Virus record (IMG/VR): IMGVR_UViG_3300045960_000114
Location: 32,001 to 96,000 of that record
Source of the DNA: a virus
Length of the DNA: 64,000 nucleotides
Direction: 5' to 3' (one strand)
A program made the translations under genes and the position numbers. Below the pieces are notes generated by a model, which was not told the origin of the DNA, made no database searches, and saw only the letters and a list, made by a program, of their open reading frames with translations. Of the stretch, positions 1 through 64,000 are shown in pieces. The first letter of the stretch is position 1. Each line of letters begins with the position of its first letter.

Positions 1-39
1 AGATCGGAACCAAGGGTACCTACTAAGGGAGGACGTAAG

Positions 40-429
40 ATGAACAAGCAGGCATTCGAGATGGGTCTGTGCGTTGGCTACGCTTCGGCGGTCATGCCGA
101 CGAATGAGGCGTTCGAGAAGAGCGCGTCGATCACCGGTTTCAAGGCTGCCGACATCAAGCGCGCCTATGTTGAGAAGGTTGCGTCGCCGTGGCTGCCGCT
201 GCTGGCTGGCGGCGCTGGGCTAGCGCTTGGCGCGAATGTCCTCCCGCGCATGTACCGCTGGGCGATGGGTGGCGACCCGCAGGCGAGCCCCGTGCAGAAC
301 GAAGTCCAGATGGACCCGTTCCACCAGCAGCTGCGCCGGCAGACCATGTACAACCAGGGTCTGTCCCGCGACCTGCAGGCGGCGCGCGGTGCGTTCGCGC
401 CGGCAGCGAACCCGTTTGGCCAGTCGTAA
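40..429 (+). CDS. Putative head-internal virion protein with K-x-A motifs; paralog of the next gene
   Basis: RBS GGGAGG upstream; motifs KQA, KSA, KAA, KVA; C-terminal ~80 aa aligns with 465..749. Confidence 0.8.
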   Translation: MNKQAFEMGLCVGYASAVMPTNEAFEKSASITGFKAADIKRAYVEKVASPWLPLLAGGAGLALGANVLPRMYRWAMGGDPQASPVQNEVQMDPFHQQLRRQTMYNQGLSRDLQAARGAFAPAANPFGQS

Positions 430-464
430 GCAGACCCACTCAGGCATCGATTTGAAGAGGAACG

Positions 465-749
465 ATGATGAACAGTGCACGGGAATACCTGGTCAAATCG
501 GCACTGGATAAGCAGGCGAAGGTGCCGTGGCTTCCCCTGCTTGCTGGTGGTGCGTTGGGCGCTTACGCGATCCCCAAGCTGTACAAGTACCTGATGGGTG
601 GCGACCCGCAGGCGCCGGAAGTGCAGAATGAGGTCGACATGGATCCGGCACACCAGCAGATACGCCGGATGGCGCTGTACAACCAGTCGTTGTCACGTGA
701 CCTGCAGGGTGCCAAGGGTGCATTCGGCGCTGCGCAGAGTCCGATGTAA
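465..749 (+). CDS. Putative head-internal virion protein; tandem paralog of 40..429
   Basis: GAGGA RBS; shares PWLPLLAGG...MGGDPQA..VQNEV.MDP.HQQ.RR...YNQ.LSRDLQ.A.GAF. Confidence 0.8.
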   Translation: MMNSAREYLVKSALDKQAKVPWLPLLAGGALGAYAIPKLYKYLMGGDPQAPEVQNEVDMDPAHQQIRRMALYNQSLSRDLQGAKGAFGAAQSPM

Positions 750-761
750 GAGATGTCAACT

Positions 762-789
762 GGGCGGGAAGCTGTAACGCTTCCCGCCC
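762..789 (+). other. Intergenic 11-bp GC-rich hairpin without U-tract
   Basis: gggcgggaagc-tgtaac-gcttcccgccc. Confidence 0.6.
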
Positions 790-828
790 GTGCCGTTTGA
801 GGTAAATGTCGGATACGGAGGATGCAGC

Positions 829-3096
829 ATGCCCGGACCCACCTCCTCGGATGCAAATTTTGAGGCAACCTTCGCGGACCTCGCATTTGCACGCCTTCGT
901 GACAAGGCGCCCAGCCTGCTCGACTATCTTGTCGGCTTCCAGCTTGTTGACAAGAATGACGAGGAAACGCACGCCATCGGCGTGTTTGGTTTCAAGGTGG
1001 GTAAAGAATGGGTGTACTCGCCGGTGTTTTTCATCAACGGCGAACTGAAGGGTCACGAGCTCATGTACATCAAGGGCCAGGACTCCTTCGTCCCCATGAC
1101 TGAACAATGGGTCAACTACGTGTTGAACCGCAGACCGAAGATCCTCGGTGAGAAGGAGGATACTCCACGGCCTCGGCTAAACCTGCGCCAGCCGGACTTC
1201 GATCTGTTTGCCCGCGCCCCCTATATCGGTTCCAAGTACGCTTCGGCAAACAAGGGCCGCATGCGGGAATGGGTGCACGATTTCCTGGACGTGTTCTCCT
1301 CCGAGCCGTGGAGCGAGAAGTACGCCAGCCTCGACCTTCCACACATGCTTAAGCGGTTTGGCAAGAAGGCGGCCATGTCCCTGTTCGAGACGATGACTTC
1401 AGATGAGGATTTCTCCCGGGCCGTGCTGAAGTTCTACGACCCACGCGAGCTGATCGAGGCGACTAAGCAGGCCGACATCGACGAGGTGGCCAAGGAACAG
1501 CGTAAGGGCAAGTCTTCCCTGCCCAAGCCGATTGTCCTGACCCGTGGCGATGACCAGAGCAACATTCTGCTGGACCTAACAGAAAAGGAAAAGGAGCAGC
1601 TGGCAAAGGGTGAGTACGTCGTCCGCAACTACACCGACCCGAGCCTGATCAGCCGGGTGGTGAAGGTGCAGTTGCCTCTGACGCTTAATGGTCCGGACCG
1701 CTCCGGCTTCTTCGATGTGTTGACCAAGGGACTCGAGCCGCGCAAGGCACTGGTCATCGTGGACTCGGCTCCGATTGGGTACGCAGCCTACCGCGATCCT
1801 CGCGTGAGTGTGGTCGTCGACATGGAGACCAAGCAGTTCGGGAACTACGGCAAGTCCGACATCATGGTTGGGAAACATTACGGCCAGGATGAGTTCAGCA
1901 AGTGGTGGAAGGGGCTGCCCGCCGGTGACAGCCTGCAGCCGGGCGACGTTGGCGTGCTGATCAACGAGAAGGGTGAAGGCACCTGCGTATTCGAGGCCGA
2001 GAACTCCTCGACGCTTGGCGGACGGACTGAAGTGCGGGTCTACGGCAGGAATTCTCTTTCACCCGGCGCCACGGTGCGCAAGGAGCCCTATCGCCCGAGG
2101 TCGGACAGCGGCCAGTCGGACTCAGTCGAATCGCTCGTTTTCTGCGAAAAGGAAGGCGACAAGCTGATTCGAGTTGGTGAGAGCTTTTTCGTCCCGAAGG
2201 GCTTCAAGTTCTTCAAGATCGACAAGATGGCGCGCTCGAACTACCCGAGTTCAGTAGGAAAGAGCAAGGGGCCGAAGAATCTGACGCTTGGTACGGTCGA
2301 GGATGTACGCGACAGCCTCAAGATCGCTGCCGATAAGGGCGAGGGCGCGTTTATAGCGATGCGCACCGACGGTCTCCGATTCATCCCGGTCGTCAACGAC
2401 GAACAGGTCGGGTACATGCCGAAGGAGTCGGCATTCCGTTACTTGATCTACCGGCACGGAATGTCGGCGGATGATGCCCACATGCTCCTGAAGAGCGCTG
2501 CCGTGCGACAAAATGGCGAGACGTTCTTCATCAAATACAGCTGGGGCGAGCCGCCCCAGAGCGCCTGGTTCCCCGAACCGCTCACTGGAATGGAGTACGG
2601 CCTGAATGTGCCGATTCAGTACCCATCAATGACGGCGCAGAACCTGGGGCAGAACGACACCTCAGGTGCGCGTGATGCGTACCGACACCGCTGGGATGAT
2701 GACCTCAATCAGCCGTATCGAACGAGGTTCGTGGATCAGAACGTCAAGGATCAGGCCAGCGCCGCCTCCCAGCTTGGTCAGAAGGAAGTCCTTGATACGT
2801 CAGTGATTACTGGTTTGGTCAAGACGATGGACTCGGACAGCACAGTCGATGGGTACATCGGCGACCTGTTGCTGGCCCTGGATCGGCTTGGCCGAATCCT
2901 CTTCCTTTATTACTGGCACAACGACAAGTTCCGGGAACGGTACGGCAGCCAGGACATGTCCGAGCTGGAAGACAACCTCCGGAATGTTTTCAAGAACCTG
3001 GGCGAGCTGGCCCTGTTCCTGAAGCAGAAGACGGTTGAGCCGGACAAGGCTGATACCTCTGAGGCCAAGCTGACGGACGTCGTTTCAGGAGCTTAA
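829..3096 (+). CDS. Large hypothetical virion/head-associated protein (~755 aa)
   Basis: GGAGGA RBS at 817-822 favours ATG 829 over GTG 790; long ORF with phage-typical codon use; several K-x-A motifs (KYA, KKA, KQA, KIA, KSA). Confidence 0.8.
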   Translation: MPGPTSSDANFEATFADLAFARLRDKAPSLLDYLVGFQLVDKNDEETHAIGVFGFKVGKEWVYSPVFFINGELKGHELMYIKGQDSFVPMTEQWVNYVLNRRPKILGEKEDTPRPRLNLRQPDFDLFARAPYIGSKYASANKGRMREWVHDFLDVFSSEPWSEKYASLDLPHMLKRFGKKAAMSLFETMTSDEDFSRAVLKFYDPRELIEATKQADIDEVAKEQRKGKSSLPKPIVLTRGDDQSNILLDLTEKEKEQLAKGEYVVRNYTDPSLISRVVKVQLPLTLNGPDRSGFFDVLTKGLEPRKALVIVDSAPIGYAAYRDPRVSVVVDMETKQFGNYGKSDIMVGKHYGQDEFSKWWKGLPAGDSLQPGDVGVLINEKGEGTCVFEAENSSTLGGRTEVRVYGRNSLSPGATVRKEPYRPRSDSGQSDSVESLVFCEKEGDKLIRVGESFFVPKGFKFFKIDKMARSNYPSSVGKSKGPKNLTLGTVEDVRDSLKIAADKGEGAFIAMRTDGLRFIPVVNDEQVGYMPKESAFRYLIYRHGMSADDAHMLLKSAAVRQNGETFFIKYSWGEPPQSAWFPEPLTGMEYGLNVPIQYPSMTAQNLGQNDTSGARDAYRHRWDDDLNQPYRTRFVDQNVKDQASAASQLGQKEVLDTSVITGLVKTMDSDSTVDGYIGDLLLALDRLGRILFLYYWHNDKFRERYGSQDMSELEDNLRNVFKNLGELALFLKQKTVEPDKADTSEAKLTDVVSGA

Positions 3097-3100
3097 CCTC

Positions 3101-3583
3101 ATGAACAGTGTGCGCACTTACCTGATCAAGTTAGCCGCAGCTGATGACGGGCTGCCTGGCTTGAAGGAACTGAGTGAAAGCACGGGGATCGATTTTCCGG
3201 GTGATAAACCAGAGGATCGACGGGCGCGCTACTCCCTGATGGATCTCGGCGAGAAGGGTCCGCTGATGTCTCGCGAGGCTGTGAATGCATACCTCAGGAA
3301 GAATACACCAAAGTACACCCCAAAGAGTGACTGGATAGGTAGGGGCGCGCTTATCGGTGCTGTTGGGTTGCCGCTATTCCTTAAGCATAGAGAGCTGAGG
3401 AGAATGGCCAACTCGGCAAAGCCGAACCAAAATACCTTGAAACAGGTGCTACAGCTGGCGGGCATGGGGGCGATTGGTGGCGCCGGCGTTGGCGCGTACA
3501 AACGTTACACCAGCCAGCAAGAGACGACTGAGAAGGCCATTGACGAGTACAACAAGCTTCGGCTGAGCAAGATGTACAAGTGA
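3101..3583 (+). CDS. Small protein with N-terminal YLIKLA motif and two Gly-zipper hydrophobic segments
   Basis: AGGAG RBS; GRGALIGAVG and LAGMGAIGGAGVGAY. Confidence 0.75.
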   Translation: MNSVRTYLIKLAAADDGLPGLKELSESTGIDFPGDKPEDRRARYSLMDLGEKGPLMSREAVNAYLRKNTPKYTPKSDWIGRGALIGAVGLPLFLKHRELRRMANSAKPNQNTLKQVLQLAGMGAIGGAGVGAYKRYTSQQETTEKAIDEYNKLRLSKMYK

Positions 3584-3590
3584 GCTAACC

Positions 3591-4448
3591 ATGGACGAGC
3601 TGGCCAGCCTGCCATCAGAAGACGCGCCGGATTGGCGTTGGGCCGTCGTCCGTGCCATGTACGACAATGGCGACCCGCCCACACGCAACCCGGATGAACA
3701 TCTCTTCAATCGCGGGCTGCGCTTCCTTCGCCGGATAAAGAAGGGGCGGATTGTTGATGTGCTGGCCGCGAAGCGGGAGTATCCTGATCTGTATACAGCG
3801 CACAACATGCACAACAACCCGGCAAGCGAGAAGTGGATCATAGAGGCGGGTCTTCTGACCAACGTCTCGACTGCCGAGCTGGGCAAGTACGTTGCGCAGC
3901 CTGAAGAGGTGATCACTGCCTACGCCACATACTTCTTTGATGTGAAGGCCAAGCTGGATTCACGCGGGTACATCATCAACCGAGTCTTGACACCGGCAAG
4001 CCAGAAGATGGGGATCAACCCCCAGGACCCCGACTTCTCTTACAAGTCGATGGCTTATGGGCTCGGTTGGGAAGGCTTCACTGAGTTCATTGACCGGCGC
4101 GGGATCAGCGACAAGCTGCGTGGCTTCCTGAATACTGACTTCAAGGACAGGTTGGTCAAGTTGGGCTGGATGGCGACGCACGTCGTGAGTCTGAACAACT
4201 TCACGGCCATACCAATCTTCGAGCAGGTGCTGAAGCTGATGGCAATGGAGCTTCAAGTGCGCAACGAGATGGGGGTCTCCAAGGACGAGAGTTTGGCACT
4301 CATGGGTGCGTTGCTTAACTCCTGCAAAGTGACTATACTTCCACATGGTTCGGATCTTTGTCTGGACGAACCGCGCGCGCTGGAGATGATTCACGAGGGG
4401 CAGCCAAAACTGAGTTACGGCGATCCCATTCCGATTGAGAGGAAGTAA
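3591..4448 (+). CDS. Hypothetical protein (285 aa)
   Basis: Tightly packed ORF in the operon; no motif recognised. Confidence 0.75.
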   Translation: MDELASLPSEDAPDWRWAVVRAMYDNGDPPTRNPDEHLFNRGLRFLRRIKKGRIVDVLAAKREYPDLYTAHNMHNNPASEKWIIEAGLLTNVSTAELGKYVAQPEEVITAYATYFFDVKAKLDSRGYIINRVLTPASQKMGINPQDPDFSYKSMAYGLGWEGFTEFIDRRGISDKLRGFLNTDFKDRLVKLGWMATHVVSLNNFTAIPIFEQVLKLMAMELQVRNEMGVSKDESLALMGALLNSCKVTILPHGSDLCLDEPRALEMIHEGQPKLSYGDPIPIERK

Positions 4449-4449
4449 C

Positions 4450-5829
4450 ATGGAAGAGCTGAGCAAACAGGATGAGTCTCGAATCCTGGGCGCGTTGGAG
4501 CGAGCCATCGTGATGGCCAACGATGGATCTCATCCTACCGAGGCCATCCAGAAGGTGGCAGAGGACGGCAAGTTCACGCCGCCGATGATCCAGCGCATGG
4601 TCGAAGCCTACAACGTCTCCAAGATGATCAACCATCTTGGGCACGTGAAGGGTGCTGCCCGCGCCGACACCTTCCCCATCGCCTCAGCTGAGAAGATCAT
4701 TGAGGCCATGTATCCATCAAACATGGTAGCGCCGTCGGTCAAGGTGGCCGCGACCTACGTGCCGGTGGAACTGCAATCAGAGAGACACAACTTCAACAAG
4801 GTAGCTAACAAGCTGTCGGATCTGATTGCGGACAGCGCGTTCAACAAGAAGGCTGAGCCGTACGCGCCAGATCCTCTGACTGCAGAGAAGCGCAAGTTCG
4901 CTCAGCTGTCGCAGTTGAAGAAGGCGGAGGACGAGGCGATGAGCCGTGTCCGGCGCCACTACTTCGAGTTGCTCGGATTGACCAAGCAGGCGGCATCTCA
5001 GTTCCGTTTTGTGGCTCACCGGTCATTCGCTGAAGTCGAGCAGGACATCGTGGCCGCGCATGGATCGATGGGCAAGATGGCGATGGACATGGTGTACAGC
5101 TGGGGCGGACTGACCGAGAAGCGCGCGAAGATCGACGAGGCGCACCGGGCATTTTTCAAACCAAACGAACACCCGTACCGCACGGTTCTGGCCATGATCA
5201 AGGAAAGCCAGGAGATGGCGCGTGCCGCCAGCGATGCGGCGAAAGCCAGCCTGGCATGTCGCGAGAGCGAGGCGCTGGTCGGTGTCCCGAAACGGATGAC
5301 GAAGGAAGCGGCAAGGCGTGAGTTGGACTCGATCCTGGGCGACGATTCGGATGAAGACGACTTCTCCAAGCAAGCGCTCGAGGACACCCCTCCGGTCCCG
5401 TTTGTTCATCCGAATGTGCTCGATTCGATGAAGAACATTGCCGGCATCGGGATGAGCATGTCTGGTGTCAGGCCGCGTCCGTACGAGGATGTTAAAGAGG
5501 ATGTTGTGCAGGAGATGGCGGATCCCGTGCATGAGACAAAAATGCAGGGTATTCGTACGCAGGCCATCCTGAACGACTTCATGTCCAACGATCCGGTGCT
5601 GTCCACGTACCCACCGCATGAGGTGGCCAAGGCGTACAACAGCGTGGCCGACCTGTCGCCCGGTGTTGCACAGCAGCCGGCGGTTCTGCGCGGCGTACTT
5701 CGCCGTATGATGCAGCAGGAAGGCGTGATCGAGCCGTTCGAGGCGCAGCAGCTAACGCAGGTGGATAGGCATCTGCGCGGCTCAAGCGGTAATGAGGGGC
5801 GCCAGTCGCCAACAGAGTCTTCGCGCTGA
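4450..5829 (+). CDS. Helical putative head-internal protein with many K-x-A motifs
   Basis: ATG 4450 directly follows the previous stop; KVAA, KVA, KKA, KQAA, KEAA, KQA. Confidence 0.8.
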   Translation: MEELSKQDESRILGALERAIVMANDGSHPTEAIQKVAEDGKFTPPMIQRMVEAYNVSKMINHLGHVKGAARADTFPIASAEKIIEAMYPSNMVAPSVKVAATYVPVELQSERHNFNKVANKLSDLIADSAFNKKAEPYAPDPLTAEKRKFAQLSQLKKAEDEAMSRVRRHYFELLGLTKQAASQFRFVAHRSFAEVEQDIVAAHGSMGKMAMDMVYSWGGLTEKRAKIDEAHRAFFKPNEHPYRTVLAMIKESQEMARAASDAAKASLACRESEALVGVPKRMTKEAARRELDSILGDDSDEDDFSKQALEDTPPVPFVHPNVLDSMKNIAGIGMSMSGVRPRPYEDVKEDVVQEMADPVHETKMQGIRTQAILNDFMSNDPVLSTYPPHEVAKAYNSVADLSPGVAQQPAVLRGVLRRMMQQEGVIEPFEAQQLTQVDRHLRGSSGNEGRQSPTESSR

Positions 5830-5884
5830 TTGGTGTTGCTTAGGCGTCGTCAGATAGTAAGGTTGTAATGGGAGATACAGTAGG

Positions 5885-6625
5885 ATGAACGACTTGGTTG
5901 ATACGCTGGCCGTACGTTGCGTTCTTACTAAAGAAGCGATGACGGGCGTCGGCGTCGATCAAGACCCCGAGACTCGCCGTCTTCGCAACCTGTTCGACCA
6001 GTCCGTTGCTCGTGAGCAGGCTTTGCGAAGGCATGCGCAGCGTATGCACGACATGGCGCAATCCGCCAGTCAGAGCGAGCCGAATGAGGTTGGCGACATC
6101 ATCGGGGAGTCCGCTGCCCGGCTTCTTCCTATTCCGCGCTCGCTGGGTGAGGCCGCGATCAGAACTCCAATCGTGGGTGCATCGGCGCTTGCCGGCAAGC
6201 AGCTGATGCAGACGCATACCAACTCAGACCTGAAACGATTGTTTTCCGGTAGAGGCAGTTTCAAGTGGGACCGGCCTAATCTTTCGGGGAAGAAGACCAA
6301 TCTTCCGATTCGTGGACTTGTTGGCGGGCTTGCTGGCGCGGCAATAGGATCGGTTGCCACGGGCATTCCTATGGCCATCATGCACGCGATCAAGAAGATG
6401 CAGGGTGGCGAGACGGCTTACGATGCGCGCGAGGTTGCGGAAGAAGTGCAGGGCAGGGCCGAAGCCGAGCAGGCTAAGCGCGAAGAGCTGCTGAATCAGA
6501 TCAAAGCACGCATTCCGCAGCCTGCGGCCAATGCGCCCGTAGGTAAGGCGGCTGAATCGAATACGCAAGCTGAAGCTCTGGTGGACAAGATAAAGAAACG
6601 GGTGGAGGAGCATCAGCATGCTTAA
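5885..6625 (+). CDS. Putative head-internal protein with Gly-zipper segment
   Basis: LTKEA near N-terminus; GLVGGLAGAAIGSVATG; 8-nt overlap with the protease gene. Confidence 0.75.
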   Translation: MNDLVDTLAVRCVLTKEAMTGVGVDQDPETRRLRNLFDQSVAREQALRRHAQRMHDMAQSASQSEPNEVGDIIGESAARLLPIPRSLGEAAIRTPIVGASALAGKQLMQTHTNSDLKRLFSGRGSFKWDRPNLSGKKTNLPIRGLVGGLAGAAIGSVATGIPMAIMHAIKKMQGGETAYDAREVAEEVQGRAEAEQAKREELLNQIKARIPQPAANAPVGKAAESNTQAEALVDKIKKRVEEHQHA

Positions 6626-8075
6626 GATCGTTCTCTCGGGCTCATTTGACTTCGGCATTCCGACGGCGGCGCTGGTTGACGTCCACCGGCGCGGACCTGA
6701 TTCGGTATGGATGCAGAAGCGCGCAGCTGTCTTGACCCGCGAGCTGGAAGGAATTCGCCCGGAGCCCGGCCATTCGCACCTTCATCTGATCTCCATGGGC
6801 GCGATGGAAGCCTACGGGTTCAACAGGAACGGTGACGGCTTTAACGAGAAGACCGGCAGCTTCGAGATTCCGGAGCCGAAAGCCGGCACGCCGAAGATCA
6901 TCAAGCTGGCTGGCGGGCTGATCGACTTCCACCCGACCTTCCTAAAGTACGGCCATGTCTTCAAGCACCACATCAACAAAGACCCGCAGCGCGCGATCGG
7001 CGAGATCAAGGCGGCTGCGTTCAACCCCGAGATGCGGCGCGGCGAGCTGATCATTAAGGTACCGCACGGGCGTGAGTGGGATGACGACCTTCAGAAGCTG
7101 GCCAGCGGCAAGGACATCGCGTTCTCGATGGCCTGCAAGGTGGCCTACGACATCTGCAGCATCTGCGGCAATCGCGCCAAGACCCGGGCTGATTACTGCG
7201 ACCATGCTGCGAACCACATGTCCGCGATCACCAAAGAGGGGCACCAGGTTGGTGTCATCAACGACGCCCCTTCTTTTTTTGATATCAGCAAGGTGATCAA
7301 GCCCGCTGACCGAATCGCCTTCTCGCTGTACAAGGCGGCATCCGCCACTGCAGAGATGAGCGGTGCGGCGCTGGCTGAGGAGATCGGTCTGCTGGAGCCC
7401 AAGATCTACATCCCGTCGACACCGCTATCCTTGCTCTACAAGGAAAAGTTGGCGGCTGTTCGCAAACTGGCTGACATGGAAAAAGAAGTCGAGACCAAAG
7501 CCAGGGGCAGCGACAACAAACACCTGTCTGATCTCGGGGCGGCGACCAAGACGGATGAATGTAGTGAGGAGTTACAGAAACTCAAGGGCTGCCCGCTGGC
7601 GCAGGTTTTGAGTTCGTTGCACGACGCGCGCATCTCCCTGTCGCTCCGGGACTTCTTCAAACTGGTATCGAATGAGTCGATACCGGAGGGGGATCTAGAG
7701 GACGCGGAAGGCATGCTTCCCGGCATGTTCAACCGCATGCTGTCGGATGGCTCGGCGGATGACGACGCGCGTGACTCCGCCTACGACGGCGTTTCAGGTT
7801 CGCTTCCCGAGCCAATCCGCGAGATGATCGAGAAGATGACCGGGTCGCATTCAATGAGTGGGAATCCCGCACGCATGCGCGTGAGGGTGATGATCATACG
7901 TGGGGTGAAACCGAAAGTACGCCAACTCGATACGAAGCAGGCTTCGTGGAATGAGAAAGCAGCGGAACTGGTCAGGGAATATGGCCGGTACCAACTTGCT
8001 TTCGCAGCCCGCGAACGCCAGAAGGACATGCCAAGTAACGAGTTGACAGTGCTCAGGAATTACCTTACATTTTAA
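6618..8075 (+). CDS. Prohead (capsid maturation) protease, HK97-like fold with Cys/His Zn-finger insertion
   Basis: HVFKHH, IGEI, GELII, DIAFSMACKV, CSICGN...YCDH, FFDISKVIKPAD; position upstream of scaffold/decoration/capsid genes. Confidence 0.8.
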   Translation: MLKIVLSGSFDFGIPTAALVDVHRRGPDSVWMQKRAAVLTRELEGIRPEPGHSHLHLISMGAMEAYGFNRNGDGFNEKTGSFEIPEPKAGTPKIIKLAGGLIDFHPTFLKYGHVFKHHINKDPQRAIGEIKAAAFNPEMRRGELIIKVPHGREWDDDLQKLASGKDIAFSMACKVAYDICSICGNRAKTRADYCDHAANHMSAITKEGHQVGVINDAPSFFDISKVIKPADRIAFSLYKAASATAEMSGAALAEEIGLLEPKIYIPSTPLSLLYKEKLAAVRKLADMEKEVETKARGSDNKHLSDLGAATKTDECSEELQKLKGCPLAQVLSSLHDARISLSLRDFFKLVSNESIPEGDLEDAEGMLPGMFNRMLSDGSADDDARDSAYDGVSGSLPEPIREMIEKMTGSHSMSGNPARMRVRVMIIRGVKPKVRQLDTKQASWNEKAAELVREYGRYQLAFAARERQKDMPSNELTVLRNYLTF

Positions 8076-8115
8076 TGCCGGACAACGACCGGCTGGCCTT
8101 ACGGGAGGCAAACCA

Positions 8116-9342
8116 ATGGCTGATAAGAAACTCGGGAACGCGCTGGCCCTTCTGCAGACCTTCATCAAGGAGGCACAGAAGTCTGAACAGATGGCGAAGA
8201 AGGCCACTGACCCCAGCGAGCCCACATCACATCCTGTGATGAAGTCGGAAGACGGAACCCAGAAGGCGCAGGAAGGCGCCAAGGGCACTGAGCTCACCAG
8301 CGACATCCGCAAGGCGTACGGTGAGTCCGGCGTGACCGGCCAGCAGGACGCCGGCAGCGCTCCGAACAACAGTGAGAAGTCCATCGGCGAGATGAAGCCG
8401 TTGGCCTCGGATTCGATGGGCGGTAACGTCCAGCAGCCGAAGGCCACCAAGGACGCGCCTCCTGGCAAAGGTCCCGGTGACAATACCTTCTCGGAGAAGT
8501 ATTCCGAGCTGGCGAGCATCGGCAACCGGTTGCTCGGTTCGCTGAGCACGTTGGTCCAGCAGAAGCAGGCTGCCATGCCGCCGCAGCTTGCCGCCGCGTT
8601 GGGAAAGAAGGAAGCTCCCAAGGAGGCGCCTCACGCTGAGACGAAAGCCGAAGAAAAAAAAGAAGGACCGGCCCACGAGAAGACCGAGGGGCCGAAAGTA
8701 GAACAGGCTGAGCACAAGACGGCTGATGCGAAGATGGCCGCCGCTGAGCAGTATCCCGACGATGCGGCAGCCGGCTACATGGTTGCCCAGTCCCTCCTCG
8801 AAGAACTCAATCAGAACCAGATGCAGCAGAAGCAGGCTGCCGATCAGTTCGAAAACATCATCAAGACCGCACAGGCCGACGCTGAGCTGTACGCGAGTTT
8901 TGTCAGTGGGCTCACCAAGGGCGCAGAGTTCGGTCATTTCGCCCGCACGAAGGCTGCCGAAGGACTTCCGATGTCGGAGGAAGGCAGTGAGGGCGGCGAA
9001 GGCGCTGCGGACGCTGGCGGCATGCCGGAAGGTGCTGGCGGCGGTGGGCTCCCGCCCGAAATCATGGCGCAACTGGCTGGCGGTGGCGGCGGTGCCGGGC
9101 CGGAAGCCGGTAGTGCGGGTGGCGAAGGCGGCGGTGACAATGAAGCCGTCATCGACGAGCTGGCCCAGGCGCTGGATCAGGCTGGTGTGACCCCCGAAGA
9201 ACTGGCGCAGGCGATCGCCCAGTCGCAGGGCGGCGGCGAAGGCGGAGAAGGCGGCGCTGGTGGCCCCCCTCCCGAGATGGCCGGCAAGGCTGCTTCCGCG
9301 AGAGTCAAGATGGCCAATGCTCTGAAGAGCCTGGTGGCCTAA
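8116..9342 (+). CDS. Putative capsid scaffolding protein (low-complexity, Ala/Gly/Glu-rich)
   Basis: GGGAGG RBS; between protease and capsid genes; about ten K-x-A motifs. Confidence 0.6.
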   Translation: MADKKLGNALALLQTFIKEAQKSEQMAKKATDPSEPTSHPVMKSEDGTQKAQEGAKGTELTSDIRKAYGESGVTGQQDAGSAPNNSEKSIGEMKPLASDSMGGNVQQPKATKDAPPGKGPGDNTFSEKYSELASIGNRLLGSLSTLVQQKQAAMPPQLAAALGKKEAPKEAPHAETKAEEKKEGPAHEKTEGPKVEQAEHKTADAKMAAAEQYPDDAAAGYMVAQSLLEELNQNQMQQKQAADQFENIIKTAQADAELYASFVSGLTKGAEFGHFARTKAAEGLPMSEEGSEGGEGAADAGGMPEGAGGGGLPPEIMAQLAGGGGGAGPEAGSAGGEGGGDNEAVIDELAQALDQAGVTPEELAQAIAQSQGGGEGGEGGAGGPPPEMAGKAASARVKMANALKSLVA

Positions 9343-9379
9343 CGAATACCTAAACCTTCTCTGAGGAGGAGTGACAACG

Positions 9380-9757
9380 ATGGGCGAGACAAAGATCGAA
9401 AACTTTGAAGTACCGGCACCGGTACTTCAGGACATGATGGCCTTCATCGAGAAGAGTTCGTCTCTGCTCGAAGAGACGGGGCGTGTCCAGGCGGAGATGC
9501 ATCGTCGGGCGCCGGCGCTGGCTGACACGCTCGTCAAGGCGGGTCTGCTGGACGTCAAGTCGCGCGACGCGGCCATCAGCAAGTTGCAGGAACCGCTCCA
9601 AGTCATGGAGAGCCTGCAGAAGACGGCTGAGTACGTGACGCAATCAGTCCCGAGCATGGGTGCTCCGGACACGACACCTCAAGGTTCGGAGAAACCAGCG
9701 TCGGTGAAGGAATCCGACCGGGCGTATTACGCTCGGCTGGGCTTCAACGTAGCGTAA
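9380..9757 (+). CDS. Head-module hypothetical protein
   Basis: GAGGAGGA RBS at 9363-9370; ATG 9380 (alternative GTG 9371). Confidence 0.75.
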   Translation: MGETKIENFEVPAPVLQDMMAFIEKSSSLLEETGRVQAEMHRRAPALADTLVKAGLLDVKSRDAAISKLQEPLQVMESLQKTAEYVTQSVPSMGAPDTTPQGSEKPASVKESDRAYYARLGFNVA

Positions 9758-9815
9758 CTCCGCCGGAGCTAGGGGCTCTGGATTGAAAAAGAATCCTTAA
9801 AGGAGGATCACAAAC

Positions 9816-10337
9816 ATGCCTGGTACCGTAACTCCGGCTCAGATGTTCGACCACACCTTGGATGCGAAGAAGGGCTGGCCTTCTCCGTACGCCCTGGACA
9901 AGTCCAAAGAGATCGCCTCGGGTGAAACTGGGATCCTGTCCGGTATGGTGGTCCACATCGACCCCACGACCGACAAGATCAAGCGGGGCTGCCCGTGGAA
10001 TGCCAACTGGGCCGCGATGCCCATCTTCGCGTTCCCGAACCAGAAGGATTTCGACGTGTCGTCTGACGTCGGAAACATTTCTGGCGGCGTGCTGGTTGGT
10101 CTGGTTGCCACCGGCTCGTACGAGCTGGAATCCACCGAGTACCTCGGTGTCGGCTACAACCCGAACATTCCGCTGACGGTCGAGAACACCCCCGGCGCGG
10201 ATCTGGGCAAGCTGGTCGCCACCACGCTGGGCTCGACCGACCTGATCGTCGGCGTCGTGTCGGACAAGGGTCCGCTCACGAACGAGTACAAGAAGACGTA
10301 CATTCGGTTCTGGCCGGTCTACCTGCCCAGCCACTAG
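9816..10337 (+). CDS. Putative head decoration/cement protein
   Basis: AGGAGG RBS; 173-aa beta-rich protein immediately upstream of the major capsid gene. Confidence 0.6.
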   Translation: MPGTVTPAQMFDHTLDAKKGWPSPYALDKSKEIASGETGILSGMVVHIDPTTDKIKRGCPWNANWAAMPIFAFPNQKDFDVSSDVGNISGGVLVGLVATGSYELESTEYLGVGYNPNIPLTVENTPGADLGKLVATTLGSTDLIVGVVSDKGPLTNEYKKTYIRFWPVYLPSH

Positions 10338-10429
10338 GCCGAGGCAGTTGTAGTGCTTGATGCTGTTCGTTCAGGCGGTTAGCTGCCAGTGAGGCAGGCC
10401 GCAAGGGATAACAAAGGGAGGTTCACACC

Positions 10430-11371
10430 ATGGGTACGAGCAACGCTCCTACCACTAAGGCGTTGAACGAGGCAATGCTGTCTCGTCTGACGTCTGACGA
10501 TTGGGGGCTCCGCAAAGAAGCCACCGATGCGATCAACGACTACACCCGCGTGAAGATGCGTGAAGATGGCTTCCTTCGCCGCATCCTCCCGCCGGTGACG
10601 ATCACGAACGACGAGTTCGATCGTCAGGTCGACACCGACAAGCCGGTCAAAGTGATCGACTTGGAACCGGATGCGCCGGAAGCGGTCAGCGTGCCGTTCG
10701 CGGCCCTGACCGTCAATCGGTACATTCGGGCTCCTCGTTACAGGGTCATGTTTGACCGCATCCTGACGCCGAAGTTCACCAAGGACGTCGATGAACTCCG
10801 GACGTACGACATGGACATCCGGCAGATCCTGTCGGACATCTCCATCAAAGACATGCTGGCGACCGAGGACGGCAAGTTCGTTGCCACTCTGAACAGCCTG
10901 CTCCTGGGTGCCAACGTCGTGATCCCCTCCACCGGCGTCGCGCAGTACGTGACAATCGCCGGCGGGATCACCCGCGACACCATGGCGGAAGCCATGAAGG
11001 TCCTGCCCCGCACCCCGTCGCACCTCAACGTGGCCACGGTGCTGATCAACAACGTCAGCATCTGGGACATCGTGAAGTGGGGTCGTGACGAGGTCGGTGG
11101 TGACATGTCCCAGGAGCTCCTGCGGACTGGTTTCGCCGAACGTGAGATCATGGGCGTCCGCATGATCATCACGATCAAGCGCGACCTGGTTCCGGATGGG
11201 ACGGTCTTCCTGTTCGCCGAGCCGAAGTTCATGGGCAAGTTCTTCATCCTCGAAGACACGACCATGTACATCGACCGTCGCGCCTACATGCTCGAGTTCT
11301 TCGCGTACGAGAGCATCGGCGCCTGCGTGGCGAACGTCGCGTCGGTTGGCCGCGTGGACTTCGTGGCCTAA
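10430..11371 (+). CDS. Major capsid protein (HK97 fold, inferred)
   Basis: Strong RBS, strongly GC3-biased codons, position after protease/scaffold/decoration genes, hairpin downstream; REDGFLRRILPP, TPKFTKDVDEL, EPKFMGKF. Confidence 0.8.
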   Translation: MGTSNAPTTKALNEAMLSRLTSDDWGLRKEATDAINDYTRVKMREDGFLRRILPPVTITNDEFDRQVDTDKPVKVIDLEPDAPEAVSVPFAALTVNRYIRAPRYRVMFDRILTPKFTKDVDELRTYDMDIRQILSDISIKDMLATEDGKFVATLNSLLLGANVVIPSTGVAQYVTIAGGITRDTMAEAMKVLPRTPSHLNVATVLINNVSIWDIVKWGRDEVGGDMSQELLRTGFAEREIMGVRMIITIKRDLVPDGTVFLFAEPKFMGKFFILEDTTMYIDRRAYMLEFFAYESIGACVANVASVGRVDFVA

Positions 11372-11393
11372 GTCTGGTAGGTCTTGCAGAATC

Positions 11394-11430
11394 GGGTGTG
11401 GGTCGCGCACAGCGGCCCACACCCTTCTTC
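11394..11430 (+). terminator. Probable intrinsic terminator after the capsid gene
   Basis: 13-bp stem gggtgtgggtcgc/gcggcccacaccc (one G-U) followed by ttcttc (weak U-tract). Confidence 0.55.
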
Positions 11431-11444
11431 CGGGGTAGGTCGCG

Positions 11445-12731
11445 ATGCGAGATTCTCTCTTGGAAAAGGCGGCTAAGGGTGGGGCCGGTGGCCTACTCTC
11501 TTCTCTTTTCCAGGGAAAGTGGACGAAGGGGCTCGGCAGCTCGCTGAAGGAAATGGCGGGCCGGGCCGCGATGCAGGCCGGCACGGGTGCGTTGGTTGGC
11601 GGCGTCGCAAACAAGATTCGCGGTGGAAGTTTCGGGAGTGGTGCGCTTTCTGGTGCGATGGGTGGATTTACCGGAGGTAGCATCGGCTCAGGGTTGGTCA
11701 ACAACCCGAAGAAACAATGGCTTGGCGACGTGATTGGCGGAGCACTTGGTGGCGGAGTTGCTGGCGCCATGGTCCCGCCGGCGATCCAAGCAATGGGAAT
11801 GGAGCCTGGTTCAATGCCTAACCTCGAAGGAACACCTCAAGCTGGTTTTAACAAATACAGCTCTTTCGTTAAACAGGCACTGAAACCGAGACCAGGAGCA
11901 ACGAGCGCCCAAAATCCTGTTGATGCGCTTAAGGGCAAATTGCTTGGTGCGTTGCTTGCACATACAGGTGTTGGTGCGGGTATTGGCGCTTTGAGTGCTG
12001 GTGAAGATCGCCGGTTGGCTGGCGCTGGCCTTGGGGCTTTAGGTGGGTTGGCTGGCGCTGGGTTGGGCGCCGCAGCTGGTGGTATTGGTGGGTTGGGACT
12101 GGGAGCGGCTACCACTGGAAAAGTGGTTAAAGCGCCCCATCGCCCGCCTAAAGGATCTCCGGCTTGGCGTCAACCTAAGGGTACTACGTCGCCCCTTGGG
12201 GCTGGACTACACACGATTGGCAGTGGTGTACTCGGGTCTGCGCTTGGTGGGGTGGCTGGAACTTTAGGAGGCGCATACGTCGGGGGACGCGCGGCGAGAA
12301 AGACTGAAGGATCAAGCAAGCCGACTGAGCCCAAGAAGGAAGAGCCCGCGAAGGAAGCGCCCAAGAAGGAAGCTAAGCCGGAGGCAAAAGAAACTCCGAA
12401 GGAGAAAAAGGCCATGGCAAATGAGGCACTCGAAGTGCTGTTCAATCAGGTCTACCTGCCTGCTTTCCTGGAGAAAGCGGCGGAGCTGAACGTGAACATC
12501 ACGACAGCGGACGAACTGGACAAGGTGCTCGACACCACCGCTCGCGTCAAACAGGCGATGATCGAGGACAAGTCCAACACGTTCACGGAAGTTGCGAACG
12601 CGGCCAAGGGGCTGGCGCAGATTCCGCAGGAGAAGGAAGCCGAAGCGCGGCCTTCTCATTCCGAAGTCAGCCAGATGCTGGCTTCGAATCCCTACATGCT
12701 GCAGATGTTGGGCGCTGCGAAATCCGCTTAA
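11445..12731 (+). CDS. Modular Gly-zipper protein with K-x-A-delimited segments; possible internal start at 12414
   Basis: Repeated GxxxG hydrophobic hairpins; EKAA, FVKQA, LEKAA; in-frame AAGGAG + ATG at 12399/12414. Confidence 0.75.
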   Translation: MRDSLLEKAAKGGAGGLLSSLFQGKWTKGLGSSLKEMAGRAAMQAGTGALVGGVANKIRGGSFGSGALSGAMGGFTGGSIGSGLVNNPKKQWLGDVIGGALGGGVAGAMVPPAIQAMGMEPGSMPNLEGTPQAGFNKYSSFVKQALKPRPGATSAQNPVDALKGKLLGALLAHTGVGAGIGALSAGEDRRLAGAGLGALGGLAGAGLGAAAGGIGGLGLGAATTGKVVKAPHRPPKGSPAWRQPKGTTSPLGAGLHTIGSGVLGSALGGVAGTLGGAYVGGRAARKTEGSSKPTEPKKEEPAKEAPKKEAKPEAKETPKEKKAMANEALEVLFNQVYLPAFLEKAAELNVNITTADELDKVLDTTARVKQAMIEDKSNTFTEVANAAKGLAQIPQEKEAEARPSHSEVSQMLASNPYMLQMLGAAKSA

Positions 12732-12745
12732 GCGGGAGTTGAAGC

Positions 12746-13222
12746 ATGCCTGGTCAACGAGCCAAAGAAGGCGCGACTTTCATTACCCGTCGCGCTGCCT
12801 ACCGCATCATCACAGCGATTGATGCGTCTGGCGTCATCGACCCGTCCATCCCGATTCTGGACACGCGGGGTGCCGGGCAGTTGACTGTTGGGCTGAGCAA
12901 TGGGGACACCAATCAGTACGGCAAGGACGCGCGTATCCTGATTGCTGCGATCCCCAATGGCTTCACCAACGTCACGCTACAGCTTTGGCTGCATGCGCCA
13001 GATGACCAGTACGAGCTGAAGAGCGTCAATGCTTCGTCCTCGAGCTCGAGTTCGTCACCGCTTCCAGTCACGGAAGACTGGGTGCTGGCTGAACAGAAGA
13101 CGGGCATTGGCGGGCCGGTCCTGTGGGTGGCCAAGGACATCCCCCCAGGCGAGTACAAGATACTCATGACGGCAGCCACAGGCAGTGGCTACCTCACCCT
13201 CAGGGAACAACACGCAGCGTAA
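12746..13222 (+). CDS. Virion protein with poly-Ser tract
   Basis: GGGAG RBS; Ser8 at 13034-13057. Confidence 0.75.
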   Translation: MPGQRAKEGATFITRRAAYRIITAIDASGVIDPSIPILDTRGAGQLTVGLSNGDTNQYGKDARILIAAIPNGFTNVTLQLWLHAPDDQYELKSVNASSSSSSSSPLPVTEDWVLAEQKTGIGGPVLWVAKDIPPGEYKILMTAATGSGYLTLREQHAA

Positions 13223-13232
13223 GGAGATAGAC

Positions 13233-13478
13233 ATGCGAACTCTGATCACGAACACGTCTGGCGCGAGCAAGTTCTTCGGCTTCATCCCCCCGCACGGCGC
13301 GCAGCTTGATAACGGCGCCAACGTGGTGGTGGATGGCGACCTGGCTACGGTGCTGGCTGGCGGGCGGAACCGCTACAGCCGAAAGACCGAGCTGCACGCC
13401 ATGAAGACTGCCGTTGCCAACGGCGAGGTCACGGTTGCTGATCTGCCGGATACCTCTTCCAGCAGCAGCTCGATCTAG
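13233..13478 (+). CDS. Small virion protein ending in Ser6-Ile
   Basis: AAGGAG RBS at 13221; ATG 13233. Confidence 0.75.
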   Translation: MRTLITNTSGASKFFGFIPPHGAQLDNGANVVVDGDLATVLAGGRNRYSRKTELHAMKTAVANGEVTVADLPDTSSSSSSI

Positions 13479-13521
13479 CTTTTCGCGACGCGGCCAGGTG
13501 TAATGGCCGGTAAGTCGGTTG

Positions 13522-13562
13522 CCGCGCGGCAGAAAACCCCGACTGCCGCGCGGTTTTTCTTT
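13522..13562 (+). terminator. Intrinsic terminator closing the head module
   Basis: ccgcgcggcag-10 nt-ctgccgcgcgg followed by tttttcttt. Confidence 0.75.
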
Positions 13563-13588
13563 AGGGGGTGGCGCCAGGGGGTGCGAAC

Positions 13589-14518
13589 ATGGCCTTCGCA
13601 AACGATTGTCTCGATACCATCGGGACATGCCCTGACAACATCCCCTCGCTGTGCACGAGTCAGTCCGTCGAAGAAAGACTCACCCTCAAGCTGTTTGACC
13701 CGTGCAGTCGGCAACCGCTCGACTTGACCATCTACGACATTCCAGAGGGCAGTTCCTCTGGTAGCTCCTCACCGAGTTCCAATCTGTCCTCCAACTTCTC
13801 CTCGTCCAGCTCTGCTGGACCGGTGGTCAAGCACGGCGTCGAGATCGTCACGAAGGAAGCGCCACAGCTGATTCCATATTGGTGTGTCATGGCTGACATG
13901 CCGACAGTAGAGGAATCCAAAGCCGGAATCGTTCATTTTACGCCGCCTGCCGCCATGGTCGAAAAGCCTGGGATTTTCACTGGGATGGCACTCATCTGGG
14001 AGCACGGTGTCGCCAAGAAGCAGTGGCCGTTCTGGCTCGATGTCCGCCCCCGGTTGGACATCTGGAATATCTGGAATCCCGGCTGGCCCATCACGGTCCC
14101 GGAGATCCGGATCGCCATTCGTGACACCTGTCCTGAAGTCAACTTCCTCATCGACAAGGTCGAGTTTGAGACGCACGAGATCATTTGGGCAATCCAACAG
14201 CCGGTGGACAAGTGGAACGCCACGCGCCCGCCGGTAGGCACGTTCACCTACGCGGATTTCCCGTATCGGTATCACTGGCGGTTGGGCGCGGTTGCAGAGC
14301 TGTTGCGCATGGCCGCCATCTGGATGCGGCGCAACGACCTGGATTACAGCGCCGGCGGCCTGCAGATCATGGACACCAAGAAGTGGCCTGATTACCTGCG
14401 GATCTCCGACACGTTGCGCGACGAGTACGATAAGTGGATGATCAACGAGAAGAAGGGGCTCAATCTCGACAATGCCTACGCGAGTTTGGGCGGATACAAG
14501 TACGCGCCGTATCGCTAA
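13589..14518 (+). CDS. Putative head-tail adaptor/neck protein
   Basis: AGGGGG RBS; position between capsid and tail genes; Ser-rich linker at about 13751-13812. Confidence 0.55.
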   Translation: MAFANDCLDTIGTCPDNIPSLCTSQSVEERLTLKLFDPCSRQPLDLTIYDIPEGSSSGSSSPSSNLSSNFSSSSSAGPVVKHGVEIVTKEAPQLIPYWCVMADMPTVEESKAGIVHFTPPAAMVEKPGIFTGMALIWEHGVAKKQWPFWLDVRPRLDIWNIWNPGWPITVPEIRIAIRDTCPEVNFLIDKVEFETHEIIWAIQQPVDKWNATRPPVGTFTYADFPYRYHWRLGAVAELLRMAAIWMRRNDLDYSAGGLQIMDTKKWPDYLRISDTLRDEYDKWMINEKKGLNLDNAYASLGGYKYAPYR

Positions 14519-14528
14519 GGGGGCTGGA

Positions 14529-15146
14529 ATGCTTGACCTGTTTTTTGGACAAAGCCGCCTGGCAGAACAGAAGGTTCGCTCGTTTTTGAAGACGGCACAG
14601 GCAGGGCCGCCGCCCGGCGGTCCCCCGCCTGGCCCGCCAGGCGGTATGCCGCCAGGACCCCCAGGCATGCCGCCTGGCCCTCAAGGGCCGCCGCCGCCTC
14701 CGTGGGATCCCATGGCGCCGCCTGGAATGCCGAAGAACCCCCCATCAGCGCAGAAGACACCTGATCAGATTCCTTATGCCCAGCGCGCGCAGTTGCAGGG
14801 CAAGGAGTATGAGATGGACCCGCTGGCCGCCACGCAGGGGCTGGATATCCTGAGCCACGGCGCGAAGCAGAATCCGCAGCGGTTCACGCTGGGCCAGCGG
14901 ATGATGGAACCGCCGGCTGCGGTCGGCAGGCGTATCAAGCGCGCGCTCAGCAACCTGAAGCAGCGGCAGTTCCTGGAAGGGAAGATCAAGCACGACCCCC
15001 GCAAGGGGCGCACGCAGGGTGAGGAAGTCACTAAGGCGCTTTCGGACAAGGCACATGGCGATCTCCTGGGCGGCAGAAGCGACGATGTCGTCAAGTATCT
15101 GGCTAAGAAGCGAGTGGAGTTGGCGCTCAAGTCAGGAGACAAATGA
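14529..15146 (+). CDS. Pro/Gly-rich low-complexity protein
   Basis: FLKTA followed by GPPPGGPPPGPPGGMPPGPPGMPPGPQGPPPPPW. Confidence 0.65.
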   Translation: MLDLFFGQSRLAEQKVRSFLKTAQAGPPPGGPPPGPPGGMPPGPPGMPPGPQGPPPPPWDPMAPPGMPKNPPSAQKTPDQIPYAQRAQLQGKEYEMDPLAATQGLDILSHGAKQNPQRFTLGQRMMEPPAAVGRRIKRALSNLKQRQFLEGKIKHDPRKGRTQGEEVTKALSDKAHGDLLGGRSDDVVKYLAKKRVELALKSGDK

Positions 15147-16117
15147 CCGCACCGTCCCACCTACCCGGCGGCCTGCCGTCGACGATCTATAACCCGGCGG
15201 ATGTAGTCCGTCTGGAATGTGGCGTGTTCAAGCGCATCCAGACGGTCGTCCAGCCGTTGGGTGGGAACCTGATCGCGTGGGAGCTGTTTGAGGGTTTCCG
15301 GTCTCCGGGGCCGTACCACTTCTACGTGGACTTCGGGCGTTCGGGTACGAACGAGTGGGAAGTGCTGAACCAGCAGCCGATCATCGATTCATGCGCATTC
15401 TACGACCTGGCGCAGCGACATTGGGACCACTTTATCGATTTCTACTATAGGGTGCGGCTAGTTCTTCCGTCGCTGGTCAACCCAGATGGTTCCTGCGTTG
15501 TTCATGTCAGCCAACCGCAGCAGGCCAATGGTGCGCTGGCCAAGCGCGACTGGCTGGTCATGCGCGAGATCTGCCGCAAGGAGTACCTGCTTCAACGCAA
15601 ACGCACGAACGTCAACAACGTGGGGTGGATCCTCAAGCGGAGACGCTGGGGTGTCTCCTGTGACAAATGCAAGGAGTATGACACCCTTGAAGTTCAGAAG
15701 ACTTCGTGTGATCAGTGCTTCGGGACTGGCTTCATAGGGGGCTACTTCCGGGGAATCGATTTCAGGGTCACCATGGATGCGCCGTGGGGCCGCGAGTTCA
15801 AGCGTGACGAGACGGTGTCGCTGACGAACAACACCCAGCGCAAAGGCCGAGTGGTTGCCTACCCGTATCTCGACACGAACGATATCTACGTGCGGAAGGA
15901 TACCGGTGACCGGTACTTCGTGAACGCGCTGGAGACGCTGGCGGAAGTAAGCGGTGTTCCGATCGTCCTGAATGTGGAGTTAAGGCTTGCCCCCGTCACG
16001 GATCCCATTTACAACGTGCCCGTCAACGGATGGCAGTCGAGCTCATCCTCAAGCTCGCAATCGCCTGGTGCTAAATGTGGACCAGAGGCTGGCTTGAAAG
16101 TCGATAACGACTGGTAA
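15143..16117 (+). CDS. Putative neck/head-closure protein with Cys4 zinc motif
   Basis: CDKC...CDQCFGTGFIGGY; beta-rich C-terminus; Ser7 at 16037-16057; position in the neck region. Confidence 0.55.
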   Translation: MTAPSHLPGGLPSTIYNPADVVRLECGVFKRIQTVVQPLGGNLIAWELFEGFRSPGPYHFYVDFGRSGTNEWEVLNQQPIIDSCAFYDLAQRHWDHFIDFYYRVRLVLPSLVNPDGSCVVHVSQPQQANGALAKRDWLVMREICRKEYLLQRKRTNVNNVGWILKRRRWGVSCDKCKEYDTLEVQKTSCDQCFGTGFIGGYFRGIDFRVTMDAPWGREFKRDETVSLTNNTQRKGRVVAYPYLDTNDIYVRKDTGDRYFVNALETLAEVSGVPIVLNVELRLAPVTDPIYNVPVNGWQSSSSSSSQSPGAKCGPEAGLKVDNDW

Positions 16118-16140
16118 TAATAGGGGTTGGAGGTTCCACC

Positions 16141-16779
16141 ATGGCAAAGATGCCGATTGACAAGCTGACCGAGTTGGCACGCAAGAAGCCCTGGCTGGTC
16201 GGCGCACTTGCCGGCGGTGCATTAGGCGCGCCGATAGGGCTCATGCGATCCGACGAAGGCGAGGAGATGCGCGGCGCATTGGCCGGCGGACTGACTGGCG
16301 CAGGTGTTGGCGCGCTCGGTGGAATGGGCGCGAAGAAACTGCAGGATGTGATTGATGCCATCGCCACGCGCGGCCAGCAGATCGCGGCTGCCGGTGGTGT
16401 CGGTGGATTGGTTGGTGGCGCGGTTGGTGCGTCCAAGATGGCGCCGTGGGTGAAGAAACGCCTGATGCGTCAGGCGGGCGGCGAACCTGAGATGGCAGAA
16501 GAAGAAAATAAGGAGGCTCAAATGGCCAACGAGACTGAAAAGGTGGTCAAGGATTTGACCAAGGACATGCCCGCTGAGAAGCAGGCTGAGCAGGAGAAGG
16601 TCGCGTCGGATCGCGTCAACTCCTTCGATTTCGGCATTGACCTGTTCTGTCAGGAGAACGGGCTCAACAAGCAGGCATTCGCCGAGATGCTCGGTTTCGA
16701 GAACGAGAAGGACATGGCGCAGGGGATCATCGAATGCCTGGTCAGCAACCAGCAGGAAGCGCCGAAGGCAAACGCCTGA
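16141..16779 (+). CDS. Gly-zipper protein with K-x-A motifs; possible internal start at 16522
   Basis: GGAGG RBS; three GxxxG segments; KEA, KQA, KVA, KQA. Confidence 0.75.
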   Translation: MAKMPIDKLTELARKKPWLVGALAGGALGAPIGLMRSDEGEEMRGALAGGLTGAGVGALGGMGAKKLQDVIDAIATRGQQIAAAGGVGGLVGGAVGASKMAPWVKKRLMRQAGGEPEMAEEENKEAQMANETEKVVKDLTKDMPAEKQAEQEKVASDRVNSFDFGIDLFCQENGLNKQAFAEMLGFENEKDMAQGIIECLVSNQQEAPKANA

Positions 16780-16813
16780 AGCAGTGGCGTAAGCCCAGAA
16801 TAGGCAGGATGGT

Positions 16814-16840
16814 TCCACGCGGTCTGATGGACCGCGTGGA
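16814..16840 (+). other. Intergenic 11-bp hairpin without U-tract
   Basis: tccacgcggtc-tgatg-gaccgcgtgga. Confidence 0.6.
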
Positions 16841-16866
16841 CATTCGTACTTGGGAGCCCGGACCTG

Positions 16867-17562
16867 ATGGCCGACCCGGCAGACAAAACGACACCGGTAG
16901 CCGTAGATCTTGACCCGGTTACCAGCCTGTGCACGTCGCAGAGTCTTGCGAATGTGATGACGGGTATGTTCACGCGTGCCTGCCAGGAACACTTTTCAGA
17001 TCCGAACAACATGGCCTTCAACGCCTACACGGAGGAAGGCAAGGAGATGCTGGAGGACTACATCTGGACTCCAGACAACACAACCACTAAGATACAGATC
17101 CAGCCGGTGTGGATGTACAACTCGCAGGACATCCAGCGCCGCCCCGCGATCTACGTAAAGCGCGGAAAATGGCATACGAGTCGGCTGGCGATCAATGACG
17201 GCATGACGGTCGGTGCCGTTCGGAATGCGCAAGGCGGGGTCGAGCGCGTGGAAGGCGAGTATCACGTGCGGCAGGTGGATGGCTCTCACATTGTTCATTG
17301 TGTGGGAAGATCAGGAGCAGAAGCAGAGTTGCTGGGCCAGGAAGTGCTTGAGTATTTCATGTCCTTCGCACCTGTGTTGCGGCAGGAGATGAAACTTCAC
17401 TACTTGGAGGTGTCGGACGTGGACGAGGTGAAGATGCTCGACGAGGACGTTGAGCGATTCGTCACGCCCGTGATCCTGTCCTACACCTTCATGCGTTCAT
17501 GGCGCCTTGAACAGCAGGCGCCGTGGCTCAAAGCCCTGGCGATCGACTTGGCTGCGAAATAG
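16867..17562 (+). CDS. Putative tail completion/terminator protein
   Basis: Directly upstream of the sheath gene; RPAIYVKRG and terminal beta-strand pattern. Confidence 0.55.
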   Translation: MADPADKTTPVAVDLDPVTSLCTSQSLANVMTGMFTRACQEHFSDPNNMAFNAYTEEGKEMLEDYIWTPDNTTTKIQIQPVWMYNSQDIQRRPAIYVKRGKWHTSRLAINDGMTVGAVRNAQGGVERVEGEYHVRQVDGSHIVHCVGRSGAEAELLGQEVLEYFMSFAPVLRQEMKLHYLEVSDVDEVKMLDEDVERFVTPVILSYTFMRSWRLEQQAPWLKALAIDLAAK

Positions 17563-17573
17563 GAGATTCCGAC

Positions 17574-20387
17574 ATGTCCAGCTACGTTCTGCCGCAGGTC
17601 CTGGTCTTCCAGGAGTTCTTGAGCCGTCCGACGGCGCTGAATCAGCCTGCCAATGCCGTGATCATCGGCGAGCAGTTCCAGTTGTTCCGTTACGCCGTGG
17701 AGTCGGAGAAGGTCAAAACCAAGGTGACCGGTTCGTACGATTACCTGAATGACACCTGCTACGCGTGGCCTGGCCGCACGGCTGGCAATGAGGTGGACCA
17801 GACCTACACGCGCGTGTTCATCGATGACGCGCTACTGAAATACTTCAACGATCCGGTGGGTTCAGGTTCGAACATCAACTGGGTTGCCCCCGGCAAGAAC
17901 CGGATCCGCGCCGACAGCCTGGTCTTCCAGACGGCCAATGGCTACACGCGCTCTGCTGCCTTCCTGCGCGATGTCCAGGTCGGTGACGTCGTCAAGATTC
18001 TGGGCAATGACTGCGGCTCGGCCCTTCAGTTCTGGAGCACGGTCATCGGCCTGATCGCCGACACGGAAGCCTCGTCCATCGGTTCGGTCGTGGATGAGTC
18101 GACTAACCACGCGGCCACGACACTGTCGAAGGCCGTGTCAAAGACGGGTGGCACGACCAACAACGTCACCCTGACCGTCGGCAATGTCAATGTCACCACC
18201 TACGACGGGCTGGCCGATGGAAACCCCTCGGAGGTCTACACAGTTGAGGTGATCGGCGGCGGCGGACAGAATCAGGCCATCCTGCGAGTCACTTCCCAGT
18301 CCGGGAACGATGATGTTTCCAGCGTGATCTTCGATGTGGCGTTTGGTGCGCCTTTCGCCATCGGGACGCGCGGCCTGAAGGCCACGTTTACGTTGGTTGG
18401 CTCCACGAGCTACACGGATGACATCTTCCTGATCGGCCAGACGTGGGAGATCAGCGCCTCGCAGGCATGGACGCCCACGGTTCCTTCCAGCAGCGGCGAC
18501 TACATCGGGCCGTCCGATACGACCTACGTGGCCACCGTCACGCTGGGCGGCAAGTTCAACGCCACCACCAAGCCCCAGATCACCGTTTCCACAACCACGG
18601 GCATCGACATCTCTGGTCCGACGAACGTGACCGCTCCGGCGTCCGCCGTCCAGGTTGGAACACAAGGGGTATTCATTTCCTTCGCCGGCATCGCGACGGA
18701 TGGTCTGTGCAAGGGTGACCGCTACAACATCGCGGTGACCGCCTCTGCGCCGGGACCGATCCGCACGCTGGTCCTGGCCAACAACCTGCCGGAAGGGTTG
18801 CGCGGGTGGTGCCCCGTATCGGGTTCTTCGGGGTCCAGCCTGAGCAGCGGCTCAGTGCCTGACCTGGATGTGACGCTCTACATCAAGAAGAACATCGAGG
18901 TCCCCGAGACGCGCTCACTGGGCGTGTCGAACTGGACGCAGTCCGATACCGAGATCTGCATCGCAGCCGGTATCACGGCGTACGATTCCAGCTGGGCTTC
19001 CGGCGGTACGCTGGTTGCGCTGCCCGTCGAGGGTGGCAAGGTCTACGTGCAGCACCGCGACCGCGTGGCTAAGAACGCGGACGTGGTCGGAAGCATCACG
19101 GATGTGTCGGAGATCCCGGTCGTCTTCGCGCCTGCCGCTGAGATCGACCCGGACAACCCCCTGGTGTTCGGAGCGTACAATGCGTTGCTGAACGCCAATG
19201 GTGAGACGGTCTACTTCATTGCCGTCCGCAGCCATTCGCCGGTCACGCTGGCCGATTGGCTCACCGCCCTCTCCTACCTGGAAGGGCGAAATGACGTCTA
19301 CTCCCTGGTTCCGATGACTCAGGACAAGCAGGTGCTGGATGCTGTTGTGGCGCACTGCGAGTCCCAGTCTTCGCCTGAACGAGGTCGCTGGCGCATCTGC
19401 TGGCTCAACATGGCCGCTGTCGAGACCATCGGGGTATACACGACCTCCGTTGTCAACCCCGGCGAACCCGTGCTGGCCACCATCGAAGACGACCCCGATA
19501 CGGGCGGCACGCAGTACACGATCGTTGAGGCGGCTGGTGAGACGTTCATCACCAAGGGTGTCCGTCCCAATGATACGGTCCGCGCGCTCTACACCACGGA
19601 CGGCTTCGGAAACATCACCTACTCCGAGTTCATCGTGGATGAGGTGCTCAACGAGGAAACGATTCGGCTGTTCAGCGGACCTGACGCGCCTGTCCTGATC
19701 CCGAGCAAGATCGAGATCTGGCGGACGCTCAGTAAGACCGAGGTTTCGGCTAACCTGGCACAGAACCCCGGCCTGTTCAGTAGCCGGCGCGCCTACCTCA
19801 TCTGGCCGGACACGGTTGGTAATGCCGGCAAGACGTTCCCCGGCTATTACCTGTGCGCCGCGCTGGCCGGTCTGCGATCCGGCGTCCAGCCGCACCAGGG
19901 TCTGACCAACGTCGAAATCCTCGGATTCGACGACCTGAGCCGAACGACGGAATACTTCACCGAGACGCAGCTGAACGTGATGGCGTCTTCCGGTTACTGG
20001 ATCGTGACTCAGGATCCGAACACGGGCGCTGTCTTTACACGGCATCAGCTGTCCTGCGGCGATCAGTCGGATGTCAATCAGCGTGAGCAGAGCATCACGA
20101 CCAATCTGGACAACATCTCCTACGGGATGTTGGAAGCGTTGGCGCCCTACATCGGCAAGGGCAACGTGACGACCACGATGATCAGCATTGTGGAAGGCAT
20201 CCTGATTGGCAAGCTGCAGGAGTACAAGAACAACACGGTCGTGCCGCGCTTGGGACCGCAGATCTCGGCGGCCACGATCACCGAACTGGCACAGCACCCG
20301 ACGTATAAGGACCGCATCGTAGCGCGGGTCCTCTGTACGCTGCCTGCGCCGTTCAATAACATGGAACTCTATTTAGTCGTGCAGTAG
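17574..20387 (+). CDS. Contractile tail sheath protein (~937 aa)
   Basis: AGGAG RBS; sheath-like C-terminus (YSLVPMTQD, YYLCAALAGLRSG, HQGLTN, REQSITTNLDNISY, LPAPFNNMEL); tube gene follows. Confidence 0.85.
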   Translation: MSSYVLPQVLVFQEFLSRPTALNQPANAVIIGEQFQLFRYAVESEKVKTKVTGSYDYLNDTCYAWPGRTAGNEVDQTYTRVFIDDALLKYFNDPVGSGSNINWVAPGKNRIRADSLVFQTANGYTRSAAFLRDVQVGDVVKILGNDCGSALQFWSTVIGLIADTEASSIGSVVDESTNHAATTLSKAVSKTGGTTNNVTLTVGNVNVTTYDGLADGNPSEVYTVEVIGGGGQNQAILRVTSQSGNDDVSSVIFDVAFGAPFAIGTRGLKATFTLVGSTSYTDDIFLIGQTWEISASQAWTPTVPSSSGDYIGPSDTTYVATVTLGGKFNATTKPQITVSTTTGIDISGPTNVTAPASAVQVGTQGVFISFAGIATDGLCKGDRYNIAVTASAPGPIRTLVLANNLPEGLRGWCPVSGSSGSSLSSGSVPDLDVTLYIKKNIEVPETRSLGVSNWTQSDTEICIAAGITAYDSSWASGGTLVALPVEGGKVYVQHRDRVAKNADVVGSITDVSEIPVVFAPAAEIDPDNPLVFGAYNALLNANGETVYFIAVRSHSPVTLADWLTALSYLEGRNDVYSLVPMTQDKQVLDAVVAHCESQSSPERGRWRICWLNMAAVETIGVYTTSVVNPGEPVLATIEDDPDTGGTQYTIVEAAGETFITKGVRPNDTVRALYTTDGFGNITYSEFIVDEVLNEETIRLFSGPDAPVLIPSKIEIWRTLSKTEVSANLAQNPGLFSSRRAYLIWPDTVGNAGKTFPGYYLCAALAGLRSGVQPHQGLTNVEILGFDDLSRTTEYFTETQLNVMASSGYWIVTQDPNTGAVFTRHQLSCGDQSDVNQREQSITTNLDNISYGMLEALAPYIGKGNVTTTMISIVEGILIGKLQEYKNNTVVPRLGPQISAATITELAQHPTYKDRIVARVLCTLPAPFNNMELYLVVQ

Positions 20388-20400
20388 AGTTGGAATGGGC

Positions 20401-20432
20401 GGGGGCAGCCGGGCCGCAATCCGGCTGCCCCC
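20401..20432 (+). other. Intergenic 12-bp GC hairpin after the sheath gene, no U-tract
   Basis: gggggcagccgg-gccgcaat-ccggctgccccc. Confidence 0.6.
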
Positions 20433-20445
20433 CGAGGGAGATGTG

Positions 20446-20721
20446 ATGACGAAGAGCGCCGAATACCTGATCTGCCAGGCTTTGGAAGAGAAGCAGGCGT
20501 ACCCGGCTGTGTTGCAGGCGATCTACGAGAAGGGTGTTCAGCCGATCGCCAGTGGGATCGAGCGAACGCCAAAGGCATTGAGCCAGATTCTGGGTCGACT
20601 TAAGGGCGTACCTTCGCAGCAGGCGGCAGCATTGGCGCACAAGCGCATGCTGGACGCAGCAGCTGCGGCAGCGTACATGAGTAAGATGAAGAGCAGGCCG
20701 ATGATTGGTGCCGGCAGCTAA
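20446..20721 (+). CDS. Small K-x-A-motif protein inserted between sheath and tube genes
   Basis: GAGGGAG RBS; MTKSAEYLI, EEKQA. Confidence 0.65.
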   Translation: MTKSAEYLICQALEEKQAYPAVLQAIYEKGVQPIASGIERTPKALSQILGRLKGVPSQQAAALAHKRMLDAAAAAAYMSKMKSRPMIGAGS

Positions 20722-20733
20722 AGGAGACTTTCG

Positions 20734-21204
20734 ATGGCAAGAGACATCTACAACCGCAACGTTGAGCTTGGTTCGCCCATGGCTGCTGATGCCATCCGGG
20801 TTCTCCTGTCGGAAATCGGTGACGCGGACTTCCTGATGCAGTCCGTCAATTTCCGATACCAACAGACCATCACGCGTCTGTGGGAACTGGGTTCCGTCCG
20901 GGTGTTCATGTTCGCCGGGCGCACAGAAGGCGACATCCAGGCCAAGCGGGTGATTGGCCCGAAGAATGTCCAGCTGGGATTCGTCGAGAAGTACGGCGAC
21001 GTCTGTAACATGCAGAACAACCACATGACGCTGAAGCTGCAGCCTGGCTGCACGAGCATCGGTCAATTCGGCGAAGGTACGCTGACAGCCTCCGGTGTGG
21101 TGATCAACTCTGTATCGTACGCCATTCAGGCACAGGACAAGATCATCAACGAAGAGATGGCGATGATGTTCGTGCTGATGGAAAAGGGCGGCAGCGCCGG
21201 CTAA
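20734..21204 (+). CDS. Tail tube protein
   Basis: AAGGAG RBS; 156 aa, beta-rich; follows the sheath gene. Confidence 0.75.
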   Translation: MARDIYNRNVELGSPMAADAIRVLLSEIGDADFLMQSVNFRYQQTITRLWELGSVRVFMFAGRTEGDIQAKRVIGPKNVQLGFVEKYGDVCNMQNNHMTLKLQPGCTSIGQFGEGTLTASGVVINSVSYAIQAQDKIINEEMAMMFVLMEKGGSAG

Positions 21205-21263
21205 CGGCTACGCCCAAACGTACCGGGTGATCCTGGTAACGGAAACAGAAGCAGGGCAAGTAG

Positions 21264-23843
21264 ATGGCATTTACTCCTCAATCACTGATCAGAAAGTCTG
21301 ATCAGGCAGCCCATAACCAAGAGCTGTCTGGAAGCCTGTTTCTAATCGGCTCGATCGACGACGCCTTCGCTTACGCGGGCGTCTACACTGTCCGTTCAGG
21401 CGGGTGGGCGCCATTCACGGCGGTGGATATACGGCAGACATCCTGCGTCCCACTAGGTGCGCGCTCGATCAACACCTACCAGCCCAAGACGCGTGTCCTG
21501 ATCTACTTCGATCCGATGCTGGACACACCCATTATCCTGGGCGCCGTCCCGCGTGCTACGGCCAGCGCTCAGCTGGTTCTGCCCACCTCGATAGTACCCA
21601 GAAGCCGAGCAGGCTTCGTAGAAGATCCCGCCCATTACGCCTCCTTCACAGATCCACGAACGCACTACGCTGACTTCTCTGGCGGCAAGGCCATTGACTC
21701 CCTGCCGGGCGACTGGGGCAGCTTGAACGACCTCGGTGTCGGCTTCGTGGCTGGCAGGCTGATGGCCATGCTGAAGGCCAGCGAGGGCGCGCAGATCCAG
21801 GCGTTCTGGGGCGACGATCTTCTGCGGATCGTAGGCTACAACTACGAGCTGTTCAACGCGCTGGGCGAGGATCGACGCTACAACGATGAGGGCGAGTGCA
21901 ACGGCATTGAGATGGAGACGGCCTACGCCTGGGAAAGCCTTGGTTCGGCTAAAAAAGAGAATGATCCGTCACGTACTGAGTCGGGCGAGCTGAAGTTCGG
22001 TGCCGAGTACACCCCGTCAGAGCCCAAAGTAGATGACCAACTCATGTGGCCGCGCCGGGTGCTGTTCAAGGGTTATCTGGGCGACCTGCGGCGTGAGATC
22101 ATTTGCGCGCCCGATTTCGACTCGGATCCGATCAACAAATTCAGCGCGGAAACTACGAAGTATCGCGGGCTGGCGCAGATGCATCAGTCGAGCGACGGCA
22201 CCATCTTCATGCGCAGCGCGAAGGCCGTCGTGCTCGAGAAGTACAGCATCATCCCGGTGCCCAAGGAGAAGAAAGCGCCGGAAGACCCGACGGGCGATAC
22301 CAAACGGTCCAGTGACAAATTCGCTGGCGAGGGCGCGAACGTACCCGATTACAAGTGGGGGTCAGATGATCCATCGCTGCGCGCAGCTCAATTCTACGAC
22401 TACATCGCTTATGCGCTCAACAAGTACAGCACCGACGGGTTGGTGAAGCACAAGAAGGATTGGTACTACCCCGAAGAATCGGACATTGAGAAGCCGGTTG
22501 ATAAGACGGTCTACGACAAATCGTTGGACGTGTTGAAGCAGAAATTCGTGCTGGAATTGCCTACTTCTGTGGGGCTGAAGATCGATCACAGAACGGGAAG
22601 AGATTCTGTTAGGTATTACAAGGCTCGGTCCGTCATAGCGCAAGGTGATGACGGGTCGATACTTATAGAGGACGGGTTTGGCAGCTCGATCCATATGAGC
22701 GGCGGCAACATCCAGATCACCTGTCCCGGCGACGTCTTCCTGCGACCCGGGCGCAGCCTGGTGGCTATGGCTCCGTTTGATGCGGTCATCCGGGCGGGCA
22801 ACTCGGCAGACATCTCAGCGGCTAAGAAAGACGTGCGCATCAAGGCCGAACGCAACTGCATGATCATGGGCGGCAATGACAGCAGCCCGTACGGTGGCGT
22901 GCTGATCGAGAGCCGCGCGAATTCGAAGGTGACAGCTGCCGACCTCACTGAAGATGGCGAGCGGACAAAGCTGCGCGGGATCATCCTGAAGTCGCCCAGA
23001 TCCAACGTGTACAGCTACAGCCTGAACACGTACATCGGGGCGACACAGCAGGTGACCATGGACGTGCCAGAAGGCATCGTCTACACGTCGGCCAGGGAGG
23101 TCAGGTCAAAGCTGACCAGCTTGAACATTCTGTCGACGTCCGGAAACAAACAGCTGATGTCGCTTAACCCCGGCAAGTCTGTCATCTCGACGATGCTGGA
23201 CATCGGTGGCGCGGTCCGTATCGCGGACGCCGGCGGCGGCGACAGCCTGACGGTCGGTGGTTCGGTGATCATCCATGGCGGCATGAAGATTGGCAGCGGC
23301 ATCCAGAACAACGGTCCGTTCCAGTCGCGTACGTGGCCATACGTCGTTGAAATGAAGCGGGATGTCGATCTTGGCACCAAGCCGCAGCTGATCGCGCAGG
23401 AGATCAAGCAGGACGTTGCTGATGCGAACGAGAGCATTCAGGAAACAGAGAAGGAAGTCAGGACGGATGTCAATTCCCCGGTTCAGCTGAAGAGCAAGCT
23501 GGGCTTCTCCTTCCGCGACACGGTACTGGACCTGAAACTCGATTCGGACACCTTTGTGCTCTATGAGAGCCGCTGGCAACAGCTGCTGCGTAACGGACAA
23601 AATGGTAGTGGCACAGAGTGGGTTGAGCCGGAAGTGAAGTCGATGATTGGCGGCAAGGGCCAACCGTATCCAGGTTACACCGGTTGGTCGTCATGGAGCG
23701 CGTATGGGAAGGTGGATCTGCAGAACTTCGATCTGACGAAGGGTTATGCCAAGATGCGTGATTCGCTGAAGGAACAGGGCAAGTCGCCAACCAAGGCAAC
23801 ACTGAAATCAGCCTACAAGGTTGTCAAATTCGCGGAGGGATAA
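21264..23843 (+). CDS. Baseplate central spike (T4 gp5/VgrG-like)
   Basis: N-terminal OB-fold-like pattern; beta-helix-type repeats DGSILIEDGFGSSIHMSGGNIQITCPGDVFLRPGRSLV. Confidence 0.6.
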   Translation: MAFTPQSLIRKSDQAAHNQELSGSLFLIGSIDDAFAYAGVYTVRSGGWAPFTAVDIRQTSCVPLGARSINTYQPKTRVLIYFDPMLDTPIILGAVPRATASAQLVLPTSIVPRSRAGFVEDPAHYASFTDPRTHYADFSGGKAIDSLPGDWGSLNDLGVGFVAGRLMAMLKASEGAQIQAFWGDDLLRIVGYNYELFNALGEDRRYNDEGECNGIEMETAYAWESLGSAKKENDPSRTESGELKFGAEYTPSEPKVDDQLMWPRRVLFKGYLGDLRREIICAPDFDSDPINKFSAETTKYRGLAQMHQSSDGTIFMRSAKAVVLEKYSIIPVPKEKKAPEDPTGDTKRSSDKFAGEGANVPDYKWGSDDPSLRAAQFYDYIAYALNKYSTDGLVKHKKDWYYPEESDIEKPVDKTVYDKSLDVLKQKFVLELPTSVGLKIDHRTGRDSVRYYKARSVIAQGDDGSILIEDGFGSSIHMSGGNIQITCPGDVFLRPGRSLVAMAPFDAVIRAGNSADISAAKKDVRIKAERNCMIMGGNDSSPYGGVLIESRANSKVTAADLTEDGERTKLRGIILKSPRSNVYSYSLNTYIGATQQVTMDVPEGIVYTSAREVRSKLTSLNILSTSGNKQLMSLNPGKSVISTMLDIGGAVRIADAGGGDSLTVGGSVIIHGGMKIGSGIQNNGPFQSRTWPYVVEMKRDVDLGTKPQLIAQEIKQDVADANESIQETEKEVRTDVNSPVQLKSKLGFSFRDTVLDLKLDSDTFVLYESRWQQLLRNGQNGSGTEWVEPEVKSMIGGKGQPYPGYTGWSSWSAYGKVDLQNFDLTKGYAKMRDSLKEQGKSPTKATLKSAYKVVKFAEG

Positions 23844-23846
23844 ACG

Positions 23847-24578
23847 ATGCCTGACGGTTTCAGCACCCCAGCCGGCAAGAAGTTCCCAGAACCGGTGCCG
23901 GTTGAAATGGTCGACGAGGCCAGGCGGGAGGAGTACGCCGACATCACGCCTGACATTGAGGAGCCCAAGGTGCCAGAGGCGGCTCCTGCGGCAGCCCCAG
24001 TCGACCAGGTGCTAGAGGAGAAGATCGAAGCCATCTCTGATGAGGTTATCAGCTTCGTCAACGACGGCTTCCGCATGCATTTCCGCAAAGGACTGCTGGT
24101 GCTGGTGGAACCTATTCCGAAGGAAGACCTGGCCCAGCCGACTGATGATGACAAGAAGGAATTCGTAAGGAGCATCTTCGGAAGCACGGCCTACACGAAG
24201 AAGTACGTGCTGTTTGGCGGCTGCGAGGCGTTGTTCAAAGATCGTGGCGTAGCTGAGACGGAAGGTATGTACGAGGACATCAATAAATTGCATAAGAGCG
24301 GTGAAATCAATCTGGACAACGAAGCTGAAGCCACGTTGTGGATCCGCCGCTATCAGATGGCTGAGACGCTGGTGTACGTCAAGCTGCCGGATGGGACGGC
24401 AGTGTATTCCCGGGGGGAAAATTCGGACCGGAAGCAGCGCGTGAAGAAGCTATTGGAGCTGGCGCGTCCGCTTTATCAGGCTGCCTACGACACGGCGATT
24501 GACTTTGAGCGCCACATTGAGCTGCTGACGCAGAAGGCGCGTGACCCGGGTTTTTGGCGAGCCGGTGGTACAAGCTGA
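23847..24578 (+). CDS. Tail assembly chaperone (gpG analog)
   Basis: GGAGG RBS; ends just after the in-phase slippery heptamer G GGT TTT. Confidence 0.6.
   Translation: MPDGFSTPAGKKFPEPVPVEMVDEARREEYADITPDIEEPKVPEAAPAAAPVDQVLEEKIEAISDEVISFVNDGFRMHFRKGLLVLVEPIPKEDLAQPTDDDKKEFVRSIFGSTAYTKKYVLFGGCEALFKDRGVAETEGMYEDINKLHKSGEINLDNEAEATLWIRRYQMAETLVYVKLPDGTAVYSRGENSDRKQRVKKLLELARPLYQAAYDTAIDFERHIELLTQKARDPGFWRAGGTS
24548..24554 (+). other. Programmed -1 ribosomal frameshift site (GGGTTTT)
   Basis: X XXY YYZ phase is correct for ORF 23847; the -1 frame is open to 25084. Confidence 0.7.
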
Positions 24579-25084
24579 GCGTGAAGGCGTTCACACGCGG
24601 CATCTTGGACTATCCGGCGATCGACCAGCGTGACTGGAAGTGGTGGCTAAAAGAGGATCTGGCGTTGGCCGAACTGGAGGACGAGCAGATCACGGAGATG
24701 AACCGCCTGTCACATATGTGGCATTGTTCTGCCGCGCAGGTGACGGGTTGGGATGAGAAGGAGGATCTGTTCAACCACCACAAACGCCAGGCACATCACG
24801 CATACAACGTCATAGGCAAGGCCATTTTACCGTGGTATAAGAGTTGGAGATCAGAGGAAATAACTCTGGGTGAACTGTGGCGTCGGTTCAAGGAACAAGA
24901 GAAGGATCCGGCTTACGCGGCGGAACTTGCCAGGGACCGTGAAAGGCTGCGCCAGAAGGTTCGAGATACCGCAGCGGCTCAGACGCAGGAGCTTGAGATT
25001 GCCAAGGCACGCCGGGAGGCGGACAAGCAGCGTGAGCTGGCGGCCAAGGCACGCAGACCAAGGCGGGTGAAGTATGGCGCGTAA
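24554..25084 (+). CDS. Frameshift extension of the tail chaperone (gpT analog; fusion about 412 aa)
   Basis: -1 frame relative to 23847; TTG start with no evident RBS. Confidence 0.65.
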   Translation: MASRWYKLSVKAFTRGILDYPAIDQRDWKWWLKEDLALAELEDEQITEMNRLSHMWHCSAAQVTGWDEKEDLFNHHKRQAHHAYNVIGKAILPWYKSWRSEEITLGELWRRFKEQEKDPAYAAELARDRERLRQKVRDTAAAQTQELEIAKARREADKQRELAAKARRPRRVKYGA

Positions 25085-26381
25085 ACTTGTCGGACACGAC
25101 GGGCCGGCGCCCAAGGGCGGCGGCAATGCGCAGATCAAAGCGCTTGCCGAGTCGATGTCGAAGTTTGCGAATGGCGCGTCTGTGGCGCCGGTCATAGTTA
25201 AGGTGCCGGAGCCCGGCAAACACACGCACACCCACACCGAGAAGGTAGGTCCGGCGACCGCAAAAACAGAACGTATAATTGAGCGGCTGCCTGCTGGTCT
25301 ATCATCCGACACCGAATCAGTACAGCGTGTGCTATCCCCCCACAACAAGAACGAGCCGCCTGCGGCTGGCCGCGCGCTGCAGCTGATGCGTGCGCAGCAG
25401 GACGTAGAGGCGGGAAAGGGTAAGCCTAACGCCGAGCTGACCCACATCACGCGACTGATCCGGGAGGGCGGCCATAAAGCGGCTGCGGGAGTACCTCCCG
25501 AACGAGTAAGGGAGATTCTTCAGAATACCACCAGTACGATCCAGCTACCTGGCCAGTCGAAGGACCCTGACGTACGCCTTATCAATCAGAAGTTCGAAGG
25601 GCCGCTGAATCTGGCGCGCAAACGACTGAACGCACCGGATACCGGCGTGCGTATGGGTGCAGCTCAGTCAGCGCCCGACAAGCCCGTATCTGAGAGCAAG
25701 GCGATCAATGACAAGCAGGTTGTGAACCGGCTGGTGAACATGGTTGAGACCAATGAGACGTCGCACATTGGTATGGCTGACCAGGAGGCCGGCAAACCGA
25801 ATAATACGGTGATGGGTATCGGTGGGGTCAACCCGGATGCGCCTCTGGGCAACAAGGGGTTTACGCGTGGCGGGTTGATAGACGCCAAAGGCAACGCACC
25901 TGGCTTTGACCCGCGCACTGATAGGTACATCGCCAAGCATGGGAGCCAGTCGATTCTCACGCCGGCGGGTAGCCCATCCAACTGGTCTGCAGTGACACGG
26001 ATTCATCCGTCTATCACAGGCGGGCTGGTTGGTGCCTCTGGTCCTGAGGGCGACGTGAGCATGGTTCACCCCACGCCGTCATTGGTTCCGCAAAGCAGTC
26101 CTGTCTCCGCTGCAAGAGGCGCTGATCGCGTGATCTCGAGACCGCAGGGAGGAAGTAGCTCTGCCAGTGCGCTGGCGCATACCGAGGACAAGGCTCCAGC
26201 TACTCCAATCCATCCGCATGACTCGCCGGCCACTGTTCGAGGGAATGCGCCTGAAGTCATGCGGGCTTCGGGTGGCAAGGAAAGCTCAAACAACCGCAGA
26301 AGGCTCGAAGGCACCCTGAAGCTGACTGGCATGGCCGGACAGACGCTCGGCGAAGCTCAGCTCAACGCGACGGAGATGTAG
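25074..26381 (+). CDS. Low-complexity tail-associated protein in the tape-measure position
   Basis: Follows the G/GT pair; Pro/Gly/Ser-rich, not obviously helical. Confidence 0.6.
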   Translation: MARKLVGHDGPAPKGGGNAQIKALAESMSKFANGASVAPVIVKVPEPGKHTHTHTEKVGPATAKTERIIERLPAGLSSDTESVQRVLSPHNKNEPPAAGRALQLMRAQQDVEAGKGKPNAELTHITRLIREGGHKAAAGVPPERVREILQNTTSTIQLPGQSKDPDVRLINQKFEGPLNLARKRLNAPDTGVRMGAAQSAPDKPVSESKAINDKQVVNRLVNMVETNETSHIGMADQEAGKPNNTVMGIGGVNPDAPLGNKGFTRGGLIDAKGNAPGFDPRTDRYIAKHGSQSILTPAGSPSNWSAVTRIHPSITGGLVGASGPEGDVSMVHPTPSLVPQSSPVSAARGADRVISRPQGGSSSASALAHTEDKAPATPIHPHDSPATVRGNAPEVMRASGGKESSNNRRRLEGTLKLTGMAGQTLGEAQLNATEM

Positions 26382-26384
26382 TCT

Positions 26385-26867
26385 ATGCCGGACATCTTCA
26401 ACTCAAAGCCAGGGTTTGTCAGTGTCTTCACTGGCGGGTCCAACCAGGTGCTTCCCGGCAAGGTCAGGCTGGAGAATGAGAACAATCAAGCCTACGTCAT
26501 GGTGGGTGCGGATTATGACCAGGAGACGATCCAGCAATTCCAGCTGTCCATGCGCAAATCGGTCTACATCTATGTCTTTGGTGATGGCATGGGAAAGATC
26601 GTGCTGAACGGAATTCTTTTCGCTTCGACGTGTAATGGGGTCCAGGGTATGGGTGAAGTGATGCGACTCTACAACAAATACCGCGTCACCAGCGAGCAGC
26701 AAGGCGGTAAGCCTGTCAACGTCCAGCTCGACCTTGGACTGGATCAGAAGGTGATTCGGGGATACCTGACAGCGTTCACAATCAATATGAAAGGCGCTGG
26801 CTCCGACCCGGGTTCCCTCGGTCTGTTTGATTTCAGGATGACCATCAACACGCTTCCGGAGGGTTGA
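26385..26867 (+). CDS. Putative baseplate/tube-initiator protein
   Basis: 160-aa beta-rich tube-like pattern (YIYVFGDGMGKIVLNG). Confidence 0.5.
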   Translation: MPDIFNSKPGFVSVFTGGSNQVLPGKVRLENENNQAYVMVGADYDQETIQQFQLSMRKSVYIYVFGDGMGKIVLNGILFASTCNGVQGMGEVMRLYNKYRVTSEQQGGKPVNVQLDLGLDQKVIRGYLTAFTINMKGAGSDPGSLGLFDFRMTINTLPEG

Positions 26868-26868
26868 T

Positions 26869-27690
26869 ATGATCAACCATGCGCGCACACTGCTGCTTAA
26901 CAAGGACGGAAACAAGCGTCCAGGTACCGATTTCTATCTGGAGGAGTTTGTCGATCCGACGTTCCGGGTTTTGAGCTATTCCCAGGAGTTGACGGAGCTG
27001 CGCACCGTGCTTGTAGGCCGTTCACCCGATGATGGTTATCTCAACTTCCGCCTCAGGCAGTACATGACTCTGTTAGACAGCACAGAATTCGTAACGTACG
27101 TAGAGGCGCTCGATCCGCGCATCACGTACACAGGCCAGTCACCTGACGTTCAGCGCACCTACAATAAAGCCACAGCCCTGCAGGCTGAGCCGACCAGCAG
27201 CTCGTCGTCTTCGTCCTCTCCGAGCAGCGGAAGCGGCGATATCCTATTCGTGGGTGACATCGTGACGCTACCCTCAGTCGTCTATTATAAGTGGCGAATC
27301 GACGTGATTGCCCCGTTCGTGGTGAGAACCACGTTCAATCGGACTCAGCAGTATGTCGATACGGTTGTGACCATTTCGGATGGCATCACCAGCCCGATCG
27401 CCATGGCGGGTCAGCCCTCGTTCAACGTCAGAATCCGAGAGAATGTTTCCCTGCGCCCGGGTGACGCGTGGAACATCGAGTCATTCGTCGCGCCGACTGA
27501 CGATATGGCGGGCGTCGTGACACAGCTTAATGAGACTAACCCTCAGTATCTCGGTTACGTTTTCCCGTCTACAGAGCCGTACAAGACGTTCAAGGACCTG
27601 TGGAAGAAGCAGGAGATACTGTCTTACCAACTCAGTGGCTTGCTCCTGGCGTGGATCTACCGTGCCGAGGAGGAGCGCTTGCATGGCTAG
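26869..27690 (+). CDS. Putative baseplate protein with poly-Ser linker
   Basis: Operon position; TSSSSSSSSPSSGSG. Confidence 0.6.
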   Translation: MINHARTLLLNKDGNKRPGTDFYLEEFVDPTFRVLSYSQELTELRTVLVGRSPDDGYLNFRLRQYMTLLDSTEFVTYVEALDPRITYTGQSPDVQRTYNKATALQAEPTSSSSSSSSPSSGSGDILFVGDIVTLPSVVYYKWRIDVIAPFVVRTTFNRTQQYVDTVVTISDGITSPIAMAGQPSFNVRIRENVSLRPGDAWNIESFVAPTDDMAGVVTQLNETNPQYLGYVFPSTEPYKTFKDLWKKQEILSYQLSGLLLAWIYRAEEERLHG

Positions 27691-29347
27691 TGGGCTGCGT
27701 AACGGGTATGTGATCAAAGTCACTGGCCACGTGATTCTGGGTGGCAAGGACTACGACATATCCAAAGTGGATATTGAATTCTCGCTTGGCGATGTTGGCC
27801 GGGCTGAAGTCTATATACCCGTAGGGCGTGTTGCTAAGAGTTCTAGCAACATGAACTCCATCTCCACTTCCAACGGAATGCTCGACACGATCGGCCCGAT
27901 GACACCAGCTGAAGTGCGGCTGAAATTCGAGCCGAAGGGTCAGGGCGCACCCAAGGGACGAAACTTGGGCTTTCCCGCGAACAAAGATTTTGCGGTATTT
28001 AAGGGATTCGTGCAATCTCCGGGTCAGACCAGGATTTACGGCGGTACGGCGAACATGGTGGTTAAACTGTTTGGGTTCTTAGGCAGTTTGGCTGGTGCAT
28101 CATCTTTTAACAGCGGGTTCAGGCTGTTACCTTCGGCTAATTCTGCTGTGCCAGTTCTCGTCGGGTACTCGAGTAGTTCAATGGCTGATAATATTGCTGA
28201 TTGGTACACGATTAACTTTGGCGAAAAGATCACGGAGAATATGTGGACGTTGGGTCTTTATGAAATGTTGAAGTACGCGATCGGTCAGAAGAACATGTGG
28301 AATCAACTTACAGCCGGAGCCGGGGCAACTCGTGCGGCGTTGGATAGAGTTAATGCAGGAGTTTATGGTGGATTTCCATTAAGGCTTCTCATGTTTAATA
28401 CATCCGCAAAATCGTTGGTAAGTAAGCAGATCACGCGTTTCTTTTCATACGCTATACATATGCTGTGGAAGTATGGCAAAGAGAGTGGGGGTAATTTTTT
28501 TACGGTAATAAAGCAGCTTGAGAATGCCTTTTTGTGGACGATGGTGCCAGGTATTAATAACGACGGGTTACTACCTCTCACGCAGATGCTTTCGCAGAGC
28601 TACATTACTGTGCATCCAGACGAGTATTTTGGTGAGTCGTTGGAGACGAGCTGGAACGAGGACGATTATAGCTACTTGACTGAAGTTGGCGTATTACCTG
28701 GCAATGCGAGTACGACCCCGTGGCAGGAATCTCCGACGAAGGCAAAATTTGTCGGATATGCGACGCTTAATGATATTGGGGTATCTGAAAAAGATTTATT
28801 AAAGTGGCCAGCCAGGGTAATGATTGCTCGCGCGCAACCATGGATGCTACCGCCATCCCCGTCAGCAAAAGATGGGAATAATGCTGGCGAGGAGCTGAAT
28901 GACATGTGGAGCCCTAAGTTGGCTGGCCGCGAAAAACCAGAGGATCAGCAGTGGTCTAAGCAGGAACTAGCCTATACAGAAGCACGACTGGGGTCTAACT
29001 ACGCTAAAGCTTGCCTGGTTAATGAGCTTTTTTATAACCGAAAGATGCGCTTTATGGGTAAGGCCAGGTTCGATATCTGCCCGGGCAGTACGATTGGCGT
29101 GGAGGTAGTAGAGGATCCGTTCTCAAACGTGAAACCGCAGGTGTTGTATGGCTTTGTTGAATACGTTAAGATAAATGTCGGGCTGGGTAACGGAAACCCG
29201 AATGCTTCAACCGTGTTTGGGTTGTCCAGTGTTCGTACGAAACCGGAGCACGAGCAGTACACAGTAAACAGTCATCCAATGTATCTGGCCTCCGGGAATC
29301 CGGCGGTGGGATTCAAGGGGGCTCCGCTGACGGAGGAGGCTAAATAA
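27683..29347 (+). CDS. Putative baseplate hub protein (gp27/gpD-like), AT-richer than its neighbours
   Basis: GAGGAGG RBS supports ATG 27683; C-terminal GKARFDICPGSTIGVE...YGFVEYVKI pattern. Confidence 0.55.
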   Translation: MASGLRNGYVIKVTGHVILGGKDYDISKVDIEFSLGDVGRAEVYIPVGRVAKSSSNMNSISTSNGMLDTIGPMTPAEVRLKFEPKGQGAPKGRNLGFPANKDFAVFKGFVQSPGQTRIYGGTANMVVKLFGFLGSLAGASSFNSGFRLLPSANSAVPVLVGYSSSSMADNIADWYTINFGEKITENMWTLGLYEMLKYAIGQKNMWNQLTAGAGATRAALDRVNAGVYGGFPLRLLMFNTSAKSLVSKQITRFFSYAIHMLWKYGKESGGNFFTVIKQLENAFLWTMVPGINNDGLLPLTQMLSQSYITVHPDEYFGESLETSWNEDDYSYLTEVGVLPGNASTTPWQESPTKAKFVGYATLNDIGVSEKDLLKWPARVMIARAQPWMLPPSPSAKDGNNAGEELNDMWSPKLAGREKPEDQQWSKQELAYTEARLGSNYAKACLVNELFYNRKMRFMGKARFDICPGSTIGVEVVEDPFSNVKPQVLYGFVEYVKINVGLGNGNPNASTVFGLSSVRTKPEHEQYTVNSHPMYLASGNPAVGFKGAPLTEEAK

Positions 29348-30139
29348 GTGATAAGCGATACTCCTGAGCACAAAGAGAACAACTTCCCCGTGTGGAAGCC
29401 GGAACCACCCAAGCGAAAGCCTTCCTTGGACGAGGTTTACAGCAAGTGGAAGATGGCACCCACGCCCGGCAACTTCTCGGAGCTGCTTGACTCGGCCAGG
29501 CCGGTGATGAACTCAGCGCTCACCACCTACGCAGGCGGCAACAAGTCGTACCTGGGCCACGCCAAGCTGCTGGCAGCCAAAGCTTTCAGGACATACGACC
29601 CGACCCGGGGAGTTAAGCTGCATACTCACCTGATCACGCAGATGCAGCCGCTCATGCGCACAGCGCGCGAGCACAACATGCCAGTTTACGTGCCGGAGCG
29701 TGTGAGCATCGAGGGTGCCCACCTCAGGCGGGCTGAGCGTGAGCTGAATGAAAAACTGGGTCGGGAACCAGCTGACACTGAGTTGGCGGATCACACCGGC
29801 CTATCCTTGAAACGAATCCTCCACATCCGGAAATTCAACCGAGGTGATGTACCTGAGTCTGGGTTGACCATGCGGGCAGAAGACGGTGAGGAGGAAGTTT
29901 TTCACCCGGCCATGGAGACGAAGGACCACAACAAGGTCTTCCTGGAGTACGTTCACCACGACCTGGACCCCATCAACCAGAAGATACTGGAGTGGAAGAC
30001 AGGGCTCAATGGAGTCAGGGTGTTGTCAAACAACGAGATCGCAAGGCGGCTGAAACTGTCACCCGCAGCCATTTCGCAGCGGTCGGCGAAGATCGCGCAG
30101 ATGGTGGCTGAAGCACAATCTACGGAGGGTTTGAAATGA
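29348..30139 (+). CDS. RNA polymerase sigma factor (sigma70 family, FliA/SigB-like architecture)
   Basis: Region 2 YDPTRGVKLHTH; region 3 LGREPADTELA; region 4 HTH LSNNEIARRLKLSPAAISQR; GGAGG RBS. Confidence 0.85.
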   Translation: MISDTPEHKENNFPVWKPEPPKRKPSLDEVYSKWKMAPTPGNFSELLDSARPVMNSALTTYAGGNKSYLGHAKLLAAKAFRTYDPTRGVKLHTHLITQMQPLMRTAREHNMPVYVPERVSIEGAHLRRAERELNEKLGREPADTELADHTGLSLKRILHIRKFNRGDVPESGLTMRAEDGEEEVFHPAMETKDHNKVFLEYVHHDLDPINQKILEWKTGLNGVRVLSNNEIARRLKLSPAAISQRSAKIAQMVAEAQSTEGLK

Positions 30140-30573
30140 TCGACCCTCAACTTGAGCAAAGCGTCGTTCCATACATGATCCAGACGGAGAAGCGCATCTC
30201 GGAGAAGATGAAGGCCGGCGGCGACCGGCCCTGGCTCGATTTTGCTGATTACAAGGGACTGACTCCGGCGGGGAAGTTTGACTTTGCCAAACTGCACGAG
30301 AATTTCAACCGGAAGTCAGCCACGGATGATTACGCGAGCAAACGAAAACAACGGGATGCCCAGGTGAAGGACATCCAAACGTCCAAACTGTCGATCGACT
30401 TCCTGTCAGGCTGTGAGCGCGATTGGCGCATGCGCACGCGCAGCCGGGTCCGCATGTTCGTGCACGCAGAGGTCACCTCGCCGGCTGCCCTTGGCGACTC
30501 AGCTGGCCCGCTGCGGAAGAACACAATCGACTGGATGTCGAATATCATGGTTGAGGAGCCAGACAAGCAATGA
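30136..30573 (+). CDS. Hypothetical protein
   Basis: ATGA-coupled to both neighbours. Confidence 0.7.
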   Translation: MIDPQLEQSVVPYMIQTEKRISEKMKAGGDRPWLDFADYKGLTPAGKFDFAKLHENFNRKSATDDYASKRKQRDAQVKDIQTSKLSIDFLSGCERDWRMRTRSRVRMFVHAEVTSPAALGDSAGPLRKNTIDWMSNIMVEEPDKQ

Positions 30574-31043
30574 GCACTTCAACCAACTACAGCGGCAGGA
30601 CGGTTGACCTGCTGATTTTTCAAAACACGAAGCCCTCTGGAAACCAGAAGATCTTCATGGGATTCGGCACGGGCGGTGAGTTGACGACTGGCGTCCAGAA
30701 GGTGTCGCAGACCTTCACCACGATCCTGCTGACTGACATAGGCTCGGTGTACGACCAGCCTGATTACGGGACCGATCTGATACTGTCCATACAGTCTGGA
30801 CAGACGCAGAACGGAAGCGATCTCGAATCGGCGTTCAACATCGCAGCGGCGGCTGCAAAGTCGATCATGGATCAGGCCGCCGAAGATGCAGGTGCGCCGC
30901 CAGATGAGCGCTTGAGCACGGCTGTGCTCTCGGACTACATCCTGGACAAGAACAGTGGGAAGATCGTATTGACCGTGGTGATCACCACGGAGGCCGGTGC
31001 AAGTGCGACCATCTACCTGCCTGTGAGTGTGCCCATCACATGA
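30570..31043 (+). CDS. Baseplate wedge protein (T4 gp25/gpW-like)
   Basis: LLTDIGS...PDYGTDL motif; 157 aa. Confidence 0.7.
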   Translation: MSTSTNYSGRTVDLLIFQNTKPSGNQKIFMGFGTGGELTTGVQKVSQTFTTILLTDIGSVYDQPDYGTDLILSIQSGQTQNGSDLESAFNIAAAAAKSIMDQAAEDAGAPPDERLSTAVLSDYILDKNSGKIVLTVVITTEAGASATIYLPVSVPIT

Positions 31044-34000
31044 ACATGCGCGACCTGAAAGCGTCGTTGTATAAACGGGTGCTGACCAAGCGGGCGGCGC
31101 TGAAGCCCGACATCACCCTGCTGCCGCACCAGGAACGCGTGGTGTCCAAATGGCAGGGCGAGGACCAGCCGCCGGGCATGCTGGTCTATCACGGGCTGGG
31201 CAGCGGCAAGACCCCCACGTCGATCGCCGTCGGCGAGTCCATGCCGGGCATCAAGAACGTGGTCGTGCCTGCCGCGCTGCGCGAGAACTACCGCAAGCAG
31301 CTGCGCCAGTTCTCCACCGACCCTCGCAAGTACCATGTCATGTCTTACGAAGAGGCATTGAAAGGCAAGCCGGAATCATCGCTCACCGTTTTCGACGAGG
31401 CGCATCGGATGGGACGTGAAGGGACAGCCATTAGTATGCTGCCCCGACGGATGACAGGTAGAAAGCTGCTGCTGACAGGCACCCCGGTACGTAACGAGCC
31501 GTCGGAGATCGTGCCGCTGCTCAAGGCCATCGCCCCGGATCGGCCCATCCCGAAGACGCAGGAGGCGTTCAATCAGCAGTTTATTCGCACGCAGCTGGTT
31601 CATCCCGACATCCTCACGCGGCTGTTCCTGGGGATCAAACCAGGCGAGCGGCAGGTGTTCACGGAGCCTGAGAAGTTCAAAAAGCTGGTTGAGGGGCGTG
31701 TCGACTACCAGCCGTCGAAAGGCGAGTTCCCGGGGTTTGATGAAAAGCACATCGACGTGGACATGACACCAGAGCAGTCGGATCTGTACCGGGGCGTGAT
31801 GAGTGGCAGTCCGATGGCCTGGAAGATCCGGCTCAACCTGCCGCCTAGCAAGGCAGAATCAGCCCGGCTGAACTCGTTTTTGTCGGGTGTGCGGCAGATC
31901 TCTAATAATCCCTCCGCTTACGACAAGCGGCTGGTGGGCGACCCTGTCGATCACTCCCCGAAGCTGCAGCGTATGGTGGATGACGTGCAGAAGGGGTTGA
32001 AAAACACGGCCAACTTCAAAGGGCTGGTCTACTCGAACTACCTTGATGCCGGGATCGTGCCCATGGCCAACCGGCTGACAAAGCTGGGCATCCCCAATGC
32101 CGTCTTCACCGGCGAGCTGAATGACAAGCTGCGTAAGAAGGTCATCGAAGACTACAACAAGGGCGACATCAAGGTGCTGCTGGTGTCTGGTGCCGGATCG
32201 GAAGGGCTGGACTTGAAGGGTACCAAGATGGTACAGGTCATGGAGCCGCATTGGAACCTGGCGCGCACCAAGCAGGTGATCGGGCGCGCCATCCGTCATC
32301 AGAGCCACTCGCACCTGCCGCCGGAGGAGCGGTTTGTTACCGTCAACTGGTACCACTCGAAGCCGCAGCAATCGTTCCTGTCACGCTGGGGGCTGCTGCC
32401 GCCTGATCGCGGGGTTGATCGATACCTGTACAGCCGCGCAGTCGAGAAGCAGCAGATCATCAACCAGATGCTGAGCTCGCTGAAGGAAGTAGGCGCGCAG
32501 AAGCCGCAAGAGGCCGCGCCATTGACTAAGGCAGCATTTACCATACCCGACCCTTTACTGGATTACCTGGCTAGCGTTGCTGGTCTGAGAAAACTGCAGA
32601 CGCTGGCCCGTAAGTACCGCGCCGGCGCGTCAGCGATCGAGCAGACGGCTGACCTGCTTACTCCCCCGCGCGAGCTGACACCGGTAAAGATGGAAGAGGA
32701 GAAGGAGGCCGGCGTCAAAGCAGCGGTGGTTGATTATGCGGAAGGGCTGCCGGATCCTAAGCGTTTTGGCGACCCCCGTCAGATCCTGAAGAACAAGCTG
32801 CTCGAATGGGTTGTGCAGGAACACAAGGCGCGTCGCGCGGGTCGGCACCTGGACGTGCGCTTTGGCGAGCCGGGCGGCGGGCCGTCGCTTTATTCGTGGG
32901 CAACCAAGAAGGAGCTGCCTAAGCCGGGCGAGCGCCCGATCTCCCTGTTCCAGCAGCCGCTGCATCGCGGGACGTACGCCGATTTCCAGGGTACCATTCC
33001 GTCCGGATATGGCGCTGGCGAGGTCAAACAGCACGATCGCGGCAAGATCTCCGTGACGGAGGCCACGCGCGACAAGATCAAGTTTGTGACGCTCCACAAG
33101 GGTGACCCTGAATACTTCACTATGATCCGCCAGACTGGGGTACCCAAAAACCCCCAAACGGCGCGCATGCGGCGCACCCAGGGTGGTTCCTGGCTTCTGA
33201 TCAATACCACCCCGCTCAAAGCCGAGCAGGTGTTGGGCGGTCCCGCCAGCCAGGTGGGCATGAACAAGCTGAAGTTCACGTCCATTCCAGCTGAGAAGGT
33301 GGATAAGATCTTTGATCCGAACTTCCTGGTGCAGTCGAAGATCGACGGCGCGTCGCTGCTTTACCACGTCATGCAGGACAAGATCGAGGCGGTGTCTTAC
33401 CGGCAGAGCAAGGCTGGACGCCCGATCGTTCACACACAGCGTATGTTTGGGCTGGGCGGCGCGAAGCCCAAGGACCTGCCGCCTGAGCTGTCTGGAACCA
33501 TATTGCGCGGCGAGGCGTACGGCGTGCGCGACAATAAGGCCATACCGCCGCAGGAGCTGGGCGGGCTGCTTAATGCTTCGGCGTTGAAATCGCTGGGCGA
33601 GCAGGCGCGCCGGAAGATCCAGATGCGAAACATGGTCTTCGACGTGGTACGTCGGGGCAAGGAGCCGGTGCAGCCAGGTGAGCGCTGGAAAACGCTTGAG
33701 GAGGTCTCCAAGTACCTTCCCCCGAACCTGTTCCATCTGCCTGAGACAGCCACCACGCCTGACGAGGCCAAGTCACTGTGGAATCGCATCCAGAGTGGTG
33801 AACACCCCCTGACTAGCGAAGGTGTAATCGGCTGGCCGAAGGGCGACGGTCGGCCCGTCAAGGTCAAGGTCATGCCGGAGTCGGACGTGTGGGTAAAAGG
33901 TGTCTTCCCGGGTGAAGGGAAGTACAAAGGCACACATGCCGGCGGCTTCGAGTATGCTACTGCTCCTGAAGGCAGCGTGGTGGGCCGGGTTGGCACGGGT

Positions 34001-34855
34001 TTGTCGGACGAAGCGCGCAGAAGCCTAGCGGAAGAGCCTGAGAAGTGGGTTGACCGTATGGCGCGCATCAGGTCGCAGGGCAAGTTCCCCGGGGGTGCCC
34101 ATCGTGCGCCTTCATTCATCGCACTACACGAGGACTATCCGCAGAAGACTGCCCAGGCTGAGCCCGTGCAGGCGGGAATGACTCAGTCCAACCTGAACAA
34201 GCTCCGCGAAGCCATTGGCGCGAAAGCGCCCATACTTCGCGACCCCAAGGCTGAGCACATGGGTGTGTACGTCCACCCAGAGTCGCAGCAGTACATCAAG
34301 GGGTTGGTTGAAAAACTACCGCCCAAGACGCGCAAGACGCTGACACCGAGCTTGCGGCGCATGTTGCGTAAGTATGGCCTGATCTACGGATCCGACGTGA
34401 ATAAGCCGGCAGTAGCCGCGCATGAGATGGGTCATTCGACTGGTTCGAACGTGATGCTGCCCGTGGAGGCAGCCCAGATGAACGCCAGCCCCTTGTTTGG
34501 TGGCCTGCTGGCGAGCGGGATGGCAGCCCACACCTTGCGCAATCCGCCTATTGGATTGGGATCTTCCTTGGCGCGTGTTGGCCTGACTGGCGCGGCAGGT
34601 GCCGGCGCCGGGCTCCTGTTTCATTTACCCACCCTTTTTGAAGAGGGACGTGCCAGCCTTCGCGGCCTTAAAGCCTTGCGTGAGGCGGGTTTCTCTGATA
34701 AAGATGTTAGCGAGGCGCGTGGTGACATGTGGAATGCGTACAAGTCGTATCTTTCGCATGCTACGCTCAGGCCAGCCGCCTACGCAGCTTTAGGCACGGG
34801 TGCCGCGCTTGGCGCCACGGGCTTGAAGGCGCTCCTGAAGAAGTGGCGGAGGTAG
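31040..34855 (+). CDS. Multidomain protein: SNF2-type helicase, LigD-type 3'-phosphoesterase, ATP-dependent DNA ligase and HExxH membrane metallopeptidase
   Basis: YHGLGSGKT, DEAH, LTGTP, GSEGLDL, EPHWN, QVIGRAIR; VVQEHKARRAGRHLDVR...GYGAGEV; KIDG, GEAY, VFDVV, EGVI, VGTGLSD; AAHEMGH with hydrophobic helices. Confidence 0.85.
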   Translation: MNMRDLKASLYKRVLTKRAALKPDITLLPHQERVVSKWQGEDQPPGMLVYHGLGSGKTPTSIAVGESMPGIKNVVVPAALRENYRKQLRQFSTDPRKYHVMSYEEALKGKPESSLTVFDEAHRMGREGTAISMLPRRMTGRKLLLTGTPVRNEPSEIVPLLKAIAPDRPIPKTQEAFNQQFIRTQLVHPDILTRLFLGIKPGERQVFTEPEKFKKLVEGRVDYQPSKGEFPGFDEKHIDVDMTPEQSDLYRGVMSGSPMAWKIRLNLPPSKAESARLNSFLSGVRQISNNPSAYDKRLVGDPVDHSPKLQRMVDDVQKGLKNTANFKGLVYSNYLDAGIVPMANRLTKLGIPNAVFTGELNDKLRKKVIEDYNKGDIKVLLVSGAGSEGLDLKGTKMVQVMEPHWNLARTKQVIGRAIRHQSHSHLPPEERFVTVNWYHSKPQQSFLSRWGLLPPDRGVDRYLYSRAVEKQQIINQMLSSLKEVGAQKPQEAAPLTKAAFTIPDPLLDYLASVAGLRKLQTLARKYRAGASAIEQTADLLTPPRELTPVKMEEEKEAGVKAAVVDYAEGLPDPKRFGDPRQILKNKLLEWVVQEHKARRAGRHLDVRFGEPGGGPSLYSWATKKELPKPGERPISLFQQPLHRGTYADFQGTIPSGYGAGEVKQHDRGKISVTEATRDKIKFVTLHKGDPEYFTMIRQTGVPKNPQTARMRRTQGGSWLLINTTPLKAEQVLGGPASQVGMNKLKFTSIPAEKVDKIFDPNFLVQSKIDGASLLYHVMQDKIEAVSYRQSKAGRPIVHTQRMFGLGGAKPKDLPPELSGTILRGEAYGVRDNKAIPPQELGGLLNASALKSLGEQARRKIQMRNMVFDVVRRGKEPVQPGERWKTLEEVSKYLPPNLFHLPETATTPDEAKSLWNRIQSGEHPLTSEGVIGWPKGDGRPVKVKVMPESDVWVKGVFPGEGKYKGTHAGGFEYATAPEGSVVGRVGTGLSDEARRSLAEEPEKWVDRMARIRSQGKFPGGAHRAPSFIALHEDYPQKTAQAEPVQAGMTQSNLNKLREAIGAKAPILRDPKAEHMGVYVHPESQQYIKGLVEKLPPKTRKTLTPSLRRMLRKYGLIYGSDVNKPAVAAHEMGHSTGSNVMLPVEAAQMNASPLFGGLLASGMAAHTLRNPPIGLGSSLARVGLTGAAGAGAGLLFHLPTLFEEGRASLRGLKALREAGFSDKDVSEARGDMWNAYKSYLSHATLRPAAYAALGTGAALGATGLKALLKKWRR

Positions 34856-34858
34856 CCC

Positions 34859-36490
34859 ATGGCCGACATCACCATCGATAGCATTGACAAGGACCAGGCA
34901 TCAGCAGCCGAAGCGTTTCTGGTCGACTGGCTGAAGGTCAACTACCCTTCACTCGATCTGAGCGAAGGGCGCGTCCTGCGCGATATCCTGATACGCCCGG
35001 CGGCCTTGTTTTACGCGCTTAACCAGACCAACCTGCAGGTGATGAAGAACTCGATGTCGGTTGCAGCCATCGAGGGCAACGTCGAGCCTGTTGACGACAC
35101 AATAGTTGACCTGACGGTTTCGAATTTCAAGCTGACCCGGATTCCGGGCGTTGTCTCGACGGGCAAGATTGCCATCGTTCTGAGCACGCTGCGCACGACC
35201 AGCGTGCCGGTGGGAACCGTCTTCACGCTGGGTGAGCTGACATTCGTCACCGAAACATCGTTCGTTGGTGTGACGACTTCTGACGCCGTGCTCGACTCGA
35301 CGACCCAGCGGTTGATCACGCAGCGCACCGACGGCAACTACTCATTCATCATCGATGTGGTTGCTAGTACGGCGGGGTCTCAGTATGCCATCCGGCGGAA
35401 TACCACGTTTGAATCGGTGTCACCGGCCATCCCGAGCATGATCACGTCGTATGCCTCTGAAGACTTCACCACGGGGCAGGCGGAAGAGACCAATCAGGAG
35501 CTGATGGCCAGATTCCAACAGGCTATCTCACCTGCTGTTTACAGCGGTAGAACCCACATTGCTTCCAGGATGCTCGCGGCCAACGAGAACATCCGCATGC
35601 TGAGCATCATCGGCTATGGCGACGCCGAGATGCTTCGTGACCGGCACAACATCTTTGCCGTCAGCCATGGCGGCAAGGCGGACATCTACGTCAGGACGCG
35701 GGATTACCCCCAGACGATCCTGGTGAACAAGACGGCCACGCTCATTGATGCCAACACGAAGACGTTCCAGGTGACGCTCGGACGTGATGATGCGCCCGGT
35801 TTCTACACCGTTGAATCGGTGCTGCCCGCCAATGCGCCGCAGGATCAGGGGACACTTGAGGTAACGAGCGTCACCAAAGGGCTGGACCTGTCGCAGACGA
35901 CCAACGAGTTCGTGCCCGAGATCGCCACGTTGATTGAGGGAGCCTACAGCCGATACCAGACGGCGGTGATCCGTTTCGTGGATCCGACCAACGACGGAAG
36001 CAACATGTCCTACGATGTTTACGTAAACTACATGCCTGGGCTGGCTGACCTTCAGAGCGACTCTATCAACAGGGACAACCGCAATCCGCAGGCAGACTAC
36101 CTGGTACGTGCGCCGATCCCAGCCTACGCGTCGGTATCGATGCTGATACAGTACACGACCTCGGAATTGCCGAATACTGATAGCATCAAGCAGGCTGTGG
36201 CTGACGCCGTGAATGCACTGACTTTCTCGCTGGGCCAGCTACCGGCTTCCATCATCCATGACGCCGTTTACACCGTTTTGGACAAGAGGTACGCCGTCGT
36301 GGTTTCTCCGTTGGACATCTACTGCCGGATCCACAAGCCGGATGGTACAATCGTTGCCATCCGGTCGCCGAATGGAATCTCGGCACCGAGCGAGCCGGAG
36401 AATTGCGTCACATCAAGAACGACGCTGTTCTACCTGACGCCGGCAAGCGTGGACATTACGTTGCAGCGCGTGCAGACGCTGCCAGTGTAG
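34859..36490 (+). CDS. Baseplate J-like wedge protein (T4 gp6 analog)
   Basis: GRVLRDILIRP, VPVGTVF, AGSQYAI, GQAEETNQELMAR; HGGKADIYV. Confidence 0.8.
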   Translation: MADITIDSIDKDQASAAEAFLVDWLKVNYPSLDLSEGRVLRDILIRPAALFYALNQTNLQVMKNSMSVAAIEGNVEPVDDTIVDLTVSNFKLTRIPGVVSTGKIAIVLSTLRTTSVPVGTVFTLGELTFVTETSFVGVTTSDAVLDSTTQRLITQRTDGNYSFIIDVVASTAGSQYAIRRNTTFESVSPAIPSMITSYASEDFTTGQAEETNQELMARFQQAISPAVYSGRTHIASRMLAANENIRMLSIIGYGDAEMLRDRHNIFAVSHGGKADIYVRTRDYPQTILVNKTATLIDANTKTFQVTLGRDDAPGFYTVESVLPANAPQDQGTLEVTSVTKGLDLSQTTNEFVPEIATLIEGAYSRYQTAVIRFVDPTNDGSNMSYDVYVNYMPGLADLQSDSINRDNRNPQADYLVRAPIPAYASVSMLIQYTTSELPNTDSIKQAVADAVNALTFSLGQLPASIIHDAVYTVLDKRYAVVVSPLDIYCRIHKPDGTIVAIRSPNGISAPSEPENCVTSRTTLFYLTPASVDITLQRVQTLPV

Positions 36491-36504
36491 GAGCCTAATA
36501 CCCT

Positions 36505-38118
36505 GTGAGCGTAGGCTACCCCGCTTCCGACTATGATCGCGGCTACCAGCTGCTACAGGCGCTGGGCTCGTACTGGACAAACATCTTCCAGGACAACAAC
36601 AAGCTGCGTGAGCACCTGCGCAGTACGGGCCAGATGCAGGGGCAGGTCTACCTCAACACGCTGGAAGTGACGGCCTACATCTCCAGGCTGACGGTTCCCA
36701 TCTTTCACACAGAAAACTGGCACCTGATCACCTTCAAGCGTAGCGATTCACTGAGTCTGGCCAGTATCTACAGACCGGACGACTTGCAGTACGGGCCGCA
36801 AGACGGGTCTAACCCGGAACGAGCAGCTGGCTTCATCCAGACGTACGCCGGAACCGACAATCCTGGTATCGTGGAGCTGGCGCTGCCTGATAGCATGGTG
36901 GATGCCCCGGCAACGCTTCAGAATCTGGTCATCTATCCCAGCAAGACCTGGGTTAACGGAATCGACTACGAGGTCGATAAGGTGGCCAAGCGGATCAAGT
37001 TCCGGGATGACCCATTCACCGACCCGATGGTGCCGCGAAGGGACATCTACGATTCCGTTGGTAACATCGTCGACATGGAGATCGCGCTCTGGGTGTACAG
37101 AGGCCGTTTCGACCTCAAGGACATCTATAGCCGGTTCGGACAGCAGATCGATATCGTGCTCGACTCGAGTGAGGATTACAAGAAGCTGGTCAACGCGATG
37201 TGGGATATGTTTGTGCTCGGACCGGCTGCCAGCAGCATGACTTCATACGTGGCAGCGCTGACCGGCGTACCGCTGGTTGTGGGGCCGACCGAGACGGTTG
37301 AGGTCGTGTCTGCGGACGCTTACTCCCAGTTGATGATCACCAGCACAAAAGTCTACCGCGTGCCTTTTGCCTCCACGATCACCGTGTCCGTGGGCGACAC
37401 GGTAACGGCGGGCCAGCCCATATGCGACGCTTTCAGCATCGAGGAGCTGTCGGACGCCAACCACGATTACAGCTGGCTACCGGCTGTCGGTATTACAAAG
37501 TCGCTCATCTCCGGCCCCTACATGGCTGAGCTTCAGTTCAAGAACACGGACGTGGCGCTCGAGTACCTTGGGCTGGATGGCGACGGTAAGGCGATCGTTC
37601 AGTTTGAAATAGGAGGATTCCCCGGTGACGTGGAGTTCTTCTGGGAGTTCGTGCAAGCGGCTGGAAAGCTGCCGGGTCAGAAGACGCTGGCCGAGTTGCT
37701 GGACAAGCGTACGAATCCGGTAGGGCAGCCTGGTCCACTGAATCTGCCGCTAACAATCAACCCGATGACTTTCATCCTGGATAACCTCTGCAAAAACAAT
37801 CTGTTTGTGATCCGGGTGAAGCCTGCCGCCTTCAACCCCTCGGCGCCGGGGCTGTCACTTTTCTCCAATCTCCGCAAAGTGATACCGCCACACACGACTT
37901 ACATCGTATTCGTTGACATGGAACTGCAAACTGAGGCGGTTGACTTGAGCCAGGTTGGGGACGAGAATGAGCCGGGGGCAGAGGAAGAACTTAGCCTTTT
38001 CTATGGTGCTACTGCTGCCATGGACGAGGCTACAGAGGTAGGCTCAGCTACGCCTGGCATGGCGTCTTACGGCGACGTGTCAGTTTACGCTAGGCCAATC
38101 TCGCTTACCTGTGCGTGA
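36505..38118 (+). CDS. Baseplate wedge/tail protein (gp7/gpI analog)
   Basis: Follows the J-like gene; LGSYWTNIF, GVPLVVG, VIPPHT. Confidence 0.6.
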   Translation: MSVGYPASDYDRGYQLLQALGSYWTNIFQDNNKLREHLRSTGQMQGQVYLNTLEVTAYISRLTVPIFHTENWHLITFKRSDSLSLASIYRPDDLQYGPQDGSNPERAAGFIQTYAGTDNPGIVELALPDSMVDAPATLQNLVIYPSKTWVNGIDYEVDKVAKRIKFRDDPFTDPMVPRRDIYDSVGNIVDMEIALWVYRGRFDLKDIYSRFGQQIDIVLDSSEDYKKLVNAMWDMFVLGPAASSMTSYVAALTGVPLVVGPTETVEVVSADAYSQLMITSTKVYRVPFASTITVSVGDTVTAGQPICDAFSIEELSDANHDYSWLPAVGITKSLISGPYMAELQFKNTDVALEYLGLDGDGKAIVQFEIGGFPGDVEFFWEFVQAAGKLPGQKTLAELLDKRTNPVGQPGPLNLPLTINPMTFILDNLCKNNLFVIRVKPAAFNPSAPGLSLFSNLRKVIPPHTTYIVFVDMELQTEAVDLSQVGDENEPGAEEELSLFYGATAAMDEATEVGSATPGMASYGDVSVYARPISLTCA

Positions 38119-38126
38119 GGTGAGAT

Positions 38127-38462
38127 GTGAAGAAGAAAGCCACGTCAGTAGCCGATCATCTCCTGTCAGCGGCACCTTACGGGGTGATGTGGTACGGCAA
38201 CACGCTGGCCGCACCGTGGCCTGAAGATTTTGAGCAGATGAGCGACGCAGAGAAGAACCGCGTGCGCATGCGTCAGCTGCTGAAGGGTGCCGTGTACGGT
38301 TTGAGTGGGTACGCTGCCACCAGATTGATGTTCAGCGATGACTACAAGAAGTTGAATGAGTCCATGTCCGCAGCCTCCCGCGCGCCGAGCGAGGAGTCGA
38401 TTCTGGAGAAGGAAAGTGCGCACAGATTGATGCAGGCTGTCCGGCTGGCGGCATCAGTGTAA
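38127..38462 (+). CDS. Small hypothetical protein
   Basis: GAGGTG RBS, GTG start; one hydrophobic segment. Confidence 0.65.
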   Translation: MKKKATSVADHLLSAAPYGVMWYGNTLAAPWPEDFEQMSDAEKNRVRMRQLLKGAVYGLSGYAATRLMFSDDYKKLNESMSAASRAPSEESILEKESAHRLMQAVRLAASV

Positions 38463-38472
38463 GGATGGAACC

Positions 38473-39096
38473 ATGCCCACCGCAAAAGCGATAAGGCGGT
38501 TGAAAAATCAGTTGGACTTCTATCCCATGGATACCAACGCCAAGGGATTGGTTCGGATCTTCTCGTTCGACCCTAAGACGGGCAAGATCAAGTCCATAAT
38601 CGAGAAGCAGAACCTGATCCTTTACAGCGGCGCCGACGTCATGGCGAAGTGTCTGTCGGGCAACAGCAACTACGCCATCAGCTCGATGTTCATGGAGTTC
38701 AAGAACCTTCCCAGCCCATCCGATTCGATCACACCGCCAGCGTTCGACCGGACCGGTGGCATCGGTTACTACAGCGGGCTGTCATCGTCGCTCGACACGG
38801 ATTACGTGCGCGTTCCGCTGGTGTCGATGCCTGATTTCGATACCAGCGACGCGCTCTACTACAACTTCAACCAGGCCACGTACTTTGCCATCAGCGAGGG
38901 TTCCACCGGCGTCCACGGGAAGACCTTCGGCCCCGGCACGAACTCCGCTGTGTACGGAGCGGCACTCGTGGCGACGCCGGAGCCCGCCCAGCCGGCGCAG
39001 GACGTGGTCTTCTCCCGTGTGTACTCCGGTGTGGGCAAGATCCTGAAAGAAGCGGGCTTCGAGATCGGGATCACCTGGACGATAAGGATGAACTAA
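38473..39096 (+). CDS. Baseplate/tail-fibre attachment protein
   Basis: NLILYSGADVMAKCLSG and FEIGITWTI patterns. Confidence 0.55.
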   Translation: MPTAKAIRRLKNQLDFYPMDTNAKGLVRIFSFDPKTGKIKSIIEKQNLILYSGADVMAKCLSGNSNYAISSMFMEFKNLPSPSDSITPPAFDRTGGIGYYSGLSSSLDTDYVRVPLVSMPDFDTSDALYYNFNQATYFAISEGSTGVHGKTFGPGTNSAVYGAALVATPEPAQPAQDVVFSRVYSGVGKILKEAGFEIGITWTIRMN

Positions 39097-39097
39097 C

Positions 39098-39343
39098 ATG
39101 ACCCAGGCGCATGAGTACCTGATCAAGGCGGCCATGACCAAGACGGCCTTGTTCAACATCAACCTGATGATCCCGAAGCCGATGGCGGCAGCCATGATGG
39201 TCGGCATGGAACCTCAGCGCGAACCACCGTCGAAGTCGGATAACGAGCTTGAAAACTACGTCGAAATGCCCGTCTTCGAGCCGTTGGCCTCCCTGCGGCG
39301 AAAGAGACAGAGTCATCGGCGTGTTCTTCGTGCCGGAGGGTAA
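39098..39343 (+). CDS. Small protein with N-terminal EYLIKAA motif
   Basis: Fills the gap between flanking genes exactly; KAA and KTA motifs. Confidence 0.6.
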   Translation: MTQAHEYLIKAAMTKTALFNINLMIPKPMAAAMMVGMEPQREPPSKSDNELENYVEMPVFEPLASLRRKRQSHRRVLRAGG

Positions 39344-39346
39344 ACA

Positions 39347-41206
39347 GTGTCTTCAATCACCCCGTGGCTCAGCAGAGTGAATCCTGTCGTCGATGGCGAA
39401 CAGGTCAAGGCTGACGTCACTAACAGATACCCGGCGCAGATCGGGCAGCGGACTGATAACCTCAAGCAGCGGTTGGACGATCTGCAGGCCAGCAAGGCGC
39501 TGTTCCTGAGAGACGTGGCGCTGGACCCGGCGGTTCTGGTGGGCTACGCCGTTTACTGGGACGCGTTGACCCTGAGCTACAGACCAGCGATCGCCAAGGT
39601 GGAGTACAGCGCAACGCTGGGTGGCTATGTGGTGGCTAATTCCAGCTACGTGGTTGGCATCTGCATTGCCAAGAGCACAGCGACTGTTGGCGATCTCGTA
39701 CAGATCGGCTTCGTCGGCGATTTCGACTTCACGAATGGCATTGGTTCGCCCGGCACGACGCCCGCAGAAGCCGGCCCGTATTACCTCTCCGGAACGCACG
39801 CGGGAATGTACACGCGGCAGAAACCGCCGGTTGGGGTGTACGTGGCATACCTGCGCGGCGACGGAAGTGCGCAGGTCAACCCCACTCCGCGTGACATTCT
39901 GGAAAGCCACATCCACTACAAGTACAACCTCTTCTCCAACCCGGCTGGCACGCTTGCAGCCACGTTGCCTGGGCAGCCTTACCAGTTCGCCTCGGTCAAC
40001 AACGCGCTGCCCGGCTGGTTGCCCGCGAGCGATGTAATTTTCGGTGGTGCTGCACCGGCAGGTGCAGTGTTTGGGTACAATCTGTCGCAGCACCTGGAAC
40101 TGGAGAGAGTTTGGCCTCCGCAGCCGTACGATCTGGTCTACATCGAGAAGAATGGCTACCCGGTCAACAGCGGGCTGTTCCTGGCCGATGCGAATGGCCT
40201 GTGGTGGTTCGAGAACTGCTATGGGAAGGCGCCGTGGGCCACCCAGGCGAACAACGTGCAGTCGTCCTCATCCTCCTCGTCCTCTTCGTCTTCGTCTTCG
40301 TCCAGTTTCACGTGCGAAGAGCTGTCCCTGCTGGAAAGTGAAGGATACCTACGCAGCGCGCCGGACGCCTCCGTGATGGCCATCTTCTTTACCAAGATGA
40401 TCTTCAAGTCGTCGCTGCTCGTGACGTCGCTTCAGCCGGTAGCCGGCTCGCCGATCGAGATCGTTGGCTGTGATGGGCTGCCGGCGACGCATGGCGACCT
40501 GAAGGTGGGGTTAAACCTGGCGATGACCACCCAGGATGGCGATTACTCGCCTTATGGGTTGAAGGGCGTCACCGGAACCACATTCGGCAAGGGGCCGATT
40601 CTTACGGGTGTGAAGCCGGGAAGTAATGTGAGCATCGTGCCGGTGCCTAATCGCGGTTTCCTGGGCACTGATGGGGTGTATCGCGGCGAGTTTACCATAA
40701 GTGCCAACCTCACGGAAAACCTCCTGGGAGGCACACCGGAACTCGTTGCATTGGATGGTGTGCGCCAGCAGTCGACTGATGGCATCTTCTACCTGATCTT
40801 CCCGAAGAGCCTGACCACGTCCATGCAGATGCGCGTGGGTATCCCAACCGGTGGCGTGCCGGAGGATGCCTATCTGCGGCTCTGGTTCTGGCTGCTGTCC
40901 AAGCGCAACAGTCTGCCGCTGCCTGATCTGTACTGCTCGTACCGGAAACTGGCTACACCCGGTTCTGGATGCGGAAAGGGGTCGCTACCAGACGCTGACA
41001 TCGGTTTAAGTCCTCTGGCTCCAGGTGTTTGCGGGAACATCAATTCTGGCGAGTACATCGAGATCGAGTCGGATCCGATTCCGGTGGTCAATGGCGACAT
41101 GGTCTTCTTCACGCTGCAGCGAGTTGACAGTGGTACAACCCCGGACGCTTACGACGGCGATGTCGGCGTGCTGCGGTTCGGGTACGGAATCAGCTTGGTG
41201 AGCTAA
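39347..41206 (+). CDS. Tail/baseplate structural protein with Ser15 tract
   Basis: GGAGGG RBS, GTG start; beta-rich; Ser15 at 40262-40306. Confidence 0.7.
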   Translation: MSSITPWLSRVNPVVDGEQVKADVTNRYPAQIGQRTDNLKQRLDDLQASKALFLRDVALDPAVLVGYAVYWDALTLSYRPAIAKVEYSATLGGYVVANSSYVVGICIAKSTATVGDLVQIGFVGDFDFTNGIGSPGTTPAEAGPYYLSGTHAGMYTRQKPPVGVYVAYLRGDGSAQVNPTPRDILESHIHYKYNLFSNPAGTLAATLPGQPYQFASVNNALPGWLPASDVIFGGAAPAGAVFGYNLSQHLELERVWPPQPYDLVYIEKNGYPVNSGLFLADANGLWWFENCYGKAPWATQANNVQSSSSSSSSSSSSSSSFTCEELSLLESEGYLRSAPDASVMAIFFTKMIFKSSLLVTSLQPVAGSPIEIVGCDGLPATHGDLKVGLNLAMTTQDGDYSPYGLKGVTGTTFGKGPILTGVKPGSNVSIVPVPNRGFLGTDGVYRGEFTISANLTENLLGGTPELVALDGVRQQSTDGIFYLIFPKSLTTSMQMRVGIPTGGVPEDAYLRLWFWLLSKRNSLPLPDLYCSYRKLATPGSGCGKGSLPDADIGLSPLAPGVCGNINSGEYIEIESDPIPVVNGDMVFFTLQRVDSGTTPDAYDGDVGVLRFGYGISLVS

Positions 41207-41216
41207 GAGGTAGGGC

Positions 41217-42152
41217 ATGACGACAGCTGCGCAGGGTATCTGGGATATCGAGTGGCTTAACGGCAACTCGCAGCGCAAGTATCCCCTGAGGGATGACGCC
41301 ACCAAGACAGATACGACCGAGGCTATGGTCATCCCAGATGACTTCATGGTCGACCTGCTTTGGCCAGTCCAGTCAGGTATTGGGGCTGACCCTACACTGT
41401 TTCACGTCTACGCCATCGACATCTTTGGTACCGGCGTGAAGATCACGCTGGGCTACAACGGTTCGCCCATTGGGGAGACCCTGATAGACACGGAGACGTT
41501 CACGCCAAACCGCGCTTATGTTATCAGCGGACTGAATGACTTTGAGGACAGCATCGGCAAGGTGGTCATCGGCACGCTGAGCAGCATACAAACGTATGCC
41601 GGTCATTTTGAGTTTGATTCAGTAGGTGCTGGTCTGCAGCCGACGGTGATCAGACCGAACCTTCGCGGTGTCAGTGCCATCTTCCTTCAGAATGGGCAGG
41701 ATGTAAGCGACGCCATACAGGGTGACGTGGTATTCGAGGCGGGCAGTAATTTTCAGCTGAACTTCCAACGGCGCAGCGGCACTAAAGCTGACCCGCATGT
41801 CATCGTCCTGAGTGCCATTGACGGAACAAACCTGAATGCTGATTGCCAGTGCGATCCGCAGGAGACGCGTCAGCCGATCTTGACCATTGATGGCATACCG
41901 GGCGACGTCAACAACAACTTCAACCTGCTTGGCTCGACCTGCGTAGAGATGACCCCGATAACCAACGGGTTGAAGATAGAAAATCCATGTTCGGAACCCT
42001 GCTGTGGCTGCCAGGAACTGGAAGTGGTACAACAGGCTACGGAGACGTTGACAGGACAAGTCCACACGCTGATCAACCTGGCGGCAAAGCTGGAAGCAGC
42101 AATTGGGACGTTGGAGTCAAACCTGGCCACCGCAGGCGCGATAACGAGATGA
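41217..42152 (+). CDS. Tail-fibre-associated paralog 1
   Basis: EWLNGNSQRKYPL N-motif; ILTIDGIPGD; CSEPCCGC; C-terminal coiled coil. Confidence 0.7.
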   Translation: MTTAAQGIWDIEWLNGNSQRKYPLRDDATKTDTTEAMVIPDDFMVDLLWPVQSGIGADPTLFHVYAIDIFGTGVKITLGYNGSPIGETLIDTETFTPNRAYVISGLNDFEDSIGKVVIGTLSSIQTYAGHFEFDSVGAGLQPTVIRPNLRGVSAIFLQNGQDVSDAIQGDVVFEAGSNFQLNFQRRSGTKADPHVIVLSAIDGTNLNADCQCDPQETRQPILTIDGIPGDVNNNFNLLGSTCVEMTPITNGLKIENPCSEPCCGCQELEVVQQATETLTGQVHTLINLAAKLEAAIGTLESNLATAGAITR

Positions 42153-42153
42153 C

Positions 42154-43869
42154 ATGGCTTCAGCATTCGAGTGGTTGGAAAGCACCACGCGTATCTCCTA
42201 CCCGTTCGAGGACAACCTCGATGGCGGGTTGAAGTCAATTCTCGTCGACGCATATGTGGCTTGCTCGCGTACGCTGGATGATTGCCGAGTGCGGTTGTCG
42301 CTATTCGATTCCATTGCCCGTCGCGTCGTCCTGACGTATGCCAATGAGACAACCCTGTTTGATCTGCAGGCGCCACTGAATTGCACGTACTCAGAGTACG
42401 ATTTTGGCACAATCTACCGTGTTCATGAATGGTGGAGTCTGGCCGATACGGACGATGATGTGGTAATCAGATTCACATCAATCAAAGACGCGCTGACAGG
42501 GCTGGAGCCGATCAAACCCGACAACGCCTGGTTGCTGCGGTCCTTGATCGACAAGCGCGCGTCTGCAGTTCGTCGGCTGGGGATGAAACTGCCGAACCTG
42601 CCGTGTTGTACTGGCGGCGGTATCGAGGAGGGCTACTTCACCATCAGGGCTGGCTACAACCTGAGTATGGCTGTCTCCAGTACCACGTCAGGTGTCCGCG
42701 ATAGGACTGTCATTGCGATAGATGCCGTACCTGGTGCTGGGGCTGGTCAATATCCTGGCTGCGGGCTCGCTGAGCCGGGATTGAGAAGCATTGGTAACCA
42801 GGAACCTGACGAATTCGGTAATGTCAGTCTGGCTGGAGACAAGTGCCTGTGGATCGAGCGCCCGTTGAATGCGCCCGGGTATACACCCCCACCGGGCAGC
42901 AAGGTCGATTACGAGGCAACCGTCGAAGAGAACACCATCAAGTTGCATGACGACTGTAAAGCGTGTTGTGACTGCAGTGATTACGGCGCCGCCTACCAGG
43001 CATTGCGTAATACGTGGTTGCAGTTGAAGAACGCCTACAAGTCGATTGACATCACCAGGAAGAAATACAACAGTCTGGTCGCCAAGACTAACCTGGATTT
43101 CTGTAACAATGATTTCATCGCCATGATCCGTTGCATGGAACGGCCTGACTATATGGCGTCTGTTGTCGTCGTGATTGCCAACAAGTCAAAAAATCCGCTG
43201 ACTGGTGTGAGGATATCCATGAGTGCCAGTCCGGATTACGGATCTTATCTTCCCAACTCTGGACTGGTTGAGGTTTCTCAGCCTGGCAACGAACCCGTGA
43301 AATTCAAACAGGACATGAGCCCGATAAAGGAAATGACGTACCCCATACAGTCGGATAATACTGTTGATCCGCTTCCAGATATACCTGCGGCAGGGATAAC
43401 AGGTATGAGCATATCCCTCCCCACCATTCCTGCTGGGGGGACGCTGCGCTTCTACTTCGATATGCGATTCATGGTCGGTGAAGAGATAGTTGTTCAGTCC
43501 TTCAATGGAACCATGATACACGCTCCAACCCAGCCTGATGGTTCGTACAATTTGGTTACTGGAGACGCTACCTTTGAAAAGGTACAGCCTGGTGACAGGC
43601 TTCTCGTGGCCGGTGTACTGTCATTTCCCATCGGAGAAATCGACGGATACGTCTGGGATCCTGGCCTGTCAGCGTTTGTGCCAGACTACAGTATAATAAT
43701 GACTGACACGTGGCCTCTTATACCTATCTTAGCTCCAGTACCTATGCAGGTACTGCGCGACAACCGCATCGGCCTGTCATCCACGCTGACAGCCTCAATA
43801 TCCACGTCACTGGGTAATAAAGCCGTGTCAGACTCGGTCAACTTCGAAGCGCCGAAAGGCAAGGTGTAG
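42154..43869 (+). CDS. Tail-fibre-associated paralog 2
   Basis: EWLESTTRISYPF; LRSIGNQEPD; CKACCDC; coiled coil then an AT-richer C-terminal domain. Confidence 0.7.
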   Translation: MASAFEWLESTTRISYPFEDNLDGGLKSILVDAYVACSRTLDDCRVRLSLFDSIARRVVLTYANETTLFDLQAPLNCTYSEYDFGTIYRVHEWWSLADTDDDVVIRFTSIKDALTGLEPIKPDNAWLLRSLIDKRASAVRRLGMKLPNLPCCTGGGIEEGYFTIRAGYNLSMAVSSTTSGVRDRTVIAIDAVPGAGAGQYPGCGLAEPGLRSIGNQEPDEFGNVSLAGDKCLWIERPLNAPGYTPPPGSKVDYEATVEENTIKLHDDCKACCDCSDYGAAYQALRNTWLQLKNAYKSIDITRKKYNSLVAKTNLDFCNNDFIAMIRCMERPDYMASVVVVIANKSKNPLTGVRISMSASPDYGSYLPNSGLVEVSQPGNEPVKFKQDMSPIKEMTYPIQSDNTVDPLPDIPAAGITGMSISLPTIPAGGTLRFYFDMRFMVGEEIVVQSFNGTMIHAPTQPDGSYNLVTGDATFEKVQPGDRLLVAGVLSFPIGEIDGYVWDPGLSAFVPDYSIIMTDTWPLIPILAPVPMQVLRDNRIGLSSTLTASISTSLGNKAVSDSVNFEAPKGKV

Positions 43870-43870
43870 C

Positions 43871-45532
43871 ATGGCGCTTATCACGCGTGACTTCCTGAAT
43901 GCCAACGAGGACCGGGCTTATCCGATTCACGAAGCAGCCACACGTTGTGGCATAAATGGCAACGTGATTCCAAACGATCTGATCGTCGATGCCAACATCT
44001 GGATACCGAAGTCGATTGGTACCAACGTGTACATCTCATCGATCGGCAACAGCGCCAAAATCCTGTCAGTGACTCTGCTGGCCGTAGATTACAACCCGAT
44101 TTGCGGCGAACCTTCTTCGTCGTCATCGGCACAGCCTACATGCAACCCGACGCCTGTCATAAAGCCGGTTGGTGTGGTCAGTCTGGTAAAACCGATCACT
44201 CCGTACAAGAATTATCCGATCCAGCCGATGAAGGATGGCGTAGCTGGGTGGATATCCTTCGGCTCAGGAGTCACAAAGGCGGATACCTACTTTGTAGCCA
44301 TTGACGATCCGGCGAATGGGCTTCTTGTCAATCGCGCGGTCAGGGCATACTTGGTACCACCGGTGACATCACTCGGTAAGGCAAACAGTGATCGTGAGTT
44401 GAAAGGGATTGTCGGGCTTACGGGTGCTGTTGGCCGCGTGGTCGTGGCCAAGAGCACGCGCATGATCAACGGAGTTACGCGGGACGTCATCACGATCGGA
44501 TTAGATACTACGCGCGGCTATGTGCAGACCATGCAGGACTTTGCCGGTGATTGTGGCAAACGGCCAAGCGCCAAAACCTGTGACAAGACGCCTATCTTGT
44601 CGATCGAAGACGTGGCACCTGACGTCAACGGAAACATTGACCTGCTGTTTGAAGGCGACGTTATTGTGGGTGGTGTGCAAGACGGGTTGGTACTGGACTT
44701 CCCGTATGGAACTGCTGACGTCTGTCCGCCGAAAGATTGGGTCATCTACCAGATGATCCCGGGTGACTGTTTCCCGGAGATAACGTCGTCGTCTGCCCCC
44801 GAGCCGCCGCCAGAATCGAGCTCAGGTCAACCCATTCCATCGTCATCCGCGCCGTCCAGCATCGTACCGCCTGGCCCGCCGAGCTACGTGCTGGACTTTG
44901 AGCATAATACGCTATTCCCATTGGAGGTGAGGGCTGGCGAGATAGAGATCCAGGATCTGGGGACAGACACGAACCGGGCTGTCGCTACGTCTTTGGCGGG
45001 TGGAAATGAAGCTGTCGACCTTTTTTACGATCCGCCAGACGTCGCCGATACGTACACACTCGGTTCGCTGATAAAACCGCGCGATTCAGTTTCCAGGGAA
45101 GGACACGTCAGCTTCGGTTTCTACAATACATCGGACTTCTGGTTCTTTGCCGTGCAGCTGTCCCATGTAGTCTACCCGAACGGGTTGTTTTACATCGGGC
45201 GCCGGCTTCCAAGGGTTGGATATGGCGGCGGGTATGCCGGTCCTGGTCCAATCGGGTCGCAGTATTTCTTCCAGCTCGATTCGATTTACGCCTTCAGCCC
45301 GAGCTCCCCGCTCGTCGTGACGGATTACACCGTGTCGCTGTTTGTGCATAAGTCAGGCAGTAACACGCTGATTGACTGGTCTGTGAGCTGGTTGTCCAAC
45401 GTCGTTGCGCAGACTTACGTTGTCGCACGTAACAGTTCACAGTGGGATCCGACAAAGTACGATAGGGCGCGGATTGGACTTGGTTCCGTCACCACGGTCT
45501 GCGAGTTCGATTACTTCAGGATCAACGCCTAA
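43871..45532 (+). CDS. Tail-fibre-associated paralog 3
   Basis: DFLNANEDRAYPI; ILSIEDVAPD; Ser/Pro linker then a beta-rich (lectin-like) C-terminus. Confidence 0.7.
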   Translation: MALITRDFLNANEDRAYPIHEAATRCGINGNVIPNDLIVDANIWIPKSIGTNVYISSIGNSAKILSVTLLAVDYNPICGEPSSSSSAQPTCNPTPVIKPVGVVSLVKPITPYKNYPIQPMKDGVAGWISFGSGVTKADTYFVAIDDPANGLLVNRAVRAYLVPPVTSLGKANSDRELKGIVGLTGAVGRVVVAKSTRMINGVTRDVITIGLDTTRGYVQTMQDFAGDCGKRPSAKTCDKTPILSIEDVAPDVNGNIDLLFEGDVIVGGVQDGLVLDFPYGTADVCPPKDWVIYQMIPGDCFPEITSSSAPEPPPESSSGQPIPSSSAPSSIVPPGPPSYVLDFEHNTLFPLEVRAGEIEIQDLGTDTNRAVATSLAGGNEAVDLFYDPPDVADTYTLGSLIKPRDSVSREGHVSFGFYNTSDFWFFAVQLSHVVYPNGLFYIGRRLPRVGYGGGYAGPGPIGSQYFFQLDSIYAFSPSSPLVVTDYTVSLFVHKSGSNTLIDWSVSWLSNVVAQTYVVARNSSQWDPTKYDRARIGLGSVTTVCEFDYFRINA

Positions 45533-46293
45533 TGGAACAACTCTTCCCGCCATGGCGCAACTACACGCGCCCATTGAAGTACCCCTTCGCCGACAAGTGC
45601 AACCTGACGGCAACCAATGGCGTCGTGTTGTCGGCTGATCTGTTTGATGACGCGCGCATCTACCCTGTGGGCGGTGAAGTTGGGATGTACATTGGGCGTG
45701 TCACCCTGGATGGAACCACGGTAACAATCGAAGTGTACGGTCCGACAAAGGGTAGCCTGGCGACTGCTACATACGACTCGCTGAGTGGCCCAGAGGTACT
45801 GAAGTTTGTTGATGCCAGCGGTAACCCTGCTGGCCTGATGGTATCAGACACGGACAGGTTGCAGACACTGGCAGCCAGTATGCCAGTTGGTGAGACATTG
45901 TTTCTGCAAGACGCTACAGAATTCGTCGCATCGGTGGTGGTGCCGATCCCAGATTACGGTGTCACAGCAGTAGAGGTGAGCACAGAAAGATTGAGTGGGG
46001 ACGTGTACCTGGTTGGTACTGACGGCATCGTACTGAGCGTAGAGGACGGATACATCCGCGTGGATGCTGTCGGCAACCCTTACGCATTGCTGAAGTTGTG
46101 TGAGCAGCAAGCCATACCGATTGCCCCGATTTGCGGGCTGAAGACGCTCAACAAAATACCGCCTGATGGTGCTGGCGACTTCAAGATTACCATCGGTGCT
46201 AACGTGGCAACCGATAACATCCTGCGAATCCTGCAGGAGTCTGGTATCTTTAACGTACAGACTTCCGTGTCGGGGCAAGGATGTCATGGCTGA
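45532..46293 (+). CDS. Tail-fibre-associated paralog 4
   Basis: PWRNYTRPLKYPF; LKTLNKIPPD. Confidence 0.7.
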   Translation: MEQLFPPWRNYTRPLKYPFADKCNLTATNGVVLSADLFDDARIYPVGGEVGMYIGRVTLDGTTVTIEVYGPTKGSLATATYDSLSGPEVLKFVDASGNPAGLMVSDTDRLQTLAASMPVGETLFLQDATEFVASVVVPIPDYGVTAVEVSTERLSGDVYLVGTDGIVLSVEDGYIRVDAVGNPYALLKLCEQQAIPIAPICGLKTLNKIPPDGAGDFKITIGANVATDNILRILQESGIFNVQTSVSGQGCHG

Positions 46294-47188
46294 ACGAGAA
46301 TTTTACAACGGGAATGAGCGTATCGCGTACCCGCTGGTGGCGCGCGACCTGCCTATCACTGACCCGTTCGATGCGCTGGTGGACGCCGGCTTCATGGTTG
46401 GCCCATCGGTGGATTACGACCCTACCACGAACAATGTCTACCTGTTCCAGATAACCGTGTCCGGCTTGTCGCTCGTATTCGACTTCAGGTCTGACGCGCC
46501 AGACTTTGTTGGTTACCGTTGGCTGTTCACAGTGCCCGCTGGTACAGCATATGGATGCACGATCAGCGCGAATGCCGAGCTGTCGCTGGTTGAGGACGAA
46601 AACATGGGCTACGGGTTTATCACCATTGGTCGTATGGATAGGTTGATCGCCCTTGGCGACGGTACATATACGATGACACCCGTGTGGCATGTGGAACCGT
46701 CGCTGGTCCAGTGTCTGCGCGGATCAAGGGTGGAGCGGGTCATCCTGGCTAACGATGCGCGGCCTTGCCCAGTTCAGTGCAACCCGACAAGTCCATCGTC
46801 CAGCTCATCATCCTCCAGTTCAGCTTCGGCGGCACAGGAGACTTACCTGGTAGCAGGCGGCGCACTGACGGGCGATGTGAAGTTCAAGGGTGGGTTCAAC
46901 TGCGACATCTCATTGCTGGTCAGCTCAAATGCCGTGGAGATTGGCGCCAACCGCGATTCAGGCGAAGGCAGGACCTGCTACGACTGGATCATCGACCAGA
47001 ATGGCATGCACAAAGACCCGGACAGCGGTGTACCCTACTGCGAGGCATGCTCCGCGTTCATCTCAACGATCAACGGAAGAAACTTCAACGCCACTGGTGG
47101 AAAGGTTAGGCTGGCTGTTCCTGCAGGTGCGCTTGTGACGCCTGACAAGGAAAACCACCAGATCACCATAAGGTTGAAACCTTACTGA
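46286..47188 (+). CDS. Tail-fibre-associated paralog 5
   Basis: EFYNGNERIAYPL; ISTING; Ser9 at 46796-46822. Confidence 0.7.
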   Translation: MAEREFYNGNERIAYPLVARDLPITDPFDALVDAGFMVGPSVDYDPTTNNVYLFQITVSGLSLVFDFRSDAPDFVGYRWLFTVPAGTAYGCTISANAELSLVEDENMGYGFITIGRMDRLIALGDGTYTMTPVWHVEPSLVQCLRGSRVERVILANDARPCPVQCNPTSPSSSSSSSSSASAAQETYLVAGGALTGDVKFKGGFNCDISLLVSSNAVEIGANRDSGEGRTCYDWIIDQNGMHKDPDSGVPYCEACSAFISTINGRNFNATGGKVRLAVPAGALVTPDKENHQITIRLKPY

Positions 47189-48105
47189 TGAGCAACGCCT
47201 TCCCCCCACACGACGATTGCCCGGTCCCACAGATCGAGGCCATCAGTGACCTGGATTACAGCTGCCTGGTCTATGATCCGCCATTCCCGTGCCTTGGCAT
47301 GCCACTGCCGCCGCCACCATTCAGTTTCGACTTCGGATGCTACCCGCTGACTGTTCATGTGGATTGGGACCCGGACCCAGCAGACAGGCCGGAATTCAGT
47401 GCTAAGGTCGTGTATCTGAACAAGGACCAGACGGGATACTGCCGCCCGCAGATCCGCTTCAGGGTACGCATGGGTGCTGCCGGCTGTGGTAACATTTCGG
47501 TGGTGGTCCTGGCGGATCACGACATCGAGTTGTCGGGCTGCCAGAACATCGACGGCGTCGACGTGTGCACGGACGACAGGGTGCTCACGATCGCACAAAC
47601 TGACCCGCTCGAGAACGACGTGTGGATCGTCCAGAGTGGTGCCTGGATACGTTATGAGACCGCGCTGGCATGTAACTCTGTCGTCGTGCGGTTTGGAAAT
47701 AAGCACGCAAAAGAGACGTGGGAGATTGGGAACACGACTGAGCCCGAGCACGGTACAGACATAATCCAGTGGATACCTACCGATATAGCCAGCATGACCT
47801 GCAGATTGCGGCTGACAGATCCGGCAATCGCACTGGAAAACACGCAGACTGTTGACGGTGTTGTTACAGAGGATGGTGACCTTGTCGTCGTGGACACTAC
47901 AACATCCGGTTTACCGAGTTCCGCTGACGGTATCTGGCTCGTAGTGACAGCCGGAGCTTGGGTACAGCTGTTTGCGGTTGATCCTGCGACTGCGCCAGTG
48001 GGCGTTCCGGTGTTACCGGCTGGCGCGATTGTCACGGTGTGGGATGGTTGGTCGGCGCCGTGGCTGTACGTGGTTGCAAGACTAACCCTGGATGACGGGC
48101 CATAA
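47188..48105 (+). CDS. Tail fibre protein with two copies of a common fibre repeat
   Basis: IELSGCQNIDGV..DDRVL..QTDPLENDVWIVQSGAW and IALENTQTVDGV..GDLVV...DGIWLVVTAGAW. Confidence 0.65.
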   Translation: MSNAFPPHDDCPVPQIEAISDLDYSCLVYDPPFPCLGMPLPPPPFSFDFGCYPLTVHVDWDPDPADRPEFSAKVVYLNKDQTGYCRPQIRFRVRMGAAGCGNISVVVLADHDIELSGCQNIDGVDVCTDDRVLTIAQTDPLENDVWIVQSGAWIRYETALACNSVVVRFGNKHAKETWEIGNTTEPEHGTDIIQWIPTDIASMTCRLRLTDPAIALENTQTVDGVVTEDGDLVVVDTTTSGLPSSADGIWLVVTAGAWVQLFAVDPATAPVGVPVLPAGAIVTVWDGWSAPWLYVVARLTLDDGP

Positions 48106-48107
48106 CC

Positions 48108-49172
48108 ATGCCGATACCCGACTACGGTAAATACCAGCGGTTTGGCACACATATGAAGCGCAGCATCAAACTGCCGCACGCCAACAGGCGGTTTGATTCA
48201 CCAATCGGTGAAGGAAAGACGATCGCGCAGACTGGCTACGACATGACGCGCGAGAATACCACTGGAGACCCCCTGGACACTATACGTGACTTGAAAGCGC
48301 TGATCACGCCACCCGAGCCGATACTCGTCCAATCCATTGTGGGAGTAACCTCGGACAAGTTTGACGTGCAGAAGAACACCACAGACAGTAAGACATTGAC
48401 CAATACGGATACCAAAGCCTACACGAAGATGATCGATGGAAGCGGCGCGGTCATCCAGAATTTAGCCGAGATCGAGTGTAAGAGTGCGTCCCGGTCAATG
48501 ACATGGAATGGCACACCAGCAGTCACTGCACTTTCATCGGCACTGGCTGGCTCTTCAAAGATGATCCCAGTAGCCGATCCGAAGAAGCCGTTTCGGTTGT
48601 ACACAGTTGATAATAAGCCAGCACCCGTAGTGGGCGGGCGCGGGCTTATATCCTGGTCAGCGCACTCGCATAGCCAAGTGGATAGCGGGACTAGCGATGG
48701 CAGCGCCAGCTACAACCACTCAGGTACCATTCCAGCCACCATCCTCGTTCCTGGCGTAGTTCCGGATAACACGAATAAGAAATACGTACTCTACCTTTCG
48801 ATGGCTGTGGCTGCGGGTGTCAGCACCGGTTCCTTGGAATATATTGAATATAGCCCGTCGATATCGTCGAGTCTGTCAGGTTCCGCTTCCGCACTTGCTG
48901 GATTGGCGTCTTATTCTTCCACGTCACAGGTGGATTACACATACTGGGGTCACTGGTGGTGTTACGCTGGGCACTATAACTGGAATATCGATCTTTCGAC
49001 CAACTACAGCCAAACAACGCCTTTCTACAGTATTATCTCGTGGGATGGCTCGTATCCCGCGCTCTCTTATACTGCCAGCGGTAATTGGTCGCTTACCGGT
49101 GCGATCCCTGGTACACCCTGGTCAGTGAATTGGTCCTCTTACTTTACGGGCAGTCTCATTGAAATTGGCTAG
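48108..49172 (+). CDS. Putative fibre tip/receptor-binding protein
   Basis: Ser/Thr/Tyr/Trp-rich beta C-terminus with lower GC. Confidence 0.55.
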   Translation: MPIPDYGKYQRFGTHMKRSIKLPHANRRFDSPIGEGKTIAQTGYDMTRENTTGDPLDTIRDLKALITPPEPILVQSIVGVTSDKFDVQKNTTDSKTLTNTDTKAYTKMIDGSGAVIQNLAEIECKSASRSMTWNGTPAVTALSSALAGSSKMIPVADPKKPFRLYTVDNKPAPVVGGRGLISWSAHSHSQVDSGTSDGSASYNHSGTIPATILVPGVVPDNTNKKYVLYLSMAVAAGVSTGSLEYIEYSPSISSSLSGSASALAGLASYSSTSQVDYTYWGHWWCYAGHYNWNIDLSTNYSQTTPFYSIISWDGSYPALSYTASGNWSLTGAIPGTPWSVNWSSYFTGSLIEIG

Positions 49173-49187
49173 TAGGAGGCAACAGTA

Positions 49188-49595
49188 ATGGGCATATCTG
49201 TTGATACCTTCGTTTTGACAGAGACAGCCACGGCGTCTGGTGGCACTAGCGAGACCAAGACAGCCACTAAAGTGCTGACAAAGGACTATGACTTCATCTA
49301 CATCAAGTTCGAAAAGACATGTTCACACACAAGAGACGATGGTTCAGCTGTAGTGAGTCAAGTTGGCAAAACGATCACATTGACCGTTTCTGCTTCCTCT
49401 GGCGTGCAGTACGTTGGTAGCCACCTCGCGCCTATACCGCCGGAAGACTGCGATCCGCCCGACGACGGTGGCACGTCTTATGTGCTTACCTACTATGATT
49501 GTACAATGACTGGCACCGCTACCATATACTGTCTGTACAGAGACGACAACGATTGCGTGTTGAGTAGCCCGCTGGTGTATACGAGGGACCGATGA
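49188..49595 (+). CDS. Hypothetical fibre-associated protein
   Basis: AGGAGG RBS; beta-rich. Confidence 0.65.
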   Translation: MGISVDTFVLTETATASGGTSETKTATKVLTKDYDFIYIKFEKTCSHTRDDGSAVVSQVGKTITLTVSASSGVQYVGSHLAPIPPEDCDPPDDGGTSYVLTYYDCTMTGTATIYCLYRDDNDCVLSSPLVYTRDR

Positions 49596-50197
49596 GCCAA
49601 TCACGGCTGAGCGGCGAGAGCACCATCATCCTGACGATCCTCGATCGGGATACTGTATTTTCGTCTACGTGGAGTTCTGCGGGTACTGCTTTAGAGTATT
49701 ACATCGACCCAGCCATTCCACTGTTTCCGATGCGCAAGCCGACCGGCTGGCAAATCGGCCTACGGGTAAACACTTTACACTCACTCAATCAGAACTTTCA
49801 CTTTCACGTAAATGAGCTGGACGGGTCAGCGAGCCTGGCGAGATCGGCTGTGGGAAGCGGTACGTTGGATTTCGGCATCTTCCAGATGACAAAGGACGTA
49901 AGTACGGGGCTCGAACGACCGTTCGATTTTCTGTCGGTGATGTCGTTCAACTGCTCGGCCACGCTTGGTGCCATGTCATCCACACTGACTTTCAATCATC
50001 TAACGACAGGTAGTGGACCTTACGGCCCTATCTACACGAATGCTGACTATGACATCGTGGATGAGTCGTACTTTACAGCGGCAGCGGAAGGGTTGATGAC
50101 CAGTATACAGTTCGGATGGCGCCGTAGTGGGAGCACTGGTATAAACACAATGGCTGGATCAATCACGTTCAAGGGGCTCAGCTTACTAGTCTACTGA
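49592..50197 (+). CDS. Hypothetical beta-rich protein
   Basis: ATGA-coupled. Confidence 0.65.
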   Translation: MSQSRLSGESTIILTILDRDTVFSSTWSSAGTALEYYIDPAIPLFPMRKPTGWQIGLRVNTLHSLNQNFHFHVNELDGSASLARSAVGSGTLDFGIFQMTKDVSTGLERPFDFLSVMSFNCSATLGAMSSTLTFNHLTTGSGPYGPIYTNADYDIVDESYFTAAAEGLMTSIQFGWRRSGSTGINTMAGSITFKGLSLLVY

Positions 50198-50210
50198 TGG
50201 GAGACCCAAC

Positions 50211-50546
50211 ATGAGCGAGCAGGATAAGGCTGATGCATCGACATTTGCGGCTAAGGTACATAACGGGCTTCGCGCCTTCATGAGTGTCACCAGGGTATTC
50301 GATAGGCTCAGCAGGGATGAACAGCTATCGGTACTGGTCAGTCTTATTGATCGCTACAAATTAATGGGAGATATACTGTCGACACCGACGTGCGAACATG
50401 AAGGTGAATGCGGCCATGACCACCCCCAGGAGTCATCTTCATCGCAACCAGAGGAACCGAAGGGAAGGTCAGGTAGTATGCGTTTTATAAAATTCGGCAT
50501 TGACTCCGATGAGCCACCTGGACCCGATGACCCTCCCTTGGTATAA
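50211..50546 (+). CDS. Hypothetical protein
   Basis: GGGAG RBS. Confidence 0.65.
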   Translation: MSEQDKADASTFAAKVHNGLRAFMSVTRVFDRLSRDEQLSVLVSLIDRYKLMGDILSTPTCEHEGECGHDHPQESSSSQPEEPKGRSGSMRFIKFGIDSDEPPGPDDPPLV

Positions 50547-50573
50547 TCGCCTCAAGCAAGGGGGACGATAATC

Positions 50574-50789
50574 ATGGAAGAACTGGTGGACACCATGGCA
50601 GAACTGGATGTCATCAAGCAGCTGGCTGAGATCATGGGCTCGCTCAACGACGACGGCAGGCGGCGCGCGTTGTGGTATCTGGCGGATATCTACGGTCTGT
50701 CTGGGCGTCCACAGGTGCAACCACCAACCCAGGCAAAACATTCTACGAGCAGCCCCATACCGATCGGACAGGTTAGGACCGCGCCGTAA
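50574..50789 (+). CDS. Small hypothetical protein
   Basis: GGGGGA RBS; stop overlaps the next start. Confidence 0.55.
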   Translation: MEELVDTMAELDVIKQLAEIMGSLNDDGRRRALWYLADIYGLSGRPQVQPPTQAKHSTSSPIPIGQVRTAP

Positions 50790-52519
50790 TGCCTGAACAG
50801 CTGATGCTGACCAATCGGCAGTGTCCTGGCGACTTTATCGTCATGACGGCTGCCATCCGTGATCTGGCCCTGTGCTACCCAGGCCGGTACAAAATACACG
50901 TCAATGTCGACCAGAAAGATGTGCTGGTAGCAAATCCTCACATCGCACCGATGGCTACGGTCATGCGCCCGAAGACTGTGGAAGCGGGTTACGACAAGGG
51001 CAGGTATTCGGTCAACAATTCCAACCAGAACCGTGCCCATTTCCTATGGGGGTTCATCAGCGAGCTGAACCTTAAGTTGAAGCTGGCAATCAGGCTGACC
51101 GAGTTCAGGCCGGCACTGTACCTGACCGACGACGAGCGCAATCGCAGGCCGATCGAAGAGCCGTACTGGGTCTTTGTCAGCGGCGGGAAGATGGACTACA
51201 CAGCCAAGTGGTGGGATCCAGCGCGTTGGCAGCAGGTGATCAACCAGATGGCTCCGCGCGTCAAGATGGTGCAGGTGGGTGGCACGGGCCGTGGTTCTCA
51301 CATCCACAAGCCGATGGACAACGTAATAGACCTGGTCGGCAAGACCAGCTTCCGCCAGCTCATCAACTTGATCTACCACTCCGAGGGGGTCATGTGCATC
51401 GTGACCTGCCTCATGCACATAGCCGCCGCCTTCAACAAGCCCTGTGTGGTGATCTCGGGCGGGCGTGAGCCTTGGTGGTGGGAGGCGTATAATACAGAGA
51501 ATCGGCTGGTCAACATGCGGTTGGGCGACCCAACGTGGAATCCCCCTGCGAACGACAACTTCATCCCACATCAATACCTGCACACGCTTGGCCAGCTCCC
51601 CTGCTGCCAGAACTTCGGCTGCTGGAAGAGCAAGATCCTGCCGCCGGAAGTGCCCCCGCCGCCTAAGCACACCAAGTGCGCCATCCCTACCAAGCTGGAC
51701 AGCGGGCTGTGGCTGCCGGAATGTCTGAATCGCATCACGGTCGATCAGGTCGTTCAGGCTGCCGAGTGGTACTACAACAAGGGCATCCTCAAGTGGGGGA
51801 AGCCGTCCTCGATCTTCGTGCCGCCGGTTGAGCTGCTACAGCCTGTCACGCTGCCTGAGCCGCCACAGCCCGTGGCACCCCCGGTTACCATACAGTTCAA
51901 GGAGCCGCCTAAGGAGCCCGTTTTCCTGGACGGAACCTGGACCGTGTGCGGGATCACCTCGCTGCAGTCGCCCACTCGCCGTAAGTTCGCGCTGGATCTG
52001 AAGGCTTGGTGTGTCAACCGTAAGGTGAACTACCTGGTCATCCAGATGGGTGCCGAAAAGGCCATGACCAACGAGATGGCGGCATTCGGCATCCCTTATC
52101 AGGAGTGCAGTGGCACCTGGGTGTCCGCCATGATGCAGGCGATGGTATTTGCCCAGTCGCAGCCGAGTGAGCGGGTCATCCTCATCGAGGATCCGCTACA
52201 TCTGAACGGGAAGCTCGACGATGTCGTGCCCAACGAGCCGTTCGTGGCTGGTACCATCTCATGGCGCCCGCTGACCCAGCCGCACTTGGACCGCCTGGCG
52301 CCCATCCTGGATCCGGAAAGGTTGGACAAGCACCCACTGGCGCCTGGCCGGTTCAAGGCGTATTATCTTAACCGAGGGTTTGTCATGGGCACCAAGGACA
52401 TACTCTGCAAGACATTACAGAATGTCCACCAGCGGGAGGAGTACGCGGACATCCTGATGTGTGAGTACCCGCGCCAGCATGGCGCCAAGGTGCTCGACAT
52501 AAGCGAGCAGTTCATTTGA
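50789..52519 (+). CDS. Glycosyltransferase, GT9/heptosyltransferase-like GT-B fold, plus a C-terminal second domain
   Basis: PGDFIVMTAAIRDL; KWWDPARWQQV; VQVGG; DLVGKTSFRQLINLIYHSEGVMCIVTCLMHIAAAFNKPCVVI; Cys cluster CC..GC...C...CL. Confidence 0.8.
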   Translation: MPEQLMLTNRQCPGDFIVMTAAIRDLALCYPGRYKIHVNVDQKDVLVANPHIAPMATVMRPKTVEAGYDKGRYSVNNSNQNRAHFLWGFISELNLKLKLAIRLTEFRPALYLTDDERNRRPIEEPYWVFVSGGKMDYTAKWWDPARWQQVINQMAPRVKMVQVGGTGRGSHIHKPMDNVIDLVGKTSFRQLINLIYHSEGVMCIVTCLMHIAAAFNKPCVVISGGREPWWWEAYNTENRLVNMRLGDPTWNPPANDNFIPHQYLHTLGQLPCCQNFGCWKSKILPPEVPPPPKHTKCAIPTKLDSGLWLPECLNRITVDQVVQAAEWYYNKGILKWGKPSSIFVPPVELLQPVTLPEPPQPVAPPVTIQFKEPPKEPVFLDGTWTVCGITSLQSPTRRKFALDLKAWCVNRKVNYLVIQMGAEKAMTNEMAAFGIPYQECSGTWVSAMMQAMVFAQSQPSERVILIEDPLHLNGKLDDVVPNEPFVAGTISWRPLTQPHLDRLAPILDPERLDKHPLAPGRFKAYYLNRGFVMGTKDILCKTLQNVHQREEYADILMCEYPRQHGAKVLDISEQFI

Positions 52520-52531
52520 GGTGAAGCGACC

Positions 52532-53023
52532 ATGATAGGCTTTTCCGATCCGTATCAGAAGCTGCGCTACATGATCGAGCATCCGGAGAGCTACACGACT
52601 CAGGGAACGCATAGCATCAAGCTGAACTTCACGGCGCCGGAACTGTACGTAGTCGGGCGCACGCAGGCGTTCCGCATGAAGATCACGGTGGTCAGCACTT
52701 GCCTGGTTGACGAGGCGATCTTCGTCTACTCGAACATGCCTGACGGGACTCAGCGGTTTGAGAACGTGGCTTCACCCAACGACATGTTGGAGTATCCGTT
52801 GAATGCGCCGGACAATCCAGTACGCCCTTACTACAGGCTGGCGTACGCGGACCTGCTGTTCAGGAACCTCGACATGTGTGTCGACGCCGCTGTGGGCGTC
52901 GCCAACGACGTGCTGGAACTGGTTCGGACACTGGATGGCCTGGACAATCTGGCCAATCTTGGGGATCTGGTCATTGGCAACTGCAAACAAAGCTCTTCCT
53001 CCTCATCTTCGTCTAGCGCGTAG
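52532..53023 (+). CDS. Hypothetical protein ending in a Ser9 tail
   Basis: GAGGTG RBS; Ser9 at 52991-53017. Confidence 0.7.
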   Translation: MIGFSDPYQKLRYMIEHPESYTTQGTHSIKLNFTAPELYVVGRTQAFRMKITVVSTCLVDEAIFVYSNMPDGTQRFENVASPNDMLEYPLNAPDNPVRPYYRLAYADLLFRNLDMCVDAAVGVANDVLELVRTLDGLDNLANLGDLVIGNCKQSSSSSSSSSA

Positions 53024-53024
53024 C

Positions 53025-53351
53025 ATGCCCGGGGGCAAGCCGCCCGCGTCGCAGCCGCTGCCGAGTCGGGAGATGATCCTGACAGACGAGGTACTGCTCT
53101 CGGTAGGCAACCGGCCTGACATCGGTAGTCGCTGGCCTTTTATGAAAATGCGTATCACTGCAGTCAAGGGATGCGGTAGGTGTGGCGCCAAGTCTGCCCG
53201 CCAGACCCTTTATACGGAAGCGACCAGGGTGAAGCGCAATATGGCCTCCCTGCCGCAGGTGGACCGGGACGAACTCAAGCGTATGCTGGGTGCTACAACC
53301 CTGTCCTTCTACCTACCGACCGACCACGGTGTCCAGAAAGTCACCCTCTGA
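53025..53351 (+). CDS. Small hypothetical protein with CxxC
   Basis: ATG just after the previous stop; GCGRCG. Confidence 0.55.
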   Translation: MPGGKPPASQPLPSREMILTDEVLLSVGNRPDIGSRWPFMKMRITAVKGCGRCGAKSARQTLYTEATRVKRNMASLPQVDRDELKRMLGATTLSFYLPTDHGVQKVTL

Positions 53352-53368
53352 AGACTCCCGCGTACCCA

Positions 53369-53379
53369 CGTTAGAATAC
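53369..53379 (+). promoter_or_regulatory. Repeated intergenic motif CGTTAGAATAC (copy 1)
   Basis: Identical copy at 61510-61520 and near-copy at 59449-59459, all intergenic. Confidence 0.45.
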
Positions 53380-53421
53380 CATGGACAGGGTTGCTTTCGC
53401 GCGACAGTGGAAAGGAGTCCC

Positions 53422-53541
53422 ATGATGAAGCGAAAGAGACCTAACCACCGAGCCCGAGTTCGTACGGTGGTCGTTGTTCGCGAGCCAACAATGACGAACC
53501 TCGAGAAGGTACGCCTCTTGTTGGCGCTATTCGGGCTGTAG
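53422..53541 (+). CDS. 39-aa Arg-rich peptide
   Basis: AAGGAG RBS; between the repeated motif and a hairpin. Confidence 0.45.
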   Translation: MMKRKRPNHRARVRTVVVVREPTMTNLEKVRLLLALFGL

Positions 53542-53565
53542 GAGAATACCGTCAGGGGGGTTGTT

Positions 53566-53615
53566 AACGAGGCGGCGGCCCGGACGGGGGGCCGCCTCCT
53601 CGTTGCGGTATTTTT
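53566..53615 (+). terminator. Probable terminator
   Basis: 16-bp inverted repeat with one mismatch (aacgaggcggcggccc/gggccgcctcctcgtt) followed by gcggtattttt. Confidence 0.55.
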
Positions 53616-53630
53616 AGATATCAGGTTACC

Positions 53631-53658
53631 TTGACACGAACAATCCGTTTGTTATCCT
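53631..53658 (+). promoter_or_regulatory. Host sigma70-type promoter
   Basis: TTGACA-16 nt-TATCCT with TGn extended -10; upstream of AAGGAG and ATG 53685. Confidence 0.6.
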
Positions 53659-53684
53659 TCGAACAACTGGTTAAGGAGAAAACC

Positions 53685-53990
53685 ATGATCAAGATTGCTG
53701 GCGTTCGGGTGGCTGACGACAAGCTGTGCGTCATCGTTGAGGGCGAGACGGGTGATGAAGTCGTGTCGGCTGATGCGCGGCGCCTGGCCTACGACGAACG
53801 GCGTAAGCATGGTTTCGAGCAGGCCGGATTGGACGCGGTGGCACGCCCGTACGCCATCGATCGGGCGAAGCTGAAGCCGGATGACGATAATGCCGGCGTT
53901 TGCACGCTGCCGGACCAGCTGAAGGAAGCCATGGCCAACAAGACGTTGGCGTTCCGTGCCGAATACATCCTCACGCGCATGCTCGTCTAA
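53685..53990 (+). CDS. Hypothetical protein (101 aa)
   Basis: AAGGAG RBS. Confidence 0.75.
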   Translation: MIKIAGVRVADDKLCVIVEGETGDEVVSADARRLAYDERRKHGFEQAGLDAVARPYAIDRAKLKPDDDNAGVCTLPDQLKEAMANKTLAFRAEYILTRMLV

Positions 53991-53999
53991 GGAGGTTAC

Positions 54000-54515
54000 A
54001 TGGCCCATCTCTACCCGATCCAGTCGCTCGATACGCTGGGCATCGAGCGGTCGTCTGTCAACACGCTGGCGTCACTCCTGGGGTTGGATCCGAAAAAGCT
54101 GGATGACGGTATCACCCACGGCATGCTGATGGTGATACTGGTCTACGATACGCTCTGCCTGATGGACATCCCGCCGGAGAAGGCCGTGTTCATCGTCAGG
54201 ACGTACGCGGGCAGGCTTTCCCATCTGGGTGTCGAACTTCTCGAGAAGGAAGGTGAGCTGCCGATGGTCACGCTGATGATCGCGGACAAGCGGTACGTCT
54301 ACCTGCCCAACGAGAAGGAGATCATAGATCTCGCGCAGATGGTCCTGGTTGAAGGGCTGCCGATGCCTGTTGTGCAGACGACTCTCGTCCTGACAGAGCT
54401 GTTTGTACGCGCCGTAAGAATTCTTGCTGCGAACCCTGGCGAGCAGCCTGAAGCGGAAGCTGGGCCAATGACTCCGCTAACCGCTGAAGCCGCGAAGCCA
54501 CAAACTCCTCAATAG
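54000..54515 (+). CDS. Hypothetical protein
   Basis: AAGGAGG RBS; 3' end overlaps the convergent gene. Confidence 0.7.
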   Translation: MAHLYPIQSLDTLGIERSSVNTLASLLGLDPKKLDDGITHGMLMVILVYDTLCLMDIPPEKAVFIVRTYAGRLSHLGVELLEKEGELPMVTLMIADKRYVYLPNEKEIIDLAQMVLVEGLPMPVVQTTLVLTELFVRAVRILAANPGEQPEAEAGPMTPLTAEAAKPQTPQ

Positions 54516-55068
54516 CGATTTTCATTTCCTGCTGGCTGCTCCAGTAGGATTTCGCTTCGATCCCGTCCCCCTCAAGGCTGTCGTTTATGTCTTGAGTGAG
54601 GTCGGGCATGTCCGCATAGGGCTTTAGCACCGACGGGGGCGATGTGAGCCCCTCCTCGTTCAACTTGAGCCCCATATAGCTGCGGATCTCGTTGTTGAAG
54701 GTCTCACCGTCTTCAGGCGGGTCCACCAGGGAGATCTCAGTGATGCCCCAGGCCAGCTCATGTGAATCGGCTGGGTCGAAGGTCTCGAAGTCGGCTTCTG
54801 TGCCGCTCAGCGCGCGGCACGTCTGCAGGAACACGTCCAGGTTCGAGTAGAACATGTTGGTCGTGATGCAGGTGACCAGCGCGTTCAGCTTGTCCTGGTT
54901 GACCGCCGGTACCATCACGCCGTATTCGCTGTGGATCTCTTTGGTCAGCGTTTCGGGCGCCCAGTCAAGCATCTCAGTGCCAAAGCGGTCCAACAGACCA
55001 ATCAGCAAGGTAGTCCCAATGGACTCCTTGTCGGACAACAGTCCAGCCAAGACCCGGTCTGAGTGCAT
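54322..55068 (-). CDS. Acidic hypothetical protein
   Basis: Coupled downstream of 55075..56802 on the minus strand; natural composition. Confidence 0.7.
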   Translation of the reverse strand: MHSDRVLAGLLSDKESIGTTLLIGLLDRFGTEMLDWAPETLTKEIHSEYGVMVPAVNQDKLNALVTCITTNMFYSNLDVFLQTCRALSGTEADFETFDPADSHELAWGITEISLVDPPEDGETFNNEIRSYMGLKLNEEGLTSPPSVLKPYADMPDLTQDINDSLEGDGIEAKSYWSSQQEMKIAIEEFVASRLQRLAESLAQLPLQAARQGSQQEFLRRVQTALSGRESSAQQASAALQPGPSARDL

Positions 55069-55074
55069 TTTCTT

Positions 55075-56802
55075 TTACTCGTAGCGGAACTTGCGCCGCA
55101 TGTCCTCGGGCGTTTCCTCACGCCGGCGCGCCGGACCTTCGAGTCCGCGTTGCGCAGGCGCTGAGCTGGTCATGCCGTGTAGGGCGAGCCCTGCGCCAGT
55201 ACCGAGTAGCCCGGCGCCGAGGTTTTCCTTGCCGCCGACAAACTTCCTGAACTGCGTGCCGTACTTCTTCTTTTCATGCAGCTTGTTGATGAGCCGCTCG
55301 GCCCAGCCACCAACCTGGGGGATGAAGGGGGTATCACGTCCAGCGGCTTCCTTTCCCTCCATCTTCTCGAGTTTCGTGTAATACTTCTTGTCCTCGACCA
55401 GATGATCCTTGGCGATCTCCTTGGCGATCGCGGGGCTATCCGTGTGTTCCTTCTCCGTCTCGACGCCCTTGTTCAGTTGGGCTGCGGGAAACGTACTGTC
55501 CGGCTTGTTGTCAGCCAGACCCCCCTTGATCTTATCCTCGCTGGCCTTGTGGAGCTGCACGTTCTGCGGGTGCACGAGCTGGGTGGTGAATGGCTTGCGG
55601 GTCTGGACGTTGGCGCCCTTCGAGCGGAAGTAGTCGGCCAGGGCGTCCACACTGAAGTCGATGTTGCCGCACTTGCCACCGGCGGACTTCTCGAGCTGGA
55701 TCACGCGCTCGAGCAGGTCGGCGTCGTTGCGGGGAAGCGTGGGTGCGACCTCGGCGAACTTCTCCGGATCGAACTTGCCATTCTCGTCCTTGATGGCATC
55801 AGCAAACTCGCTGCCCAGCACTTCGGCGATCTTCTCGACAGGCAGCTCGGAGAAGGCGCTGATCGGGTAGACGTTGCCGTTCTGCAGTACGACGTGTTGG
55901 CCCGCGAGTTCAGCAGCAGCCTTCTCCTGTACATCGAAGAAGATCTCCTCCGGCAGTTCAACACCGTGGATGTAGTGATTGCAGATGCCAGTGGCACGGT
56001 CGACTTCATCGACTAGCTCGGCCAGCTTCAAAAAGGTGTCGGTGTCGGGCTTGTCCATCTCGCCCACCATGGTGGCGACCTTCGCCATGTTGACTTGGAC
56101 CTCGTTGCGCGGGTCCAGCTTGCCCATCATCAGCACGCGATTGGCCAGCTTCTCGGCGGCCCACTGCGGATGCGTCGTGCCGATGCCGGCGGCCTTGGTC
56201 AGGTAGCTTTCGGTTTCGATGTCGAACGAGAGCCCGCCGACGGGCACGTTTTCGGCGCCGGTCTTGTCGATCTCGGCGGCCTTGAGCAGAATGCGCTGTG
56301 CGGCGGCTTTGCGCATCGGATAGGTGTAGCTGAACCGGTCAGCGTAAAGCCTTTCGCCGGCGATCTTGACGGAGACGGGCGTGGGCATCGGCAGCCGGCG
56401 TACCTTGTGGCTGTCCACGTTGGCCACGATGGCATATTCGCTGTCGGGCAGGCTCGGTTCGTCGAAGCGGGACATTTTCTCCCACTTCTTGTTGAAGTCG
56501 TCCACCAGACCGCGAATTTTCCAGTAATCTGCGCACTTGATAATACGGTCTTGAACCAGCGTGCACTGGTCCTTAGGATAGAGTTTGGCGACCTGCTGGA
56601 AGTAGGCGTTCGCCAACCACGTTGCCGCCTTTGTGTGGCAAGGGAACTTCCGGCGGATGGGATCGGCGAAGGCGCTGGACGGGAGCTGTTTCACAGGCTC
56701 CATCTCAGCGGACTTCACGAATTCCGGAATCCCTACCAGCTTGTCCAAGGCGTACAGTTGCTGGTGGTTGACGTCGTCATTGACATCCATGGGGTTGAAC
56801 AT
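55075..56802 (-). CDS. Putative head-internal modular protein with many K-x-A motifs and a DUF5661-like insert
   Basis: AGGAG RBS 8 nt upstream; KSA, KAA (several), KIA, KVA, KLA, KEAA; QLNKGVETEKEHTD...IAKDHLVED..YYTKL. Confidence 0.8.
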   Translation of the reverse strand: MFNPMDVNDDVNHQQLYALDKLVGIPEFVKSAEMEPVKQLPSSAFADPIRRKFPCHTKAATWLANAYFQQVAKLYPKDQCTLVQDRIIKCADYWKIRGLVDDFNKKWEKMSRFDEPSLPDSEYAIVANVDSHKVRRLPMPTPVSVKIAGERLYADRFSYTYPMRKAAAQRILLKAAEIDKTGAENVPVGGLSFDIETESYLTKAAGIGTTHPQWAAEKLANRVLMMGKLDPRNEVQVNMAKVATMVGEMDKPDTDTFLKLAELVDEVDRATGICNHYIHGVELPEEIFFDVQEKAAAELAGQHVVLQNGNVYPISAFSELPVEKIAEVLGSEFADAIKDENGKFDPEKFAEVAPTLPRNDADLLERVIQLEKSAGGKCGNIDFSVDALADYFRSKGANVQTRKPFTTQLVHPQNVQLHKASEDKIKGGLADNKPDSTFPAAQLNKGVETEKEHTDSPAIAKEIAKDHLVEDKKYYTKLEKMEGKEAAGRDTPFIPQVGGWAERLINKLHEKKKYGTQFRKFVGGKENLGAGLLGTGAGLALHGMTSSAPAQRGLEGPARRREETPEDMRRKFRYE

Positions 56803-59431
56803 GCCGCAGACTCCTGCAAGGGACCTGAGTAAACACTTCGGTCACGCCCCCATCCTAGCCCTCGCTGGGGTAAGCGTCAAGGGTGCCGTGCCCGATGTAA
56901 CCAGGTGTCCCTTCTGCTCCAGCGATACGCTATGCATCATGCCCGACCCTATGAGCGGTGGCGCGACGTGGATCCACTGCGGCGACTGCGGCTTCTGCGG
57001 CGACACGATCGAGCTATACTGCAAGATGCACAACAAGGATATCCGCGAAGGGATCTATCGGGCCATCTCCGACGGCGTGGCTGGTGCTATAACCGACATC
57101 AACGATCTGATCATCGGGCTGTACATCGAAAACTACCCCGAGATACGCGCCAAGCATCAGTCCGTATGGAAGCTGGTGAACGGGCATGTCGTAGGCGACC
57201 TGACACCCGAGATCATCGGTCGGATACAAGATGACCATCTGTGGACGGGCTGGCGCGGGAATGGGCGCGACCGGTTCGCCATGTGCCTGGGCGCAGCGCG
57301 GCGCAAGGAGATCGTGCGGTTCTTCCCCGGCGAACGTGAAATCATGCCGCGCGACTTCAAGGTTCCGCTGGTGGTTAATTACCAGGACGTGCCGGGCAGA
57401 ATCAGCGCGTTCCACTTCATCGGCGAATCTGGCGACCTGGCGTTGAAGGTGCTGGGTACAGAGGTTCGGCAGCAAGCCTTCGAAGGCGGGCTGGCCATGC
57501 TCGATTTCCTGCGCCCATTCGAGGGTACGGTTTTCGCCGTAGGAAATCCAATGGTGGCACTGCATCTGCACAAGCTGAACTTCATGGATTCGAACATACC
57601 GGCGAAGATCATCTGCTACAACGAGTGCACCAGCTCGGCGTGGCAGTACGTCAACGCGAAGAAGGTGGTCTTCTGGAATGATGAGATCACCTGGCGGATC
57701 TTCGACCAGGCCAAGCGCGTGCAGAATGCTGAGATCGCGGTACGACCCAATCCACGCAGAAATGAGTGGCATTCCTACTTCGCTGATACCACCGTGGAAG
57801 GCACGCTTTCCATCATGGAGCGGGCAGCCAAACCGTGGCACCAGTTCTTTGCTGAGTGGGTGACGAGCCTACCACGCGACGAGGACGCCCGGCAGGCCAT
57901 TCAGCTGCTGGCGCTCAACCAATACGAGTACAACAAGGTGCTGGACAGCTGCCCGACCAGTCTGCGCAAGAAGGTCGAGTCGCTGTTCCAGAATGTTAAA
58001 CCGGTCACGACCATCATTGTCAATAAGCACCGGTACGTGGAGCAGGACGACGGATGGTGGGAAATGCATCCGCGCGTGGGCAAGGACCTGGTCAGCGACG
58101 CGGTCATTAAGGTCGGACGTGAGGTGTGTGACAGTCGGACCGGCACTATTTACTGGGCAGGTACCATCAAGTTCCACGGGCAGAACGTCCCGTTCAACTG
58201 CGAGCTGGACAAGATCGAGAAGAACACGGCCAAGTGGATGCGGGAAGTCCTTGGTAGGGCTGGACTTGGCTCACCTATCACCCGCCCGAATACGCCTGTC
58301 CTGACAGCGCTGGCTAAGGCGTTCAGCAACCCCAAGACATCTGTGCTGCAGCCCAGGATCGGCATACAGGCGGATGGGTCGTTCATCATGCCCTGCTTCA
58401 CCATGGTTGATGGCCGTATAACCCCAACAGGGGATGTGTCTTACGAGTATATGCCCGCTACTGGCGTTTCCCCGCCAACCAAGCGCGCCAGCTTCGAATT
58501 CGAGCCTTTACCCGGGCAGGCTGTCTGGCTCGCAATGGCAGCCGTCTACGTCGCGCAGCAGGTGGCAGTCCTACATGGTCTGAGCCCGCGCTCGGCAGCT
58601 GTTGTTGGCGCTCCTGGTTCAACCGGGCGGACGGTGGTTCGCCACCTGGCCAGCACGACGGGCATGTTGAAGTACGTCCCATCTGGCGGAAAGTTGACAG
58701 ATGCGAAGGCGATCCTGGAGAACATGCGCCAGTTCGACTACTCGTACTTCATTGAGCCAGAGGCACCTGGCCGGTTGGCTTTCTGGCCGCAGACCCCAAC
58801 AAACCCCGTGTTTGTGGCAACCAACATCATTGAGGCGGCGGCATTTGGCGCAATGAGCAACTGGGTCGTGGTGATCGGTAACGACAAGCCGAAAGGCAAG
58901 TTGCCGGGCATGGACGTCATCCTGGACTATATTGCCCACCTTCAGCAGCGTGAGTTCAAGTTTGAGGGCAGCGGCACCTTCGAGCGGATGGTGCTTTATG
59001 ATATGTGCGACGTCCTGAACGTGCCGCCGGAGCTTCGCAAGATGGCCGACGCCTCGCTTCTAACGCTGACACCAGGCGAATGGATGATCAAGCTGTCTCA
59101 ACTGCTTCTGCGCACTGGGAACATGCTCTTCATCCATCGCCCGTTTGTCGACTCGATTGAGGATTCAGCGGCGCCCAAGATCAGGGGCCGGGTGAAGTAC
59201 CTTATGTTCGACGATGCCGCCGAAAAGGTGTTGCTGATGGACTTCGCTATACGCGAGGCAATCCGGCGCAACATCTATCCCACGCCCGATCTCTACGCTT
59301 GCGGTGAAGACCTGATCCGGCGGGAGATGGCAACTGCCGCGCCGGATACTGTTGGGGGCTGGGTACTCGAGCTGGCGGAGTGGAACCGGATAGGGTTGGT
59401 CCACCTGGATAAGCCCCTGGCTGATAGCTAA
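56801..59431 (+). CDS. Large replication-type protein with an N-terminal primase-like Zn finger (start uncertain)
   Basis: CPFC...HCGDCGFCGDTIELY; long ORF with natural composition; start could be ATG 56801 or GTG 56888. Confidence 0.55.
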   Translation: MPQTPARDLSKHFGHAPILALAGVSVKGAVPDVTRCPFCSSDTLCIMPDPMSGGATWIHCGDCGFCGDTIELYCKMHNKDIREGIYRAISDGVAGAITDINDLIIGLYIENYPEIRAKHQSVWKLVNGHVVGDLTPEIIGRIQDDHLWTGWRGNGRDRFAMCLGAARRKEIVRFFPGEREIMPRDFKVPLVVNYQDVPGRISAFHFIGESGDLALKVLGTEVRQQAFEGGLAMLDFLRPFEGTVFAVGNPMVALHLHKLNFMDSNIPAKIICYNECTSSAWQYVNAKKVVFWNDEITWRIFDQAKRVQNAEIAVRPNPRRNEWHSYFADTTVEGTLSIMERAAKPWHQFFAEWVTSLPRDEDARQAIQLLALNQYEYNKVLDSCPTSLRKKVESLFQNVKPVTTIIVNKHRYVEQDDGWWEMHPRVGKDLVSDAVIKVGREVCDSRTGTIYWAGTIKFHGQNVPFNCELDKIEKNTAKWMREVLGRAGLGSPITRPNTPVLTALAKAFSNPKTSVLQPRIGIQADGSFIMPCFTMVDGRITPTGDVSYEYMPATGVSPPTKRASFEFEPLPGQAVWLAMAAVYVAQQVAVLHGLSPRSAAVVGAPGSTGRTVVRHLASTTGMLKYVPSGGKLTDAKAILENMRQFDYSYFIEPEAPGRLAFWPQTPTNPVFVATNIIEAAAFGAMSNWVVVIGNDKPKGKLPGMDVILDYIAHLQQREFKFEGSGTFERMVLYDMCDVLNVPPELRKMADASLLTLTPGEWMIKLSQLLLRTGNMLFIHRPFVDSIEDSAAPKIRGRVKYLMFDDAAEKVLLMDFAIREAIRRNIYPTPDLYACGEDLIRREMATAAPDTVGGWVLELAEWNRIGLVHLDKPLADS

Positions 59432-59448
59432 AAAGAACCCCACAAACA

Positions 59449-59459
59449 CGTTAGCATAA
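59449..59459 (+). promoter_or_regulatory. Repeated intergenic motif, variant CGTTAGCATAA (copy 2)
   Basis: 9/11 match to CGTTAGAATAC; intergenic. Confidence 0.35.
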
Positions 59460-59575
59460 CATGGAGCGTTCCGTAGCTGTCACGCGACAGATATCGGCAT
59501 GCCCCAAAAGTCGTCACGAATAGAACGTGGCGCTCGTAGCCAACCCGCGAAACGTGGTTGGAAAAGGAGTGACGT

Positions 59576-60100
59576 ATGTTCAACCTGAAGGCGCTGACCA
59601 CGATGTTGAAGGGTCTCCTGTGGATCAACGAGATCCATGCAACCAAAGGAAAGTATGCGGAGGAGATCCAGGAAGGCCGGACGGGCAGATTGGAGGACCT
59701 ATGGAAAAAGGGGACGTGGAAGGAAGGTAATTGGGATGCCTACGTGTCGGGTTACCAGATCCAGTTGGCACGCACGGCGCCTCAGACTGGTGATTACAAT
59801 GTAGATACTGAGCGGTTCTATCTCCGCCGATGTGGTGAAACGTGGTACGTCTATCATGGGTTCGAGAGCTCGGATGGCCGTTTTCCGGGATCGTATTACG
59901 AACGGCCCAGCCCCTACGGGTTGGTGCTGGCCTTCTATTTCCACGAAGGTCGGCTGGTTGAAAAGCAGGTAGAGCTGATCTTCAAGAAGGATCTGGAGGT
60001 GTTCTACTCCATCCTGGAAAAGAAGGCGGAGAAGAAGGCGGAGAAGGAACCTACCCTTTCCGAGGCGGAAAGAGGGGGCGACGTTTACGACCCGTTGTAG
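59576..60100 (+). CDS. Hypothetical protein
   Basis: AAGGAG RBS. Confidence 0.7.
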   Translation: MFNLKALTTMLKGLLWINEIHATKGKYAEEIQEGRTGRLEDLWKKGTWKEGNWDAYVSGYQIQLARTAPQTGDYNVDTERFYLRRCGETWYVYHGFESSDGRFPGSYYERPSPYGLVLAFYFHEGRLVEKQVELIFKKDLEVFYSILEKKAEKKAEKEPTLSEAERGGDVYDPL

Positions 60101-60123
60101 GCAAACTTTCTAAGGAGAAACAC

Positions 60124-60489
60124 GTGATCGAGAAATTGAAGGAGCTTGTAAAGAAGTCGACGTGGGGGCAGCGATACATTGTAGCGTTGTCCCTGGTGGT
60201 TGTGACCCACCTGCTGGGTGGGTTAAGCGACCACAAGTTTCTGTACGGCCACGTACATAACTTTGGGGGTGAGCAGCAACAACAGCAGAACAACTCCGAT
60301 CCGGACGGTTTCGGATCATATTTTCTAGGTCTGATCGGACAGGGAAACAAGACATGTTCCTCCTGTCGCGGCTCAGGTCGCTCGAGTACGCAGTGTATGA
60401 GCTGTCGCGGAAGCGGGCGGTATGGCTACGGCCCGTGTAATACATGCGGGGGTACTGGTTTTGCCCCTTGCGTGAGTTGTCGTAGGTGA
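60124..60489 (+). CDS. Membrane-anchored protein with DnaJ-type CxxCxGxG zinc-finger repeats
   Basis: AAGGAG RBS, GTG start; TM segment; CSSCRGSG, CMSCRGSG, CNTCGGTG, CVSC. Confidence 0.7.
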   Translation: MIEKLKELVKKSTWGQRYIVALSLVVVTHLLGGLSDHKFLYGHVHNFGGEQQQQQNNSDPDGFGSYFLGLIGQGNKTCSSCRGSGRSSTQCMSCRGSGRYGYGPCNTCGGTGFAPCVSCRR

Positions 60490-60583
60490 AACAGCGAAGG
60501 GTGATCGCGATGATCGCCGTGATTTGTCCCTGCGATATGGGGCGGTGCAGGGAGGGCAAATCACGGCCATGAGGATTACCCGG

Positions 60584-60619
60584 AGAGAACCCCCAACCGA
60601 AAGGTTGGGGGTTTTCTTT
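60584..60619. terminator. Bidirectional intrinsic terminator
   Basis: aacccccaacc-GAAA-ggttgggggtt with flanking purine/pyrimidine tracts; between convergent genes. Confidence 0.85.
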
Positions 60620-61457
60620 AGCTATGAGGCTCTGGTCCGTCCACGCGGATACCTATCTGGGTTCGGTTGGCCAGCTTGGCGCGCAGATCGCGGATGTCCT
60701 TGGCCTTACTTTCGGGGAGCATGGCCAGCGTTTCCATCAGAAGATCAGACAGTATCTTCCGCTCGTTGCGCTCATCGTCGGTGCGCAGCTTTTCCCGCAG
60801 CCGGGCGTTCCTACCTATCCAGCCGATGGCTATGGTAACCACACCCAGGATGGCGATGATGATCTCAACGGCTGCTTGGGGGAAGTAATTGACGTCCCGG
60901 CCAGCCGTATTGTTGATGTTCTCCAGTCTGGTGTCCAGCTTGTTGTATAGACCCGCCTGCGCGTTGGCCTGCACGTCCATCTTGGCTGACAGGGTGGCAT
61001 TAAGGGAGTCGATACGACTCTGTAATTCCCTTACAAGATTGGCGTCGACGCTCATCTTCGCCTCAATCTTGGAGTTGAACTCGTTGACCATCTTGAGTTC
61101 AGTCCGCAGCTCTACGACGGCGTTGAGGCTGGCCTCAAGTTTGGCGCGCAGCTCGGCGGAGGCGGTCGCGTTCAGGTTGGCGGAAGCGTTTATCACGGAG
61201 GAGATGTTGGCCTCCAGCCCGGTAATCTTCTCCGCCAGCTTCGATACTGACGCATTCACGGCGCCGGTCATCTGGTTAGCCGTAGCGTTGGAACTGGCCA
61301 CGATGTCATCCTTGATGCCCTGACGCAGTTCCGCGGTGTCCAGCTTCTGTACTGGGGGTATGTTGATGACTGGCGGAGCAATGGGTTGGGTAATCTGACC
61401 CTTCTGATCGGCGACACAGCCAGCTAGTAAGACAACCAACAGGATTGACAGGCGCAT
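60618..61457 (-). CDS. Lipoprotein with coiled coil and C-terminal TM helix (unimolecular-spanin-like topology)
   Basis: AGGAGG RBS; MRLSILLVVLLAG-C lipobox; long heptad region; IIIAILGVVTIAIGWIG followed by a basic tail. Confidence 0.65.
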   Translation of the reverse strand: MRLSILLVVLLAGCVADQKGQITQPIAPPVINIPPVQKLDTAELRQGIKDDIVASSNATANQMTGAVNASVSKLAEKITGLEANISSVINASANLNATASAELRAKLEASLNAVVELRTELKMVNEFNSKIEAKMSVDANLVRELQSRIDSLNATLSAKMDVQANAQAGLYNKLDTRLENINNTAGRDVNYFPQAAVEIIIAILGVVTIAIGWIGRNARLREKLRTDDERNERKILSDLLMETLAMLPESKAKDIRDLRAKLANRTQIGIRVDGPEPHS

Positions 61458-61509
61458 GGGTACACCTCCTTGGGAGCATTGTACCACCCCTTAAACACCC
61501 CGTCAGGCG

Positions 61510-61520
61510 CGTTAGAATAC
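61510..61520 (+). promoter_or_regulatory. Repeated intergenic motif CGTTAGAATAC (copy 3)
   Basis: Identical to 53369-53379; in a divergent intergenic region. Confidence 0.45.
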
Positions 61521-61601
61521 GTAGAGACCTGCACATTGTATTAACCCACTGCGGGTTAGCCAATGTGGAGGCTTAAACCATTTCATAAAACGGAGGAAAA
61601 C

Positions 61602-62537
61602 GTGAGCAACGTCAAAAAAGTTAAATTGGTGACCCCAGTAGCCGAGCCGCCAAAAGCGCACTCGGCAAAACGAACTCCATTCACCATGGAGCTCGCTGCG
61701 CGTTTTGCAACGATGGAGGCGTTCGTTGCCGACCGCGACATGCGGGATGATCACGTTGATCACCTGGTGAATGAAGCTGTCAATGGCCGGTTCATCGGTG
61801 ACATCACGATCCTGGCCAGTTGTTTTTGCCTGTGGGATCACAAGGAGAGGCGATTGAACGGACAGCACACCGCAGCAATGCGGCTGCGCATGCCGAAGAG
61901 CTGGTCGCCAGAGGTTTTCGTGCTGAAGTACAAGGCAAAAACCGAGCGGGAGTTTCGGGTCCTGTACTCGGTATTCGACCGGGGACGGATCCGGACCAAG
62001 TACCAGATCATCTCTGCCAGACTGTTCGGCACCAAGCTATACGATGGGATGACCAAGACGAGACTTAATCAACTGGCTGCCGGCATGACCATGTGGCGGA
62101 CCAAGAACTTCCTGAACACGACGGCGAACGTGGACGAGCTGGCGAACTGCATGGAAAGCGACTTGAGCCAGCTGGTGCATAAGGTGGCTCAGTTCCAATT
62201 CACGAAGCTGACGAAGAAAAACGGCCCACACATGCACAACAGGGCGCCGGTGATTGGCGCCATGTTCGCAACGTTCAATGTGGCACCCAGAGTTGCGTGG
62301 GAGTTCTGGGAAGTCGTGTTGAACGGTGGGCAGGCGGCGACACATCCGGCGCAAGCACTCATGAAATATCTGATGGGATCGAAGATCTACTCGAACTGCA
62401 CATCTGGCCCACGCCGGTGCAAGCCAGTGTCACGTGAGGACATGTATAGAACCTGCATCCTTGCCTGGAACGCTTTCAGGCAGGGTAACCTGGTTCGTGA
62501 CTTCCCCGTTCCCGACAAACGCGAGGAGGCTATCTGA
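61602..62537 (+). CDS. ParB/Srx-like N-terminal domain protein
   Basis: GGAGG RBS with GTG 61602; DRDMRDDHVDHLVNEAVNGRF...LNGQHT pattern. Confidence 0.6.
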   Translation: MSNVKKVKLVTPVAEPPKAHSAKRTPFTMELAARFATMEAFVADRDMRDDHVDHLVNEAVNGRFIGDITILASCFCLWDHKERRLNGQHTAAMRLRMPKSWSPEVFVLKYKAKTEREFRVLYSVFDRGRIRTKYQIISARLFGTKLYDGMTKTRLNQLAAGMTMWRTKNFLNTTANVDELANCMESDLSQLVHKVAQFQFTKLTKKNGPHMHNRAPVIGAMFATFNVAPRVAWEFWEVVLNGGQAATHPAQALMKYLMGSKIYSNCTSGPRRCKPVSREDMYRTCILAWNAFRQGNLVRDFPVPDKREEAI

Positions 62538-62580
62538 ACTGGGTGTGAATCATTTCCAAGTGTCGGGGGACGGCGTCCTC

Positions 62581-62618
62581 AAAGGCGCACACCTGAGCAG
62601 GGTGTGCGCCTTTCTTTT
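62581..62618. terminator. Bidirectional intrinsic terminator
   Basis: aaaggcgcacacc-7 nt-ggtgtgcgccttt followed by ctttt; between convergent genes. Confidence 0.85.
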
Positions 62619-62623
62619 AAATG

Positions 62624-64000
62624 TCAGCTCAGATCGATGGCCGGCGGCGCGGCGAAGTTCAGTTGCTCCTGGGTCATCTTGATGTCGTGGATGGCTGACA
62701 GGTCGGGGTATGCCTGCTCGGTGTGCCAGATCGCCATGCACGCGTAGTTGAGGGCATGGGCGAAGTCATCGGGCAGCTTTGGCTGGCGCCGGATTAGGAA
62801 CACGTCGCTGCCTGCTGGCGTATGGTGCTTGTCTTCAATCAGGGCGAGCAGGTCGCTCGTTACCTCTTTCGAGGTGTCGTAGTCCGGCAGCAGGATGTTA
62901 CCCGACTTGAGCGCCATGGACTGCAGAACCAGGCTTCGGGCTTTGTCGAGTGAGTAGTACCCGCGCAGCTCGCCACGCACGGGTGGGACGTATACCAGCA
63001 TGTCGCGCGCCGAGGCACGGACGTACATGAAACCCATGATGCGGTCCAGCGGCATGCCTGCCTGGATGATCAGGGTTTCGCGCACGGAGCCGGAGCCGCC
63101 ATAGTCGTGGCCCAGGAAGTGACAGCCAGACTCACGGAAATAGGTGAGGAGTGCGCTCACTTCGTCGTTGTGTGTGTTGCCGGCGTTGAAGCGCTCGCAG
63201 TAGTGGCACTCACAGCGGCCTGTCATGCCGTTCAAGCCAACCAATGCTACGGTGGTGTACGAGACTTCTTCCATGCCGCCACCGCCCCAGTCGATGCCGA
63301 GTGCTACCACTTTACAGTGGCGCAGCCGGTCTACGGCTTTGTTCCAGACATTCGGCCCAAGTACAGAGGCGTTACGGATGTCGGTGACGGTGATCAGCTT
63401 CATGCCGACGTCGGCGGACTCGCCCAGCACCTCGTTGTAGAACTTCTGCTTGGAGTAGCCGAGGCCGCCGTTCATCTTGATATGCAGCTCACGCCACTTG
63501 TTCGGTGTGGAGTAGTGCATTGGCATTACGACCTGCGGAATGTGGTACCCATAGAATCCGGGGTGTTCCTTGCCTTCGGTGTGATACCAGTGTCCTTCGC
63601 GGGGGTTGATTGGATTATCACACTTGGCGCACACAACCGTATCACGTCCGATCATCTTCAGTAGATCGGCTTGTGCGGCGGCCATGTTCCATTTGCCACA
63701 CGAGCGGCATGGTGTGACCCACTCCGCTTTGGTGCTTTCCTGCCAAAGCTGCTCGATCCCGTTGTCGAGCGTTTTTGGTGTACCGGAGTAGAAGGTCACG
63801 CCGTAGTCCAGTGAGGCGTCCATACAGGAGTTGATGATGGGGAGGAAGTCGTAGTCGATATCCTGGATCTCGTCCAGGAACTCCCAGTCACAGCTGATAC
63901 CGCGCACGCGTTCGCAGTCCAGGAACGCGAACGAAAAGAACATGGTGCTACCATTTGTGAAGGTTCGCTGCAGGACGCCCTGAGAGCACTGGCTGTCGAC
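62624..64000 (-). CDS. terL: Terminase large subunit (5' part lies outside the window)
   Basis: Frame open to the window edge (...QRTFTNGSTMFFSF); Walker B FLDEIQD; SGTPK; nuclease LGIDWG and DDFAHALNY. Confidence 0.85.
   Translation of the reverse strand, partial: VDSQCSQGVLQRTFTNGSTMFFSFAFLDCERVRGISCDWEFLDEIQDIDYDFLPIINSCMDASLDYGVTFYSGTPKTLDNGIEQLWQESTKAEWVTPCRSCGKWNMAAAQADLLKMIGRDTVVCAKCDNPINPREGHWYHTEGKEHPGFYGYHIPQVVMPMHYSTPNKWRELHIKMNGGLGYSKQKFYNEVLGESADVGMKLITVTDIRNASVLGPNVWNKAVDRLRHCKVVALGIDWGGGGMEEVSYTTVALVGLNGMTGRCECHYCERFNAGNTHNDEVSALLTYFRESGCHFLGHDYGGSGSVRETLIIQAGMPLDRIMGFMYVRASARDMLVYVPPVRGELRGYYSLDKARSLVLQSMALKSGNILLPDYDTSKEVTSDLLALIEDKHHTPAGSDVFLIRRQPKLPDDFAHALNYACMAIWHTEQAYPDLSAIHDIKMTQEQLNFAAPPAIDLS

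Follow-up and report, generated by a model that had tools for sequence, protein, structure and literature searches.

An open frame that encodes several enzymes raises the question of why a phage would join unrelated enzymes in one protein, and in what form those enzymes act. The window (the whole 64,000-nucleotide stretch analysed; all features below are on its + strand) comes from an uncultured 185-kb phage in which one chain combines helicase, DNA end-repair ligase and peptidase, a 1271-aa polyprotein encoded by a single open frame (31040..34855). A public contig, possibly the source DNA itself, spans this frame unbroken and with zero differences. We favour, with a probability of roughly 70%, the view that the polyprotein is capsid cargo that would be cut by the prohead protease and would deliver an ATPase for transcription together with a ligase that heals DNA ends.

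Domain layout of the polyprotein

The chain begins with a 19-aa leader (31040..31096) that ends in K17-R-A and is a predicted propeptide. An SNF2/NPH-I-like SF2 ATPase follows (31097..32527; Walker A K57, DEAH 119-122), recognized by Pfam (SNF2/Helicase_C, E = 1e-9 and 2e-14) and by its match to gp217 of Salmonella phage Arash; its best PDB match is vaccinia NPH-I (E = 2.5e-10). Beyond the joint K497-A-A (32528..32536) lies a helical module of ~58 aa with no known family (32537..32701), common to the three closest relatives (P0002-P0004), and then a double joint, K555-E-A and K560-A-A (32702..32725), at which relatives carry a module of 75 aa, in some cases preceded or accompanied by an HD domain. 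The LigD-type 3'-phosphoesterase (32726..33205; LigD_N, E = 5e-8; match to 3p4h, E = 9e-12) retains H595, H603, D605, R607 and Y646, which are nearly invariant in ~180 homologues. It adjoins a minimal ATP-dependent DNA ligase with NTase and OB domains (33206..34144; adenylated-lysine motif at K767), assigned by its ligase fold and by PHROG 114 (aa 754-1032, E = 1.5e-17); the pair matches PRK09632 over aa 573-999, far under family cut-offs. After the joint K1036-T-A (34145..34153), the chain ends in a zincin-like module (34154..34852) with Gly/Ala-rich helices, HExxH (H1128, E1129, H1132) and a downstream Glu, E1202; its Pfam match to Zn_peptidase_2 (8e-4) is below the cut-off.

An earlier sequence-only reading had described a multi-enzyme polyprotein with K-x-A at its joints. 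Domain mapping with HMMs recovered the ATPase, phosphoesterase and ligase, and a residue check placed K17, K497, K555, K560, K767, K1036 and H1128 where that reading had put them. Its list of enzymes stands, although it overlooked the conserved module between K497 and K555; its 'membrane peptidase' does have HExxH at H1128, but the membrane part is weak (hydropathy peak of only 1.26). The zincin module occurs in only ~21 of 246 homologues, and a search for shorter forms returned one contig-end fragment and, in the Atlas, only unnamed clusters. Domain searches found no polymerase domain, and all residues of the chain are accounted for. The ligase is the only one found in the genome, which is 88% complete and in which no Ku was found; as the sole ligase, it may hint at a cytoplasmic role as well. 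The phosphoesterase–ligase module was absent from every cultured phage searched, and no loci related by the ligase module or by the neighbouring baseplate J-like protein were found among viral contigs.

The number of K-x-A motifs in the polyprotein is ordinary (6 versus 8.3 expected from composition); their placement is not. Five are at joints and none is in the ATPase or phosphoesterase–ligase cores, for which 4.2 were expected, and six random sites cover all four edge windows in only ~5 of 1,000,000 simulations. The claim that the motif marks the junctions holds, but for a sixth, non-conserved site (K1122-P-A) inside the peptidase, just ahead of its HExxH helix. The internal joints are predicted to be disordered and the phosphoesterase–ligase link ordered; this link is free of K-x-A, as had been noticed, and just 7 of 183 homologues have the motif there.

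The motif on the head protease and capsid protein

Upstream in the window is a prohead protease with the T4 gp21/assemblin fold (6618..8075), in which H118 and S170 are invariant. The fold assignment comes from VIA-align, with a moderate Z of 9.3 to T4 gp21 (rmsd 3.3, 140 aligned) and Z values of 7.5 (VZV) and 5.5 to herpesvirus assemblins; neither a sequence search nor Foldseek found a significant match in the PDB. The protease domain is flanked by K34-x-A (104/111) and by K239-x-A, which is invariant (111/111) and sits in the linker after the domain, where the motif Ala is followed mostly by Ser or Ala. The major capsid protein (10430..11371) carries K29-E-A after an N-terminal leader; Arash and Vibrio phage D69 share this motif, which is retained at about 30% identity. 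Judged by sequence, these are propeptide-like positions on both proteins. Between the two genes lies that of a scaffold-like protein (8116..9342), a role suggested by its position, with 14 K-x-A against 5.8 expected. We give little weight to a 2.1-fold excess of K-x-A in the 'head' protein set, which is partly circular because the set was picked after the motifs had been seen; tail proteins have no excess (1.07). Head protease, capsid protein and all polyprotein joints have the motif in common, and this shared tag suggests that the polyprotein is probably packaged and then divided into its individual enzymes.

Modules are shuffled at K-x-A joints

Relatives were expected to carry different domain combinations joined at K-x-A, and they do. 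Among 246 homologues, 35 have SNF2 first, 12 have the ligase first, 144 have the ligase only and 55 have SNF2 only. The motif is conserved at 73–84% of module edges: it precedes the SNF2 module by no more than 20 aa in 65/81, lies at the edge corresponding to K497 in 51/70, at that corresponding to K1036 in 38/46 and at the remaining edge in 41/49, against a background of 0.08-0.09. Control motifs reach 0.04-0.52 at the same edges, and K-x-E is not enriched at homologue joints. In 126 further representatives, K-x-A is found after the ligase in 60/79 cases where another module follows, as at K1036, and in 7/46 where the ligase is last (Fisher P = 4e-11, for sequences that are not independent); in the same set, 32 of 33 N-terminal phosphoesterase–ligases that start too close to the chain end to accommodate much of a leader are without the motif. 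About 20-25% of joints have no K-x-A and, after the ligase, 23 of 27 such joints have K-x-S/G instead.

The motif is kept across unrelated neighbour families (59/67 downstream, 35/43 upstream) and is depleted about five-fold inside modules (82 versus 410 expected, and 71 versus 290), where A-x-K and KA have ratios near 1; replication genes show no clear depletion (0.83 here, 0.90 in Arash). The closest relatives gain or lose whole modules at the joints, and two of them have deleted the ligase yet retained the joint. Short, amphipathic, leader-like peptides adjoin many joints. A helicase homologue from Pseudanabaena phage PA-SR01 differs in its N-terminus and context.

A virion counterpart in phage Arash

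The cultured Salmonella phage Arash has the same head module and K-x-A tag, seen as K27-E-A in gp226 and K218-V-A in gp222, and RNA polymerase genes related to those of Arash are present in the window phage; mReC phages are defined by beta and beta-prime RNA polymerase subunits within the mReC clade (PMC7481178). The ATPase module aligns end to end with the stand-alone gp217 (aa 23-485 versus 2-472, 36% identity, E = 1.6e-79), which has no leader, contains two internal K-x-A and is encoded beside the beta-prime gene. By mass spectrometry, gp217 is among the most abundant Arash virion proteins (38 unique peptides; 1148 spectra, compared with 1333 for the capsid protein), in a permissive proteome of 116 proteins that includes replication enzymes and for which the authors allow carry-over (PMC10585845). 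The coverage values given there (PMC10585845), such as 86.64% in the case of the capsid protein, are no guide to leader loss, because several are implausible and the supplement has no peptide list. Arash has no phosphoesterase–ligase homologue. Experimental support for packaging of the polyprotein is indirect and comes from the Arash orthologue of its helicase module.

Proposed processing and alternatives

We propose that the polyprotein, expressed late, enters the prohead and that the gp21/assemblin-fold protease encoded by the phage would cut it there after K-x-A; the cut code is probably K-x-[A/S/G] followed by a small residue or Glu. The predicted products, which would travel with the DNA, are the SNF2 ATPase (54 kDa), a small peptide (6 kDa), the phosphoesterase–ligase kept whole (53 kDa) and the zincin (25 kDa). 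After entry, the ATPase would most likely serve a virion-carried multisubunit RNA polymerase in the manner of poxvirus NPH-I, and the phosphoesterase–ligase may heal 3'-phosphate ends and seal nicks in the incoming DNA before phage gene expression. The joints would let the phage acquire, discard and rearrange cargo modules without loss of the reading frame. A broader proposal, to which we give even odds, is that in the RNA-polymerase-carrying myophage clade the K-x-A code makes any head-targeted gene, even that for RNA polymerase beta, a modular cargo cassette, and that this gene delivers a poxvirus-like transcription ATPase together with a pre-made end-repair ligase, which would protect the genome as soon as it has been injected. 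On that proposal, sequence alone could reveal which proteins hundreds of uncultured phages inject.

It is unlikely that the polyprotein is packaged uncut, with K-x-A acting as a tag, one per module, that binds scaffold, capsid wall or ejection channel. The virion RNA polymerase of phage N4 is packaged unprocessed (PMC5512222) and the amphipathic peptides beside many joints would suit such a tag, but a binding tag need not be avoided within folded domains or placed on both sides of the protease domain, gp217 is in Arash virions without a leader, and the motif is missing from N-terminal phosphoesterase–ligases that have scant leader room. Slightly less likely still is a cytoplasmic multi-enzyme fusion, for example with a replicative or repair ligase, in which K-x-A would be the uncut remnant of fused leaders. 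That the genome has yielded one ligase and no Ku is in its favour; however, relics would decay, yet the offset of the motif hardly varies among 67 neighbour families and its joint outlived the ligase in two close relatives; the gene is also coupled to late structural genes, and the ATPase orthologue is in virions.

We consider it improbable that the C-terminal zincin processes its own chain, as proposed for polyvalent-protein metallopeptidases (PMC5512222): its HExxH and Glu are intact, but joints are marked in the many homologues that lack the module, and the same motif is on the capsid protein and head protease. Least probable of all is a role in the baseplate, either as a structural component or in its assembly. 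The polyprotein gene overlaps the stop of a gp25-like baseplate wedge gene (30570..31043) by 4 nt and ends 3 nt short of a baseplate J-like gene (34859..36490), both assigned by profile match. This baseplate-operon position, noted in the earlier reading, is conserved only in the three closest relatives: other homologues are located elsewhere, Arash has the same baseplate genes adjacent with no insert, and tail proteins are not enriched in the motif.

Processing under the prohead protease remains our preferred reading. That phage polyvalent proteins are processed into separate effectors is a proposal of 2017 (PMC5512222); the literature searched contained no defined cut site for, or demonstration of, such processing and no mention of a K-x-A cut site or of this polyprotein (most subscription papers were outside its scope). 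Here, both the cut site and the protease are predicted, and with a clade member, Arash, in culture on a laboratory strain of Salmonella, the idea is directly testable. If it is correct, phages can remodel their injected tool kit by placing domains between short tags, mature cargo becomes predictable from genomes, and the proteins known to be injected would come to include a ligase that heals DNA ends.

Comparison with known systems

LigD has phosphoesterase and ligase domains, in a mycobacterial order, and archaeal phosphoesterases stand alone. The metal and catalytic residues of the phosphoesterase and the ligase motif are retained here, whereas the polymerase domain is absent, no Ku was found in the 88%-complete genome and the pair is embedded in phage cargo. 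In T4, gp21 processes the internal head proteins IPI-III and Alt. The prohead protease of SPN3US, gp245, recognizes A-X-E; it trims propeptides at the termini only, and most head proteins are left uncut (PMC10052503). The phage described here resembles both in having a gp21/assemblin-fold protease with His and Ser, a short motif shared by capsid protein, protease and cargo, and multiple propeptide sites. However, known cuts in T4 and SPN3US follow Glu and remove terminal propeptides; here the joint motif is K-x-A, and its position between enzymes would mean that the precursor is divided into several products. The release and maturation sites of herpesvirus assemblin have Ala at P1. The fold is related and Ala, then mostly Ser or Ala, likewise comes right after the protease domain, but here Lys is two residues upstream and the substrates would include enzyme cargo and not scaffold alone.

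Polyvalent proteins of phages and conjugative elements, for which packaging, processing and injection have been proposed (Iyer et al. 2017, PMC5512222), likewise combine unrelated enzymes per chain, including SWI2/SNF2 and zincin domains, in shuffled architectures and a late-gene context. Several unrelated domains in variable architecture are found among the homologues, and the late virion gene context is found in the window. That study's families are marked by an MPTase zincin of their own; the C-terminal module here is a zincin-like candidate, given its Zn_peptidase_2 match below the cut-off. The earlier proposal assigned processing to a metallopeptidase or an assemblin within the fusion, and we found no cut motif and no mention of LigD in that paper (PMC5512222); here, the joint tag also occurs on the capsid protein and on a head protease encoded separately, and the SNF2 ATPase lacks a methylase partner. 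Arash gp217 and vaccinia NPH-I are, like the ATPase module, SF2 ATPases, both carried in virions of viruses with a multisubunit RNA polymerase, but they are stand-alone proteins, whereas here the ATPase is one module of a chain with a predicted cut site at each joint.

Domain organization of the polyprotein

The ORF at window positions 31040-34855 (+) is a single frame of 1271 aa in which domain mapping placed an SNF2 ATPase, a LigD-type phosphoesterase, an ATP-dependent ligase and a HExxH module, in agreement with the four-enzyme polyprotein of the sequence-only reading. All residues named in that reading were found at their positions, and the catalytic residues of the phosphoesterase and ligase are nearly invariant across ~180 homologs. 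The chain has 6 Lys-x-Ala (K-x-A) motifs compared with 8.3 expected, so only their positions matter: 5 are at joints (K17, K497, K555, K560 and K1036) and none are in the two large cores, and the chance of 6 random sites reaching all four edge windows is ~5 per million. This placement is real and far beyond chance. K497, K555/K560 and K1036 fall within stretches (487-504, 528-568 and 1033-1048, respectively) that have low confidence in an AlphaFold model covering aa 440-1271; the phosphoesterase-ligase link, where no motif had been noted, is ordered and has K-x-A in 7 of 183 homologs. The sequence-only reading needs correction on three points. Between K497 and K555 the chain has a further conserved module, of 58 aa, and a sixth site (K1122-P-A; missing in the closest relatives) is within the C-terminal peptidase. 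The HExxH module of this peptidase (zincin) is present, but its hydropathy peak of 1.26 does not establish the membrane location originally proposed.

Shuffling of modules at joints

Other domain combinations joined at K-x-A linkers were found in related phages, as had been suggested. Among 120 relatives (699-2225 aa), the ATPase and the phosphoesterase-ligase (PE-ligase) occur in both orders, alone or with additional domains (HD, NUDIX, GNAT, SET, HAD, kinase, 2H and others). When scored within 20 residues of module edges, K-x-A is conserved at the junctions of homologs, preceding the ATPase in 65 of 81 cases and following it in 51 of 70 (PE-ligase, 41/49 and 38/46), against a background of 0.08-0.09 in any window. 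Within modules, K-x-A falls to 0.20-0.24 of expectation and K-x-S and K-x-G to about half, with A-x-K and KA staying close to 1; 23 of the 27 joints without K-x-A have K-x-S or K-x-G instead. In 126 further representatives, K-x-A follows the ligase in 60 of 79 cases with another module downstream versus 7 of 46 with the ligase last. Kinship does not explain this, because 59 of the 67 unrelated families that neighbour the ligase on its downstream side carry the motif.

Editing at joints can be seen directly in the three closest relatives. In one, two K-E-A motifs flank an inserted HD domain; a 75-aa module, lost between K555 and K560 in the window gene, is present in all three; and two (P0003 and P0004) have the ligase deleted in frame, with the phosphoesterase, the last residues of the ligase and the joint before the peptidase kept. 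A short amphipathic L-I-D-I-type peptide, which may target proteins to the capsid, is found in homologs P0005, P0018, P0019, P0025, P0029 and P0030 as an N-terminal leader, a spacer between two K-x-A or a C-terminal tail preceded by K-x-A.

Head protease and capsid protein

The protease gene (6618-8075) has a predicted fold (mean pLDDT 86) with T4 gp21 as its top structural match (Z 9.3, rmsd 3.3, 140 aligned) and further matches to herpesvirus assemblins (Z 7.5 and 5.5); H118 and S170 are invariant. K239-x-A occurs directly after the protease domain, in a disordered linker, in 111 of 111 homologs (next residue mostly Ser or Ala), and K34-x-A in 104 of 111. In the capsid protein, the leader is followed by K29-E-A, a site with an identical position in Salmonella phage Arash and Vibrio phage D69. 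Judged from sequence, K-x-A on both proteins has the pattern of a maturation site. Assemblin cleavage has Ala at P1, and by this analogy the bond cut would be that after the Ala of K-x-A.

Conserved C180, C183, C194 and H196 of the protease are likely a zinc site inside the gp21-like fold. A 575-aa protein (55075-56802, -) has 16 K-x-A where 5.4 would be expected; its counterpart in function may be the Arash virion protein gp242 (8 K-x-A), but BLAST found no link between the two. Many small or medium head-region proteins (40-16779 and 20395-20721) with K-x-A leaders and Gly/Ala-rich hydrophobic stretches are possible ejection or membrane-channel proteins.

Genome setting and virion evidence

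The surrounding phage contig is linear (185,265 bp; estimated completeness 88%), with multisubunit RNA polymerase genes 5' of the window and a head module (6618-11371) and contractile tail operon within it. The nearest cultured phages are Arash and Vibrio phages D69, D148 and D181, whose capsid protein and protease are ~30% identical to those encoded here. Further genes with Arash counterparts are those for the RNAP subunits, portal, terminase, sheath, sigma factor and baseplate.

Arash gp217, a stand-alone protein of 472 aa encoded directly 3' of the beta-prime gene, aligns to aa 23-485 of the polyprotein (36%, E 1.6e-79), the part predicted to become the ATPase product. In Arash virions gp217 was represented by 1148 spectra (38 unique peptides), the capsid protein by 1333 and beta-prime by 1210 (PMC10585845), in a permissive proteome in which rank outweighs presence. 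Because gp217 lacks a leader and has K-x-A at two internal positions, packaging does not depend on the tag, and sites in folded regions may escape cutting. The gene at 29348-30139, within the baseplate operon, encodes a sigma factor with an Arash ortholog, gp10, that is also in virions (467 spectra, 24 peptides). In the PDB, the ATPase module matches vaccinia NPH-I best, a virion transcription ATPase.

The RNA polymerase beta gene (genome coordinates 21108-27608, ~10.9-4.4 kb before the window; 2166 aa) has an insert at ~aa 268-587, where Arash beta is continuous; the insert has K-x-A at its bounds and includes SET-like and 2H-like parts. The gene also appears to contain an intein. If these motifs are cut, virions would contain beta in split form. 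Directly after the tail operon is a heptosyltransferase-like GT9 gene (50789-52519; top NCBIfam match Aah/TibC, far below cut-off), with Ser runs in nearby structural proteins. E2-like and E1-like genes (genome coordinates 121488-124576) have Arash counterparts, gp248 and gp246, which opens this cassette to study in a cultured phage.

Proposed mechanism and alternatives

We consider it probable (roughly 70%) that the polyprotein enters the head as cargo, where cutting by the prohead protease would release the ATPase, a small peptide, the PE-ligase and the zincin for delivery together with the DNA; the ATPase would then assist the virion polymerase and the PE-ligase would repair ends or nicks early. 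That the chain stays uncut, with K-x-A as a binding tag, is unlikely. Slightly less likely is a cytoplasmic fusion carrying relic leaders, a reading favoured by the finding of no other ligase in the genome (88% complete). Processing of the chain by its own zincin is improbable, as this module is present in ~21 of 246 homologs.

The location in the baseplate operon holds here and in the closest relatives, in which the gene lies between gp25-like and J-like genes, but the remaining homologs are at other genomic locations and the two Arash genes adjoin with nothing inserted. The site supplies late expression and does not make the polyprotein a baseplate part, the least probable reading of all. 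Cleavage and injection, as predicted under head-cargo delivery, are testable in the cultured relative.

Comparison with known systems

The polyprotein is not a full LigD, given that domain searches found no polymerase domain in the chain and no Ku was found in the genome (88% complete). A literature search found no paper on a K-x-A site. The polyprotein is consistent with the polyvalent proteins, which were proposed to be packaged and to be processed by peptidases fused to them (PMC5512222). Its predicted processing resembles head-protein maturation in T4 and SPN3US, in which the cuts known so far come after Glu and take off terminal propeptides (PMC10052503).
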